From: Dipteris shenzhenensis
Taxonomy: Eukaryota
Assembly (NCBI GenBank): GCA_047967505.1
Contig: CM106538.1
Direction: 5' to 3' (one strand)
Length of the DNA stretch: 64,000 nucleotides
The position numbers were made by a program, and so were the translations under genes. Shown here in pieces: positions 1-64,000 of the stretch (positions within the stretch are counted from its first letter, which is position 1; each line of letters opens with the position of its first letter). The notes under the pieces are model-generated. The model saw only the letters and a list, made by a program, of their open reading frames with translations, searched no databases and was not told the DNA's origin.

Positions 1-1
1 C

Positions 2-848
2 GTAAGCTTCGAAGATAAAGAGTTGAAGGATGTATGCTCATTACTGGAAGACGACTCCCTGGTAGAGATCGTGGCGGCAACCGAAGTGTCTAAGCCCTTT
101 GCTGGATTTGGATCGTACCGGCTGAGGTATGGCAATGCCCAAGATAATGCACATCGAGCCAGAGCTCGTAACATTATGGGAGGTGGCCGTAACGGATGGT
201 CGTGCGAGGCACCGGCCAAGCTTGGAACTGGTGATAGAAGCCAACGGAATTTGTCCCCGGAAAGACTCGAAGGGAACAAGTCGGGAAGGACAATGCATTC
301 GTCCCTAACCCATATGCGGTCTGTATCTGCATCTTGTCCCATGAACGTTAACAGAGAGCAACCATATCTGATGGATGCAAAGGTTCACCGCAGGCTGCAG
401 AAACAACGCTCTTTCTCGACGGATCTTGATCGAGACGAAGCGTGGGAACGGAAGAAAGACTTGTTTGCTGTGGACGAGTTTGGAGTATCGCACGAGTTGA
501 AACCCAGGGCCGTTGGAAGGAGCGTCTCTGATTGTGGACACAGGGCCTCGTCTGGACATTTTGGTGAGTCTAGGCCCATAACCAGAACTCGGAGTTTGAC
601 GGACGAGGATCTAGAGGAGTTAAGAGGCTGCATCGATCTGGGTTTTGGGTTTAGCTACGATGAAAGTTGTGATTTGAGGGGCACGCTTCCCGCTTTGGAC
701 CTCTACTATGCCATCAATCGGCAGTATGTTGATATCACAAGCCGCTCTTCACCAGCATCTCCTTATGACGGAGTTCTACTGGAACGGACATCCAGCGGGG
801 GTAGCCCTCGCAGCCCCCTCAGCGATGCTTGGAGAGTCTCTAGTCCTG

Positions 849-889
<41 letters not shown>

Positions 890-1043
890 TGGCTGATCTA
901 TACAAATTTTCTCCGAGTGCCCTGTATGCCTTGCTTGATAGCCATTTATGCCTATGGTTGCAGGTGACCACCCTAGTCAAGTGAAAACGAGACTTCGACA
1001 CTGGGCTCAGGCGGTAGCATGCTCCCTGAAGCAGGGGTTATAG
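2..1043 (+). CDS. DUF1685-family plant protein; exon 1 <2..848, GT-AG intron 849..963, exon 2 964..1043; start codon upstream of the window or at ATG 176
   Basis: Exon 1 has RSLTDEDLEELRGCIDLGFGF and LRGTLPALDLYYA. Splicing CCTG|GTATG..TTGCAG|GTGAC restores SSPGDHPSQVKTRLRHWAQAVACSLKQGL*, the typical DUF1685 C-terminus. The frame is open from base 2. Confidence 0.88.
856..887. repeat. (CT)n microsatellite in the DUF1685 intron
   Basis: Perfect CT run just after the splice donor. Confidence 0.95.
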
Positions 1044-1409
1044 TGTGCACGAAATTACCTTTGATTCATGGTTTGAAAGGGAGATTCATGGTTCGAAAGG
1101 GAGACGCGTCGGATTAGCCCTTCCTTTGTGAATACGTAGCCTATGTGACATCAAGAATGACTTTCTTCCTACTCTGGTTCATTTTTACTGGCGTTAACTG
1201 TCGCTGTACCTTGTCGTGGACTATCGTTTCATCCTTTCGCAAGGCTGGTGATCAGAAATTGCAGTCACCTTACATCTATAAATCTGGAGCTGACTTCTGA
1301 CATGGAGTTACACTACTGGAACACTTGAATCGAACAGCACGGCAGTTCAGTGTGCTCCTCTGTCGCTAACGCTGAATGCTAATCATTCTTTGGACGTGTA
1401 TCTGTATGA

Positions 1410-2240
1410 AGAATGTTAAGGTGATGGGATCCACTAAGTTCGAATTTTGATTTGACATTTTAACTATAATTGAAGTTTTTATTTCTCTTCATTTCTACAT
1501 TTGTGGGAGACGTTGAAATGTGGAAGCTTAAGAAAATTTTATAGATGATATCTCATGGGACGCTTGACTAATGAAAGTTGGAACTTGTTGCTATTCTGAG
1601 ATTGTATCTCTCTGCCTACAGTATATTGAAAATCGGTATGGGTATCTAACTCATCCTAAAGGTTGGTCTCCATGATGTAATGGATTAGGAAGAACAACTT
1701 TTTCCCGGAGGGCGGTGCTACATAGGAAAGAGAGAAACGTAGTAAGCATGTTGTGGAACACGTTATTCAAGTAGAAAGACTTCTCGCATAAGAGAAGTTT
1801 GTATCTCTGCAATCTGATGGAAGTGCCAACTAGATTACTGACTTGGATCAATGAACTAGCTTCTTCAATTGGGTTGTTAGAATGTAAAGGTGATAGGATC
1901 CACTAAGTTAAAATTTTGATTTAAAATTTGACTAAGTTTTTATTTCTCTTCATTTCTACATTTTTGGGAGACGTTGAAATGCAGGAAGCTTAAGAAAAAT
2001 TTCAAGATATCTCATGGGATCTCATGGGACGCTTAAGTGGACACTTGATTGCAAATCTAATATTGTAGCTCGCTGCCTATAGTATCTTGAAAATCAGTAT
2101 GGTTATCTAACTCATCATGAGGAAATGGCTAGTAGAAAGAACTACTTTTTCCTTAGAGGGAGGTGGTCCAAAAGAAACACAGAAACTGGCAAGCTTGGTA
2201 AGCTTGCTGTGAAACACTTTATCCAAGTAGAAAGAGATCT
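1410..2240 (+). repeat. Diverged tandem duplication, period about 470 bp (about 1410-1780 and 1880-2240)
   Basis: Shared blocks in the same order: GGATCCACTAAGTT, TTTTATTTCTCTTCATTTCTACATTT, GGGAGACGTTGAAATG, ATCTAACTCATC, CAAGTAGAAAGA. Confidence 0.85.
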
Positions 2241-2814
2241 CGACCAATTTGGATTGCGAAGTGGCAACCCGTTTCATGAGAGGGTCCCTTTTATACATGA
2301 TCCACATGGCATATGGACACTTATACTTCAGGAAGTTGGGTTGGACACATTGTACAGTATCAGCAAATTAACCCAAGAGTACTATCACTTCTAGAATCCC
2401 TGCACTAAGTGGAAACCAAAACTATCTTCCCTAAAGTCTGCTTAGTATGTTAGGTTAGCCTAAGTTAATTTGGTGTCCACATCTTTGTACTATGTTGACG
2501 TGTCTGTTTTGGGAAGTCAAATATCAAGTTACTGGACACATCAACAAAAGTGATGGAGTGTTAGCCCGAAAGGCAAATTTCGATTGCCTGATACAGTAAT
2601 TTGATGGTTTGGATAAAAGGAATCCACTAAGTTCTGTTGTGGGATTGTCTAATTATGTCTAACTATTTGAGTTGACGTGAGAGCAGATCGGATATGGCAC
2701 CGATTGCCTCCATAGACTTAAGAGGGAGAAATATGCCTTTGACCACCTAGCCAGATCACCACGGCATGCGCGCAGCACCTTGGCACGTCGTACCCTCTAG
2801 AATGACACGCCTAT

Positions 2815-2967
2815 CAATTATTTGATATGAGATGAAAGAGTGGATGAAGCTATATTATCGATCAAGCAGAATTTGCAGTTGCAATCTCGTTATTCTCGTT
2901 TTGTCTTTTTATACATAAATATCTGAAGAATGCTGAATTTTCTAAAGGGTCTGGTTTCCTTTGTGAC
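2815..2967 (+). repeat. Old LTR-end-like repeat, diverged partner of about 7400-7577
   Basis: ATGAGATG..TGGATGAA..TTAT..AAGCAG..CAATCTCGTTATT..AAAG.G..TGGTT.CCTTT shared with 7400-7577, which ends in TAACA; no TSD found. Confidence 0.45.
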
Positions 2968-5900
2968 CGGCCATGAAAGCGGAAATGGAGAGAAAATTAA
3001 GGCCCATGAATGAGACAACGGTCCATGAGGGGCATTCCAGTACGTTTTGGAAGATAATATGTAAACCGACCTGCCCTGCAACATCTGAGGACGAAGGTCA
3101 TTTACAGTTCCTTCCATTGAAATTGAAGTTTGCTGGCGAACCTGAATCAAGGATAATAGTTGATAGTTTCTTTCCTGGTTGTTGAGTGGTTCTTTGTTCT
3201 TGCTTCTATCTAATTTCATCCCTTTGTCCACGCTGAGAAATCCCTAAGCTTCCCTCCAAGCCGCTGCCCCCGGCCCAAGCTGGCGGAGTCATGAAATTCT
3301 TATGTGTCGGGGGTTTCGTGGAGCGCCATGATGGGTTTCGATAAGGTGCTTAAAAATGGTTTGGGTAGAATCTTGAATTGCCGATGATTAGAGATTTATT
3401 CGTACTTTTCCCTCTTGAAAATTTGCTGCAATCTGTTTTTATCCATCTCTGATCATGAGCAAAATTATGTCCTAAATCTATTGAATGTTTTTGGCGTGGT
3501 AGCCTAAGTGAAGCCACGGGCTTTTGAAGAAGCTCATTTTTCCACGGGATGAGCGCCACTTGGTAGAAATTTTTCCTTTTAGCCCCTCCTCTCTCTCTCT
3601 TCCCGCCCCCCTCCCTCCGTCTCTTCCTTTCGCTCTCTTTCTTACTCCTCTCCTGCACGCCTATTGAATGATACATATCATTCATCTTGTTTTTAAATTG
3701 AAATAAATCTACTGAATGTTAATGTTATTGTACTGCGGTGTATACATTGATTCAACGAGCATACCTGTCTTTATAGCTTCCATATCTTTATCAATGTGAG
3801 AGTACAAAAGGGAGACAGCCTGTGTGGCGACCATGGTAGATGCATGAAGCAGCATGATGTAATGACAAACTAAGAAGATGGATCAATACGCTGCGTAACA
3901 TTTCATGTGTAATTCACAACAAGCGTGAAAGAAAAATAGTTGATAAAGAAAAGTAAAACAGAATAAATGTTGCTTGAAAGGAGATGCATATGTAATTGAG
4001 GCCATCGAGGGGCATCAATCGGCATTAAAAAAAAGGCCCGGGCCAGCGCAGATTGTCAGGAGGAAGAATATGAAAGGGAGTAACCAATCTCTCTGGAAAT
4101 TCGTGAAACCACCCACGACTTGTGAAGAGCAAGACCAAGGTTTTTTGAATGTAAACCCATGTCATCCGACCTGATGATTGAGAAGTAAGCAACGTTTTAA
4201 GTCACACTGCCATGATCTCTGTGTGGGGAACAAACTAGAGAAACAAAATGAAAGCAGCCTATAAGCTAGGTTATTGGGCTTCTAAATGCTGGGGTAAAGG
4301 CACTTTCACAAGAGTAGGCGCAAGAGTACAGGGATTTTAGCGGATCATTTGCAAGGCTTTCAAAAAAAAAAAGTTACCTCACATTTCTTCTCTTTCCTTC
4401 TCTCTTGATTTTCACTGTAGAATTTTGGACTATATATCAACAAAAAGCTAAATTTTGCAATTGGATATAATCTAGTCTTACAAAGGTATATATAAACAGC
4501 AGCCAGACTGTACAGCACACATGTGAGGCTACAAAGGGGCTATAGGTGTGAACCAGAGTGAGGAAGATCAACTTATGAATTGTGCACATGTAAAGGAGAA
4601 CGAAGCCTACCTTGCAAATCACTTGTGGGCCAGAAATCAATCCTGTGCTAAAACAACCTTGGGAAAGTAGAACTCATGTAAAACATCCAGTATCAGATCT
4701 GATTGACTTGCTCTATGTAGTAAGAGGCAAATTATATAAGTTTTAACGAGTAACAGACAACCCCTACAAAGTTCTGAATGCTGATATGAAAAACGTATGA
4801 GAACGTGGAAGAAGGGAACTTATGAAGACTTATGCTACCATCGACAACACTATCCGTTGGTTGTATGGTTTGCTGAGATACATTTGTACTTGTTTTTCCT
4901 ACTTATATCTGCATCTGATTGTCAATGGGGAAATCAAAGATGCTCATTGGGTGGTGATGCTAATCGTGGTGAGAAAGATTGTTATCTTTATTGATGCAAG
5001 AATGACTGACAACTCGTTTATAGGATGAAGTATTGTCCATTGCTCTTGGATCCAAAATCTTATGATGTTTTTCTTGCTCTATTAAGGAAAAGTCTATCAA
5101 GAAGATCAAGAAGCTGATATCAGATAAGACCTGATTTAAAAGTGTTTGGAGAACTGGACAACATCTAGCTTGTTTTATAAATGAATCATGCCAACCAGTT
5201 CAGCATGCTTTCATAAGCAGCTTGAGAAGCAAGAAGATGAATTACCAGGTGTTGAAGAAGATCAAGAAGAGCTTTGCTATGCTGATCAAGATCAAGATCA
5301 AGATCCAGAATCACATGATACTCGGGCTTATTCACTGGCTTTTACTATTGATGTGATGTGGAAGTATCCAGATGAAAATTTTTAGGAACCTTAGTTTAGA
5401 CACCTTAAAATAAGGAAGGTTTGGATTTGATTCTAATCAGCTTGAATGTAGTGATGTTGCTCATACAAATAGTTCAAAATCAGTTCAAAACCAAAAAGCT
5501 AGTGTCTATTTTGATATTTATGCACCATCTTCTGTGGATTAATTGCCATCTTTCATGTGGGATGACGAAGATATTTAGAAGTATGAAGATATTAATGGGG
5601 TAGAAAATTATTGGACAATTTCAAGAACATATTTTTCAGATTTGGATGATGACTTTTTAAGGTTTGATGATGATGATTTATGTGATATCGTTGTTGCTGG
5701 CACAAATGAGGATGTTTATTGAATATATGGTGAATATACAATCATATTTTGATTCTATTTTAGATGTAGTTTTAGGTCCCTAAGTAGCTTCAGATTTCTA
5801 TTTAGATGCAAATGCAGATTCAACAAAAATAAATTCAAATAATTATGGGGGTGTTGTTGACCATACTTGTCATTATGATGAGATGGAGAGAATAAAAGTT

Positions 5901-6506
5901 GAGGGTATATGGAAGAACCAAAGGAGCCAAAAGAGCCAAGAAGAGTACTCAAATAACCCCTATTTCATTCTGGGTGTTTCCAAGAATTGGTGGAAGGTCA
6001 TAATAAGGATGTACAAAAAATTAAGATTCAAAATTGAGTTAGAATTGATGGGAGGTCAAAATAGCGATAGGAGTACTTTGCTTTTATTGGTCAAGTTTGG
6101 CACTCTCTTATCTAACCGCTAGGCACCACTAGGAGGTTGGCTGGTGAATCAAGGTCCCTCTTGAGTTTCCTCTGTCTCCTCAATGGTCTACATTTGCGAC
6201 AACATGAGATATTGGAGCCATATTTTGGTTTCAATGGCACTGATTATCCAATTGGCCCACCCATATTGCACGCAACTTCCCCTTGCCAAACAGGTGCAAT
6301 GGCATATTGGACCTCCTCCTAAAACATTGCATCTAGAATCATCACTCCTTATTAGGGGATCCCTTGCCAAGGTTGTTTTATGAATTACAATGGGAGAGTC
6401 ATTCAACATCGTCATGCTCAAAAGAATGCTAATGGACCCACCACTATGCATGGATTAATCGTCTCTACTTAGTCATCTAGAAGACTGTCTTGTAAGCATT
6501 GCGCAT

Positions 6507-6980
6507 CTACAACAAACTAAAAATATACAACAAACTCAAAAACTACAACGAACTGAAAATCTACAACAAATTGAAAGATTGTATCATATTAAAATTTTAT
6601 AGTAACAAAAAAATTTGTAACAACTATTAGATTAGAAAACTTAGGAGTGTATTTCATGAAGACAAAAATATCGATTCGGGGAGACAAATTTCAGAAAATC
6701 ACAATCCAACAATTCATGTTTTCTTCATGCAACTGTTGAGATCCTACACTTAGTATGGTTTTATGGTTTTTCACCTTGTGCTTCATCGACACATTTTCTT
6801 GAGGGTATGCCATTTTTTGTACATTTCCTTATGATGGGGTGAATCAATAAAGAACAATTGTTCTTGTCCTTGTGACACAATAAAGACATGTGAATAAGCC
6901 TCACCCTAAGTGTTGAATTATATGAATCAATAAAGAAAAATTGTTCTTGTCCTTGTAATACAATAAAGACATATGAATAA
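6507..6980. repeat. Short tandem repeats: 18-bp unit x4 (6507-6576) and about 58-bp direct repeat (6840-6897, 6923-6980)
   Basis: TACAACAAACT.AAAA.. x4; TGAATCAATAAAGAA.AATTGTTCTTGTCCTTGT..ACAATAAAGACAT.TGAATAA x2. Confidence 0.75.
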
Positions 6981-7949
6981 CCCCTTCCCATACTCATAGT
7001 TTTTACGTAGAAAACCATGTTAAGGTTAGGCATGGATCGCTCCATGTGCTTGGAGCATAGATTTGATTCTTGGTTTTACATATTCATATCGTATGATCTA
7101 GCATGGTATCACATGTATATGTTATGTGCACAACATTAGGGTGATCCTATTATGTTTTGCAAGGGAAGATAGTGGGTTTAAGTACAAGTTTTTTTCAAAT
7201 CCTAACCATTATGTGTGACCATGTTAAGCCTGCACTTTCTTTAGAAGGAATATGGAACATCATGAGACATAGGGATATGGAAATTCATTAGTCACATAGA
7301 TATGAGAGGTGATCAATCATAGATATAGAAGGTCATAAGTCTTAGATTTGTCTATATATACTCATCTCTCTTCAAAACTCACTATCTATATATCATATCA
7401 TTATCTGACTATGAGATGGATGGATGGATGAACTATTATTAATTAAGCAGTTGTGTAATTCCAATCTCGTTATTTTATTTTTGGCATTCTTATTGCTCTA
7501 TATATGCTTATAAAGTATCTACTACATGTTCTATGATATTTTTCGAAATCTTTTAAAGAGTTTGGTTACCTTTAACACTAATCCCTTGAATTGTTTGTGG
7601 GTTAGGCTAGTGGCAAAGGTTTTGGGCTGTGGAAACTATGGTCATGGGTCCGACTCCTACAATATGACTGTAGTGTTTTTAAGCCTCTCATTACACAACT
7701 CATCACTTGAAAAAAAAATTAATTCTAACAATGGAACCATGAAAAATAGAAGAACCACACATATAAATTCAACTTGAACATTCTTTTTTAACATCTTTTA
7801 ACTTTTGTTCAACAACGTGTGTCCCAGTAGTCAATACAAGATCTAAAAGAAGTCATAGTTGATGACAAATTTTCCTTTATAATGCCTAATTTTTATCCCT
7901 CAAGCATCATCAAGGAGGTTCATTTGTGTGCAATTCCAATCTGGATGCA

Positions 7950-10400
7950 AGGCTGCATAATGACTAGATGAGAGGACATGGCATGGGGTTTGGGCAAGGG
8001 CGAATTTGGTTCTGAAAGAATGTGCTCCTTTAATACTCGTATTGTAAGATGTAGAGTGTCTTGGGAGACAATCTTGAGTATCCTGCAAGTTTATGATAGC
8101 AAAAGTAGAAGCTATTCATATCTCAAGAGGAAAGAAAAGCTACAGCATAGTGTAAATTTAGGATGCAATAGCAACATATGTGGAGGATTCATAAAATCAA
8201 GCATAATAACAAGAACTGAGGTGATCTGGAGGACACAAATTTGAGAGAGGAAGAGCTAGAAAATATCAGAAGACTTCCCGATAATATGTTCACTACAAGT
8301 GAGAATGTAAGGGCGATGTGAAGAAAAACATTATGTTGTGTACATGTGAGCAGTCTATGATAGTAGAAGGAGTAATTCAAAGATAAAAAAGTGTAGTTTT
8401 CGGAGTGGCCCATGTAATCAATTGAAGGAAGCAACTTCTATACAAATGAAAGATTACCTCATGGCTTGCAAATGTTACTCAACCAACAATGAAGCATCCA
8501 TTTAACTAAGAACATTATCATTAAAAATAAAAGTACATGTTAAGGACTAAAATTAGATAGGCAATCAAAGAAAGAGCAAGAACTGAATAACATCATTACA
8601 ATTAAGCACTGAAGAAGTGCACGATTTTAAGGAGCCATTCTTTGATAACATTGTGGTGCTATCACTATGATATTCTAAGAATAAAGTATGGTTATTGAAG
8701 ATGCATGAGCAAGCATGTGAACCAAGGCAAAATTAAAGCATTGATCAGAGGAAGCATAGATTTCAAGACACAATGCTTCTGGAAGAAAATGTTAATGCCA
8801 GAAGAATTGGACAGGAATTGTAGAATGAAAGTTGCCAAAATGGAAGCCCAACAATGGAAGATTAAATAATGGGATTCAAGGCAACTAGGAAGGCACAATA
8901 GAGTAGAAAGAATATTTTAATCGAGGACAATGAAAGGTTCAAAGAATTGAAGGGTTATAGAGTGTTAATCATAACTAATTAGAAATGAACACTGATAAGG
9001 TCTGAACCAAAGAAAGTATAGAAATTTCATGGTTGCAAGATTACCAAAAGATTGAACTGTGTTGTAAAGATCACATATGAACAGAAGGCAAGTTTCTCAT
9101 CTTTGAATTGTTAAAATTATGCAAAAGTTGAAGTAATATTTGCTTCTAAATACTTAGCTCCATGTGGATAAACGTTTTGAAAATGTTAATGCCATGTTTT
9201 GGTAGGAAATGTCGTGTTTGGCTTAGATCTTGGTATTGCACCAAGCTCTCCCTATCAATCATGCATTTCATCTCGCATTGGTGTGGGGCACTGATTTGCG
9301 GGAGCCTTGGCATGATCATTTGATTTCTTGATTTTGAAATGGGTAAGGAGAAGAAGAAGAAATGTTTTATTTGCATGAAGCATGATCATCGTAAACATGA
9401 ATGCCATTTATTTGTGTGATCCATATCAAAAACTCTAAGGTCAAATACCCTCCAACAAGCTTCTTGGTGATATCTAGTGGATCCACTACTCCATCTAGTC
9501 TTGCAATCATGCATCTTAATGCATCTACTACTCTCTCCCTTAATACCTTTACAAAAAATGTGAGAGAAGTGAATGTGAAGGAGGGATACATTGTTTGTGG
9601 GAATACTATTGTCTACATTGACACAAAGATGGTTGAGAATGTACTGAAAGTCCCTAGAGGCAACTTACAAGCTAGTTTCTTATAGTGTCATTGGAAGAAA
9701 CATGACGTTGTTATGACATAACGTTGTTAAGGATTTTCCCTTGTGTGAGTGGAGCCAAGGTTTTGAGCTTACCAAAAGAAGTTCAGAAAATGTTAAAGAA
9801 AATGAGGCATTTCTATACAAATTCTCAAGAAATCACAAATTGCTGGCAAGTTTAGGCACCACAAGAGCAACTCTGCAGAGGTGAGGTCTCCTATTCAAAG
9901 GTGATTACTAGAACCTTGTTAACCAACTCAAAGAATAATTTTGAGCACACGTCTCCACTATCATCTTAGGCCAATGAGTTTGGATATGCACCACCCAACT
10001 TGTAACTCACCTATGCTAATTAGATGAGGAGATGAGGAAGGCATAGAGGAAAGCCAATGAAGCACAATCAAATGCGGTATTTGAATGTCATCTCAAGGAA
10101 GAGTAGACAAAATACAAGGTAGTTGTAGCACACACAAAGAAATCATAAGCACAGATGCTAGAAAATCTACAACTAGTGTTGGAACATCTAAAACATCAAG
10201 CTCCTTAACTATACAAAATTGATGCTAGAAGATCTAGAATTAGTATTGGAACATCTAAAACATCAAACTTATTGTTTGGAGTAGTATCCTCTTCACACAT
10301 ATGCTTGTCATGCAAGCATAATTACCCATCGATATTGCCAGCTTTGACACCATCATGTTGCATCCTCGGATGCTTGTGATCTAGCCTATGCCCTTGTCTT
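7950..10400 (+). mobile_element. Highly degenerate LTR-retrotransposon-like remnant
   Basis: A-rich decayed coding-like sequence with weak gag-like fragments; no clean motifs or boundaries. Confidence 0.25.
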
Positions 10401-11005
10401 TGTGTTGATAGAAAACTAAGCAATAAGAAATAATTCATACCTCTTACCTACTAGAATATGTCAACATCATTCAAACTTATGGTTTAGGGAAAGTGAGGGC
10501 TCTCCCTAGATCTTTTTACTCTCAATCTTCTCATGCGTTCCTCCTTTAGCCATTATCAGTCCATTAACTCCATTTGGCTAATTTTGTACTTCAAGATTTT
10601 CTTATTCCAAAATTTGATCCATATTTATGTCATCATCCACACTTTGGACATCATCTAGAACATTTGGAATATGAACAATGTGTTCATCAACTTCAGCTTT
10701 CTTTTCTTTTCTTTTTTAACATTCAGCCTTAGAACTCAGTCAATCCATTGGCTAAATTTGATGCTAACATAGGTTCAGATGGGGGTTGCACTTGACTTAT
10801 TTGAGCAATACCCTAGTGGACTCCTTGATTCCCAATCATTGATGACAACCACCATTCATTGTCATCTTACCTTCATGATCTTCATGCTGTTAGATATGTG
10901 TAACTATGCGGGAACCAGCTAACTCTACTTGTAAGCCCCCCATATGAGGAGAAGGCATTTGAGTAGCTCGGTTATCTAGTAGGTCCTGGTTTGGACACAA
11001 GATGG

Positions 11006-14000
11006 TGTGGGGGTTAAAGGTCACTGTGCCTTAACCCCAGTTATGTACAATACTCAAACACATATATAAATGAATGAAAAAGAAGATTAGGGTGGTTCTG
11101 CACCCACCAAAACTTGTGTGGCTCTCTGTCTCTCTCTCTCCTTCTTCTGTTCTTGCTTCTGTTGAGAGCACTCTCAACTGGTATCAGAGCCTGGGTGATC
11201 TAGCTGAGCGTGCGTGAATGCTTGAAGCTCAGTAGCTCTGTGGGAGAAAGGAGAAGCTTTGTGGGTGACTTTACTTGCATCCGAGTATGCAGAGACCTTG
11301 GAGGAACCTTTGGAAAAGTCACTTTGGCTTTGCGAAGTGGTTTTGAGAGCCTGTTAAGAGCTTTCAAAGAAAAAGTCGTTTTTTGAGCTTTTCCCTGTTC
11401 CGTTCGACGACACAGACTCCATATTAACTTGTAGAGGCAACTATTTCTTGCTTTTGGTGTCCACTTCACTTCAGGAGCTTGGAAACACCTTCATTCTTGA
11501 ATCTGGGGTCATTTCATTAGATTTCTAACTCACTGTGTCAATTCCTGCGTTTTTTGCTCGGGTGTTGGAACTCAAGTTTGGAGCAACCATTTGCAGATCT
11601 GTCAGTTCCAGTGGACTCAGGAGGTCCTAAAACTTCTATGTTGCTCATCATTCGCACTCCGGTGGAGTTTACAAACAGCTCTGTTTTCAAAAACGTTTTT
11701 CAGCCCGTGTGTTGGACCCAGTGATTGAGACCACGGTTTCCAAAACCGTCTGTCCCATTGCGTTCCGGACGCCCAAAAACCCCTACCTGTCAGTTCTTGC
11801 ACGATTCGGTGGAGGATTTTCAGAGTTATAGATCTCTGTGTATTCGATTTCGTCTCTCTGTTATGCATTTTTTCATTCTAAGGTTTTGAAACCTTAGATT
11901 TATGCCACATGGCAGTGGATAAGTGTTGACTCCCATTTCTCACTCATCGGTTGGGATTTTGGAGTTCTGGCAGAAGAGAGATATTTGTAGATTTTCCTGC
12001 TGAGTCCGATTATGCAATGGCGCCCATGTTTTGAAGCATCTCAGGTTCTATTTTCAGTAGCGCTCATTACCGTGGGACTATGATTTCTTGAGCATACCTT
12101 ATGCAGATCACTCTGGTTGCAGTTTGAGCAGTGTGCGCTCATTCGTGGTGTGCATTGGGTTGCAGTGGATGATTTATAGGCCATTTGGATGCATTGCGGT
12201 CCTTATTGGACGTGCTGATAGGCCCAAATTGCCTTGTGGGATGCTATTTTTTATGGACGCTTTGCACATGGATGCTATTTTATGCTGAGGGATAGCTTTG
12301 ACACATTGCTGGTGATGCACTGATAGTGCTATGCTCTCTTGGATGAGATATAATTGATGCATATGCCAGTGGACGGTGTTTATGCTTGAGTCATTTGGCA
12401 CTTATTGGCAGTTTCTTTTGGGCCAGATTTGCTCATATGGATGCATAGTATATGCACATGAGTCAGATGCATCTTTTGATGCTTTGAGCTTCGAGTTTTG
12501 GTGATATTTCACTCTATTGTGGCATACACATTTGGGTGCACCTAGTATTTGGTGTGATTCTCTCTTGCAGGCACTAGCATTTGGGATTTTGTTTCATTTG
12601 CATCATGGCATCCTCTTCCACATCTGAAAAGGAGTTTTTCAGCATTAAAAAGTTTGATGGGACAAACTTTTCTTTGTGGAAAGAACAAATAAGGGATGTG
12701 CTTATTCAAAAGAAGCAGATTAAACCCTTGGCAGGGATTGAAGCTAAGCCTGCGGATATGTCTGAGGATGATTGGAATGAGTTGGATGCATTAGCAAAGT
12801 CTACTATTAGACTTCATCTTGCAGAGTCAGTTTATTTCACAGTAGTAAATGAGTTGACTACGGAAGATTTGTGGAAGAAACTGTGTGCCACTTATGAGAA
12901 GGAAACTGCCTCTAATAAAGTTTACCTCATGAAGAGGTTGTTTGAGCTGCAAATGAAGGAAGGGGTCTCCATTGCTTCTCACTTGAATGAATTCAATATT
13001 ATTTTCAGCCAGCTTTAGGCTCAGAAACTGAATTTTGATGCGGAGACTAAGGCAATATTTCTCTTATGTTCATTGCCATCCTCATGGGATACCTTCCGTA
13101 CAGCTGTCAGTAACTCTGCACCTGGTGGAGTACTGAAATTTGATGATGTTGTGGGTATCTTGTTGGCCGAGGAGATTAGATGGAAGTCTATGGATGGCAA
13201 CAAGCAGGATGCAGCCTTAAATGTGCAAAGGGGCAGATCACAGTTCAGGGGGAAGTCCCAAGAAAGAGTGAAGTCACGTAGCAAATCCAGAGCACGGAAC
13301 ATTGAGTGTTACCATTGTGGCAAGAAGGGCCATATGAAAAAGGATTGCTACAAGCTGAAAAGAGAGCAAAAGGATAAGAAAAAGAATGCAAATTGGGGTG
13401 CAAATCAAAAGGAAGAGAGTCCAAGGGAGGACAAAGGAAAAGTGAAGATCGAGGAGATCAATGCAGTCACACATGATAGTGACAATGATGTTCTCTTCAT
13501 GTCTACTTTATCTGCAGAGTTGCTTTACCACTTCAGATGATGCATATTCCCAGGATTGGATTTTGGATTCTGGTGCTTCATTCCATGTTACTCCCCATAG
13601 CGAATGGTTCTCCACTTATGATAGTGGAAAGATAGGTTGTGTGCATCTTGGAAATGACTATGCATGTGACATAGTGGGAGCAGGTGACATAAAGTTTTCT
13701 TTTGCAAATGGGTCTGCATTTGTTTTGAAACATGTGAGACATGTGCCTAAGCTGACCAAGAGTCTTATTTCAGTGGGTCAGCTAGATGATGCTGGTTTTC
13801 ACACCACTTTTGGCTTTCAAAGTTGGAAAATTCAAAAGGGCTCTATGCTTTTGGCCAGGGGTGCCAAGTGTGGGACTTTGTATCCCTTACATGTATCAGG
13901 GGTATTTGATCATGTTGTTGCAATAACCGAGCAGCCAAGCACTTCTTTGTGGCATTGTAGGTTGGGGCACATGAGCCAAAATGGAATGAAACTCTTATGC

Positions 14001-16897
14001 CGTTTGAGTTATGTACCGCGTTTGAGTTTCTCTGATTTTGAATTTTGTGAGCATTGTCTCTATGGGAAGCAGACTAAATCAGCCCATAAAAGAAGGGGAA
14101 AGAAAGAGTTTGAAAAGCTTGATTTAGTGCATTCAGATGTATGCGGTCCCATGCCTACACGGTCATTAGGTGGGGCTGATTACTATGTGACATTCATTGA
14201 TGATGCAACTAGGAAAGTGTGGGCTTATGCTATAGCTCGAAAGAGTGATGTGTTCCAGGTATTTCAGAAATGGCTGGCCTTGGTTGAGAATCAGTCAGGT
14301 AGAACGCTTAAATGCCTACAGACTGACAATGGTGGAGAGTATCTCTCTCATGACTTTCAGCATTTCTGTGATACACGTGGGATTAAGAGGGAGCTCACAT
14401 CCCCTCGTACTCCAGAGCAAAATCCAGTTGCAGAAAATATGAACCGTACCATTCAAGAAAGTTTGCAATGCATGCTTTCCAATGTAAGTCTTTCTGGTGG
14501 TTTTTGGGCTGAGGCAATGAAGACTGCAGTGCATGTGATCAATAGATCACCTAGTAAGAGTTTGGACGGTGGTATTCCTGAAGAGGCATGGAGCAGCAAG
14601 AAGCCCTCTTACTCTCATTTGCGTATATTTGGGTGTGAGGCATATGCACATGTGCCAAAAGAGCTTCGAAAGAAGCTAGATCCTAAGTCTAGGAAATGCA
14701 TCTTTCTGGGTTATGGTGAAAGTGGAGAGATGGGCTATCGTCTCTGGGATCCAGAAGCAAAGAAGATCATACGCAGCCATGATGTGGTCTTCAATGAGAA
14801 GAAGATGCATAAGGCACCCATGAGGGATGTGGAAATGAGGAGAATCACTTTCCAGGATGTGAATCCACCTGCCTATGTTGATAGACAGCAAGCTGTCCAT
14901 GCACCAAATGTGCAAGAAATGGTACCACCAAGTACTCCCACAGGTATACAATCAAGGGTAGATGATGGATCATCTATTGGTGGAAATGATGAGCCAAATG
15001 TGGCTGATATGCAAATGGGACAGCAAGCTAAAATGCCCTTGAGAAGATCATCTAGAGTGTCTAGACCGCCTGATAGGTTTGTTCCAGGGGTAGACTATGT
15101 GATGCTTACTGATTGCGGGGAGCCTTCTTGCTACAAAGAGGCTATGATGCGTGAGGATCAACGCAAGTGGGAGTATGCTATGCAATCAGAGATGAGTTCA
15201 CTTATGAAGAATAAGACTTGGGACTTGGTTTCTTTGCCACATGGAAAGAAAGCATTGCCATGTAAATGGGTCTACAAAATGAAGGTCACAGGTGATGATG
15301 TGCCTAGGTACAAGGCCTGTTTGGTTGCTAAAGGGTTCAAGCAAGAGAAGGGTGTGGACTTTGATGAGATATTCTCTCCAGTTGTGAAGATGACCACACT
15401 TAGATGCATGCTTGGACTAGTGGCAGCAACAAAGGATATGGAGCTTATGCAAATGGATGTCAAGACAGCTTTCTTGCATGGGGATTTGCATGAGGAAATT
15501 TACATGGTGCAGCCGGAAGGCTTTGAAGAAAAGGGCAAAGAGCATTTAGTTTGCAAGCTGAAAAAGAGTCTCTATGGTCTTAAGCAAGCACCTAGAGAAT
15601 GGTATCAGAAGTTTGATGCTTTCATTCGGTCCCAGGGTTTTAGAAGGAGTGATATTGATCACTGCCTCTACACTAAAAGGGCTAAGGATAATAGCCTGAT
15701 AATCTTGGCACTATATGTGGATGATATGCTATTGGCTAGCAAGAATACTTATGAGCTAGATGCATTAAAGGCCAAGTTGCATGAGGCCTTTGATATGAAG
15801 GATTTGGGATTTGCAGGTCATATTCTTGGTATGCGCATCACGCTTGATCAGAGTAGGAAACTCCTTTGGCTTTCACAAAAAGAGTATGTTACAAAAGTAT
15901 TGCAGCGTTTCAATATGGAGGGGGGGAAGGCAATGAGTACTCCATTGCCTCCATATGTGAAACTGAGTCATACAGATAGTCCCAAATCAGATGAGGAGAG
16001 GGCCATGATGGCCAAGGTTCCTTATGCATCAGTGGTTGGGAGTCTTATGTATGCTATGATAGCTACTAGACCAGACATTGCATTTGCAGTGGGAGTTGTT
16101 AGCCGGTATATGGCTAATCCAAGAAAGAGGCATTGGGAGGCAGTTAAGTGCATCATGAGGTACATGAAGGGTACCAAGGAGATGTGCATTTGCTTTGGTA
16201 AAGGAGACATGCGTGTACTTGGGTACACAGATTCAGACTATGCAGGGCATGTGGATAGTAGGAGATCCACTTCTGGTTATGTGTTCACCTTTGCAGGTGG
16301 TGCAGTGTCGTGGATGTCTCGTGCACAGAAGTGTGTTGCTTTGTCTACCACAGAGGCTGAGTATGTTGCAGCCACAGAGGGTTGCAAGGAGGCTATATGG
16401 CTTGATCGGCTAGTGGGAGATTTGGGGATTCATACAGGTGTACCGACATTGCATAGTGATTCCATGAGTGCTATTCAGCTAGCACGGAATCCGGTCTTTC
16501 ATGCAAAGACCAAACACATATAGGTCAGGTACCATTTCATCAGGGAGGTACTTGAGGACAAGCGCATAGAGCTTGTCAAGGTTCATACAGATGATAACCC
16601 TGCAGATATGCTGACGAAGAGTCTACCTAGTCAGTGGTTTGAGTATTGTCGTGTATTGATGGGCATTGGATAGTATGCTCACTAGTTGTTCTCTCTTAAA
16701 GGCACATTGTCCTTTAAGTGGGAGGTTGTGGGGGTTAAAGGTCACTGTGCCTTAACCCCAGTTATGTACAATACTCAAACACATATATAAATGAATGAAA
16801 AAGAAGATTAGGGTGGTTCTGCACCCACCAAAACTTGTGTGGCTCTCTGTCTCTCTCTCTCCTTCTTCCGTTCTTGCTTCCGTTGAGAGCACTCTCA
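11006..16897 (+). mobile_element. Full-length Ty1/Copia LTR retrotransposon, family A
   Basis: 171-bp LTRs 11006-11176 and 16727-16897 (TG..CA, 2 C/T differences); TSD GATGG; PBS TGGTATCAGAGC 11179-11190 (tRNA-iMet); PPT AAGTGGGAGG 16716-16725; order gag-PR-INT-RT-RH. Confidence 0.97.
12605..16673 (+). pseudogene. Copia A gag-pol polyprotein, disrupted
   Basis: CYHCGKKGHMKKDC knuckle, WILDSGASFH protease, HSDVCGP/TDNGGEY integrase, LYVDDMLL RT, YTDSDYAG RNase H; in-frame TAG at 13016 and 16521, frameshift near 13520. Confidence 0.95.
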
Positions 16898-17989
16898 GAT
16901 GGGGGCCATGTGTGGCTTGATGGTTGGACGGCTTTAGATAGAGTTGGCACACCGCCAACTAGGCTACATGCAAGTGCGAGAAGGCATCCCATGACTGACC
17001 GCACTGAGGGTAGATGGAGCATTTCCCGGGGTAGCCCACTCTTGGGTTGCGGGGCTCGTTTGGAGCCTCAGATGATCCCAGATGGCTCTGGGCCGAACGG
17101 TGACCATAGGTTAGTTGCTCTGTTTTGCGCACCAGTTCTATCGTGTGGTCGGTGGCCTACTTTGGGATCGACGACTCCCAGTCGACCATTTTGGGCGGAC
17201 TGGGTCGGTCGCCCAATTGTCTCTAATCGACTACTTGTGGTGGCTATATAAGACCACGCCCATGAAGCCCATTTCATCACTGGCTATAGCAACCCTGATT
17301 CCTTAGCATCCAGCCTCCATCTTCTACTGTTTCCAGCTCACCATCGAAGCTTCTTTCATAGGAGCGCACGGTTGGGAGGCAGCGCCATCTATTGTATCAG
17401 TTCTACAGTAATCAAATTTTTTATTCTCCATACTATCTGTTTTCTCTCTTGCGTACAAGATCCTGTTATCTGTTGAGCACAGACGTTGTATTGTTTTCTT
17501 ACACATGCCACTAACATGCTTTATCCAAAAAGTCAAAAAAATCATCCCTCTCATCTTGCTTTATATCATCATAAAATGCATTACTGAACTATTTCACAAT
17601 CTGATGTAGATTCTTGCATAGATACAACATAGAATACTTCTAGAGTACATCTTGACAATATTACATCTTCTGAATGTATTTCATCTCCATTTGGTTGAAT
17701 GGATGTTTCTTTATCTATTCATCTTTTAGGGTGTTTCATTTAGCCTAAAAATAACGTTAGCTACAAGAGATAAGAAACACACACTAAAGACTCATAAGAG
17801 AACTCTCTAATCTAACAAGCACACAGTCACAACTACAATGCCACTCGACAACAAAGGCAACAACTATTATAGTGGTAGCAAGTAACAAAATACACAATGA
17901 CTCCAAATGCCAGGGAAGAAAACACAAAGAGTCAACGCAAGAACTTCAAAAAGCAAAGATAAAAAAGGGAAAAAGAAAAACAGATGAAC

Positions 17990-18445
17990 AAATAGCTAGT
18001 TACACTTGACAATGTCTTATTCAATGAACACTGTGTTTGAGTTTCCAACTATCTATACAAAGCCGGTGATTATTTGTTTGATTCGATTTCACATTTCATA
18101 GGAGGGAGCCTTACACCCATGAGTTTATGGTATATGATGGTTAATCATTTCATGCAAAAGGTCCAACAAGAAGATAACATTGCACTATTTGTTTTTTGTC
18201 TTCTCATGCACCAGACTTCTTACACAACCTCCACAACATTCGGTCACCGACTGAATATTTATACCGAATGGCTCTACCTACTAGAGAGGGTGGCTTATGG
18301 AGGCCTATTATTGTTTGGTCTTGACTTTACTCTCATTACATAATAACACATGGTAGCCATTTTCAAACACCTTCTTTGCAAATAGCATACGATGATAGGC
18401 CTAGAAGTATATCACACTTTGAACCAATTGTACCTATCATTTGTG
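17990..18445 (+). pseudogene. OTU-like cysteine protease (deubiquitinase-fold) domain, decayed
   Basis: YKAGDYLFDSISHF (Cys box; TAT 18071-18073 where TGT is expected), after a frameshift PDFLHNLHNIRSPTEYLYRMALPTREGGLW-RPIIVW, then LQIAYDD..SHFEPI (His box). Confidence 0.65.
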
Positions 18446-19269
18446 AAAATTTAAGTACAAGAAACTCTGGATCCACTATCAACATAGTCACTGTAACTCA
18501 ATTTGAAACCATTGTTGAGATGGATTAATATATATGTATTGATCTCTCTCTAACTGATCACATTTTTAATATCACATTGATCTATGTATTGATCACACTG
18601 TAACTCAATTCTTTTTTTGTCTATGTATTGATCACATTCGGGTTAGTTGTCCTTTGCTTGCCTCACAAGCTAGCTTCTCTTTGTTTTGGTTTGGCATTGT
18701 CTTCTTTTCACTGATCCTCACCATGGTAACATGCAGCTCGCTATGGCTTGCAAGAGAAGCAAATAGAGGCTGTGAGATAGGAAAACCAAAAAGCTTGGTC
18801 AAGGCGCAAGGAACAGATTGCAGGTTGAGGACAGAAACAACACGGTATCAAAATAGCAATGGAAGACACTTTTGCAACGTTTGCGAAGGGAGAAACAATT
18901 AGAAGAAAAAAGACTCCTTGTAGAGCAGTAGTAAGAAGCAGTTGCAAATGCATGCATTTGATCATTGCCATCAAAGAAAAGAACATGATCTATGATGTCA
19001 TGATTGGTGGTAGCATTCAAGGAAGCAACATCAAGCCATTCAGGTGAATACCAGTCTCGAGTCTTCACAAGATTTAGCATGCACCCTAAAGGTCATAGAG
19101 TGACAACCCTACCAACACCTCAGGAGATGCACGTAGAGCGGAAGCAATGCTCGATCATCCCAATCTGAGTAGTCTATGGGCTTCAATAGAATGCAAGAAA
19201 AGGAGAGGCAACCTAAGTGCGGAAGTCATTGCAATAGTGGTGACATTTTGGCATGAAAATATGAGAGTT

Positions 19270-21020
19270 GCCTAAACTATCCCAATGGTTGTTTGTGATT
19301 GAGATTTGGGATAGTTTACTTGTTTCATTTCTTGATACAACGTAGGTCAGTGGTTGCCTAAACTAGCCCAGTGGTTGTTTATAATTGAGCTTTGGGATAG
19401 TTTACTAGGTTGGCTTGGACCTAATGTGATTGTCCTAAACCAGCCCAGTGGGTGGAATATCATGCAACCGTGGCTGGTTTAACTCAAACACCAGAAGCCG
19501 GCTGGCTTGGACTTAATGTGATTGTCCCTGGTGGTTGGAACATCATGCAACCATGGTTGGTTCAACTCAAACACCAGTTGTGTGATTGTCATGAACTAGT
19601 GTGATTTAACAGAAAGTAACATCAATATATTTCACAACAGAATAGCAATATATTGTCATTTTACTAAACCAACCTAGTGGTTTGAATGTCATGCAAGTGT
19701 GGCTGGTTCAGCTCAAACACCAGTGTGGTTGAATAGACATTAGTAGTTGACTAGCTCGGTGGTTGAAATTACTGCGTTTCCTACTATTTGGGTCATATAC
19801 CACTTAATGTCTAGACCGGGATGGCTTGGACTTAATTGGTTGTGATTGTCCTAAGCTAGCCTGGTGCTGTTTCAAGTCAAAGAGTAGTATTTGTTATTTT
19901 CTAATTATGAAATTCAAAAATGAAAATCAATATACTTGTTATTATCTAATAATGACCGTTAGGCTAAACCAGCCCGGTAGTTGAAATAGTGACTGTTCTA
20001 AACTAGCCCGGTGGTTGAAATTGTGATCGTGTCCTAAACCAGCCCGATGGTGGAAATTGTGACTATCCTAAACCAACACGGTGGTTGAAAATTTTTTAGT
20101 GCAAAAAGGGGGGCTTGCATGTTGGGTCAGCAGGTTCGGATTGTATCTCAATTTAATGGATCAGAATCCTGACATTTCAATTGGGTAGAGGAGCTTTGAG
20201 CAGTGGAAGCCTTGGTACATCAGGAAACTCAAAGATATGAATGCTTGTTGTTGCCAATTTTCCAAACACACATAGGATTTGACTTGTGCAGTCAAGCTAT
20301 TAATGACTTGAGATCTGGTTCTATTGGAGCATTGCTCCATGGGGATCTCCCCGATGAATGTGCAATCTGTAGGCCACCTGGATCCTCATTATGTGTCGCA
20401 AGAAAGGCCACCTGGATACTCATCATGTGTCCCAAACAACCACCGTGCTTGTTTTTGTAAATCTCAAATGATAGATGAACCCCACGCTTGTTTTTAGTAT
20501 ATCCCAAACAACCACTGTGCTTGTTTTTAGTCATCTGATCGCACGTCATGGGATCCAATTGCATTCTCCTTGGTTGCACACAAGGAAAATAGCTCCCACA
20601 AATAGGCTGGTTCTCTTTAACTATTGTTAGATTTCAACCACCAGGTTGGTGAAATATTAGAAAATGCATTTGTTTATGGTGTCCCCTTTAGGTTGGTTCT
20701 CTTTAACTATTGTCAAATTTCAACCACCGCGCTGTTGTGACCACATATCCACGGGTGATCACAAATCCTAAACGAATGAATTGCATGCCATTCATCTTGT
20801 AATAATAGAAACAAACCATGGTCCTAGTGGCAATTAATATCCTAGTGTTGTGCAACTGACCACTACACTGGCGACCACTTATCTTGTACTACCGCCTTGC
20901 TATCCTAAAATGGATTGTATTGTTGTAAAGTGCTATACTAAAACAGAGCCCTTTAGGCTAGGTCACTTTATCTATTATCAAAATTTAGCCACTGGGCTGG
21001 TGACCATAAATCCTAAATTA
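19270..21020. repeat. Array of degenerate repeats with core CCAGC(C/A)CGGTGGTTG in both orientations
   Basis: More than 10 copies, e.g. AAACTAGCCCGGTGGTTGAAA near 20000; inverted copies at 20431-20533 and 20630-20740. Confidence 0.8.
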
Positions 21021-21127
21021 ATTGCAAGCTATAGAATCGTACTGTGTACTTCAATGGAAATGAATAGAAGTTTATGAAAATCACAATCAATCTCACTCTA
21101 AAATTATTCTAGGATAACTAGACCTAA

Positions 21128-21517
21128 GATCTGATACCATAAGAAAACATGCATGCCTCAGGATCTATGGAGCACTCTAAGGTGGATGGAACCTATGTGG
21201 AAACATAATGAAGAGAGTGCTCATGACATGTACCTCAAGTCAATTAGGTTCCAAGGTAGATTAGCTTGGACTGATAAACAAAATCTTAAGTGTATGTGCA
21301 TTTCTCTATTCAACAATACATGATAGGTCTCTTACATAGAGAGAGCCCTTACAATAGTTAACACTTGTGGAATCCTCTGATCCACATGTCTCCATGTGGA
21401 TATCCTTGATCGACATCTCCACATCATGTAGTCCACATCTTAGGGTGGATACTTTAATTCTTTCCTATACCATACCTTAGCCTTTAATCTATGTGCACAT
21501 GGCACCATATCTCAACA
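21128..21517 (-). mobile_element. Isolated 5' LTR plus PBS of a truncated LTR element
   Basis: Minus strand begins TGTTGAGATATGG at 21517; ATCTGATACCA (reverse complement of PBS) at 21129-21139. Confidence 0.55.
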
Positions 21518-23724
21518 AATGTATCATTTCTTATGTATCTTGTCAATAAGTATCACATAACTACTAGTAATCAACACCATGGGCATTGGTTTTGAAGGCA
21601 TGCAATGGAAAGAAGTGAACAAGCTTGTCTCGAAACAAAAGCTTTAACAATCTAGCCCTTAGAGGCCGATGAAGAGGAAGTCTCAGGTAGCTAGGCGAGG
21701 AGACATATAAGAACAATAGAGGGAGATGGAAGCACCCCAACCCAAGCTTTGGACCAGCATAGGAAAGGGAAGATAACAAATTGTTGAGTTAAAAGGATTC
21801 GATAAAATGCCAGGCATATATATATATATATTGAGGTATATGGAAATGCGCCACACCATAATGAAGTGGTGATGTACTTTGCAAACTTCTTCTATGCGCA
21901 CTTCATTAAGGGTATCCAAGTGGACTTCTCATCTTTTAATTACAAGCGTATGCATGGTCGTACTAAAGTGACAATCACCCAGTCACAATTGTCCAGGGCA
22001 TTGGAGGGTGCACATGGACCACTGGAGCAATAAGTGGCATAGCTCCATGAAGAGAATGTAGCCTAGTTTGAGCAAGTCCAACATCTAGAAACCAAAAGAC
22101 CGCAAACCAAGCCAGAGCTACAAAATGAGATTATAGATCTACATGCCCAACTGAAGAGCCTGGAGGACCTCAACAAAAGGTTGAGCCAAGAGGCCCACGA
22201 TGCATGTGTAGCACTAATTAGAGATGTGAGCATGGAGGCACAGTTAGTTGTTTGTTGGCATCAATCTTCTCAACCATATGCCATGCAACCCCTTCCCTCT
22301 AATAGCCCAGACAATTGTTTGTGCCCAATATGCTAGAGTTTGTTTGATAACTCAACTGTCTTATGCTCTGCCTTAATGGAGATTACTTTGCAAGGTGCAT
22401 GCCGAATAGCCATCCTAGATGGAGATGAGATGGATGGCTAGCTTAATGGTAGAAAATTGAAAAGATACTATGTTCCCCTCACTCTACAGACCCTCCAGGC
22501 CATACACAGGGAAAATAAGCTCAAAGTCAACGTAGTCTAGATGAAATGCCAGGCCATCCAAGAAGCCAAGATACATAATGCTACAATCAGACAACAAAAA
22601 CCAATGGCTTTGTTTAAGGAAGCAATAGAACACCTAGGCCCAATTGATGAACTAACGGTAGATCCAGCTAGGTTGAGTGTCCTATTATAGGGCCTGAGTA
22701 CAAGCATTGAGGCACTCATGGATCCGAGAGCGTGCCATAACTTCATCTCTCGTGAGGTATGGGAAGTGCTAAAGGTACCCCTAACCCTTAATGTTGCTTC
22801 AATTTGGGTTATCAATGGTCAAATCTTAAGTACATTGGGGTATGTGGACTTGAAACTAATTATTGTCCACTGCTAGGTGGTAGAGATTCATTTTGATGGT
22901 CTTCCCACTAAGATGACTGACAAACTGATGATCCTGGGTAGGACCTGGTGCTATGCCATAAATTGCCAAATCAAGTGGAGAGCGAGAACCGCCACTCTCA
23001 AGTATGATGGGACAACTTCTGTAATTTTGCTCTATAAAGACCACTTCACTTCTCCTATAGTACAACCACCTTCAAGAGGCAAGGAGATTTTAAAGGAAGG
23101 CAATTCCAATGCTCTAGAATCCTCCAACGCCCCTTGCTTCGATTCCCATAAGGAAATCCATCCCAATGCCGATCAAAGTCCTAGCCCTAATTGTGATAGT
23201 GGCAAACCTTTGCTGCAAACTACTCTCTTGCCTCTACTTTCTTGCCTAATACTATGAGCATGATCCAAAGATTTTGTGAACAATGGTGCACGAGGCCATC
23301 CTCCTTCATGCACAATGCTACTCTGAAAGAGGACAACCACCTTGGAAGACCAAAGCTGTGGAAGGGTTTCCGACCCCTCCTCACCCCATGCCAACATGGG
23401 AAATTCCATCAAAAAGTAGGGTCTTACAATGCCAATTGCTTCGCCAACAAAGACAAATTCCAACAATCCACGGGCAGAAGTTTCACAAGCGTTGGGTTGT
23501 GACAAATCCTAAAATCCCCAGGCTACTATCAAGGTGAGCGATATGTTTGGGTTCCAAATATTAAAACAACAAAGAATACATAGCCGCAACTCAATGGGAT
23601 TCATAAGCTAGTAACACAAGGACCTGCATCAACTCTTGAGGTAGTCCCACAAGAACTTACCCTCGAGCCTAGCACAACCGACCATTCTGCGAGCCCAAAG
23701 AATATCATGATTCCACGTATAGTG

Positions 23725-26700
23725 TGTTGAGATATCGAGCTCCACTCGCGATATGCCAGGGTGACCGTTGTGCATTTATGTCACCGACTTGTTAGCTACA
23801 GATGCGGTTGGTACACCGCCCACGAATGGATGACAGCTATCCTTATCTACACTAGTTCGTGGCTTAGTTAGTATGCCACCTTAGTTAGTTGAGTTTGGTT
23901 TGAGACCCACATATAGGGTTCTTCTATTTCTTTGTACTAGAGTTCTTTTGGCTTTCACAACTAAGAAGAGGAAAACTGTTTTTAGCCTCCACCTTTGTGT
24001 GTATTCCCCCATTGTGTATGTGAGAAAGCTGCAAGTGAGACTCCTTCCCTCTCTCCCACTATCTTCACATGGTATCAGAGCCTTGTTCGTGGTAAGGAGC
24101 TCAAGAAAGCAAACCAAGTTCGCAGTGTCCTAGTAAGAGGACTAGTGTTTCTTTCCTTTTTCGAGTTTGGGAGCAAATCTCTGCAGGTAGCATAGCCGGA
24201 AGTGCAAGAGTGCACTGTCTTAGATTGAGACGGCCTTCGTGGTGTGACTTTATTTTTTTGATTCGAGGTCATTTCGGGGTCCGTTTTGGAGGCAGAACTT
24301 CTCCACAGGCACTCAGAAAAAGGCCCTGTTTTTGCTGTGCGACCACTGTTCTGCAGGTCGGTGAAAAGTTGCCGCAGAAATTGCATCGTATGCCTGTGCA
24401 CAGAGATATTGGGAGTTGCAAAATCATCCTTATTGCCTGTTGATGCAAAATCGTCACTAGGAAGTGACTGTGTGGTCAAAAACCACTTTCGTCAGGTTTG
24501 CAGATTTGCCCTTATGAGGTAGAAGCTGTGTTTTTTGCAGTGACAGAATATTTTGCAGTGTTCTATAATGGCATCTGATTCTCTTTCACACATTGTCATT
24601 GAAAAGCTTGACAAGAACAACTTCCAAGCATGGAAGTTTAGAATGACGAATTTCCTTATGGGAAAAGGCTACTGGAAGTTCATTATAGGAAATGAAGAAG
24701 AACCAGTTCTTCCTAATGTTCCCAATCAACAAGAAATGCAGGCATTTAAAGGATGGCATGAGAGAGCCAAAAAAGTTATGTACTGGCTGTCTATCAGTAT
24801 TTCAGATTTAATGATTGTGCATATTCAGGATGCAAGTACGCCAAAGGTGGCATGGGATACTTTGGCTAAAATGTACAGCACAAATACGCAGGCCAGGAAA
24901 ATGCAGCTCAAGCAGGAGCTGCACAATGTGCAAAGAGAAAATATGAGCATCAATGACTACCACATGAAGGTGAAGAAAATTGCGGATGCACTTGCTTCCA
25001 TTGGGTCGCCAGTGGATGATGACGATTTAGTTTCTGTGACCTTGAATGGTCTAGGAAAGGATTATGCACAGTTCCGGACATCCATTGCCGTCCGTGAAAA
25101 ATTTCCTGATTTTGAGGAGTTGATTGCTCTTCTAATTTCTGAAGAGTAGAGAAATGGTGGTGCATCTTCTTCAGGAGGAACCTCAAAAGAAACTGTCTTC
25201 TACTCAAATGCTGGAAGGGGTAGAGGCAGAGGTAGAGGAGGCCGATCTGGAGGCTGTGGTAGAAATCGGAATATGCAGCAAACTCAAGAAAACCAGTCCT
25301 ATGCAGGGGGACATGGTAACTCTAGAGGCAGGGGGAGCCAAAGAGGTCGTGGTGGATGGCAGGGAGGCCAAAATGCAAACAGCAATGTTGAATGCTACTA
25401 CTGTGGTAAAATGGGGCATATGGCTAAAGACTGCTACAAAAAGCAGAATGACATTATGAATGGAAAATTGCAGCAAGGCAATTATGCATCCTCTAGTAGA
25501 CAGGGTGATGACAGAAATGAACATTTGTTTATGGTACAGCATATGACAAATTCTGTGACAAGTGTAGAAGAAAGCAATGATGTGTGGTATGTTGACTCAG
25601 GTGCATCAAACCACATGACAGGTCATGCTGAATGGATGCAGGATGCAAGGAAAATGGAAAAACTAGGATTTGTGGAGACTGGTGATGATACTGCACATCC
25701 TATTGTGCAGATTGGCAAAATTCCTTTGTCTATGCAGGATGGGAAAAAGAAATACTTGTCTGATGTGTTTCATGTCCCGAACATCACCAAGAACCTGGTT
25801 TCTGTTGGTCAAATGGTTGAGCAGGGCTTGCAGGTCAGATTCAACCCTCATGGATGTTTTGTTGAGGATATGAAAAATAATGGTCGCTTGATAGCAAAAG
25901 GAAAGAAGAAAGGCAGGATGTTTACACTGGATGCGGACATGCCTGAATTGAGTGCAGCAATGTTTGCACATGGGACCGGTGTAGTTGCAGATATTGATAT
26001 CTGGCATAAACGCATTGGTCATGTTAATGTACAACGACTTAAATCAATGCAGGCCCAAAATATTGTTGCAGGATTGCCTAAATTCAAGGTTGCAGAAATG
26101 CATAAGGTGTGTGAAGCCTGTCAATTTGGAAAACAGGCAAGGAAACCATTTCCTAAGCATGTTCAAGAGAGTAAAAAGCCATTGGAATTAATCCACTCTG
26201 ATGTGTGGACTACTAAAGCTGCATGAGGCTGTCACTATTTTGTCACATTTATTGATGACTTCAGTAGAAAACTTTGGGTGTATTTTATGAAAAAGAAAAG
26301 TGAAGTGTTTGGGCACTTCAAAGCTTTTAAAGCTATGGTTGAAAAAGAAACAGGCCTGCAAATAAAATGCCTAAGGTCAGATGGAGGGGGAGAGTACCTC
26401 TCAAATGAGTTTGCAAGGTTCCTGTAGGAGCATGGCATAAAGCAGCAATATTCATGCAGTCATACCCCACAGCAAAATGGAATTGCAGAAAGGAAAAATA
26501 GGCATATTGGAGAGGTATCTCGGGCCATGCTAAATGAAAAAGATCTACCAGATTATTATTGGGCTGAAGCAGTTGCTACAACAGTTTATATAATGAACAA
26601 GACTCCCACTGCAGCAATACATGGCATGACGCCAGAGGAGATGTATACTGGTAGGAAACCAGACATTTCTCATTTGAAAATTTTTGGTTGCATTGCCTAT

Positions 26701-29237
26701 GTTCATGTGCCAGATGAGTTGAGGTCCAAGTTGGATCCAAAGGCTGAGAAGTGCATCTTTATTGGTTATTCTCTGCAGTAGAAAGGGTATAGATGCTATA
26801 ACCCTTCTACACGTAAGTTCACAGTGAGCAGAGATGTTGTTTTTAATGAGATGAGCAGCTGGTATAAACCAGTAAATGTGATGATTGATGTAGATGCACA
26901 AAATGGTAATGCTGCACAAAATTCACAGTAGCAATCACAAAATATCAGTGGACCTGCAGTGTCCTCTAGCAGTGTTCACATACTTCGCCATGGACAGGTA
27001 GATTGAGATCAGGAGAATCTCCTCAAAGCAATGCAGATAGTGGTACGCAGGTATCACAAAAAGGAAAAGAGAAGGTAGATCAGCCCATGTTTGATGTGAA
27101 TGCAGGTCACTCTTATGTGGATGGTGAATCCAGTGGCTCCGAGCAGAGCATTGATGATGAGTTGGGTATTCCTTCTATTGTTACACCTGGAGTAAGGAAG
27201 ACCAGGGATGTTTTGAGAGCACCTAGAAGTGAGCCTATTTTGTGCAGGTCTACCAGGGTTAGGTATCCTGTGGATAGGCTGAAATATGATGGATTTACAG
27301 CCATTCACTATGCCTATATGGTCAAAGTGATACAGGAACCAGAACCCACTTCTTTTGAGCAAGCCATGGGAAATGAAAAATGGGAGAAAGCCATGGATGA
27401 AGAAATGGATGCCTTGGATGCAAATGCTACATGGGAATTGGTGCCTTTGCCTAAAGACAAGAATGCAATTGGCTGTAAGTGGGTTTATAAGATTAAGCAC
27501 AATGCAGATGGTTCTGTGAATAGATATAAGGCAAGATTAGTTGTCAAGGGGTATGCACAGACATATGGCATTGATTATGAAGAAACTTTCAGCCCGGTTG
27601 CAAGGATGGCAACCATAATAGTAGCCATTGCTATGGCTGCATCAAAGGGATGGTCTTTACATCAGATGGATGTAAAGACTGCCTTCTTGCATGGTGATTT
27701 GCAAGAAGAGGTCTTTATGGAGCAGCTTGCAGGTTATGTTCATGCTATTCATCCTGAGTTTGTTTGCAGGTTGAAGAAAGCCTTGTATGGCTTGAAGCAA
27801 GCACCTAGAGCATGGTCTGACAAGATAGGACAGTATCTTGTCACTGTTGGCTTTCAAATTTTCAAGGCAGATTTCTCACTCTATGTGAGAAAAACAGAGA
27901 AAGGGATTATGCTGCTTGTCATTTATGTTGATGATTTGATCATCACAGGTGATAGTGATGAAGATATCCTTCATGTGAAAATGCTATTGAGGCAGAAGTT
28001 TGAGATGAAGGATTTGGGAGAGCTGCGTTATTTCTTGGGCATTGAGGTGATTAGATCACCAAGTGGGATACAGCTCTTGCAGAGGCAGTATGGACTGGAC
28101 ATGTTGTCCAAATATGGGATGACAAGCTGTAAGCCTATTTCAGTTCCTTTGGAGCAGAATGTGAAGCTGAGCGCAGATGCAGGTGAGCTTCTGGAAGACC
28201 CTACTATGTACAGATGCATAGTAGGAAGTTTGATTTACATGACTATTACCAGGCCAGATTTGCGCTATGCTGTTGGGTTGGTAAGTCAGTTTATGCAGGC
28301 TCCAAGGAAACCGCATTTGGATGCGGCTAGACGCATACTCAGGTATGTGAAGTCCACATTGCAGTATGGACTATTTTATGAGGCTGGGGTTCAGATACAG
28401 TTGCATGGATACACTGATGCTGATTGGGCTGGTAGTATTTCTGATAGACGATCTACCAGTGGATATGTGTTCTCTTTTGGGAATGCTGCAGTCACTTGGA
28501 GCAGCAAGAAACAGCCTACAGTTGCCTTATCGAGCACAGAGGCTGAGTACAGGGGTGCAGCAATGGCTGCATGTGAGGTACCTTGGTTGCATAAGCTACT
28601 TTATGATATGCATCAGTCTACAGATGGGCCAGTTGTCATTTATTGTGACAACATGAGCAGTATACACTTGGCAAATAACCTAGTCTATCATGCTAGAACA
28701 AAGCACATTGAGGTGCATTATCACTATGTGCAGGAGAAGGTTTTACTAGGTCTTATTGATCTAGTTTATGTCAGCACAGAGGATCAGGTAGCTAACATAT
28801 TCACGAAGGCATTGGGCACAGAGAAGCTGCGCAAGTTCAGAGACCTGCTTGGTGTGCAGGAATTGGGATTGAGCTCGAGGGGGAGTGTTGAGATATCAAG
28901 CTCCACTCGCGATATGCCAGGGTCACCGTTGTGCATTTATGTCACCGACTTGTTAGCTACAGATGCGGTTGGTACACCGCCCACGAATAATAGCTGGATG
29001 ACAGCTATCCTTATCTACACTAGTTCGTGGCTCAGTTAGTATGCCACCTTAGTTAGTTAAGTTTGGTTTGAGACCCACATATAGGGTTCTTCTATTTCTT
29101 TGTACTAGAGTTCTTTTGGCTTTCACAACTAAGAAGAGGAAAACTGTTTTCAGCCTCCACCTTTGTGTGTATTCCCCCATTGTGTATGTGAGAAAGCTGC
29201 AAGTGAGACTCCTTCCCTCTCTCCCACTATCTTCACA
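23725..29237 (+). mobile_element. Full-length Ty1/Copia LTR retrotransposon, family B
   Basis: LTRs 23725-24069 and 28886-29237 (5 substitutions plus a 7-bp indel); TSD TAGTG; PBS 24070-24081; PPT GAGGGGGAG before 28886. Confidence 0.97.
24568..29039 (+). pseudogene. Copia B gag-pol polyprotein, disrupted
   Basis: CYYCGKMGHMAKDC, WYVDSGASNHM, HSDVW, SDGGGEY, IYVDDLII, YTDADWAG; several in-frame TAGs and frameshifts near 26225 and 26985. Confidence 0.95.
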
Positions 29238-30642
29238 TAGTGCAACTAAAGGTCATTGAGTGAGCAACACAAGAACCGACCCTAAAAGTGGGTAGTTACA
29301 CAAGAATCTTCCTCCAAGCCCATGCAAACACCATCGAAAGTCACCAAACTTAGGGTAGCACTTGCGTTATTGCCTAGACCTACTCCTCCTCTCAAATTAA
29401 AGGTTGCAGTACCACAAGAACCTGTCCTTGCTTCGAGTACAGCCACACAAGAACCCATGCTTCCTGTTCCGAGAGAGGTCCATCAAAGTGAATGCCGCAA
29501 CGTTGATACACACTTGACATGTAGGATGATGTACAAATTCAACACATGCTCTACCTGGCTGATGATGAGGTATGATGTTGTTCAGCATTCAAATCCACTG
29601 CATCCCACATAATTGACCCTCCCTTTAGGTGCACAATCATCAAGTCTAGATCTAGGTGAGTCTGTATGGTAGGCATATCACCCACATGCACTAGCAACTC
29701 ACAAGTCCTTGGTATTCACAATGCACCCACCCACATTCACGGTTAGCATTAGGTGAATACGGCCGATACATTTTTTGCATCCTTACACAATGACCTCACG
29801 AGGCTATGCATCCCTAAGTCTGTCGCACGCTATTTCCTCTGGGTAGTACCCTTATCATCAGAAGGCTATGATGAAGAATTTTATTGGGATCTAGAAATAG
29901 AAGCGAATAATGCCACATTAGAAGGTCAAATCTTTGATGATAACACGGCCATCCTTCATGAATTAATAGTAGAATGTCCCAAGTTATACCCTCTAGCAAA
30001 AATAAGTAGCAAGAAGTCAAGGAAGAAGAAAGAGGGTGTGCAATGCCAAAAGGCTAAGGTGTAGCAATTCAACAAGTTTGAAATGATGCAATCTAGAGTG
30101 GTAAAACTATACTAAACCAAGCCCACCCAAGTACAGAAGCCACCAAAATTATAATGGGACCCAAAGGGCCTTGAGGGTGTATGCACGGCAGAGGAACCCC
30201 TTTGAGAACAAATGCCCATTGATAACCCAACACTAGTCTCCCAAAGCAAGAAGTTTTGTACATTCAAACCTAACGTGTGGATAAAGACTGAGTGGGATAG
30301 TACACATAAAAAAGAAAAGCAAGTGGGCATCAATTCAATAGATGAAGGATCCTCTACAGCAAGTAGTACCATGAATAGTTAGGCTAGCACCTCAAAATGC
30401 TATGAAATCTTTAGGGAAGTACCCACCTATTTCAAAAATTATACAAGGGAAAGGGCAACAATAGCCATGCCTTGACCAATTAGGGAATTAGAGATCAAGG
30501 AAACATAAGAACTAGGGGAAACCCCAGTTTATGAGGGACCGCCTAGGACCTAAAAATTGGATCTTGCCTTGGAAGGAGATGTTAGAGTTAGCTCAAATGT
30601 CCACCTCTCATGTAACCCACCAATATTCTGTGTACCCAATGT

Positions 30643-31274
30643 TGTAAGGCCCCCATATGAGGAGAAGCCATGATGGGTATCAGATATTGGGAGGGATCCC
30701 CAGTTTAGACACTGGAAGGGGTCTTAGAGTAGACCAGATGGTTATGAGACGGCTTAGGAGCCAAGAGTAGATACCCGTCTGCACAAAGGGGGGGTTCGGG
30801 GGGGCGATAGCCCCCCCGATAGCAGGGGGTCCGGGGGGCACAGGCCCCCGGTGGGGGTCTGGGGGCAAAGCCCCCAGCGGCAGGGTCCGAGGGCTGCCGG
30901 TAGCCCCAGGCCCGACGGTATGACCTATGCGCGATCCTTCATCTGGCCGACGGCATGTTTTCTGAAGGGTCGGTTGGTCTTCCAGGCCGACTGTCTATTA
31001 GGCCGACTGCCTATTACAGGGCCGACCGTCAACCACTTACACTATATAAGTGGCCACCCCCTATCATCAGATCACCAGTTCTTCACGCTCATAGTCCTCC
31101 GTCCAGCATCTGTCTAGATCACCATCGAAGCTCTGTCTGTAGAGCGCACGGGTGGACAGCCAACCATCAGTTGTATCAGCAGTTTGGTATATCAGAATTT
31201 TTTGTATTCTCTCCAGCTTTCCATCGTGTACTTGCGTTTTGTTGTTATCTTCCGCTGCGTACTATTTTCTTACA
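30643..31274 (+). mobile_element. TGTAAG..CTTACA solo-type LTR with GC-rich hairpin block
   Basis: TG..CA ends, TATATAA box near 31043, ends homologous to 10930-17503. Confidence 0.7.
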
Positions 31275-31759
31275 GGAGAAGAGGAAAAGCCTATGTACAT
31301 CAGTGAGCAACTTACTAAGGAAGAAAAAGAACTAAAAACACTTCCTGATGGAATACAAGGATTGCATGGCTTGGTCCTATAAGGACATGAAAGGGATGTC
31401 CTTTGAAGTTGTAGTACACACCATACCTACTAGGGAAGGATCCAAGGCTAAGGTGTGTGGACCGTATAAGACAAATCCAAGTATGGCACCCATGTCAATG
31501 AAGAACTTTAAAAATTATTCGATGCCAATTCCATTTATGATACTGAGCACATTGATGGGGTGTCACCAATTGTGGAAGTTGAGAATATGTATGAATCTCA
31601 AAAATTTTAATGCAACCACCACAATGAGAGATCACTTCCCCCTACCATTGACAGAGATAGTTTTGGAACGGGTAGTAGAATTAGAAATATACATCTTCTT
31701 CGATAAGTTCAGTGTGGGTACAAGCAAGTACAGATTGCACCTCAAGATCAGGCAAAGAC
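31275..31759 (+). pseudogene. Ty3/Gypsy (Athila/Tat-like) reverse transcriptase N-terminal fragment
   Basis: EYKDCMAWSYKDMKGM..HTIP and LRICMNLKNFNATT.RDHFPLP..IVLERV. Confidence 0.75.
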
Positions 31760-34201
31760 TGACAAAATATGAAGAGGGGAGAGGAGAAGAGTGGAGATGA
31801 GGAGAGAGGGTGCAACTAGAGAGCACACCACAAATGACTAACTGTACACTAGATTTAGTTGAAAATGTAGAATATATACAAACCCATTTAGGGTTAGGGT
31901 TAGGGCATCTAACCCTTTCCTTTATAGCACTCTATTGGGTTAGTGCTATGCACATATGATCACAGGATGTTGAGCGTGATCTCTCAACACCTTCCCTCAA
32001 GATCAACATCATGAAGTAGTCCGTCCCTTAAGATGATGATTTTGGGGAATCGAAGAAGGATTGAACATTACATTCCATCACACCCATTTAATGGGAATGT
32101 CCTTCCTCTACATCAAACCAAGAGCTAGTCGATGTTTCTTGAAAATCTCTTTACTGAGTGGTTTGGTAAAGATGTATGCAACATTCTCTTTGCTATCACA
32201 ATGCTGCAGTGTGATGTCACCAAGTAACACTCTTTCTCTGATGAAGTGCTCTCTGACATCAATATGCTTTGTCATGGAGTGATATATTGGATTCTTGGCC
32301 AATGCTTGAGCTGATTGATTATTACATATATTGTTGTTGGCTTTGATTCATCGAAGTAATATGTTTCTAACAATAGTCTTCTGAGCCATATAGCTTCACA
32401 TGCACTTCTGTAGTGAGTGCTCTATATTCTGCTTCAATCAAAGACAAAGAAACAGTTGGTTGTTGTTTGACAACCATGATATAGCACCTTGACCAAGGAA
32501 AAATCCATATCCCTGTGTCGATCTCCTAGTCTCATGAGCTCCGGCATAGTCACTATCATAGTATCCATGCAACCATGGATGACTTCCTCTATATTCTATC
32601 CCAAACTATCTTGTACCTCTGATGTATCTCAAGACTCTTTTGGATGCATTCCAGTGAGACTGTTTTGGATTTTTCATTAACTGTGCTAGTGAACTTACTG
32701 CATAACAAATATCTGGCCTTGTGTAGTCAGATATATAAGAGATCCGATGAGTTGCCTATAGTACTTGCCATTAATTGGAGGCTTTTCTAAATCTTTAGTA
32801 AGTTTCAAACTCTATTCCATGGGAGGGGCTGCAATCTTGCAATTTGCCGTATGAAACTTCTTCAGGAGACTGTCAACATACTTGAGCTGACTCATGAATG
32901 TGCTATCTGAATCTCTCCAGAACTCAATTCCAAGACAATAGTGCATAAGTCCAAGATCTTTCATGTCGCGAACTCTGCCAGATAAGTCTTATTTTAGCTT
33001 TATAATGAAGCTATCCTTGCTTCTTGTCACAATCAGATCATCTATGTACAAAAGTGCAAGTAATGTCTTCCCCTTGAGCTTTGTAGTAGAGAGTACGATT
33101 TGCATTGGACTTCACGTATCCTAGATTAGCAAAATACTTATCGATTCTGCTGTACCAACTTTTGGGTGCTTGCTTTAAGCTATAGAGACTTTTCTTGAGA
33201 TGGAAAACCTTATTCTCTTTTCCTGGTTCAATAGACTTGATGGTTTGTTGCATGTAGACTTCCTCGTCTAGGTAACCATTGAGAAATGCATTCTTGACAT
33301 CGAGCTGATACACATTCCATCTGCTGAGTGTTGCTAGTGATATCAAGAACTATATGAAATCCATCTTTGCTACTGGAGCATAAGTGTCATCATAGTATCG
33401 ACCATATTGTTGTGCAAATCCTTTTGCAACTAGTCTAGCTTTGTATCTTTGAATACTTCCATCTTGATTGTACTTCACTTTGTATACCCATTTGTTTGCT
33501 TTGGCCTTCTTTCCTGGTGGAAGTTCGCATAATTCCCAAGTATTATTCTTATACAAAGCTTCCATTTCTTCATTCATAGTAGTTTGCCATTCTGGCTTGC
33601 CTACTGCATCTTCGAAGTCCATTGTCTCTTTTGTAGCCATGATGGTAGTCATAAGAGCACAGTTGGTGGTTTCAACCTGAATTGGTTAGCTTTTGTTTGT
33701 CAAAGTAGCATGCTTCACAAACTTTTCCAAGAAACTGTAGCTTCGGAATCCCGATTGCCATATTCTGATTCCTGAGATCTAGCAAGCTCTTGAAATTAAC
33801 ATGACCATATCTCTTGTGCCATTTTACAGATAGTGGCATCTATTGCAATTGAGCTGACATGGCATCCAGCATTCTGTACAAGCATCCTTCCTTGACACCT
33901 TTTCCTACTAGCTAAAATCTTTTGGATTTGTGTCTGATAGTGCATTCATCTTCGTCAAAGATGACGCTGTAGTTGTGTTTTGTCATTTGACCTACTCACA
34001 AGAGGTTATTGCTGAGCTTCGAAACATAGAGTACATATTTCACCAATCCTTTCGTACCAATAAAATTGTTCATAGGGATAATGCCCGTCCCTTGATCTGG
34101 ATTCGATGTATTATTTGTTGTATAGATGACATTCTTTTGACCTTCTAATGGTTTCAACTTTGTGAACCATTCTTGATGATTTGTCATGTGAGATGATGCA
34201 C
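31760..34201 (-). mobile_element. Truncated Copia family C copy (3' LTR 31760-31989, RH, RT, integrase deleted, part of protease)
   Basis: Close match to 46307-52742; near 33690 the sequence jumps from the pre-RT linker to the pre-integrase zinc finger; LTR lacks a 27-bp duplication. Confidence 0.92.
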
Positions 34202-35639
34202 ATTCTGAGTTTGTTTGCAGGTTGAAGAAAGCCTTGTATGGCTTGCAAGCACCTAGAGCATGGTCTGACAAGATAGGACAGTATCTTGTCACCATTGGCT
34301 TTCAGATCTCCAAGGCAGATTTCTCACTCTATGTGAGAAAAATAGAGAAAGGTATTATGCTACTTGTCATTTATGTTGATGATTTGATCATCACAGGTGA
34401 TAGTGACGAAGATATCCTTCATGTGAAAATGCTATTGAAGCAGAAGTTTGAGATGAAGGATTTGGGAGAGCTACGTTATTTCTTGGGCATTGAGGTGATT
34501 AGATCACCAAGTGGGATATAGCTCTTGCAGAGACAGTATGGATTGGACATGCTATCCAAATATGGGATGACAGGTTGTAAGCCTATTTCAGTTCCTTTGG
34601 AGCAGAATGTGAAGCTAAGCACAGATGCAGGTGAGCTTCTGGAAGACCCTACTATGTACAGACGCATAGTAGGAAGTTTGATTTATATGACTATTACCAG
34701 GCCAGATTTAAGCTATGTTGTTGGATTGGTAAGTCAGTTTATGTAGGCTCCAAGGAAACCGCATTTGGATGCGGCTAGACGCATACTCAGGTATGTGAAG
34801 TCCACATTGCAGTATGGACTATCTTATGAGGCTGGGGTTTAGATACAGTTGCATGGATACATTGATGCTGATTGGGCTGGTAGTATTTCTGATAGACGAT
34901 CTACTAGTGGATATGTGTTCTCTTTTGGGAGTGCTGCAGTCACTTGGAGCAGCAAGAAACAGCCTACAGTTGCCTTGTCGAGCACAGAGGCTGAGTATAG
35001 GGGTGTAGCAATGGTTGCATGTGAGGTAGCTTGGTTGCATAAGCTACTCTATGATATGCATCAGTCTACAAATGGGCCAGTTGTCATTTATTGTGACAAC
35101 ATGAGCAGTATACACTTGGCAAATAACCCAGTCTATCATGCTAGAACAAAGCACATTGAGGTGCATTATCACTATGTGCAGGAGAAGGTTTTACTAGGTC
35201 TTATTGATCTAGTTTATGTCAGCACAGAGGATCATGTAGCTGACATATTCACGAAGGCATTGGGTGCAGAGAAGCTACGCAAGTTCAGAGACCTGCTTGG
35301 TGTGCAGGAATTGGAATTGAGCTCGAGGGGGAGTGTTGAGATATCGAGCTCCACTTGCGATATGCCAGGGTGACCGTTGTGCATTTATGTCACTGACTTG
35401 TTAGCTATAGATGTGGTTGGTACACCGCCCATGAATAATAGCTGGATGATAGCTATCCTTATCTACACTAGTTCGTGGCTCAGTTAGTATGCCACCTTTC
35501 TTTGTACTAGAGTTCTTTTGGATTTCACAACTAAGAAGAGGAAAACTATTTTCAGCCTCCACCTTTGTGTGTATTCCCCCATTGTGTATGTGAGAAAGCC
35601 GCAAGTGAGACTCCTTCCCTCTCTTCCACTATCTTCACA
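34202..35639 (+). mobile_element. 5'-truncated Copia family B copy (RT end, RH, 3' LTR 35334-35639)
   Basis: Near-identical to 27750-29237; LTR carries a 46-bp internal deletion. Confidence 0.93.
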
Positions 35640-38600
35640 TGTCAATTGCATGAAATGTGAAAGGGTCTCCTGTTATTATGGTGAGAACAACATTGTTGTG
35701 ATGTTTAATTAATCCGGTGAAGTAAAAGAAATGAGGAATTATTGAACTAGGTGGAGGGGACTTATAACAATTGCTGTGTATGTTGTCAATGTCTTTATCA
35801 GTTTTTGTGTTTCTGTCCTGAATCTATTAAGCATGTTTACAAACTCTGGATCTTCTTGGCATATTGGCTCTGTCAACTCATACTAATGTATGCAATATTG
35901 CCATAATTGTGCGGGTTGGAGAGCTGATGTTTCTTGAAATATCCACTTATCTCTAACTAGAAAGATTTGGTAAAGGTCACCATTAAAATGACATAAAGGC
36001 CACCAAATGGTAAATGTTGAATGTGCATGATGTCACATAGTCTTTGGTCAATAAATCTAAACATTCTACTACCCACGAGAAATTTCATCGATCACTATTA
36101 CTCTGAGCTCACTATAAGCTTTTGTTAACATGTCAAGTCTATTACAGTTAGTTGAAGGTTCTTGTTTAGGGTTATTTTGCAAGTGTAAACGGTTGACGTT
36201 TTCACAATTGATAGGAATGTATAAAGTTGAATGAATTTTGATTCTGTCTATGTTGCATGCAGCTTTGCCAGTATATGTAGATTTTAGTACTTTTAATGTT
36301 GAAGGATCTGCACCTAACCCTTTGTTGTAGGTTCTAGTTAGTTGTTCCACCAACAAGTTCAATACAGTACTTTTCCTTTTCCCTACTCCTCCAATGATGA
36401 AGATGTGTAACAGAGTGTTGGGGCTTATTCTTTTTTTGTGCATGATTATGTAATAAAAAATTAGTCTTTGCTTTTGGTTCAAACCTTGGATTTGGTGATA
36501 TTCTAGTGATGATAGCATGATGTGCTTCATTTCAACAATTTCAGACTTTGATTGTTTTATGCTTTGTTGCGATGATGTTGCATTTGTATTAGTAGATTAT
36601 TTTTCAAGGCTGGGATCATAGTTTGTGACATTGATTGTTGTCATTGGTTTTGCTAATGTTGTATTTTGGAAAGCTTCTTCCCAGAGCGTGTTGTGTGCCT
36701 CAGTTTTGCTAATTTATGGGCTCTTTGCTCTATGTCACTCCATTGTATACTTTTTTGTTAGATGTTTGCATATTGCATGTGAATTTTTTCCAAACAATTT
36801 TTATTTGTCCCTTTGTCATTTTGAAGGCATCACACTAGGTTTTATTTTGTTTTTTATGCTGCCTTCGTTTTCGTGAAAAGGCACACAGTAGAGCATGTTC
36901 TCTGTAATAGTTTATTCGATCATGAAATTTGTTATAGTGCACATATCAAATGATTTTTGCTTTCTTTCTTTCTTTGAAGCATTTGTACATGTTGTAGTAT
37001 GATGTTACTTTAGCAAGTGACAAGTTTCAATAGAGGTTGGACAACCAACATACCTGTCAATTGTGGAAGGGCAAATGATGTCAATACAGTTATCTGGTAG
37101 GGTATACAAAACTGTAGTTGGTTTCAAAACAAAGGCACGATCTTTTGGTGCTGATGTGTTGATGAATTTGCATGGTCTAGATGAATGGCGCATTGGTAAT
37201 GATAGGATTATGTACATTGCTTGTTGTGCTGACATTTGTTGCATGTTTAAAAATTTGCTTCCTAGCTTTCAAATATGAGTTCCTACATCGGTTTGTTCTT
37301 GGTGGCATCGTGTCATTATTTTATGCAAGTTTTTGTGATTTTGTTATCAACTTTAGTGATATATGATATGAAGTAGCTTGTAGCTGCATATGAATTGTGC
37401 ATCTATATTTGCTTGCCAGAGAGGTGCTGCATGTTTGCTAAAATAGTTCATCCACATGCTATGTAGTGGTCTTTCCAAGAAAAGAGTGGGTCTCTGTAAG
37501 ACACTTCAGAGGCATGTCATGTATTGTTCTTCATTCAAGTTAAGTTATTATAGGAATTGTGCAATAGTTTGATCATCAAAACTTGTGATGGAGTTTAATG
37601 ATGTGTATTTTTCGTGTAGCTTTGTTGTTGTTGTTTTGCAATGTTTTTCTAGTGGAGTAAAAATGGTTGTTTTGGTCATTGGTGGTAATGGATAATGGAA
37701 TCAACATATCTCCTCTTCTTTTTTCCTACAAGTGAAGTGTGATGATATGTTTTAATGTCACAAATACTAGGGTCTAGCAATGTTTCATCACAAGATATGC
37801 ATTTATTTACAAATTGTGTGACTTCCTCATTCGTCGCATTATTATAGCAAGGAGCATCTTTTATTCAAAGAAGTAGATGTTCATGAAAACCTCCACAATT
37901 TTGGGCTTCTGTGACTGAGAATAAATCATCTACTTGTCTGAAAATTGGTTGGCGGGTCTTTAAGAGTGCTCTTAGTGCTTGTGTCCGATGATTGTAATAG
38001 TGTGCACATGTCACTGGATTGTTTTGTATAAGTTCGTGCATTGTAATGTCTTTCTTATTTTGCCCAGGCTCTTGTACTATTGACTTTGCTAGAGCAACTG
38101 TTAAGTGATTCCATTTAGTCTCCGCACTCATGAAGGTCACAAAAAAGATTGGGGGCCCTAGCTGCCTAATCATTGTGAATGCATTCTTTCCATAATTGTT
38201 TCCAATAATCTGGCGATGTTCAAAGTTGCAATAAGTCACGATATCCTAGCTCTGACTGTGAGTATTTAATCTAGGTTAGGCTTTGTTTTAGCATCTTTTG
38301 CTATGAGTTCTCTTCCTTGTAATTTTGCTTTTTGTATACGTATCCATGTAGATCTTGCAACATTTTTTAAAAGTATACTCATCGCTTAAAAAAAAAGACT
38401 TGCTATGTGTAGAGCATGGCGTCTGTCTTTGTGGTGAATTCCCCATTTCACGCATTGATGATAGCTATTGTTTTGAAGTTTTTTTTTTTGCCTTGGATAG
38501 CCAAAGAATAAAGTTGGATAATTTTGTTGCTCACAGTGTTTATCTTTGAGTATGAATATTGGCTTTTGGTCTTCAATTCGAGCTATAGCTAACACTTGGT

Positions 38601-39400
38601 TTTCACTATCGATGAACATAGCATGTGCATTTGTGAAACTATGTAGAAGTATGTCTATAATAGTTCATTTGGATAATTTTGATGTAACATGATGTCGTCT
38701 TTGTATTTTTGGTATTATCTTCTTTGATTGAAGTTTACAACTGAAACAAGGAAAGCCATTGTGTAGAAATTGTTATGCTTGCTTCTCTGTAAATAGATGT
38801 GTTGATTGTACTATGCAAAGCCTTCATAATACAGTTTGGATGTACAGTTCCTGTGGTGTACGGGTTCTTGTGTTGTAGACGCCTTTTAACTACTATAGCA
38901 ATTGTTCCTTGATCATCTAGCTAGCGAGGCAAGGCTATTTGTATAATATCGACATTGTTTGGACATTGATAATGCTTCCTTTCATAATATATTGTCCATA
39001 TCCAAAATGTTGTCATATTTGTGCAAAAGTTGCGCGTAGTGCTATCAAATGTTCTTCAAGTTCATTTGGATTAAATATTTCTTGAATGCATGTATTCAAT
39101 TCCATTTTAGTTGGGTCTGTATATTATGAAATTTTGTCTTTATTGATGTCTTATAAGCAAGCCTTGCATATGTTAAAGCTATTAGAAAATTCGAGTCGGT
39201 TTAAAGCAGCTTCATCGCGTAGAAATGTTATTATGTTCTCATCTTCTTGTGTCATTTGTCTAAAGAAGAACAATCTCTAACAACAAACAACATGCATAAG
39301 TAGGGGTGTTTGCAATAGTTTGCTTGAAATGTTTAATAGCTCTTACTTCTACCAATACAGAGTCTATAAATTGATGAGTAGTTTTTCTTTTATTAAGGTA
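35640..39400 (-). mobile_element. Decayed Helitron-superfamily Rep/helicase gene of Helentron/Helitron2 type, 3' end cut by the Copia B LTR
   Basis: DUF6570-like ELEEHLIALRATFAQI..GYGQY..GSIINV and YPTLFFG; Rep motifs MIRQLGPPIFFVTFMSAETKW, VTEAQNCGGFHEHLLL (HUH), YAATSYFISYITKVD; linker MSAQQAMYIILSLPMRHSSR..FINT; PIF1 motifs IIGGVGKRKS, YTGKAA, VIVIDEIS. Confidence 0.88.
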
Positions 39401-39639
39401 TTTGGCTCAATGTTTTCTTGGGTGTAGCCAATCGCAAAACTATTTTTGGGGCCATTTTGGGGCTGCAACACGATGCGTTGGTGGGTGAGATTTTGAATTT
39501 TGCGCGGACCCATGCTATCGTCGAACTTTTTCCCGACATCATGATTGCCACACTGGCGTAATAATGAGACACAATATCATCATTGTCAAAAAACACAGAG
39601 CTTAACACATGGCACTATATGCATTTACTCATGGGCATA

Positions 39640-39716
39640 GATTACATCACATAGCTCTACCTCTAGCCTGATTACATCACATACCTCTACCTCTAGCCTG
39701 ATTACATCACATAGCT
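39640..39716. repeat. 30-bp tandem repeat, 2.5 copies
   Basis: GATTACATCACATA(G/C)CTCTACCTCTAGCCT repeated. Confidence 0.9.
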
Positions 39717-39968
39717 TTTGCCTTGCCAACTGTCATTGTGCAACTTCATCATCTGTCACTACGCAACACAATCTTTTGTTGTGTTGAACACCATACAGGT
39801 TCAAGCAATGATGTTGGCATAGAGCGACCACCACATTGGCCTAACTACAGCACAAAACTTTTGCCTTACCACCTGTCATTATGCAGCTTTGCCATCCATC
39901 ACTATGCAACACAATCTTTTGTTGTACTAACCATCGTGCTAGTTCGAGCAATGATGTTGGCATGGAGA

Positions 39969-42900
39969 TGTGAGAGAGGATAGCACACAAAAAGGGATAA
40001 GGAGACACTAGAAGTGGTGGAGCAAAAGCTACTCTAGCTTATTCCTCTATCATATATATATGAGTATACATGGGCATTGTACAAGTGGGCGGGCACACTA
40101 CCCTTTACCCCAACAACCTCCCACTTAAAGGCAATATGCCTTTAAGGGAGTATAGTACACATATAATACAATCAGCCATAGGCTAAAAAACAAGATGACC
40201 AAACCATCATCTTATGCACATCGGCACTTTACAATGTGCAAAGTGCATGGAGGATAAGCTGCTAGTAGACATCAAGTCAGCAGGATAGAAAATGACAAGC
40301 TGTAGTTGCCTGTCAACCAAGATCTCATGCCAGATCTCGTTGGGAGAGTGAACTCTCACCACCACGTGCTCTTGTGCTAAGTCCATAGCACCTGAATTGT
40401 CACTGTACAAAGAAAATGTCTTTGCACCACCTGTGACCATAAGCACATGCCCTACAACAGACCTCTGCTGGTCTACCTAACCTGCATCACCTGCATGTTG
40501 TTCTTGGAAGCGTAAGGACCTGATGTCCACAACCGCTTCCCTACTACCAAAATTTGCCATAATCATGCTGCCAACTTCCACTACAACAGAAGCAAGAACC
40601 GGAAGTGTAGCCCCAATGGCAAACATGTGAGAACCCAGTCTCAACCCAGTCATGGATTCATGAAGTACTATGGCTTCCATATCAACCATAACTTGCTGTT
40701 CAATTGATCTGTGATTGTCAAACCTGTTGTGTTTCACGTATGGAGCCAATACAGGCAATGGAGTACTCAGTAACTTCCCCCTCTCCATAGTGAAACAACC
40801 AAGTATTTGAAGACAAACATCATCAAGACCATGCAACTCCCACTACAAAGCATCCCTGTCCATAAAGGACCATATGGCAAGTAACCTCAAAAGGATAGCA
40901 ACCTCCTGAATAGTGAGACCATAAGCTATCTCACTACACATCAAATCCTGAGCTCTCATAACGGTATCAAACCTATGAAGCCAAGCTCGGGGGGATTGCT
41001 TCTGGCCATGGAGGCACTTACAAAGCAAACATGTCAATGATTCCTGCCCATGCGCAATATGACCTGAGTTAATAACTACAGAAACCACATCTATCCTAGC
41101 TTAACCAGCCAATGGATCATACCGGGCATCATTAGCCAAGGTATCCTCCCCACCATGCATAGCCTCATCCTCATCTGCAGGAGGCACTCTGCATCTTGGG
41201 AGCAAATTGTGAATGTCCATAGAAGATGCATCAACAATCTCCATAGGAGTATAAACCTGTGGAATACTCGAGACATCTAACCATCTCTGACCAAAATCAC
41301 GAAGTAATCGTGGCTGTCCCAACTTTATAACCTGCTGACCATGGGAAAAACCTCCCACTCCAAGGGATATGGGCTGCCCCTGTAAAGAATTCGGAGGTAT
41401 CAATGCACTTACACCCTCCTAAAACACCACTCTCCTACTATCCACAGTCTTCGGCTATCTAAACATAGCATCCTCTCTGAAATAGACATTATGGCTGCGT
41501 ATCAGCTCTCTAGCTGAAGAATCCCATAACTTGTAGTCCCTACTGGACTCACTGTATCCAAGAAAGATACACCTCCTCGATCGGGAATCATGAGCATAAG
41601 TCTCGCAGCCAAACACATGTAAATGCTCTTAACATGATGTCCTACCTATCAAGAAGTCAAATGGCACTCTACCATCCAGAGATCTCTTGGGTGACCTATT
41701 AGGCAAGTATGCAGCTGTCTTACATGCCTCAGCCCAATAGCATTCGGTTAGACCTGCATATCATAGCATGCTATCAATCTTGTCGAATAGAATCTGATTT
41801 ATGCCTTCTACCAAGGCATCGTGAGCAGAAAGGTAAGGAGTGGTCAACACCCTCCTAATACCAAGTGTATCACATAGATGCTGAAATCTAGGAGAGGTAA
41901 ACTCTGCATCACCATCAATCATCAAGCTCAATAGCTTCTTTCCTGACTAATTTTTAGCATTACCCAAGAAGTGCTTAAATGTATCATATACATCATGCTT
42001 CTGACGAATCGAATATACCCATATGTACTTTGTAGCAGCATCAATAAATGTCACAAAGTAAGAGGCACCACCCAGTGAAACGGTAGGCATAGGCCCACAA
42101 ACTGCACTATGAACCAACTGCAATGGCTCAACATACCTCTCACTGACTATCTTCCTCACAGAAGAGGATCTTGACTGCTGACCATCATGACAATCATGAC
42201 ATAAAATCTGAGAGACATCCATAATACGAATGTATCTTGATTTTGTAAGGGCTTCTATACCTGCAGTAGACATATGTCCAAGTTTAGCGTACCATAAACT
42301 AACTAATGGCTACTTACTAATCATAAGCATCTGATCTTGGACACCTGATACATGCAATGCATAAGAGAATCCAACCCGTGATCCCCTAGCCATAACTAAA
42401 GTGCCTCTAGCAATCTTCCATGCATGATCACCCAAAGAGACATGATAACCTGCCTCAACCAACTGTCCAGTACTAATCTTGCTCATAGCAAGTCCTAGTA
42501 TATGTCTAACCCTCTGCAGAACAAGAATAGAGCCACTAGGCATAACAAGGTGGATATCCTCGTAACCATAGATATCCATAGAATGATCACTGCCCATTAA
42601 ACTATCCCCCACAATGCATTCCTGATATGCACTGAACCATGACCTATGAGGGGTCATATGACATGAAGCACATGGATATAACATCCAATCACCGAGAATG
42701 GGTACATCAGTGGCCAAGAAGGAGGTGTTAAAGGTGCATTCATCACTGTTACTTTCAATGGAAACCCTGGCATCCATGCCTTGAAGCTCAACATGCTTCT
42801 TCTCCTTCTTCTTGTCATTCTTAACCTTGCTCTTCTTCTCGCATTTTCTTAGCCATTTCTAGCAGTACTTTTTCATGTGGCCATACTTTCCATAATAGAA

Positions 42901-44463
42901 ACATCTAACACAAGTCCGAGAGCTAGACTTGCTCTTGGAATTCCCCCTTAAACATGACCTGTTTCTACCAATTGATCTACCTCTAGAGTGCATATCAAGG
43001 ATGTATTTCAGCCCATCAGGGCATTTCAACCCATCATGCTGTAACATAACACTATCATGGTCATACATCCGGCATATACGAGTATAGAACTCATATGCAT
43101 GGCAATCTACACCCTGTACACCATCCTGTACCTGCAAGTAGACTGACTTCGAGAGTGATGACTGAATGATAGAGCGTGCTTGCTCATCCATATCATCCCA
43201 GTCACTCTGTTTAATGCTATTAGGCTTGACACTTTTGCATTAAATGGGCTTATGCTGCCTCTTCTGCACTAACACATCATAAATTTACTCTTTCCAATAC
43301 TGAAAGTTCGATCCATCCAACCTCTCAATATCAAAGAGGGCACTACCAGCTGTAGATGCCATATCTGTGTACAATATCTCACAACCAAAGAGCAGTACTG
43401 TACAATAGGCAACCCAAATGACCAAAAAATATAGTGCTGTCCGACCAATCAGGTCTCCAAATAAATTGGATGATCCAAAAGCACTCAGCCATAAGGAGGC
43501 ATAAACAAGAATATATGCAGCCCAGTAACCTGCCAATGCTTGGCAATCCAAGTAAGCAATGCACTGAACCAAATGAGCAATGCCTGCTCAACCAATGGCA
43601 GTAGGAGCCCAGCTTAACTATCCATAAACATCAATGCGGCATCCACCAATGCAAATCCATAATGCATCGAAATGGCATTTACTGCATCACCAATGCATCA
43701 TCTCAAGTGTGCAACCCTTTGGCATCAAAATCAAGCATTCACCACTTGCTAAATGTGCCAAATGACTTGCCAATAATGCCCTTGGATTGATGCTATAATT
43801 TTCTCTCAATCTACTGTCAAAGTTTCACCTTACCTCACAGCCAAGAGTAATTTATTTTGATGCCAAGAGTAATTGAAGTAACTGATTACACACGGTGCTG
43901 CTACACTTGCGATACTAAGTGTCGATAGTCTCAAATTGACCAACAAGATGTGTGCAATAATTATCAAAAATATCTGATGGAGCATGAATTACTAATAAGG
44001 CCCCGATTAGCAATACGTGATAGAGCAATTGAATCAAGTTTGCATAGCTCCAGAGGCCAAAAGCTAGAGTTGGATTCATAGGGCTTGGTGATTATGCATC
44101 ATAGATGTGTATCGATTTCTAATACACAGGCATCCTTCATACAGGCCGATTAGCCACACACACATCGATTGCACATAGGCATTGCAAGCCAACTTGAGCT
44201 GCCAAGATTTGTTGTAACACTCCACCAAGAAAATGCCTCGATTGAAGAAGCTTCACAATCACTACATCTCGGAATTCACTTCTCAGACATTGTAGCTCAT
44301 TGGATCTGATACCAGTTGTGAGAGAGGAGAGCACACACAAAGGGATAAGGAGACACCAGAAGTGGTGGAGCAAAAGCTACTCCAGCTTATTCCTCTATCA
44401 TATATATATGAGTATACATGGGCACTGTACAAGTGGGCAGGCACACTGCCCTTTACCCCAACA
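39969..44463 (-). mobile_element. Complete but non-autonomous Ty1/Copia element, family D (related to A)
   Basis: 147-bp LTRs 39969-40115 and 44317-44463 (7 differences); TSD GGAGA; PBS reverse complement 44304-44314; PPT AAGTGGGAGGT; gag ATG 43362; protease DSG and RT YVDD lost. Confidence 0.92.
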
Positions 44464-44539
44464 GGAGAGACCACCATGTTGGCATGAAGACCACAGTGGC
44501 ATGTCAATCTCTAAAGGGGACCCCTCAAGGTCCATATCT

Positions 44540-45060
44540 ACAACCACCGTGCTGGTTATTGGGGCTATTTTAGTTCTCCAATTCATTATTTATTGATAAG
44601 AGTATTCATTACTCTCTTGATGCCTCTTTGGTATAGAGACAAGGAAAATATAGCCTTATTTTGGATCTATTTTAGTCCTATTAGTCCTTGTGCAATAATT
44701 TCTCAACCACCACACTGGTTCTTGGAGCTATTTTAGTTCCAAGCTAAGTAAAATGTAGACATTTACAATTTATGATAGTTTCCTTGCAACCACTACGCTG
44801 GTTATTGGAGTTATTATAGTTCTAAACCATTGCACTGGTTATTGGAGTTATTATAGTTCTAAACCAAGGAAAATATACTGCTATTTTGAAGCTATTTTAG
44901 TCCTACTAGTCCTTGTGCAACAATTTTTGCTAGTTCTTGGAGCTATTTTAGTGCTATTTTAGTTCCAAGCTAAGGAAAATATAGTCCTATTTTAGAGCTA
45001 TTTTAGTCCTTTTGCAATAATTGCTTGTGCAACAATCGCATTGGTTGCACTGGTTGCAGT
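44540..45060. repeat. Degenerate repeat array CAACCACC.TGCTGGTT.TTGGAGCTATTTTAGTTC
   Basis: Multiple copies; core is the reverse complement of the 19270-21020 motif. Confidence 0.8.
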
Positions 45061-45164
45061 ATATTCTCGATCCCTATGGTTGTAGTAAAATGTAAATGAG
45101 AGCTAAAATATGCCATTTGTGCTTCTTTAGAGCCACTTTCACTACCAAAGTAATAGCAACAAAA

Positions 45165-46005
45165 GTTTTTGCGATCATGGTACTACATTGAAATTGAAAC
45201 ATCCGATAGTTTTTGCGATAATAGTATTACATCGATAGTTTTTGCAATAATAGTACTACATTGAAATTGAAACAAAAGAAATTACATCCGATAGTTTTTG
45301 CGATAATAGTATTACATCAAAATTGAAACAAAAGAAATTACATCCAAAGCAAACATTTAACAAAAGAGATTACATCCAAAGATGCTAGCACTTTGTCTTT
45401 GTGACACTTCTTTAAACACTTTTAGCACTTGTCAACACCACCGCTGTGGCAGGACCTCATGTCACTTTTTGCCCTTGTTATCACTTTCTTACACTTTTGA
45501 CTTGGTGCCTCGTATGCAGGGGACAATACAAGCACCTCATAGAGTTAGCATTTTCTTATAATTTTAACTTGAAACTCCTCGTATATGTAGGGGACGATAC
45601 GAGCACCTCGTAATTGAACATAACCTTCTTCATAGAAACTTCTTTCCTGTAATCGAGCACAACCTTTGACAATGGGCAAGAAACTCAATCTAGTGGTGAG
45701 CTCCAGCACACTGATGCTCTCAGTGTGCTAGAGCTCATTACCAAGTTGAGTTTTCCTTCCCCAGTGTTGAAGGTTGTGCTCAACCAAGTTGAGTTCTCTC
45801 CTAGTGCCTGATGGAACAATGATGACAAACATTTGTAGTAGCTGATAATGGGATCAAGTGTTAGAGCTCATCACGAAGTTGAATTCTCCTTCCCCAGTGC
45901 CAAACGTTGTGCTCAATTACGAGAGGCTCATCAGAAGTTGAGTTCTCTCCCAGTTCTTGACGGAATAATGACAATGGACATTTGTAGAGCTGAGAACAGG
46001 ATCAA
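45165..46005. repeat. Tandem repeat blocks (45165-45380 short units; 45730-46005 about 135-bp duplication)
   Basis: GATAGTTTTTGCGATAATAGTATTACATC and TTGAAACAAAAGAAATTACATCC repeats; GAGCTCAT..AAGTTGA.TT.TCCTTCCCCAGTG..GTTGTGCTCAA x2. Confidence 0.75.
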
Positions 46006-46306
46006 ATGCGATAGACCTAAAATCCATTCTATAATCCCCTCCTTAAGACCTGTTTCCCTTGGCTCCCCATCCTACAACTCCCTTGGTCATGGCTATGGCT
46101 GGTGGAGTGTTGTAGGATGGAGAGCCAAGGCAAACAATGGATCCCATGACTTGGGCAGCATTATGAAGGGCATTGAGGTTGTAATAGAAGATTCATCAGA
46201 GGGGTGGAAGGTGGCTTGGAGAGCATGGAAGGGGGTAGGAGAGGGATTTTCTTGGGTGCGGTGAATTGTTTATCTACCCTTAAGGCCTTTATATAGCTAG
46301 ACTTTC

Positions 46307-49300
46307 TGACAAAATATGAAGAGGGGAGAGGAGAAGAGTGGAGATGAGGAGAGAGGGCACAGCTAGAGAGCACACCACAAATGACTAACTGTACACTAGA
46401 TTTAGTTGAAAAAATAGAATATATACAAACCCTTTTAGCGTTAGGGTTAGGGGTTCTAATCCTTTCCTTTATAGCACTCTATAAGGTTAGTGCTATGCAC
46501 ATATGATCACGTGATGGTGCTATGCACACATGATCACATGATGTTGAGTGTGAACTCTCAAAACCTTCCCCAAGATCAACATCATGAAGTAGGCCTTCCC
46601 TCAAGATGATGATTCTGGGGAATCAAAGAAGGACCGAGCATTACATTCCATCACACCCCTTTAATGGGAATGTCCTTCCTCTGCATCAAACCAAGAGCTA
46701 GTCTGTGTTTCTCGAATAGCTCTTTACCGAGTGGTTTGGTAAAGATGTTTGCAACATTTTCTTTGCTATCACAATGCTGCAGTGTGATGTCACCAAGTAA
46801 CACTCTTTCTCTGATGAAGTGCTTTCTGACATCAATGTGCTTTGTCCTGGAGTGATATACTGGATTTTTGGCCAATGCTTGAGCCGATTGATTATCACAG
46901 TATATTGTTGTTGTCTTTGACTCATCAAAGTAATCTGTTTCTGACAATAGTCTTCTGAGCCATATAGCCTCACATCGACCTATAGTGAGTGCTCTATATT
47001 CTGCTTCAGTCGAAGACAAAGAAACAGTTGGCTATTTGTTTGACAACCATGATATAGCACCTTGACCAAGGAAAAATGCATATCCCTGTGTCGATCTCTT
47101 GGTCTCATGATCTCTTGCATAGTCACTGTCACAGTATCCATGCAATCATGGATGACTTCCTCTATATTCTATCCCAAACTATCTTGTACCTCTGATGTAT
47201 CTCAAGACTCTTTTGGCTGCATTCCAGTGAGACTGTTTTGGATTTGCCATAAACTGTGCTAGTGAGCTTACTGCATCTGGCCGTGTGATTGTCAGATATA
47301 TAAGAGATCCGATGAGTTACCTGTAGTATCTGTCATTGACTGTAGGCTTTTATGAATCTTTAGTAAGTTTCAAACTCTGTTCCATGGGAGTGGCTACAAT
47401 CTTGCAATCTGCCATATGAAACTTCTTCAGGAGACTGTTAACATACTTGAGCTGACTCATGAATGTGCTATCTGAATCTCTCCAGAACTCAATTCCAAGA
47501 CAATATTGCATAAGTCCAAGATCTTTCATGTCGAACTCTGTAGATAAGTCTTATTTCAATTTTCTGATGAAGCTATCCTTGCTTCTTATCACAATCAGAT
47601 CATCTACATACAAAAGTGCAATAGTAATGTCTTCCCCTTGAACTTTGTAGTAGAGAGTATGATCTGCATTGGATTTCATGTATCCCAGATTAGCAAAATA
47701 CTTGTCAATTCTAGTGTACCAACTTCTAGGTGCTTTTTTTAAGCCGTAGAGTCTTTTCTTGAGATGGCAAACCTTTTCTCCTTTCTTGGTTCAACATAAC
47801 TTGTGGGTTGTTGCATGTAGACTTCCTCGTCTAGATAACCATTGAGAAATGCATTCTTGACATCGAGCTGATACACATTCCATTTACTGAGTGTCGCTAG
47901 TGATATCAAGAACCGTATGGAATCCATCTTTGCTACTGGAGCATAAGTCTCATCATAGTCTTGACCATATTGTTGTGCAAATCCTTTTGCAACTAATCTG
48001 GCTTTGTATCTCTGAATCCTGCCATCTGGATTGTACTTCACTTTGTATACCCGTTTGTTTGCTATGGCCTTCTTTCCTGGTGGAAGCTCGCATAATTCCC
48101 AAGTATTGTTCTTATACAAAGCATCCATTTCTTCATTCATAGTAGTTTGCCATTCTGGCTTGTCTACTGTGTCTTCGAAGTACACTGGCTCTTCTGTAGC
48201 CATGATGGTAGTCATAAGAGCATAGTTAGTGGTTTCCACCTGAATTGCTTTGCCTTTCTGAGCATATGTCAATCTGGCTGGTGGTTTGCTTTCCCTAGTA
48301 GACCGTTTGAGCTGCTGTGGCTCTGCTTGGGGTGTTTCTGGCAATTCTTACTCTTCTTCATCAACTTGTTCTGTAGATGACTGTGAAGTCAATGCTTCTA
48401 TCTCCTGTGTAGGTGAGGTTTTCCATTCTGATTTCTCATCAAAAATTACATCTCTGGAGATAATGACTTGTGGTTGATGGGATCATACAATTTGTATGCT
48501 TTGCTTTCTTCACTGTAGCCAACCATGATGCATTTGCGTGACTTTGCATCCAATTTTCTGCGATGATCATCATGTATGTGAGCATATGCTATGCAACCAA
48601 ATATGCGGAGATGCCCAATGCATGGCTTGTGTCTAGTGAATGCTTCATAAGGAGTCATACCTTGTATCGGTTCAGTAGGAAGCCGATTAAGCAAATAGTT
48701 AGCTGTAGCTATTGCTTCTGCCTAATACTAATTTGGAAGATGCTTTTCACTAAGCATTGCTCTAGCACTGTCTGCTAAAGTCCCATTCTTCCTTTCAGCT
48801 ATTGCATTGTGCTGAGGAGTATCTGCACATGTGAATTGTCTTCATATGTCGTGACTTTTGCAAAAGTTCATGAATGCTGAAGACATGTATTCACCTCCTC
48901 TATCTGATCTCATGACCTTGATCATTCTACCTGTTTGGTTTTCTACCATGGCTTTGAATTCTTGAAATCTAGAAAACACTTCAGATTTCTCTTTCAGAAA
49001 GTAGACCCAACAATATCCGCTGTAGTCATTGATGAAGGTCAAGTAATAAAGTGAACCATTGATGCTGTGGGTCTGGGCATAACCCCATACATCTGTATGT
49101 ATCAAATCAAGAATACCTCATGCACGAGAGGTACTTTTGACAAAGTTGGTTCGCTTTTGTTTGTCGAAGCAGCATGCTTCACAAACTTTTCCAAGAAACT
49201 GTAGCTTCGGAATCCCAATTGCCATATTCTGATTCCTGAGATCTAACAAGTACTTGAAATTGACATGACCATATCTCTTGTGCCATTTTGCAGATAGTGG

Positions 49301-52300
49301 CATCTGTTGCATTTGAGCTGACATGGCATGCTTATCTGAAACTGTAGCTAGCATTCTGTATAAGCGTCCTTCCTTAACACCTTTTGCTACTAGCTGACAT
49401 CTTTTGGATTTGTCTCTGATAGTGCATTAATCACCATTGAAGATGACTTTGTAATTGTGTTCCATCATTCAACCTACTGACAAAAGGTTCTTGGTGAGCT
49501 TCGGAACATAGAGCACATCTTTGACTAATCCTTTTGTACCAGTGAAATTGTTCATAGGGATAACACCTATCCCTTGAATTGGATTCGGTGTATTGTCTGC
49601 TGTGTAGATGACATTTTTTTGTCCTTCTAATGGCTTCATTTCTGTGAACCATTCCTGATGATTTGTCATATGAGATGATGCACTGTTGTCGATGTACCAA
49701 GGATCCTATTCCACTTGGTCGACTTGATAGCTGAAATCCTCTTTGGGATTGAAATTAGTGTCTAGGTGCATTGTATCAGTCTGATGCAATTCCTCGCTTG
49801 CAGGAAACATATTTCCATGTTCATTTGCAAAATGACTGTGACTAGAATGTCCACCACAATGATTTCCTCTTCCTCGGGAATTCCCTCGATTACTGCTGGA
49901 TTAACCGCCTTGGTCATACTGCTTCTTGCAGCAATCTCTTTCATAGTGTCCAAACTTGTGATAGTAGTTGCACTGGATGTTTGACACATTGGTGGATGCA
50001 TTCCCTCATCCTTGAAATCTTCCTTGATTGGAATGATTTTCTCTTTGCTGATTTTGATGTTGCTGAGGATGATTTTGTTGATGATGACCACTTTTCTGGT
50101 ATGATCTATCTCTATTTCTACCTTTGCCTCTGCTTCTATCTAAAGCTGTGAATGCCTGATCATTAGAATGACCTTTACGTGCTTGAATGGCCTGAGTCCT
50201 GAGTTCTTCATCAAGTAGAACTGACTGAAGTCCTTCCAGTGTTGGAATTTACCATTGGATGGCAATACTCTGAACTAGATTCTTGTATCCCTCTCCTAGT
50301 CCATTCAGGATTACTTGAACCATTTCTGTGGGGTTCATAGTCTCTCCTACTGCTACAAGTTGATTGTTGTAGTCTTTAATGCGGAGTACATAAGCATGAC
50401 TGTTTTCACTGCTGTTGCGGAAACTCTGGTTGATCTAGTTTCTCAAGGTGAGAATCCTAGATGTGTTTTTGGATTCGTAGAGAGCCGCAAACATATCCCA
50501 TGCTTCTTTTGATGTCTTAACTGTGTTGAGCTGTCCTAGCATGACATCTTGCACATTTTGCTTGATCAGGTGATAGGCATACTTGTCTTTCTTATCCCAT
50601 ATTGTGCTTGAGCTCGGGCAACAGCAAGATCTACTACTGGTGCGAAAACTGTTTGTGTAGATGTAGATCCCGATGTAGATCCCATTACTGGTGCTGTGAC
50701 AACAGATGGAGTAGAGCTAGTGGTAGTTGGATCATCCAATGGTCTAGGTGTAGACCCATCGACATACTCCCATTTGTCCTAAAGCACAAGAATGGTCTCC
50801 ATTCAGTATTTCCATGTACCGTAATTGGAGTTGTCTAACTTAGCAGATGCCTCCAGATTGAGGTTTCTAGTCGACATGGTGCAAGAAATGTACTCAAAAG
50901 TGTCGTGAAGATCTCTATATGAATCAACTACAAATACACTGAATATGCCAAGTGAAATCTCTGTACTGTCGGTGAAGATAGAACTGCAGTATATAAAATA
51001 TGATCTGTATTACAAGGCTTGTGGCAATGATGCCGAGAATAGCCAAGAGGCTTTACAAGGCTGAAATGATGTGCACGATGCCATGAGATAGCCAAATGGG
51101 CTTTACAATGGTGGCATGTGTGTGTGAAATCAAATGCTATCTGCCCACTGAATCAATCTGCAATGTTCTAAACTCTGAAGTCTACTCATTGAACTGATGA
51201 ACATAAGGTTTCAAGTAATGTAATGATGTGAAACCGTATGTGAGTGTATGGACTAACTCTGAGTAAGTACTAGTCGGGAATTTCGGGCATGGCTTAGATT
51301 GGTAACTTGGGAAAATTCAAAGCGTCCCCTCTATGGCGATCTAGTCTACTCTGATCTAGATCTAAACCAACCATCGATCGATGAAAGAACAGCAAATAAT
51401 TCCTTTTCTTTTGTTCTTTTTAAGTGCTGGGTCAGATGCATCGATGTAGAGGCAAATGTGCATGAAGGAAGTGGTTTTGTCAGCGAGGCTCAAATGTGAG
51501 TGTAACTTAAACCAAAATGTGTGCATGATGTGACGAGCGCGTAGAGAACAAAAAAACGAGCGACTTTCCTTTTTGGAGTGCCCTCAAATTCTTCCTAGAT
51601 CAAGAGATATGACTTGATCTATGTGGAGGGGCAAAAGGAGTGCAAATGTGCTCAATGATGATGTGCCACTGTGTCACATGCAGTAATGATGTGGCACTGT
51701 GCCTAGCAAGAGGTGTGCCTATGAAGCTCTGTGCTGAGGTGGTAGGAGTGGTCACATGAAGTGCCTGTGGAGCACTGTGTGTGCCTGGCAGGGGTCAATG
51801 TTGACTGGACTATTGAGGTGGCACTGCTAAGGTGGCACAGATGATGTCAGCAAGGTGATGTGGTAGTCGTGATGATGTGGTAGTCGGTGATGACGCGGCC
51901 TAATGACACGGCACTGATGATGTGATAGGATGATCTGGTCTGCTTACGTGGCATTGATCATGTGTTAGTTGAGCTAGGCTATTGATGTGGCAGTTGGAGA
52001 TAAGATGACACGTGGCTGGGTCAGATGCGTCGATGTAGAGGCAAATGTGGTTGGCTGGTTGTGTGGAGTCATCTGCTTATCGATCTATGATCGACTCAGG
52101 GCTTACGGAGACTGCATCGCCCTCATGAAGGCCAACCTTCTTGCTAGAGAAGCCTAGAACGTGCAATGCGTAAAGAGTGAACAAGCAAACATAGAATTGA
52201 CAATCCCCATAGCAACTCTAAGTGAATAACTAGGCTCTTACTAGTCTCTCTCTCCCTAAAGAGAAAACTATCACAAGAAGAAATGAAATCTCTCAAGGAA

Positions 52301-52742
52301 TATATCTCATAATGGAATGAGAACTCTCAAAGAATGGAAATGGAGGAAATGGACTGAAAATTCTTCCAATGAATGAAAATCTTTCATCAACGGAATGAAA
52401 GATAGAAACCTATCAATCTCACAATCTCTCTCACACTCTCACGAATTGCAATGCCTCAGCAGAAGGCAAGGAAGCTCTGATACCATGACAAAATATGAAG
52501 AGGGGAGAGGAGAAGAGTGGAGATGAGGAGAGAGGGCACAGCTAGAGAGCACACCACAAATGACTGACTGTACACTAGATTTAGTTGAAAAAATAGAATA
52601 TATACAAACCCTTTTAGGGTTAGGGTTAAGTGTTGTAACCCTTTCCTTTATAGCACTCTATAAGGTTAGTGCTATGCACATATGATCACGTGATGGTGCT
52701 ATGGACACATGATCACATGATGTTAAGCGTATACTCTCAACA
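46307..52742 (-). mobile_element. Full-length Ty1/Copia LTR retrotransposon, family C
   Basis: 257-bp LTRs 46307-46563 and 52486-52742 (about 12 differences); TSD CTTTC; PBS reverse complement 52474-52485; PPT reverse complement at 46564; about 1.6-kb leader. Confidence 0.96.
46651..50877 (-). pseudogene. Copia C gag-pol polyprotein, many stops and frameshifts
   Basis: WYIDNSASSHM, HTDVWG, SDRGGEY, QLDVKNAFLNG, STEAEYRAL, YCDNQSA. Confidence 0.92.
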
Positions 52743-52859
52743 CTTTCCACCCTCCCACTCTTTTTCCCTTCATTTCTTATGTCAGTTTGTGTGACTCTGG
52801 GTGCCTATCACTATTAAGAGCACATAATCCACCCACTGGATTTTGTTGGTAGCCCAACC

Positions 52860-53640
52860 TAGCATAGGCGGTCATATACATCATTATCTAGCCATGACAT
52901 GCGATTAGATGGTTGCCATGGGAGAATTTATAGGTCATCAGAGCCAAGATCATAATAATTCAATGGGATGAGGGGAGACGAGCGATGGCACATGCACCTA
53001 GCTTGCTAGTAGTCTAGCCTAGTGTGGGCAATCATATACATCATCATCTAGCCACCCATGACGTGCAATTAGATGGTTGCCATGGGAGAATTTCTCGATC
53101 ATTGGAACATTCTAACAGTCTAATATGTTCTTATAGTCTAACTCCAACTTAATGCTAATCTGAGCATGAAAATTAGATGGTCCCTCATGCAATGTCATTG
53201 TTATTACAGTCTAATTCTGATTCAATGCTAATCTAAGCCTGTGAACTAGATAGCCCACTAGATGGCCCCTCATGCAAAGTCATTGTTGCTACAATCAACT
53301 ACCTTGAAGAAAGGCAAGATCAAAATAAGACATCAGATTATCTTTGAGTCGCTTCATTAGACTGTAATAACAATAGTTCTCAGTCATAAGAACAAGAACT
53401 ATTGTTAATACAGTCTGATGAATTGACTGAATGCTAATCTAAGCTTGTGAACTAGATGGTCCCCCATGCAAAGTCATTGTTATTATATAGTCTGATTCTA
53501 GCTCAATGCTAATCTGAGCCTGTGAATTCTATAGATGGTCCCTCATACACAATCATTGTTGTTACAGTCTCATTCTAACTAAATGTTAATCTGAACCTAT
53601 GAATTAGATGGTCCCTCATGCATAGTCATTGTCACTAAAA
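52860..53640. repeat. Tandem repeat arrays (about 70-bp duplication 52860-53095; about 75-bp units 53120-53640, one inverted)
   Basis: AATGCTAATCT.AGC..TGAA.TAGATGGTCCCTCATGCA..GTCATTGTT..TACAGTCT repeated about 5 times. Confidence 0.85.
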
Positions 53641-54430
53641 CAAGCGTGGTGGTTGTTTGGGATTAGTATACTGTTTAGGATTTACATTTTCCCTTGTTTG
53701 GGATTTACGAAAACAAGCTAGTGGTTGTTTGGGATTTACTAAAGGTTATATTTTGTGGGGGTTACAGTTATTCCTAAACCAACAAAAATGCATTTCCTTG
53801 CCAGAGCATCTACCTCCTCTAGCTAGTGCCTACCTTCTCTAGCCTTAACTATCATACAACTAACCTGTCATATTCATCAATGTAATGTGTTGGGAATCTA
53901 TCGGTACATGGGTCTTTAAAGATGGCAAAGATCTCATTGGATTACATCATTGAGCATGCCAAGATGGCTTGATTTGACAAATTAGAATATGTGAATAATT
54001 ACAGCTTGGATATCAGGAGATCAAACTAGCTTGGGTTGCAGTTAATAATCCTAAACCAACAAAATGCATTTCCTTGCCAGTACCTACCTTCTCTAGCCAG
54101 TTGGGACCATGACTTGGATCCATGTTTCCTCGGCCCTCCACATAAAGGGGGGGATTTTTTAACAAAAGTTTTAAGAATTTACTTTGCATTTGTTGCATGA
54201 ATGCATTGAAAGAATCATTTGTAGCATTGAAAGTTATTAATCTTCAAACTTTTACATTAATGCATGATAACTCCTTTGCATTTCATGTAATTAAAAAATT
54301 TAAGAATGCATAGGGTGGGGGTCATCGTCAAATTCCCACCTACTCACTATTGTGTGGCAAATGTAGCTCTTTGCTAGTGTCACGTGAGAAAGCTTTCCAC
54401 ACACACACACAACAAGATCTACTCGCAAAC

Positions 54431-56061
54431 ATGGCCTCAACTGCCAACACGAAGCAAAAAGTAGGGGAAGAGCTAAGTAAGGGCAAGCACAAGAGAATGA
54501 TGAGAAGCATTCGGGATGCCTTTTTTGTTAGGGTGTGCAACATGGAGGAGAGTGAGATGGAATCAACCTTGTCTAGTCTAGAGGGAGGTAGCACTATGAA
54601 GAGGAGGATTCTTGATGATGCTAAGAGCAATTTGCAGTCTGAAGGTCATGATGACCTTGCCAGCCAGGTGCAATGGGAGACAGATGCCATGCTTTGGGTT
54701 GACAAATTTATTGGGAATGCAAAGACCCACTTCAATGAAGCATGCAATGTAGACCCTAGTACTCTTACACAAGAGTTTGATGTCTTCAAATCAACACAAT
54801 GGATGGGTGTATGGGCCAAGCACAAGAGTAGGGTCATTGGATCAGATTGCCGTGTCATAGTGGCTAAGAGCTGGGAAAAGAAAGCTATAGCAACTTATGG
54901 GCAGCGAGCTATGTCCCTGGCCACAAGTGAAGAGCAGCTAGCCTCTATGCCCTCTCAACCATTGAGAGGTGATGAGGTTCAAAGGGCACAACACTTGGCT
55001 AGTAACATAGTCACAGTGTCAATCTTGGCCTATGTCACGGATCCAAGTTGGCGAGAAAATCGGCTCAGGCACCTATGGCACTGTATTTGAAGTGCGGTTG
55101 GTAGACAACCATATCACATGGAATATGCCAAAAAGAAGTACAAGGGCAATATTGTGATGTGTACATGAGAAGCAAGGAGTGAACAACTCATGCAGATTTT
55201 ACACCCAGTCCTTGTATGTGTGATCGCAACAATCCAAGAAGACCACTATGGATCATCACACCATACTTTAATGGTGGTAGCTTGTTGCAGTTGCTTCAGA
55301 TTTTGCCAATGGACCAAGGCAAGTTCACATGCTACTTCCACCATGTTCTAATCAGAGGAGCAGATCTGATGGCCATTGCGAGGGAGGGAGTCTAAGCTAC
55401 ATTGGAGAAGGAAGATATTATCTGAATCAATGTCTTTGTTGAGAATCTCTTCCATATCATCCATGCACTTGTGGATGGTTTAGCAATGTTGCATGCAGGG
55501 AGGTGGATGCACATAGACCTTCACCTGGGCAACATCTTATTGGACTTTTTTGGAAAGTCTAGATGCCAAGGAGGCATTATAGACTAGAAGATGGCCATGG
55601 ACTTCGCGGAGAGTCGAAAGGCATTCAAGCATCTAAAGAAGAAGTATTTGGAGACACATGCCAACTTTACTAAGAGATTTCATAGGAAAGAGGAACTGCA
55701 TGGGCAGAAAAAGTGGCTTGCACTTGAGCTACAAGAAGTAGCCTTAAGAGGAAGATATACATGCCATGCAGATACCTATGCATTCGGATGGATCATTGTT
55801 GAGATGATTCAATTTTTTGAAGATGCTTGGGGTTATCTTGAGAATGATCAAAAAATGCCTCCCTCTCATGTCATTAATGCCATTAAGCATCATGCATAGG
55901 AACAAATGATGCATTGCATTGCCAATCAGAGAAAGCTACCTATAGAGACCAATGATATCTTAAAGAGAGTAGAATGTGAGGGAGAATTGGCTATGAGGCC
56001 TATGGAAGAGATGACTCTTGCCCTTAGGCTTGTAACAAAAGCCACATTTTTTGCCTTGTAA
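54431..56061 (+). pseudogene. Intronless eukaryotic protein kinase pseudogene with about 200-aa N-terminal extension
   Basis: Subdomains in order across about 3 frameshifts: VGEKIGSGTYGTVFEV (55047), EYAKK (55121), ILHPVLV, LWIITPYFNGGSL, LVDGLAMLH..WMHIDLHLGNILL (55510), IID*KMA, KWLALEL, YTCHADTYAFGWII. Confidence 0.85.
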
Positions 56062-56699
56062 TATTCTTGAGACACCATGTGTCTATCAAATGTTAAACAA
56101 GCAATGTTAAACAAGCACTGGTAGTATTGTGTTAAACTACCAACGGTAGTATTAGCACTATCGCCGGTAGTATTGATACTACCGTTAGTATGTATCCGGT
56201 TGCAAGTCAGGGCCACCTGATAGCATAAAGGTGTGATTGTACTCGTGATTACATGAAATACACCATCACAACACATAATCACAAGAAAATTCACATGATT
56301 ACGTGAATATGCAATCCTTAGTACTCACTTCTATACTAACATCCATATGAACAAAAATGTTTACATGGGGGATTCATAGGTCCATTTAAGTATACAAGTT
56401 TACATGCCATTCACATGCATAACAAGGAAATAGATTCCCGAGCAGCCTTATGGAAACTTTACTTGCATCTGCAATGTTTACATGCATTTCAATTGCATGA
56501 TATATATACATACATGCATATATATGTATGTATATATCTATGTGGCCACTTGGATCGTCATCGTGTGTTACAAGGGAAAGCAAGTTTAGTGTAGCATACT
56601 ACGTTTTGTGTGGGAGCTAGTGATTTGTCCAAAGGTATATTCTAAGTGGCACCTAGATTACTTCCAAGTTCCTCTCCTCCCAAAATAAAAAAGAAGGAA

Positions 56700-58564
56700 G
56701 CTACTGTTCCTCCCTACTCCATGTTGCTCCCTCCCCCTCTCTAAGCTTCAACCCTCCTCTCACTCTCCCTTAGCCCCTCCCTCCCTTAGCCTACCTACCT
56801 ACCCCCCTTCTCCCCGCCCTCCTCCCTTGCACTTAGCTTGCCTCCCTCTTGCCTTTCTTCCCGCCCCCTCTCCCCTGCCCTCAGTCCACCTCCACCCTCG
56901 CCCCTTTTCCCCTCCTTTTTCTTGCCTCCCTCCTCCCCTGCATGCTTATTCATCTAACCCCTTCTCCTCCTCTTTCCTCTTCTTGCCCCTCTTTGGCTTT
57001 CTCCTTTTTGTAGCTTTTTGGGAATGGATGTAGCTTCCTTCTAGTCGATTGGGGGTGCTGGATCCTCCCTCAACCATAATCCTACTCTGCTTCCACCGGT
57101 CGCCATAACTATCACATTTTCAAAAGACAAGCTACAGAAACTCAAGAAGGATGAAGACCTTGAATGCTCAACTACTTTGATTGCATGCATATATGGGTCT
57201 CACCCTTCTAGGTCTCAAGCTAGAGATTGGATGCTTGTGGCACTTGACCTAGACCTGACCCCTCGATTTAAAGATGTTCACCTTTTGGGATGAGGTTTTT
57301 TCCAGGTTGTTTTTGACTCTCCAAAGGCTGCGAGCACTGTGCTCCAAAGCACGTTTTCTATACCTAGGACACATGGAGATTTTCTTTGTTGCCTTCTCTC
57401 TAGGCTTTGAATCTATGGAGGAGGGACAAGGAGGCGTTTTCACTCTTTATCAAGGTTCCTAGGCTCCCCCAGGTCTACCATCACCTTCTTCATTGATTGG
57501 GGAGCACTTTGCTATGGTCATTGAGATGCCCCCCCTCCTTAGGTTGCCCTTGACAACTGTAGAGGCAATTAAGTCTGACAAGGTCCCTAGAGTTAGGATC
57601 CTTATTACAGAAGACCCTAACATTTTGGATGATTGTAACTTGCTTCAATGTCCGGATGGGGCTTTCTTTTGGCAGAGAGTGGAGGTTACAGGTAGATAGG
57701 ACCAGTGCAAGATCTGCAGAACCCTTGGACATTTTGCCAAGGATTGCCCTAGGAAGAAGAAAAAGCCCAAAAGCCATCTGGTACAACAACTCCCTTTTAA
57801 CCTCGACAGGGGGGTGGGACAGCTCTTGTGCTATTCCCCGACCTCGATAGGGTGATGTTACTCCTCTAATGCACTCCTCCTTGACAGAGTGCCACTTTGG
57901 TACCATGGCCTCCTGCCTCTAGTGCCTCATGTCCTCTAATGGCACCCGTAGCACTTCATTAGGTTCGAGTTCGTACACAGCTTCCACCCCCATCAGTTCA
58001 AGAGGCCACTGTCCTCGACTCCACCTCCTTAGGAGCTTTGGAGTCTAGGATGCTTCAACTATAGTTGTAGCCCCAATTGCACCTTCTCCCCCGAACCCTT
58101 TGGTTGCCCCTCTCCCTGTCATAGGGGTAGCTCCTGCTGTCCCTGACCATGCACATTCTCTGGTTGGAGGGGCCTCAACAGTCTTTTATACATAGGGTTC
58201 TCATGTGCAGTCTTCAACTCCCCTCTTGGATAGAGGAAAGGGGGTTGGGTACTCTATTGATTCACTTCCCTCTCAACCAATCCTTTGCACCCCTATGACA
58301 GGCCTAATTCACAAGAACTCCTTTTCAAGCCTCGCAAATTTCCCCGAGGAGGACTTTGTGCGCTCTTCTTTTGGTGAGGCAGTGATTGGGATTCTTGTTG
58401 ACAGGGCATCTTCTTCTTCAGGTGGCAAGGTGTTTTCTCCTATTGAGTTTCTGCCACTTCCATCCCTCACTCTGAGCAAGAGGTCTTCCCCAGCTAAGGG
58501 GTTTGTTTCCACCACTAGGTCGGGTAAGATGTTCCATTCTAGATTCTTCCACCAATGAGGTATG
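56700..58564 (+). mobile_element. L1-clade LINE 5' portion: pyrimidine-rich leader plus decayed ORF1 (DUF4283-like and CCHC knuckle)
   Basis: TLIACIYGSHPSRSQARDW..VHLLG*GFFQVVF, PRVRILI, CKICRTLGHFAKDCP (57706-57750), then Pro/Ser-rich tail; cut by LTR at 58565. Confidence 0.78.
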
Positions 58565-59298
58565 TGTTGAGATATCAAGCTCTACCCCCGATATATCTCC
58601 TGGATGACTATCATTTATGTCACCGCCTATGTTTGTTGTACTCGTGGTGTAGTTAGACTACCACGTATGTTTTTGGTTTGGGTTCACATATGAACCACGT
58701 ATTCTAGGTTTCGACATATAGGGTATTTCCCTCTTCTATTGTATTGTTGTTGTGTGTTGTGAAGAAAGCTGAACTTGAGTCTCCTATCTCTTTCCCTCAT
58801 TCTTTACATGGTATCAGAGCCTTGTTCGTGGTAAGGAGCTCAAGAAAGCAAGCCAAGTTTGTGGTGTCCTGGTAAGAGGACCACTGTTGCTTTCCTATTT
58901 CGAGTTTGGGAGCAAATCTCTGCAGGTAGCACAGCCAGAAGTGCAGGAGTGCACTGTTTCAGATTGAGAGGCCCTTCGCGGTGTGGCGAGAGCGCAGTAG
59001 GGCGTAAGGGCGAAGCCCTCGGTGACTTTATTTTTCTGATTTGAGGCCGTTTCGGGCCCCGTTTTGAAGGCGGAAGTTCTTTGCAGGCACTCAGAAAAAG
59101 GCCCTGTTTTTCGCTGTGCGACCACTGCGGTGGAAAGGTGCCACCGAAATTGCATCGTATGCCTGTGTGCAGAGATATTGGGAGTTGCAGATTCATGCCT
59201 GTTGCCTGTTGATGCAAAATCGTCACTAGGAAGTGACTGTGTGGTGAAATACCACTTTCGTCAGTGTTGCAGATCTGCCCCTGTGAGGCTTTTTGCAG
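58565..59298 (+). mobile_element. 5' LTR (58565-58808), PBS and leader of a Copia B-related subfamily, truncated
   Basis: TGTTGAGATATCAAGCTC..TTTACA, PBS 58809-58820, leader highly similar to 24082-24540. Confidence 0.9.
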
Positions 59299-62200
59299 AA
59301 GTCTTTCCATATAGTATGTCGCGTTCTTTTTTCTTGTGTATCTAAAATTTTTTCTGGTTCATGTGGTAAAGATGCGAGTTCCATAAGTTCAACTAGGACT
59401 TCATTTCCAATGAGATTATCATCATCTCCTAATTTTCTTTTTAGCCTACTAACATGAAAAACTGGATGTACTCTACATCCCTCAGGTAAGGCTAATTTGT
59501 AAGCAAGTTCTCTAATCCTCTTAAGTATTGTGAATGGTCCACAATACCTAGGAGACAACTTCGGACATTTACCTGTTTTTAGAGATTCTGAAGATTCAAG
59601 TACCTTAAGGTAGACTTTCTCATTTACTTCAAACTCCAACTTTCTACGGTGGGAGAAGGAAATTAGTGCTCTATCTTGAGCTCTCCTTATGCTATCTTTA
59701 GCTAACTTAAGCATTTGATTCCTATCCTCAAGAAAGTCTTTAGCCGCTTGAACCTTCTCTTTTTCAAGTCCCACTGTCGTTGGGGCTCTAGGTTGAAATC
59801 CATACATCATCATGAATGGACTGAAACCTATAGCTGAATATTTGGCACTGTTATATGCAAATTCTAATATGGGCAAATACTGTTCCCAATTAGTTTGCCG
59901 TTTACTTACATATGCTCGAAGCATATCCTCAATGATTTGATTGACCCTTTCAGTTTGACCATCACTCTATGGATGATCCGCGGTGCTCATATTCAATGAA
60001 GTTTCCAACCTCTTAAACACAGCCCTCCAAAAATGGCTGTTAAATTTGCTATCCCGGTCACTAACAATACCGGCGGGTAGCCCATACAGTCTATAAATAT
60101 GCTCCACAAATAGCCTAGCTAATTCTAGAGTTTTAAGATCTTCACTGACAGGAATAAAATGAGCCATCTTGGTCAACCGATCCACAATTACCCACATAGA
60201 GTTGTGCCCCCTCTGTGTCCTAGGTAGTCCCACAATGAAATCCATGGAGATGCTTTCCCATTTGCCAGATGGAATCTCCAATGGGTGTAGGAGACCTCCT
60301 ACCTTAAGGCGTTCAGCCTTATTGACCTAGCATTTTTGGCACTTCAATACATAATCTTGGATGTCCTTACCTATTCCAGGCCAAAAGAATTGTCTTTTCA
60401 GAAGTACATATGTCTTCTGAATTCCCGGGTGTCCAGCACTCGGACTGTCATGACATTCAAAAAGGATTTGGTGCCTAATTTCGTTATCATCCGGGACACA
60501 TACTCTGCCCTTGTAGAGTAGGTAGCCATCTTCAATAGTATATTTTCTCCACTTGAGTCCTTTATCACCAACCCGTGGTGTGTCGCCATTTCCATGCGAC
60601 TCCTCAGTGAAAGCCTCTCGATTAGTTAGATCCCTGTTTTTAATTGCTTTCCATATTTCAGAGAAGTGAGGATCAAATTCACATTTCCCTTTTAAGGACT
60701 CTAGGAAATCATTCTGAAATTGAGTAAAACTCAATTCATTAACAATTGGCATTCAGCTAAGAGAGTCTGCTACCACATTAAACTTCCGTTTCCTATATGT
60801 CAATTGTATATCAAACTCTTGCATTAACTCAACCCATCTAGCTTTTCTACCTTTAAGCTCTGGCTGATTACAAATCCATTTAATTCTTTCTTGATCAAAG
60901 ATGATCTCAAATTTTGCACCATATAAATAGTGCCTCCACTTCTTTAAAGCATAGACTATAGCATATAGTTCCTTCTCATATGCCGAGTAATTCCGTTGGG
61001 CACGATCTAGCTTTTTGCTTTCAAAAGCTACCGGTCGACCTTTTTGTATAAGTACCACCTCAACAACAAAATCACTGGCATCTATCTCAACCATGAATGG
61101 TGCATTGGGATCCACTACTTTTAAGACAGGAGCTGCCGCTATAGCTGCCTTTAATTTTTCAAAACTTCTCTTTTGATGTTCATCCCATGAAGGTGCTTCC
61201 CTTCCCCTTAAGCTGGTCCATCATCGGAACAACATTCTTAGCATAATCTTGGATGAATCTCCTATAGAATCCTGACAAAGCTAAGAATATCTGTAATTCT
61301 TCTAGATTTGTAGGATGTGGCCATTCCAATATGGCCCTTACTTTGTCAGGGTCCATACGAACCCCTTCTTGGGATATTATATATCCCAAGTATTTCACTT
61401 CTTTTGCAAAGAATTCACATTTGGATTCTTTTGCAAAGAGTGAATTATCTCTAAGTAGTTGGAACACTTTTTGCAAATGTTCCAAATGTTTTTTTCTGGT
61501 TTTACTATAAATAAGGATATCGTCTAGAAATACTACAGCAAATTTCCCTAGATATGGCCTTAAGACACTATTCATAAGTGTCATGAAAGTTACTCGAGCA
61601 TTTGTTAATCCAAATGGCATTACTTTAAATTGATAATGCCCATACCTAGTACGAAATGATGTCTTAGGGACATCTTCTTCCCTAATTCGTACTTGATGAT
61701 ATCCTGATCTTAAATCAATTTTAGTAAAGTATTTTGCCCCTTGCAATTGATCAAAGAGCTCATCAATGCAAGGCATAGGATACTTATTTTTTATGGTGAT
61801 TTTATTTAGTGCTCGGTAATCTATGCATAAACACATAGTACAATCTTTTTTCTTTACCAGTAAAATTGGTGCAGACCAAGGTGAGCTACTTGGTTGGATT
61901 TGTCCCTTTTTAAGATATTCCATTAACTGCCTTTCGACCTCATGTTCCTCCGTTTGAATAAGCCTATATGGGGGTTTACAAACAGGGGTAGATCTAGGAA
62001 TTAAATCTATTTTATGATCTACTTCTCTCTCAGGAGATAAACCATCAGGTAAATTAGACGGAAAAACATCTTTAAATTTAAACATTAAATCTTTTAAAGA
62101 AGATTTATATTTTTTAACATTACAAAAAACAACATTACTTCTTTCCGATGCAAAAGACATAAAATCACCAATAAAAGTAAGTTCACAAAGATATACCTCG

Positions 62201-64000
62201 CATTCTTCTTGGTGTAGTAGTCGTTCCAATTCCATCCAACAAATAAGAGGAGAATTAGGCACATCATGTTCTCCTTGAATCTGAAAGACTCTACCCTCTT
62301 TTTCAAACATAATGGAGTTATTAAGATAACTCCTCTATAACCTATGCCCAAGACTATATAGCCATTCTCGACCAAGCACTACATCTATTCGGTCGAGATG
62401 CATGATTTGGAAATCCAACGCATCCTGATAGCCTTGAATATCCATCTCTACACCATATATCATGGTGTCCCAAACTTTTTTATCACTGCCCTTCGCCAAA
62501 GAGACCACATATTTATGGGCATTGGGACTCTCAGGCAATTTTAATTTCTTAACTAGCGAGTAGTTTAAGAAATCATATGTTGCACTATCATCGACCATCA
62601 CTCTTACTCTTTGCCCCTTAATTTTTCCATGCATCCTCATTAAATCATGAGGAACAAAGGTGGGCTGCCACATTGCCAATGATAGACAGCACAGGTGGGT
62701 GCTATCCTCATGATAGACCTCTACCTCAGTGTACTTTTCAATACCATTAAGAGGTAACACTTGCACCGCATGCACTTGTTTTTGTGGAGGTCTATTTGGG
62801 GCTTTAGCTCTTGCTAGTTTATTTTTAGGATAGTTCCAAGCAACATGGTCTTTGCCCAGACATTTGAAGCAAATATTTTCTTGCCTGGCGCTTTCATAAT
62901 CCTCTTTCTTCAAGAGAGGATAATTTTGTGTTTGAGGTTTCTTAGGTGGTGCCTGAGGAACCTCCTTCTTAAAGTGCCCCTTCCTTTTCAAATTGGAAAA
63001 TTTATTGAACTTTGGAACAAAACATGTTTGCTCCGAAGTTCCAATTCTGAATTTCCCCGTCGTATCATCATATATTTGGGCATACTGAATGGCTTCCTCA
63101 AAGGTTTTTGGAGAATTTCTTTTCATCTCAACCTTGTAAGTGTCTTTGAGACCTCTCATGAAACCCCTTATCTTTTGGAATTCATCAATTCCCTTTAGCT
63201 TAAGGACTGCCTCCCTATAATTTGCTATGTACTGGACTAGAGTGTTTTTACCCATAGTGCAATTGTCCCAAGCCTCCCACGCTCTTTCTTATTCATTTTC
63301 TGATAAAAACTCTTTTAGGAAGGCTTGTTCAAACTCAGTCTAATACCTAGGAATTTTATCACTCTCCCTGAGGCTCATCCACCATTTATAGGATTTATTT
63401 CCAAGGGAAAGACTTGCTTCCACGACTTGATTTTCAGGAGGTGTATTCTTGAGTCGATGAAAGTCTTGCCATTTTTGAAAGAACGTATTAATCGCATCTT
63501 TATTACGCTCCTTTTCTTCCCCATTAAAAATTGGTGGTTTTAAGTCCTTAAGGATGTTCGAGGTTTCTCTAAGTCAAGAGGTAGACCTCTCAACTTGATT
63601 AGGAGGAATCGGTGATTTTTTAGTAATAGATACCGATTGAGAATCGGCTATCTTAGTTATAGCTTCAGCTAGAGTTTTTAATGTTTCACTGATAACCCCT
63701 AACTGTGTTTCTATATTTTGCGTTCGAGTTTCAAGTTTAGTGAATTCCGCATACGGAATTCCATAATCACCATAATCAATATCCACCATTTGTACATTAT
63801 CCTCTTGAGTTTCAGTTTGTACCTCCTCATGTATTTCCTCTCTAACTATTGCTTTTCCCTTTCTAGCCCTTTCCTCGGCCTCCCTATTCATACTATCCCT
63901 TTCTGGAGTTATCATTTTAAAAATGTATATTTTCCAGAAAATGTAAAGCAAAGTGCTTTATGTGAGAGAGAAAAATATTATGCCCACTTCCCTGGTATTT
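59299..64000 (-). mobile_element. Ty3/Gypsy chromovirus-type gag-pol (gag, PR, RT, RH, INT, start of chromodomain), disrupted; 5' end beyond the window
   Basis: CFKCLGKDHV knuckle remnant, VMVDDSAT and VVLGREWL protease, [10 protein letters not shown] and [17 protein letters not shown] and YEKEL RH, SMDFIVGLP and VSDRD INT, GPF and HPVFHVS, PHEPEKILD. Confidence 0.93.

Follow-up and report, generated by a model that had tools for sequence, protein, structure and literature searches.

A decayed Helentron-like Rep/helicase gene beside an orphan kinase pseudogene in Dipteris shenzhenensis

The accessory genes of rolling-circle transposons so far comprise RPA, OTU, EN and the like. Until 2024, to our knowledge, land plants were believed to lack HLE2 elements, so every further plant relic extends the known range of these elements. 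In the sections cited here, DUF6570 is described as almost exclusive to HLE2 (PMC11417382), internal tandem arrays as a recognized Helentron trait, and Helentron ends as bearing palindromic subterminal repeats (PMC4067079).

We analyzed a window of 64,000 nucleotides (the whole stretch of contig CM106538.1 examined), in which a DUF1685 host gene at positions 2-964 gives a plant genome setting. A preliminary description of this DNA had proposed a large Helentron-type element with a protein kinase as standing cargo. We find a dead, truncated Rep/helicase gene and a dead orphan kinase gene, and the two are somewhat better explained as neighbors in a repeat graveyard than as parts of a demonstrable composite element.

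A truncated Rep/helicase gene of probable Helentron type

The locus is interrupted by two Copia elements. Copia D (39966-44463, minus strand) is flanked by the target site duplication GGAGA at 39961-39965 and 44464-44468, and its LTRs (39966-40115 and 44314-44463) are 94.7% identical, with 8 mismatches in 150 positions. Copia C (46307-52748, minus strand) is flanked by CTTTC at 46302-46306 and 52749-52753, with LTRs (46307-46569 and 52486-52748) that are 95.1% identical (13 mismatches in 263). Copia-type pol/gag lies on the minus strand in both (Pfam). The LTR pairs and duplications are those reported previously and confirm both as clean later insertions. Excising them yielded ~9.7 kb, close to the 10 kb proposed, in which a Rep/helicase pseudogene (minus strand) and a kinase pseudogene (plus strand) lie head-to-head; the distance between them, first put at about 4 kb, is 4051 bp (536+1838+1677). 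A truncated Copia B-like fragment (34192-35643, with RVT_2 at 34192-34518 by Pfam) includes a plus-strand LTR at 35333-35643 (repeat families D2, D3 and D9) that adjoins the helicase and cuts it short. The DNA is silent and depleted in CpG throughout, and the locus as it stands is ordinary decayed, methylated, nested-repeat DNA.

The Rep/helicase pseudogene, a decayed copy of the HLE2 (Helentron/Helitron2-clade) type, occupies 35641-39429 on the minus strand, as delimited with Pfam, a profile HMM, and tblastn using 21 word-index relatives and the L001 ORF, the nearest intact relative. In tblastn, full-length relatives align from 39429 down to 35641, and positions 274-1567 of the profile HMM, which we built for this analysis with 1999 positions, map to 16 ORF pieces from 39406 to 35638, over 3.8 kb. 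An HUH Rep and, after it, a PIF1-family helicase share one strand, co-linear with the relatives (Pfam, tblastn, HMM). Pfam matched Helitron_like_N at 37868-38245 (minus strand, E 7e-14) and PIF1 at 36072-36596 (minus strand, E 9e-6); AAA_19 was also matched. The Rep core (37679-38245, minus strand) has one in-frame stop and keeps the HUH motif as H-E-H, which falls in the invariant HUH columns (H121 and H123 in 14/14 rows of our alignment). What is left of the PIF1-type helicase is its N-terminal part with the Walker A region (35641-36680, minus strand; Pfam, tblastn), broken off at the Copia LTR. Upstream of Rep, tblastn detected a DUF6570-like stretch (38744-38962, minus strand) that is 42% identical to amino acids 676-748 of the L001 ORF (E 1e-14), residues within the Pfam DUF6570 domain of that ORF (635-743); the Pfam DUF6570 model itself had no match on the decayed window copy. 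The pseudogene has a GC content of 0.347 (relatives 0.30-0.35) and at least 4 lesions per kb.

Helitron_like_N was present in all 21 relatives, DUF6570 in 15, an AP-endonuclease domain (Exo_endo_phos; EN) in nine and OTU or an OTU-like domain (Herpes_teg_N) in eight. All 21, which made up the comparison set, were of HLE2 architecture (EN, DUF6570, OTU/Herpes_teg_N). The nearest intact relative, the 2181-amino-acid L001 ORF, combines two OTU-like domains, DUF6570, Rep, PIF1 and EN. Rep identity to the comparison HLE2 loci was only 32-41%, and a PDB search with the Rep core returned no Helitron transposase at E <= 1. On sequence comparison, the gene probably belongs on the Helentron/HLE2 side of the Helitron superfamily, as the preliminary label of a Helentron-type Rep/helicase had it.

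The "large element" of that description is a relic. The Copia LTR interrupts the helicase at 35643, so that the last ~430 of the 1999 profile positions (the end of the helicase and the endonuclease) are gone; the profile HMM matched the remaining positions nowhere in the window, from which the 3′ terminus of the element is also absent. No EN domain was detected in the window (Pfam, HMM), an absence that is uninformative because the gene is cut ahead of the expected EN position. Six-frame Pfam searches of 16900-23730, 29240-31800 and 56300-59300 revealed no OTU, EN or other Helitron-linked domain, and a plus-strand match to amino acids 1767-1888 of the L001 ORF at 31399-31653 (E 0.23) was dropped, as the profile HMM did not confirm it. 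Missing too is the OTU N-terminus that the L001 ORF has, and the 5′ side of the copy may therefore be rearranged. We found no 5′ terminus between 39430 and 54430, and self-BLAST of the Copia-excised sequence revealed no long-range inverted or direct repeats marking element ends. The original caveat, that termini were unidentified and linkage unproven, stands.

An OTU gene at about 18 kb had been suggested as a second cargo. Using amino acids 61-204 of the L001 ORF, tblastn recovered a weak OTU-like remnant there (18062-18432, plus strand; E 1.5e-4 with the whole window searched), in which the Cys box is GDYLF instead of GDCLF and the His box is HFEP; the Pfam OTU model did not match it. The remnant is 17 kb from the Rep/helicase copy, on the opposite strand and not contiguous with it. 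OTU belongs to the usual domains of HLE2 elements and is part of the L001 reading frame; the remnant would match such a domain rather than a second cargo gene.

Tandem arrays and a divergent kinase pseudogene

The spacer between the two pseudogenes consists of tandem arrays, with no host-like gene. An array of 30-bp and then ~143-bp units at 39640-39965 resumes past Copia D to about 44483 (TRF, repeat family D16, self-BLAST). Distinct, unrelated arrays and palindromes fill 44469-46306 (44537-45036, 45199-45345, 45649-46008 and 46051-46136), while 52754-54430 contains arrays at 52843-53102 and 53126-53640 (77-bp unit), a palindrome at 53335-53440 and a repeat at 53759/54033. At E <= 0.01, Pfam matched nothing in the six frames of 44464-46306 and only the kinase in 52749-56400 read in its three plus-strand frames; on the minus strand of 52749-54300, ORFs of 60 amino acids or more were covered. 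In these frames, the earlier claim that arrays and no host-like gene separate the two is borne out, and its view that internal tandem repeats are typical of such elements matches the known Helentron trait (PMC4067079, in the part cited). About 80 bp past the kinase stop, a palindrome with 26-nt arms (56138-56190) lies in a cluster of four GGTAGTATT-type motifs.

The kinase pseudogene, a divergent, intronless, orphan ePK-like sequence, was delimited by Pfam, phmmer, a family HMM and alignment. Its coding sequence runs on the plus strand from about 54431 to a natural TAA stop at 56059-56061, co-linear with its relatives, and no intron is required. The N-terminal part is unbroken, in a 258-codon stop-to-stop ORF (54314-55087) whose coding part would start at 54431 with a putative ATG. 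The kinase domain carries three frameshifts (about 55047-55087, 55104-55108 and 55237) and five in-frame stops (stops were seen at 55088, which marks a frame change, and at 55166, 55393, 55423, 55585 and 55897). These lesions lie between 55047 and 55900. Lesion density is about 5 per kb in the kinase, and the two genes have decayed alike, as was claimed from the outset. The family motifs occur in order (Gly loop, AKK, HxDLHxxN, DWG and PWxAPE, by alignment with relatives), with the W codon of DWG a stop in the window copy. Together with the frameshifted domain, this stop indicates that the copy is dead.

Could the kinase signal be a chance match in non-coding DNA? The Pfam match of a single ORF is weak (E 0.0011). 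Read with stops as X, however, the read-through frame scores 32.4 bits with PK_Tyr_Ser-Thr (E 7.5e-8), above the curated cut-off of 23.1. An exhaustive phmmer search of 1.84 billion proteins returned 27 representative homologues at E <= 1e-3, the best of which are fragments of 78-193 amino acids with 55-58% identity and E values down to 5e-34, and four consecutive ORF pieces fit the family HMM in order (E 1e-13 to 1e-33). These relatives and ordered matches refute a chance match, to which we give practically no weight.

The family has been seen almost exclusively as fragmentary ORFs with internal Met starts. Word-index searches with the N-terminal ORF and the kinase domain gave no matches among proteins of 330-1050 amino acids, and no relatives were found in metagenome contigs, viral contigs (two alignments) or prokaryote genome contigs. 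Against solved kinases (B-Raf, RIPK1), the family profile reached only E 1e-9. For P0026, AlphaFold modeling with 15 sequences reached a mean pLDDT of 58, and the ESM Atlas look-alikes of P0026 were generic kinases only. The kinase is a real, very divergent member of a small orphan family marked by HxDLHxxN and DWG.

Passenger or neighbor?

Derivation from an ordinary host kinase, by retrocopying or by duplication, with chance placement beside a transposon, would account for an intronless, dead gene, and pseudogenes do accumulate in TE-rich regions. Yet no poly-A tract follows 56061, and no close host-type parent emerged: word-index searches were empty, the exhaustive search held no full-length close relative, and solved kinases matched the family profile at 1e-9 only. 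With neither poly-A nor a close parent, we reject a retrocopy origin, which we regard as very improbable; nor is the kinase a fragment of a host-like one.

A more serious alternative, although one we consider clearly the less probable, is that the kinase is standing cargo of the Helentron, divergent from Rep/Hel, which would put the 5′ terminus to the right of the kinase, past about 56.1 kb and possibly close to the palindrome at 56138-56190. The 4.05 kb between the genes hold only arrays, the Helentron is the only recognizable non-LTR mobile gene near the kinase, and the kinase is not a host-like fragment. Its orphan, fragmentary family looks as that of a repeat-borne gene would, and the palindromic motif cluster past its stop recalls the palindromic subterminal repeats of Helentron ends. 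In HLE2 elements, accessory ORFs precede RepHel, and separate ORFs hold 17 of the 20 extra domains (PMC11417382, in the part cited). Against this reading, tblastn detected the kinase or its N-terminal ORF in none of 80 HLE2 loci (550,441 bp), which, being distant (32-41% Rep identity), say little about family-specific cargo; tblastx similarity of the window to these loci ends at about 39350. HELIANO names no kinase among its domains; the word "kinase" does not occur in its main text or in one supplement file. Full-text literature searches returned no report of a Helentron-borne kinase, and the only six papers containing both words have neither in any title or abstract. The kinase also has a GC content of 42-47%, about 9 points from the 35% of Rep/Hel, the loss of the N-terminal OTU region leaves the 5′ side possibly rearranged, and neither a terminus nor another copy of the kinase turned up in the window, the surroundings of the OTU remnant included. 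The absence from the 80 distant loci and from the HELIANO text, and the GC difference, leave standing cargo unsupported.

A model that places the two relics in graveyard juxtaposition has, in our view, a modest lead. An HLE2-clade rolling-circle transposon would have inserted here once, leaving the dead minus-strand Rep/helicase gene, which has lost the helicase end, any endonuclease domain and the 3′ terminus at the Copia LTR junction at 35643. The dead kinase copy, ~4 kb upstream of Rep/Hel beyond heterogeneous arrays and in divergent orientation, would be an independent relic, derived either from another, unrecognized element (mobile or viral) or from a gene family restricted to some lineage, which is more likely than its being a passenger of this Helentron. 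Copia D and Copia C arrived later. Several observations run against juxtaposition: between the relics there is no host-like gene, arrays such as those found there are a known Helentron trait (PMC4067079; PMC7492417, in the parts cited), the lesion densities of the two genes are alike, and the fragmentary-ORF kinase family behaves like a repeat-borne gene.

Comparison with known systems

If the kinase were a true passenger, a signaling enzyme would join the accessory genes of rolling-circle transposons, and the origin of the orphan kinase family would be explained. The kinase-bearing transposon would then represent a cargo class that the catalogue of 20 domains from Helitron-like elements does not name. 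That a land-plant HLE2 family has long carried this full-length orphan kinase (HxDLHxxN/DWG) as a divergently transcribed passenger is a tentative proposition, and we think it rather unlikely.

As far as the cited sections of each source go, the locus compares with four described systems as follows. With HLE2 elements, including the land-plant HelenSM92 of Sphagnum magellanicum (PMC11417382), it shares a single gene for an HUH Rep and a PIF1-type helicase, a stretch resembling DUF6570 ahead of Rep, adjoining tandem arrays, a plant genome and, in the nearest relatives of the window copy, EN, DUF6570 and OTU. The window copy differs in being dead, cut and without the OTU N-terminus, with only 32-41% Rep identity to the comparison loci and with the EN domain, 3′ hairpin, subterminal repeats and TT target of such elements out of view. 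DINE-1/HINE elements and the oyster Helentron derivatives likewise have tandem-repeat arrays with Helentron sequence, but their arrays lie between defined subTIRs and in many copies, whereas the window contains several unrelated array families (PMC4067079; PMC7492417). As in Helitron gene capture in maize and rice (PMC2575219), a non-transposase gene lies beside Rep/Hel. Classical plant captures are recognizable host-gene fragments within HLE1 elements; the window kinase, in contrast, is full-length and intronless, has no host-like parent and lies where element boundaries are undefined. Lastly, the kinase shares with TKL-group kinases (B-Raf, RIPK1 and LIMK2, the nearest solved structures) the signature of the ePK fold (the Gly loop, the catalytic Lys, an N at the end of the catalytic loop, APE closing the activation segment, and subdomain IX), while its family has HxDLHxxN for HRDLKxxN, DWG for DFG and a long insert ahead of the catalytic loop.

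The Rep/PIF1 helicase gene and its relatives

Pfam recognized two domains on the minus strand, Helitron_like_N at 37868-38245 (E = 7e-14) and, at 36072-36596 (E = 9e-6), the beginning of PIF1. When the Rep region was used as a word-index query, it matched 21 proteins (33-39% identity, E from 1e-21 to 3e-9), for which the named organisms were an acorn worm, oysters, a mussel and a springtail. All 21 carry Helitron_like_N; DUF6570 is present in 15, the AP endonuclease (EN) domain Exo_endo_phos in nine, and OTU or Herpes_teg_N in eight. In tblastn these relatives aligned co-linearly from 39429 to 35641 and at no other place in the window. Positions 274-1567 of a 1999-position profile HMM, built from 14 full-length relatives, were spread over 16 discrete ORF pieces (39406-35638) and matched nowhere else in the window. 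Heavy decay has interrupted Rep/Hel at least 15 times. Its HUH histidines remain legible as H-E-H. The window contains neither the C-terminal part of the helicase nor an EN domain or 3′ terminus. The PDB, which contains an HLE1 transposase (Helraiser), was searched with the Rep core and yielded no match to a Helitron transposase at E ≤ 1. According to the text of the HELIANO study, EN, DUF6570 and Herpes_teg_N occur almost only in the Helentron/Helitron2 clade, HLE2 (PMC11417382). The domains of its relatives support assignment of Rep/Hel to HLE2 at the level of the clade. To this extent the preliminary description, which called the element Helentron-type, was supported; the large element that it proposed, with kinase and OTU genes as cargo, was not borne out.

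Scanning metagenome contigs with the Rep alignment yielded 255 confirmed relatives, and 80 loci were kept. The best of these, L001, has an intact 2181-aa Helentron ORF (L001 7205-13747) in a 20-kb contig. This ORF encodes, in order, two N-terminal OTU-like modules, DUF6570 (635-743), Helitron_like_N (857-1042), PIF1 (1498-1700) and Exo_endo_phos (1985-2153). Rep/Hel aligns to amino acids 546-1769, with 39.8% identity in the Rep core and 42% in the DUF6570 stretch (E = 1e-14). Direct repeats of ~620 bp (L001 5759-6378 and 15561-16182, 77%) flank the L001 ORF.

An OTU gene at about 18 kb had been proposed as a possible second cargo. Pfam gave no match there, and the N-terminal OTU-like module of L001 (amino acids 61-204) matched 18062-18432 (plus strand; E = 1.5e-4 in a search of the whole window), with GDYLF at the Cys box and HFEP at the His box. 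The stretch is plausibly a weak OTU-like relic. Since it lies 17 kb from Rep/Hel on the opposite strand, with two Copia elements between, and since the OTU of L001, the nearest relative, is encoded within the transposase ORF, the remnant is neither cargo nor part of this Rep/Hel copy. It could be no more than a fragment left by a different Helentron.

Copia insertions and the surrounding DNA

Two LTR retrotransposons split the stretch between Rep/Hel and the kinase gene. Copia D (LTRs 39966-40115 and 44314-44463, 8 mismatches in 150) has GGAGA on both sides, and Copia C (LTRs 46307-46569 and 52486-52748, 13 mismatches in 263) has CTTTC. With paired LTRs and the same flanking repeat on each side, both are clean insertions, as previously described. 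Their excision joins 35644-39965, 44469-46306 and 52754-56300 into ~9.7 kb, in agreement with the ~10 kb proposed. Self-comparison revealed that the ~143-bp tandem unit of 39696-39965 resumes beyond Copia D, up to ~44483, providing independent evidence that the flanks were formerly contiguous. After Copia removal, 4051 bp separate the last N-terminal Rep/Hel homology (39429) from the kinase ATG (54431). At least six tandem or palindromic arrays, unrelated to one another, make up this spacer, which has no protein-family match in Pfam; the description of a minus-strand Rep/Hel and a plus-strand kinase ~4 kb apart, with arrays and no host-like gene between them, thus holds. The array upstream of the kinase (53634-53743) has inverted matches (29-39 bp, 87-91%) to 20430-20527, an unannotated stretch near the OTU-like remnant.

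At its other edge, Rep/Hel ends exactly at an LTR (35333-35643). This LTR belongs to a truncated Copia, of which only the 3′ portion is present (34192-35643, Copia B-like, 95%). As this LTR ends precisely where the helicase breaks, the junction derives from deletion or rearrangement and not from clean insertion. This truncated Copia adjoins a second one, a Copia C-like piece (31760-34153, minus strand) that is 82-94% identical to Copia C.

The window DNA looks land-plant-like. A host-like plus-strand ORF (2-964), truncated by the left window edge, contains DUF1685 (Pfam, E = 1.5e-24), a family described as plant-specific. Nested LTR retrotransposons make up the bulk of the remainder. These include Copia A (11001-16902; LTRs 97% identical, with an intact 1025-aa pol ORF at 13446-16520) and Copia B (23724-29241; LTRs 98% identical, with long ORFs), both of which look young, and a minus-strand Gypsy-type element (59229-63288) with protease, RT, RNase H and integrase domains, to the left of which lies a Copia B-like fragment (58788-59288). 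The CpG observed/expected ratio is 0.17-0.40 in the repeats versus 0.79 in the DUF1685 ORF; therefore, Rep/Hel and the kinase sit in long-silenced DNA.

The kinase gene and its family

The kinase gene runs without introns on the plus strand from the ATG at 54431 to a TAA at 56059-56061. With stops converted to X, the frame at ~55237-55855 matched PK_Tyr_Ser-Thr at 32.4 bits (curated cut-off, 23.1). The frame shifts at three places (~55047-55087, 55104-55108 and 55237), and in-frame stops occur at 55166, 55393, 55423, 55585 (the W of DWG) and 55897, giving eight disabling lesions in the ~0.85 kb of the kinase domain. The density of lesions is like that of Rep/Hel, so the reported similar decay of the two genes was confirmed. 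Directly upstream of the domain is an unbroken 258-codon ORF (54314-55087, plus strand), a putative kinase N-terminus that matched no Pfam family and had no relative in any search.

Exhaustive phmmer comparison with 1.84 billion representatives returned 27 proteins at E ≤ 1e-3, eight at ≤ 1e-10 and one at ≤ 1e-30. Among the best matches were the database proteins P0024 (193 aa, 57% identity), P0025 (115 aa, 58%) and P0027 (78 aa, 55%); the longest intact-looking match was P0026 (354 aa, 33%). Two of the 27, the repetitive protein P0036 and the canonical TKL kinase P0044, were clearly generic or spurious matches. Of the other 25, nearly all were short pieces starting at internal methionines, which is what ORF callers yield on decayed or fragmentary copies. 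The alignment describes a coherent family with a Gly loop, (A/G)KK(Y/L) and then a long insert; the motif IIHALVDG...HxDLHxxNxxLDF, with GIIDWG in place of DFG; and PWxAPE, DVYALGW and a conserved C-terminal RPxxE(L/M). The family profile matched solved kinases (B-Raf, RIPK1, LIMK2 and a Plasmodium MAP-type kinase) at only E = 1e-9, and by sequence the family is remote from ordinary kinases. Because of this distance, together with the lack of any match in word-index searches and of a poly-A tract after the stop, we reject an origin of the gene as a recent host-gene fragment or retrocopy.

Kinase and helicase as neighbors

The reading we lean towards is that Rep/Hel and the kinase would be independent relics, juxtaposed in nested-repeat DNA. 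That the kinase is instead cargo of a Helentron-type element, as proposed, seems to us doubtful, although several observations favor it. Rep/Hel adjoins the kinase across a spacer of arrays alone, and internal tandem repeats are described as typical of Helentrons and their derivatives (text of PMC4067079). Both genes have decayed to a similar density, and the kinase family behaves in a repeat-like manner. Right after the kinase stop, ~80 bp on, four GGTAGTATT-type motifs form a palindrome with 26-nt arms (56119-56190), and the window holds eight matches to this motif against 1.2 expected. The palindrome could be a terminal structure, though as a single copy it is indistinguishable from chance.

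Against cargo, 26 kinase-family proteins and two window ORFs found no kinase match at E ≤ 0.01 in the 80 HLE2 loci, which total 550,441 bp including flanks of up to 10 kb. When the Copia-free 35644-58800 was compared with these loci by tblastx, all but three of 806 HSPs (E ≤ 1e-5) fell inside 35600-39350, and the three outside were short (18-33 aa). Since the comparison loci are distant, both results weigh only lightly. Contig scans detected no kinase relatives in metagenome, viral or prokaryote contigs, and the kinase occurs only once in the window. GC content also separates the genes, as Rep/Hel (0.347) is like its relatives (0.30-0.35), while the kinase is at 0.42-0.47. No kinase figures among the 20 stably carried domains named in the HELIANO text, whose main part and one supplement file lack the word "kinase" (PMC11417382). 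The literature searched contained no report of a Helentron-borne kinase.

The sole unusual item at the locus is the orphan kinase family. HLE2 elements are already known from land plants, with the HELIANO text reporting them in 13 of 74 species and six of eight classes (PMC11417382), and this locus is a further dead copy.
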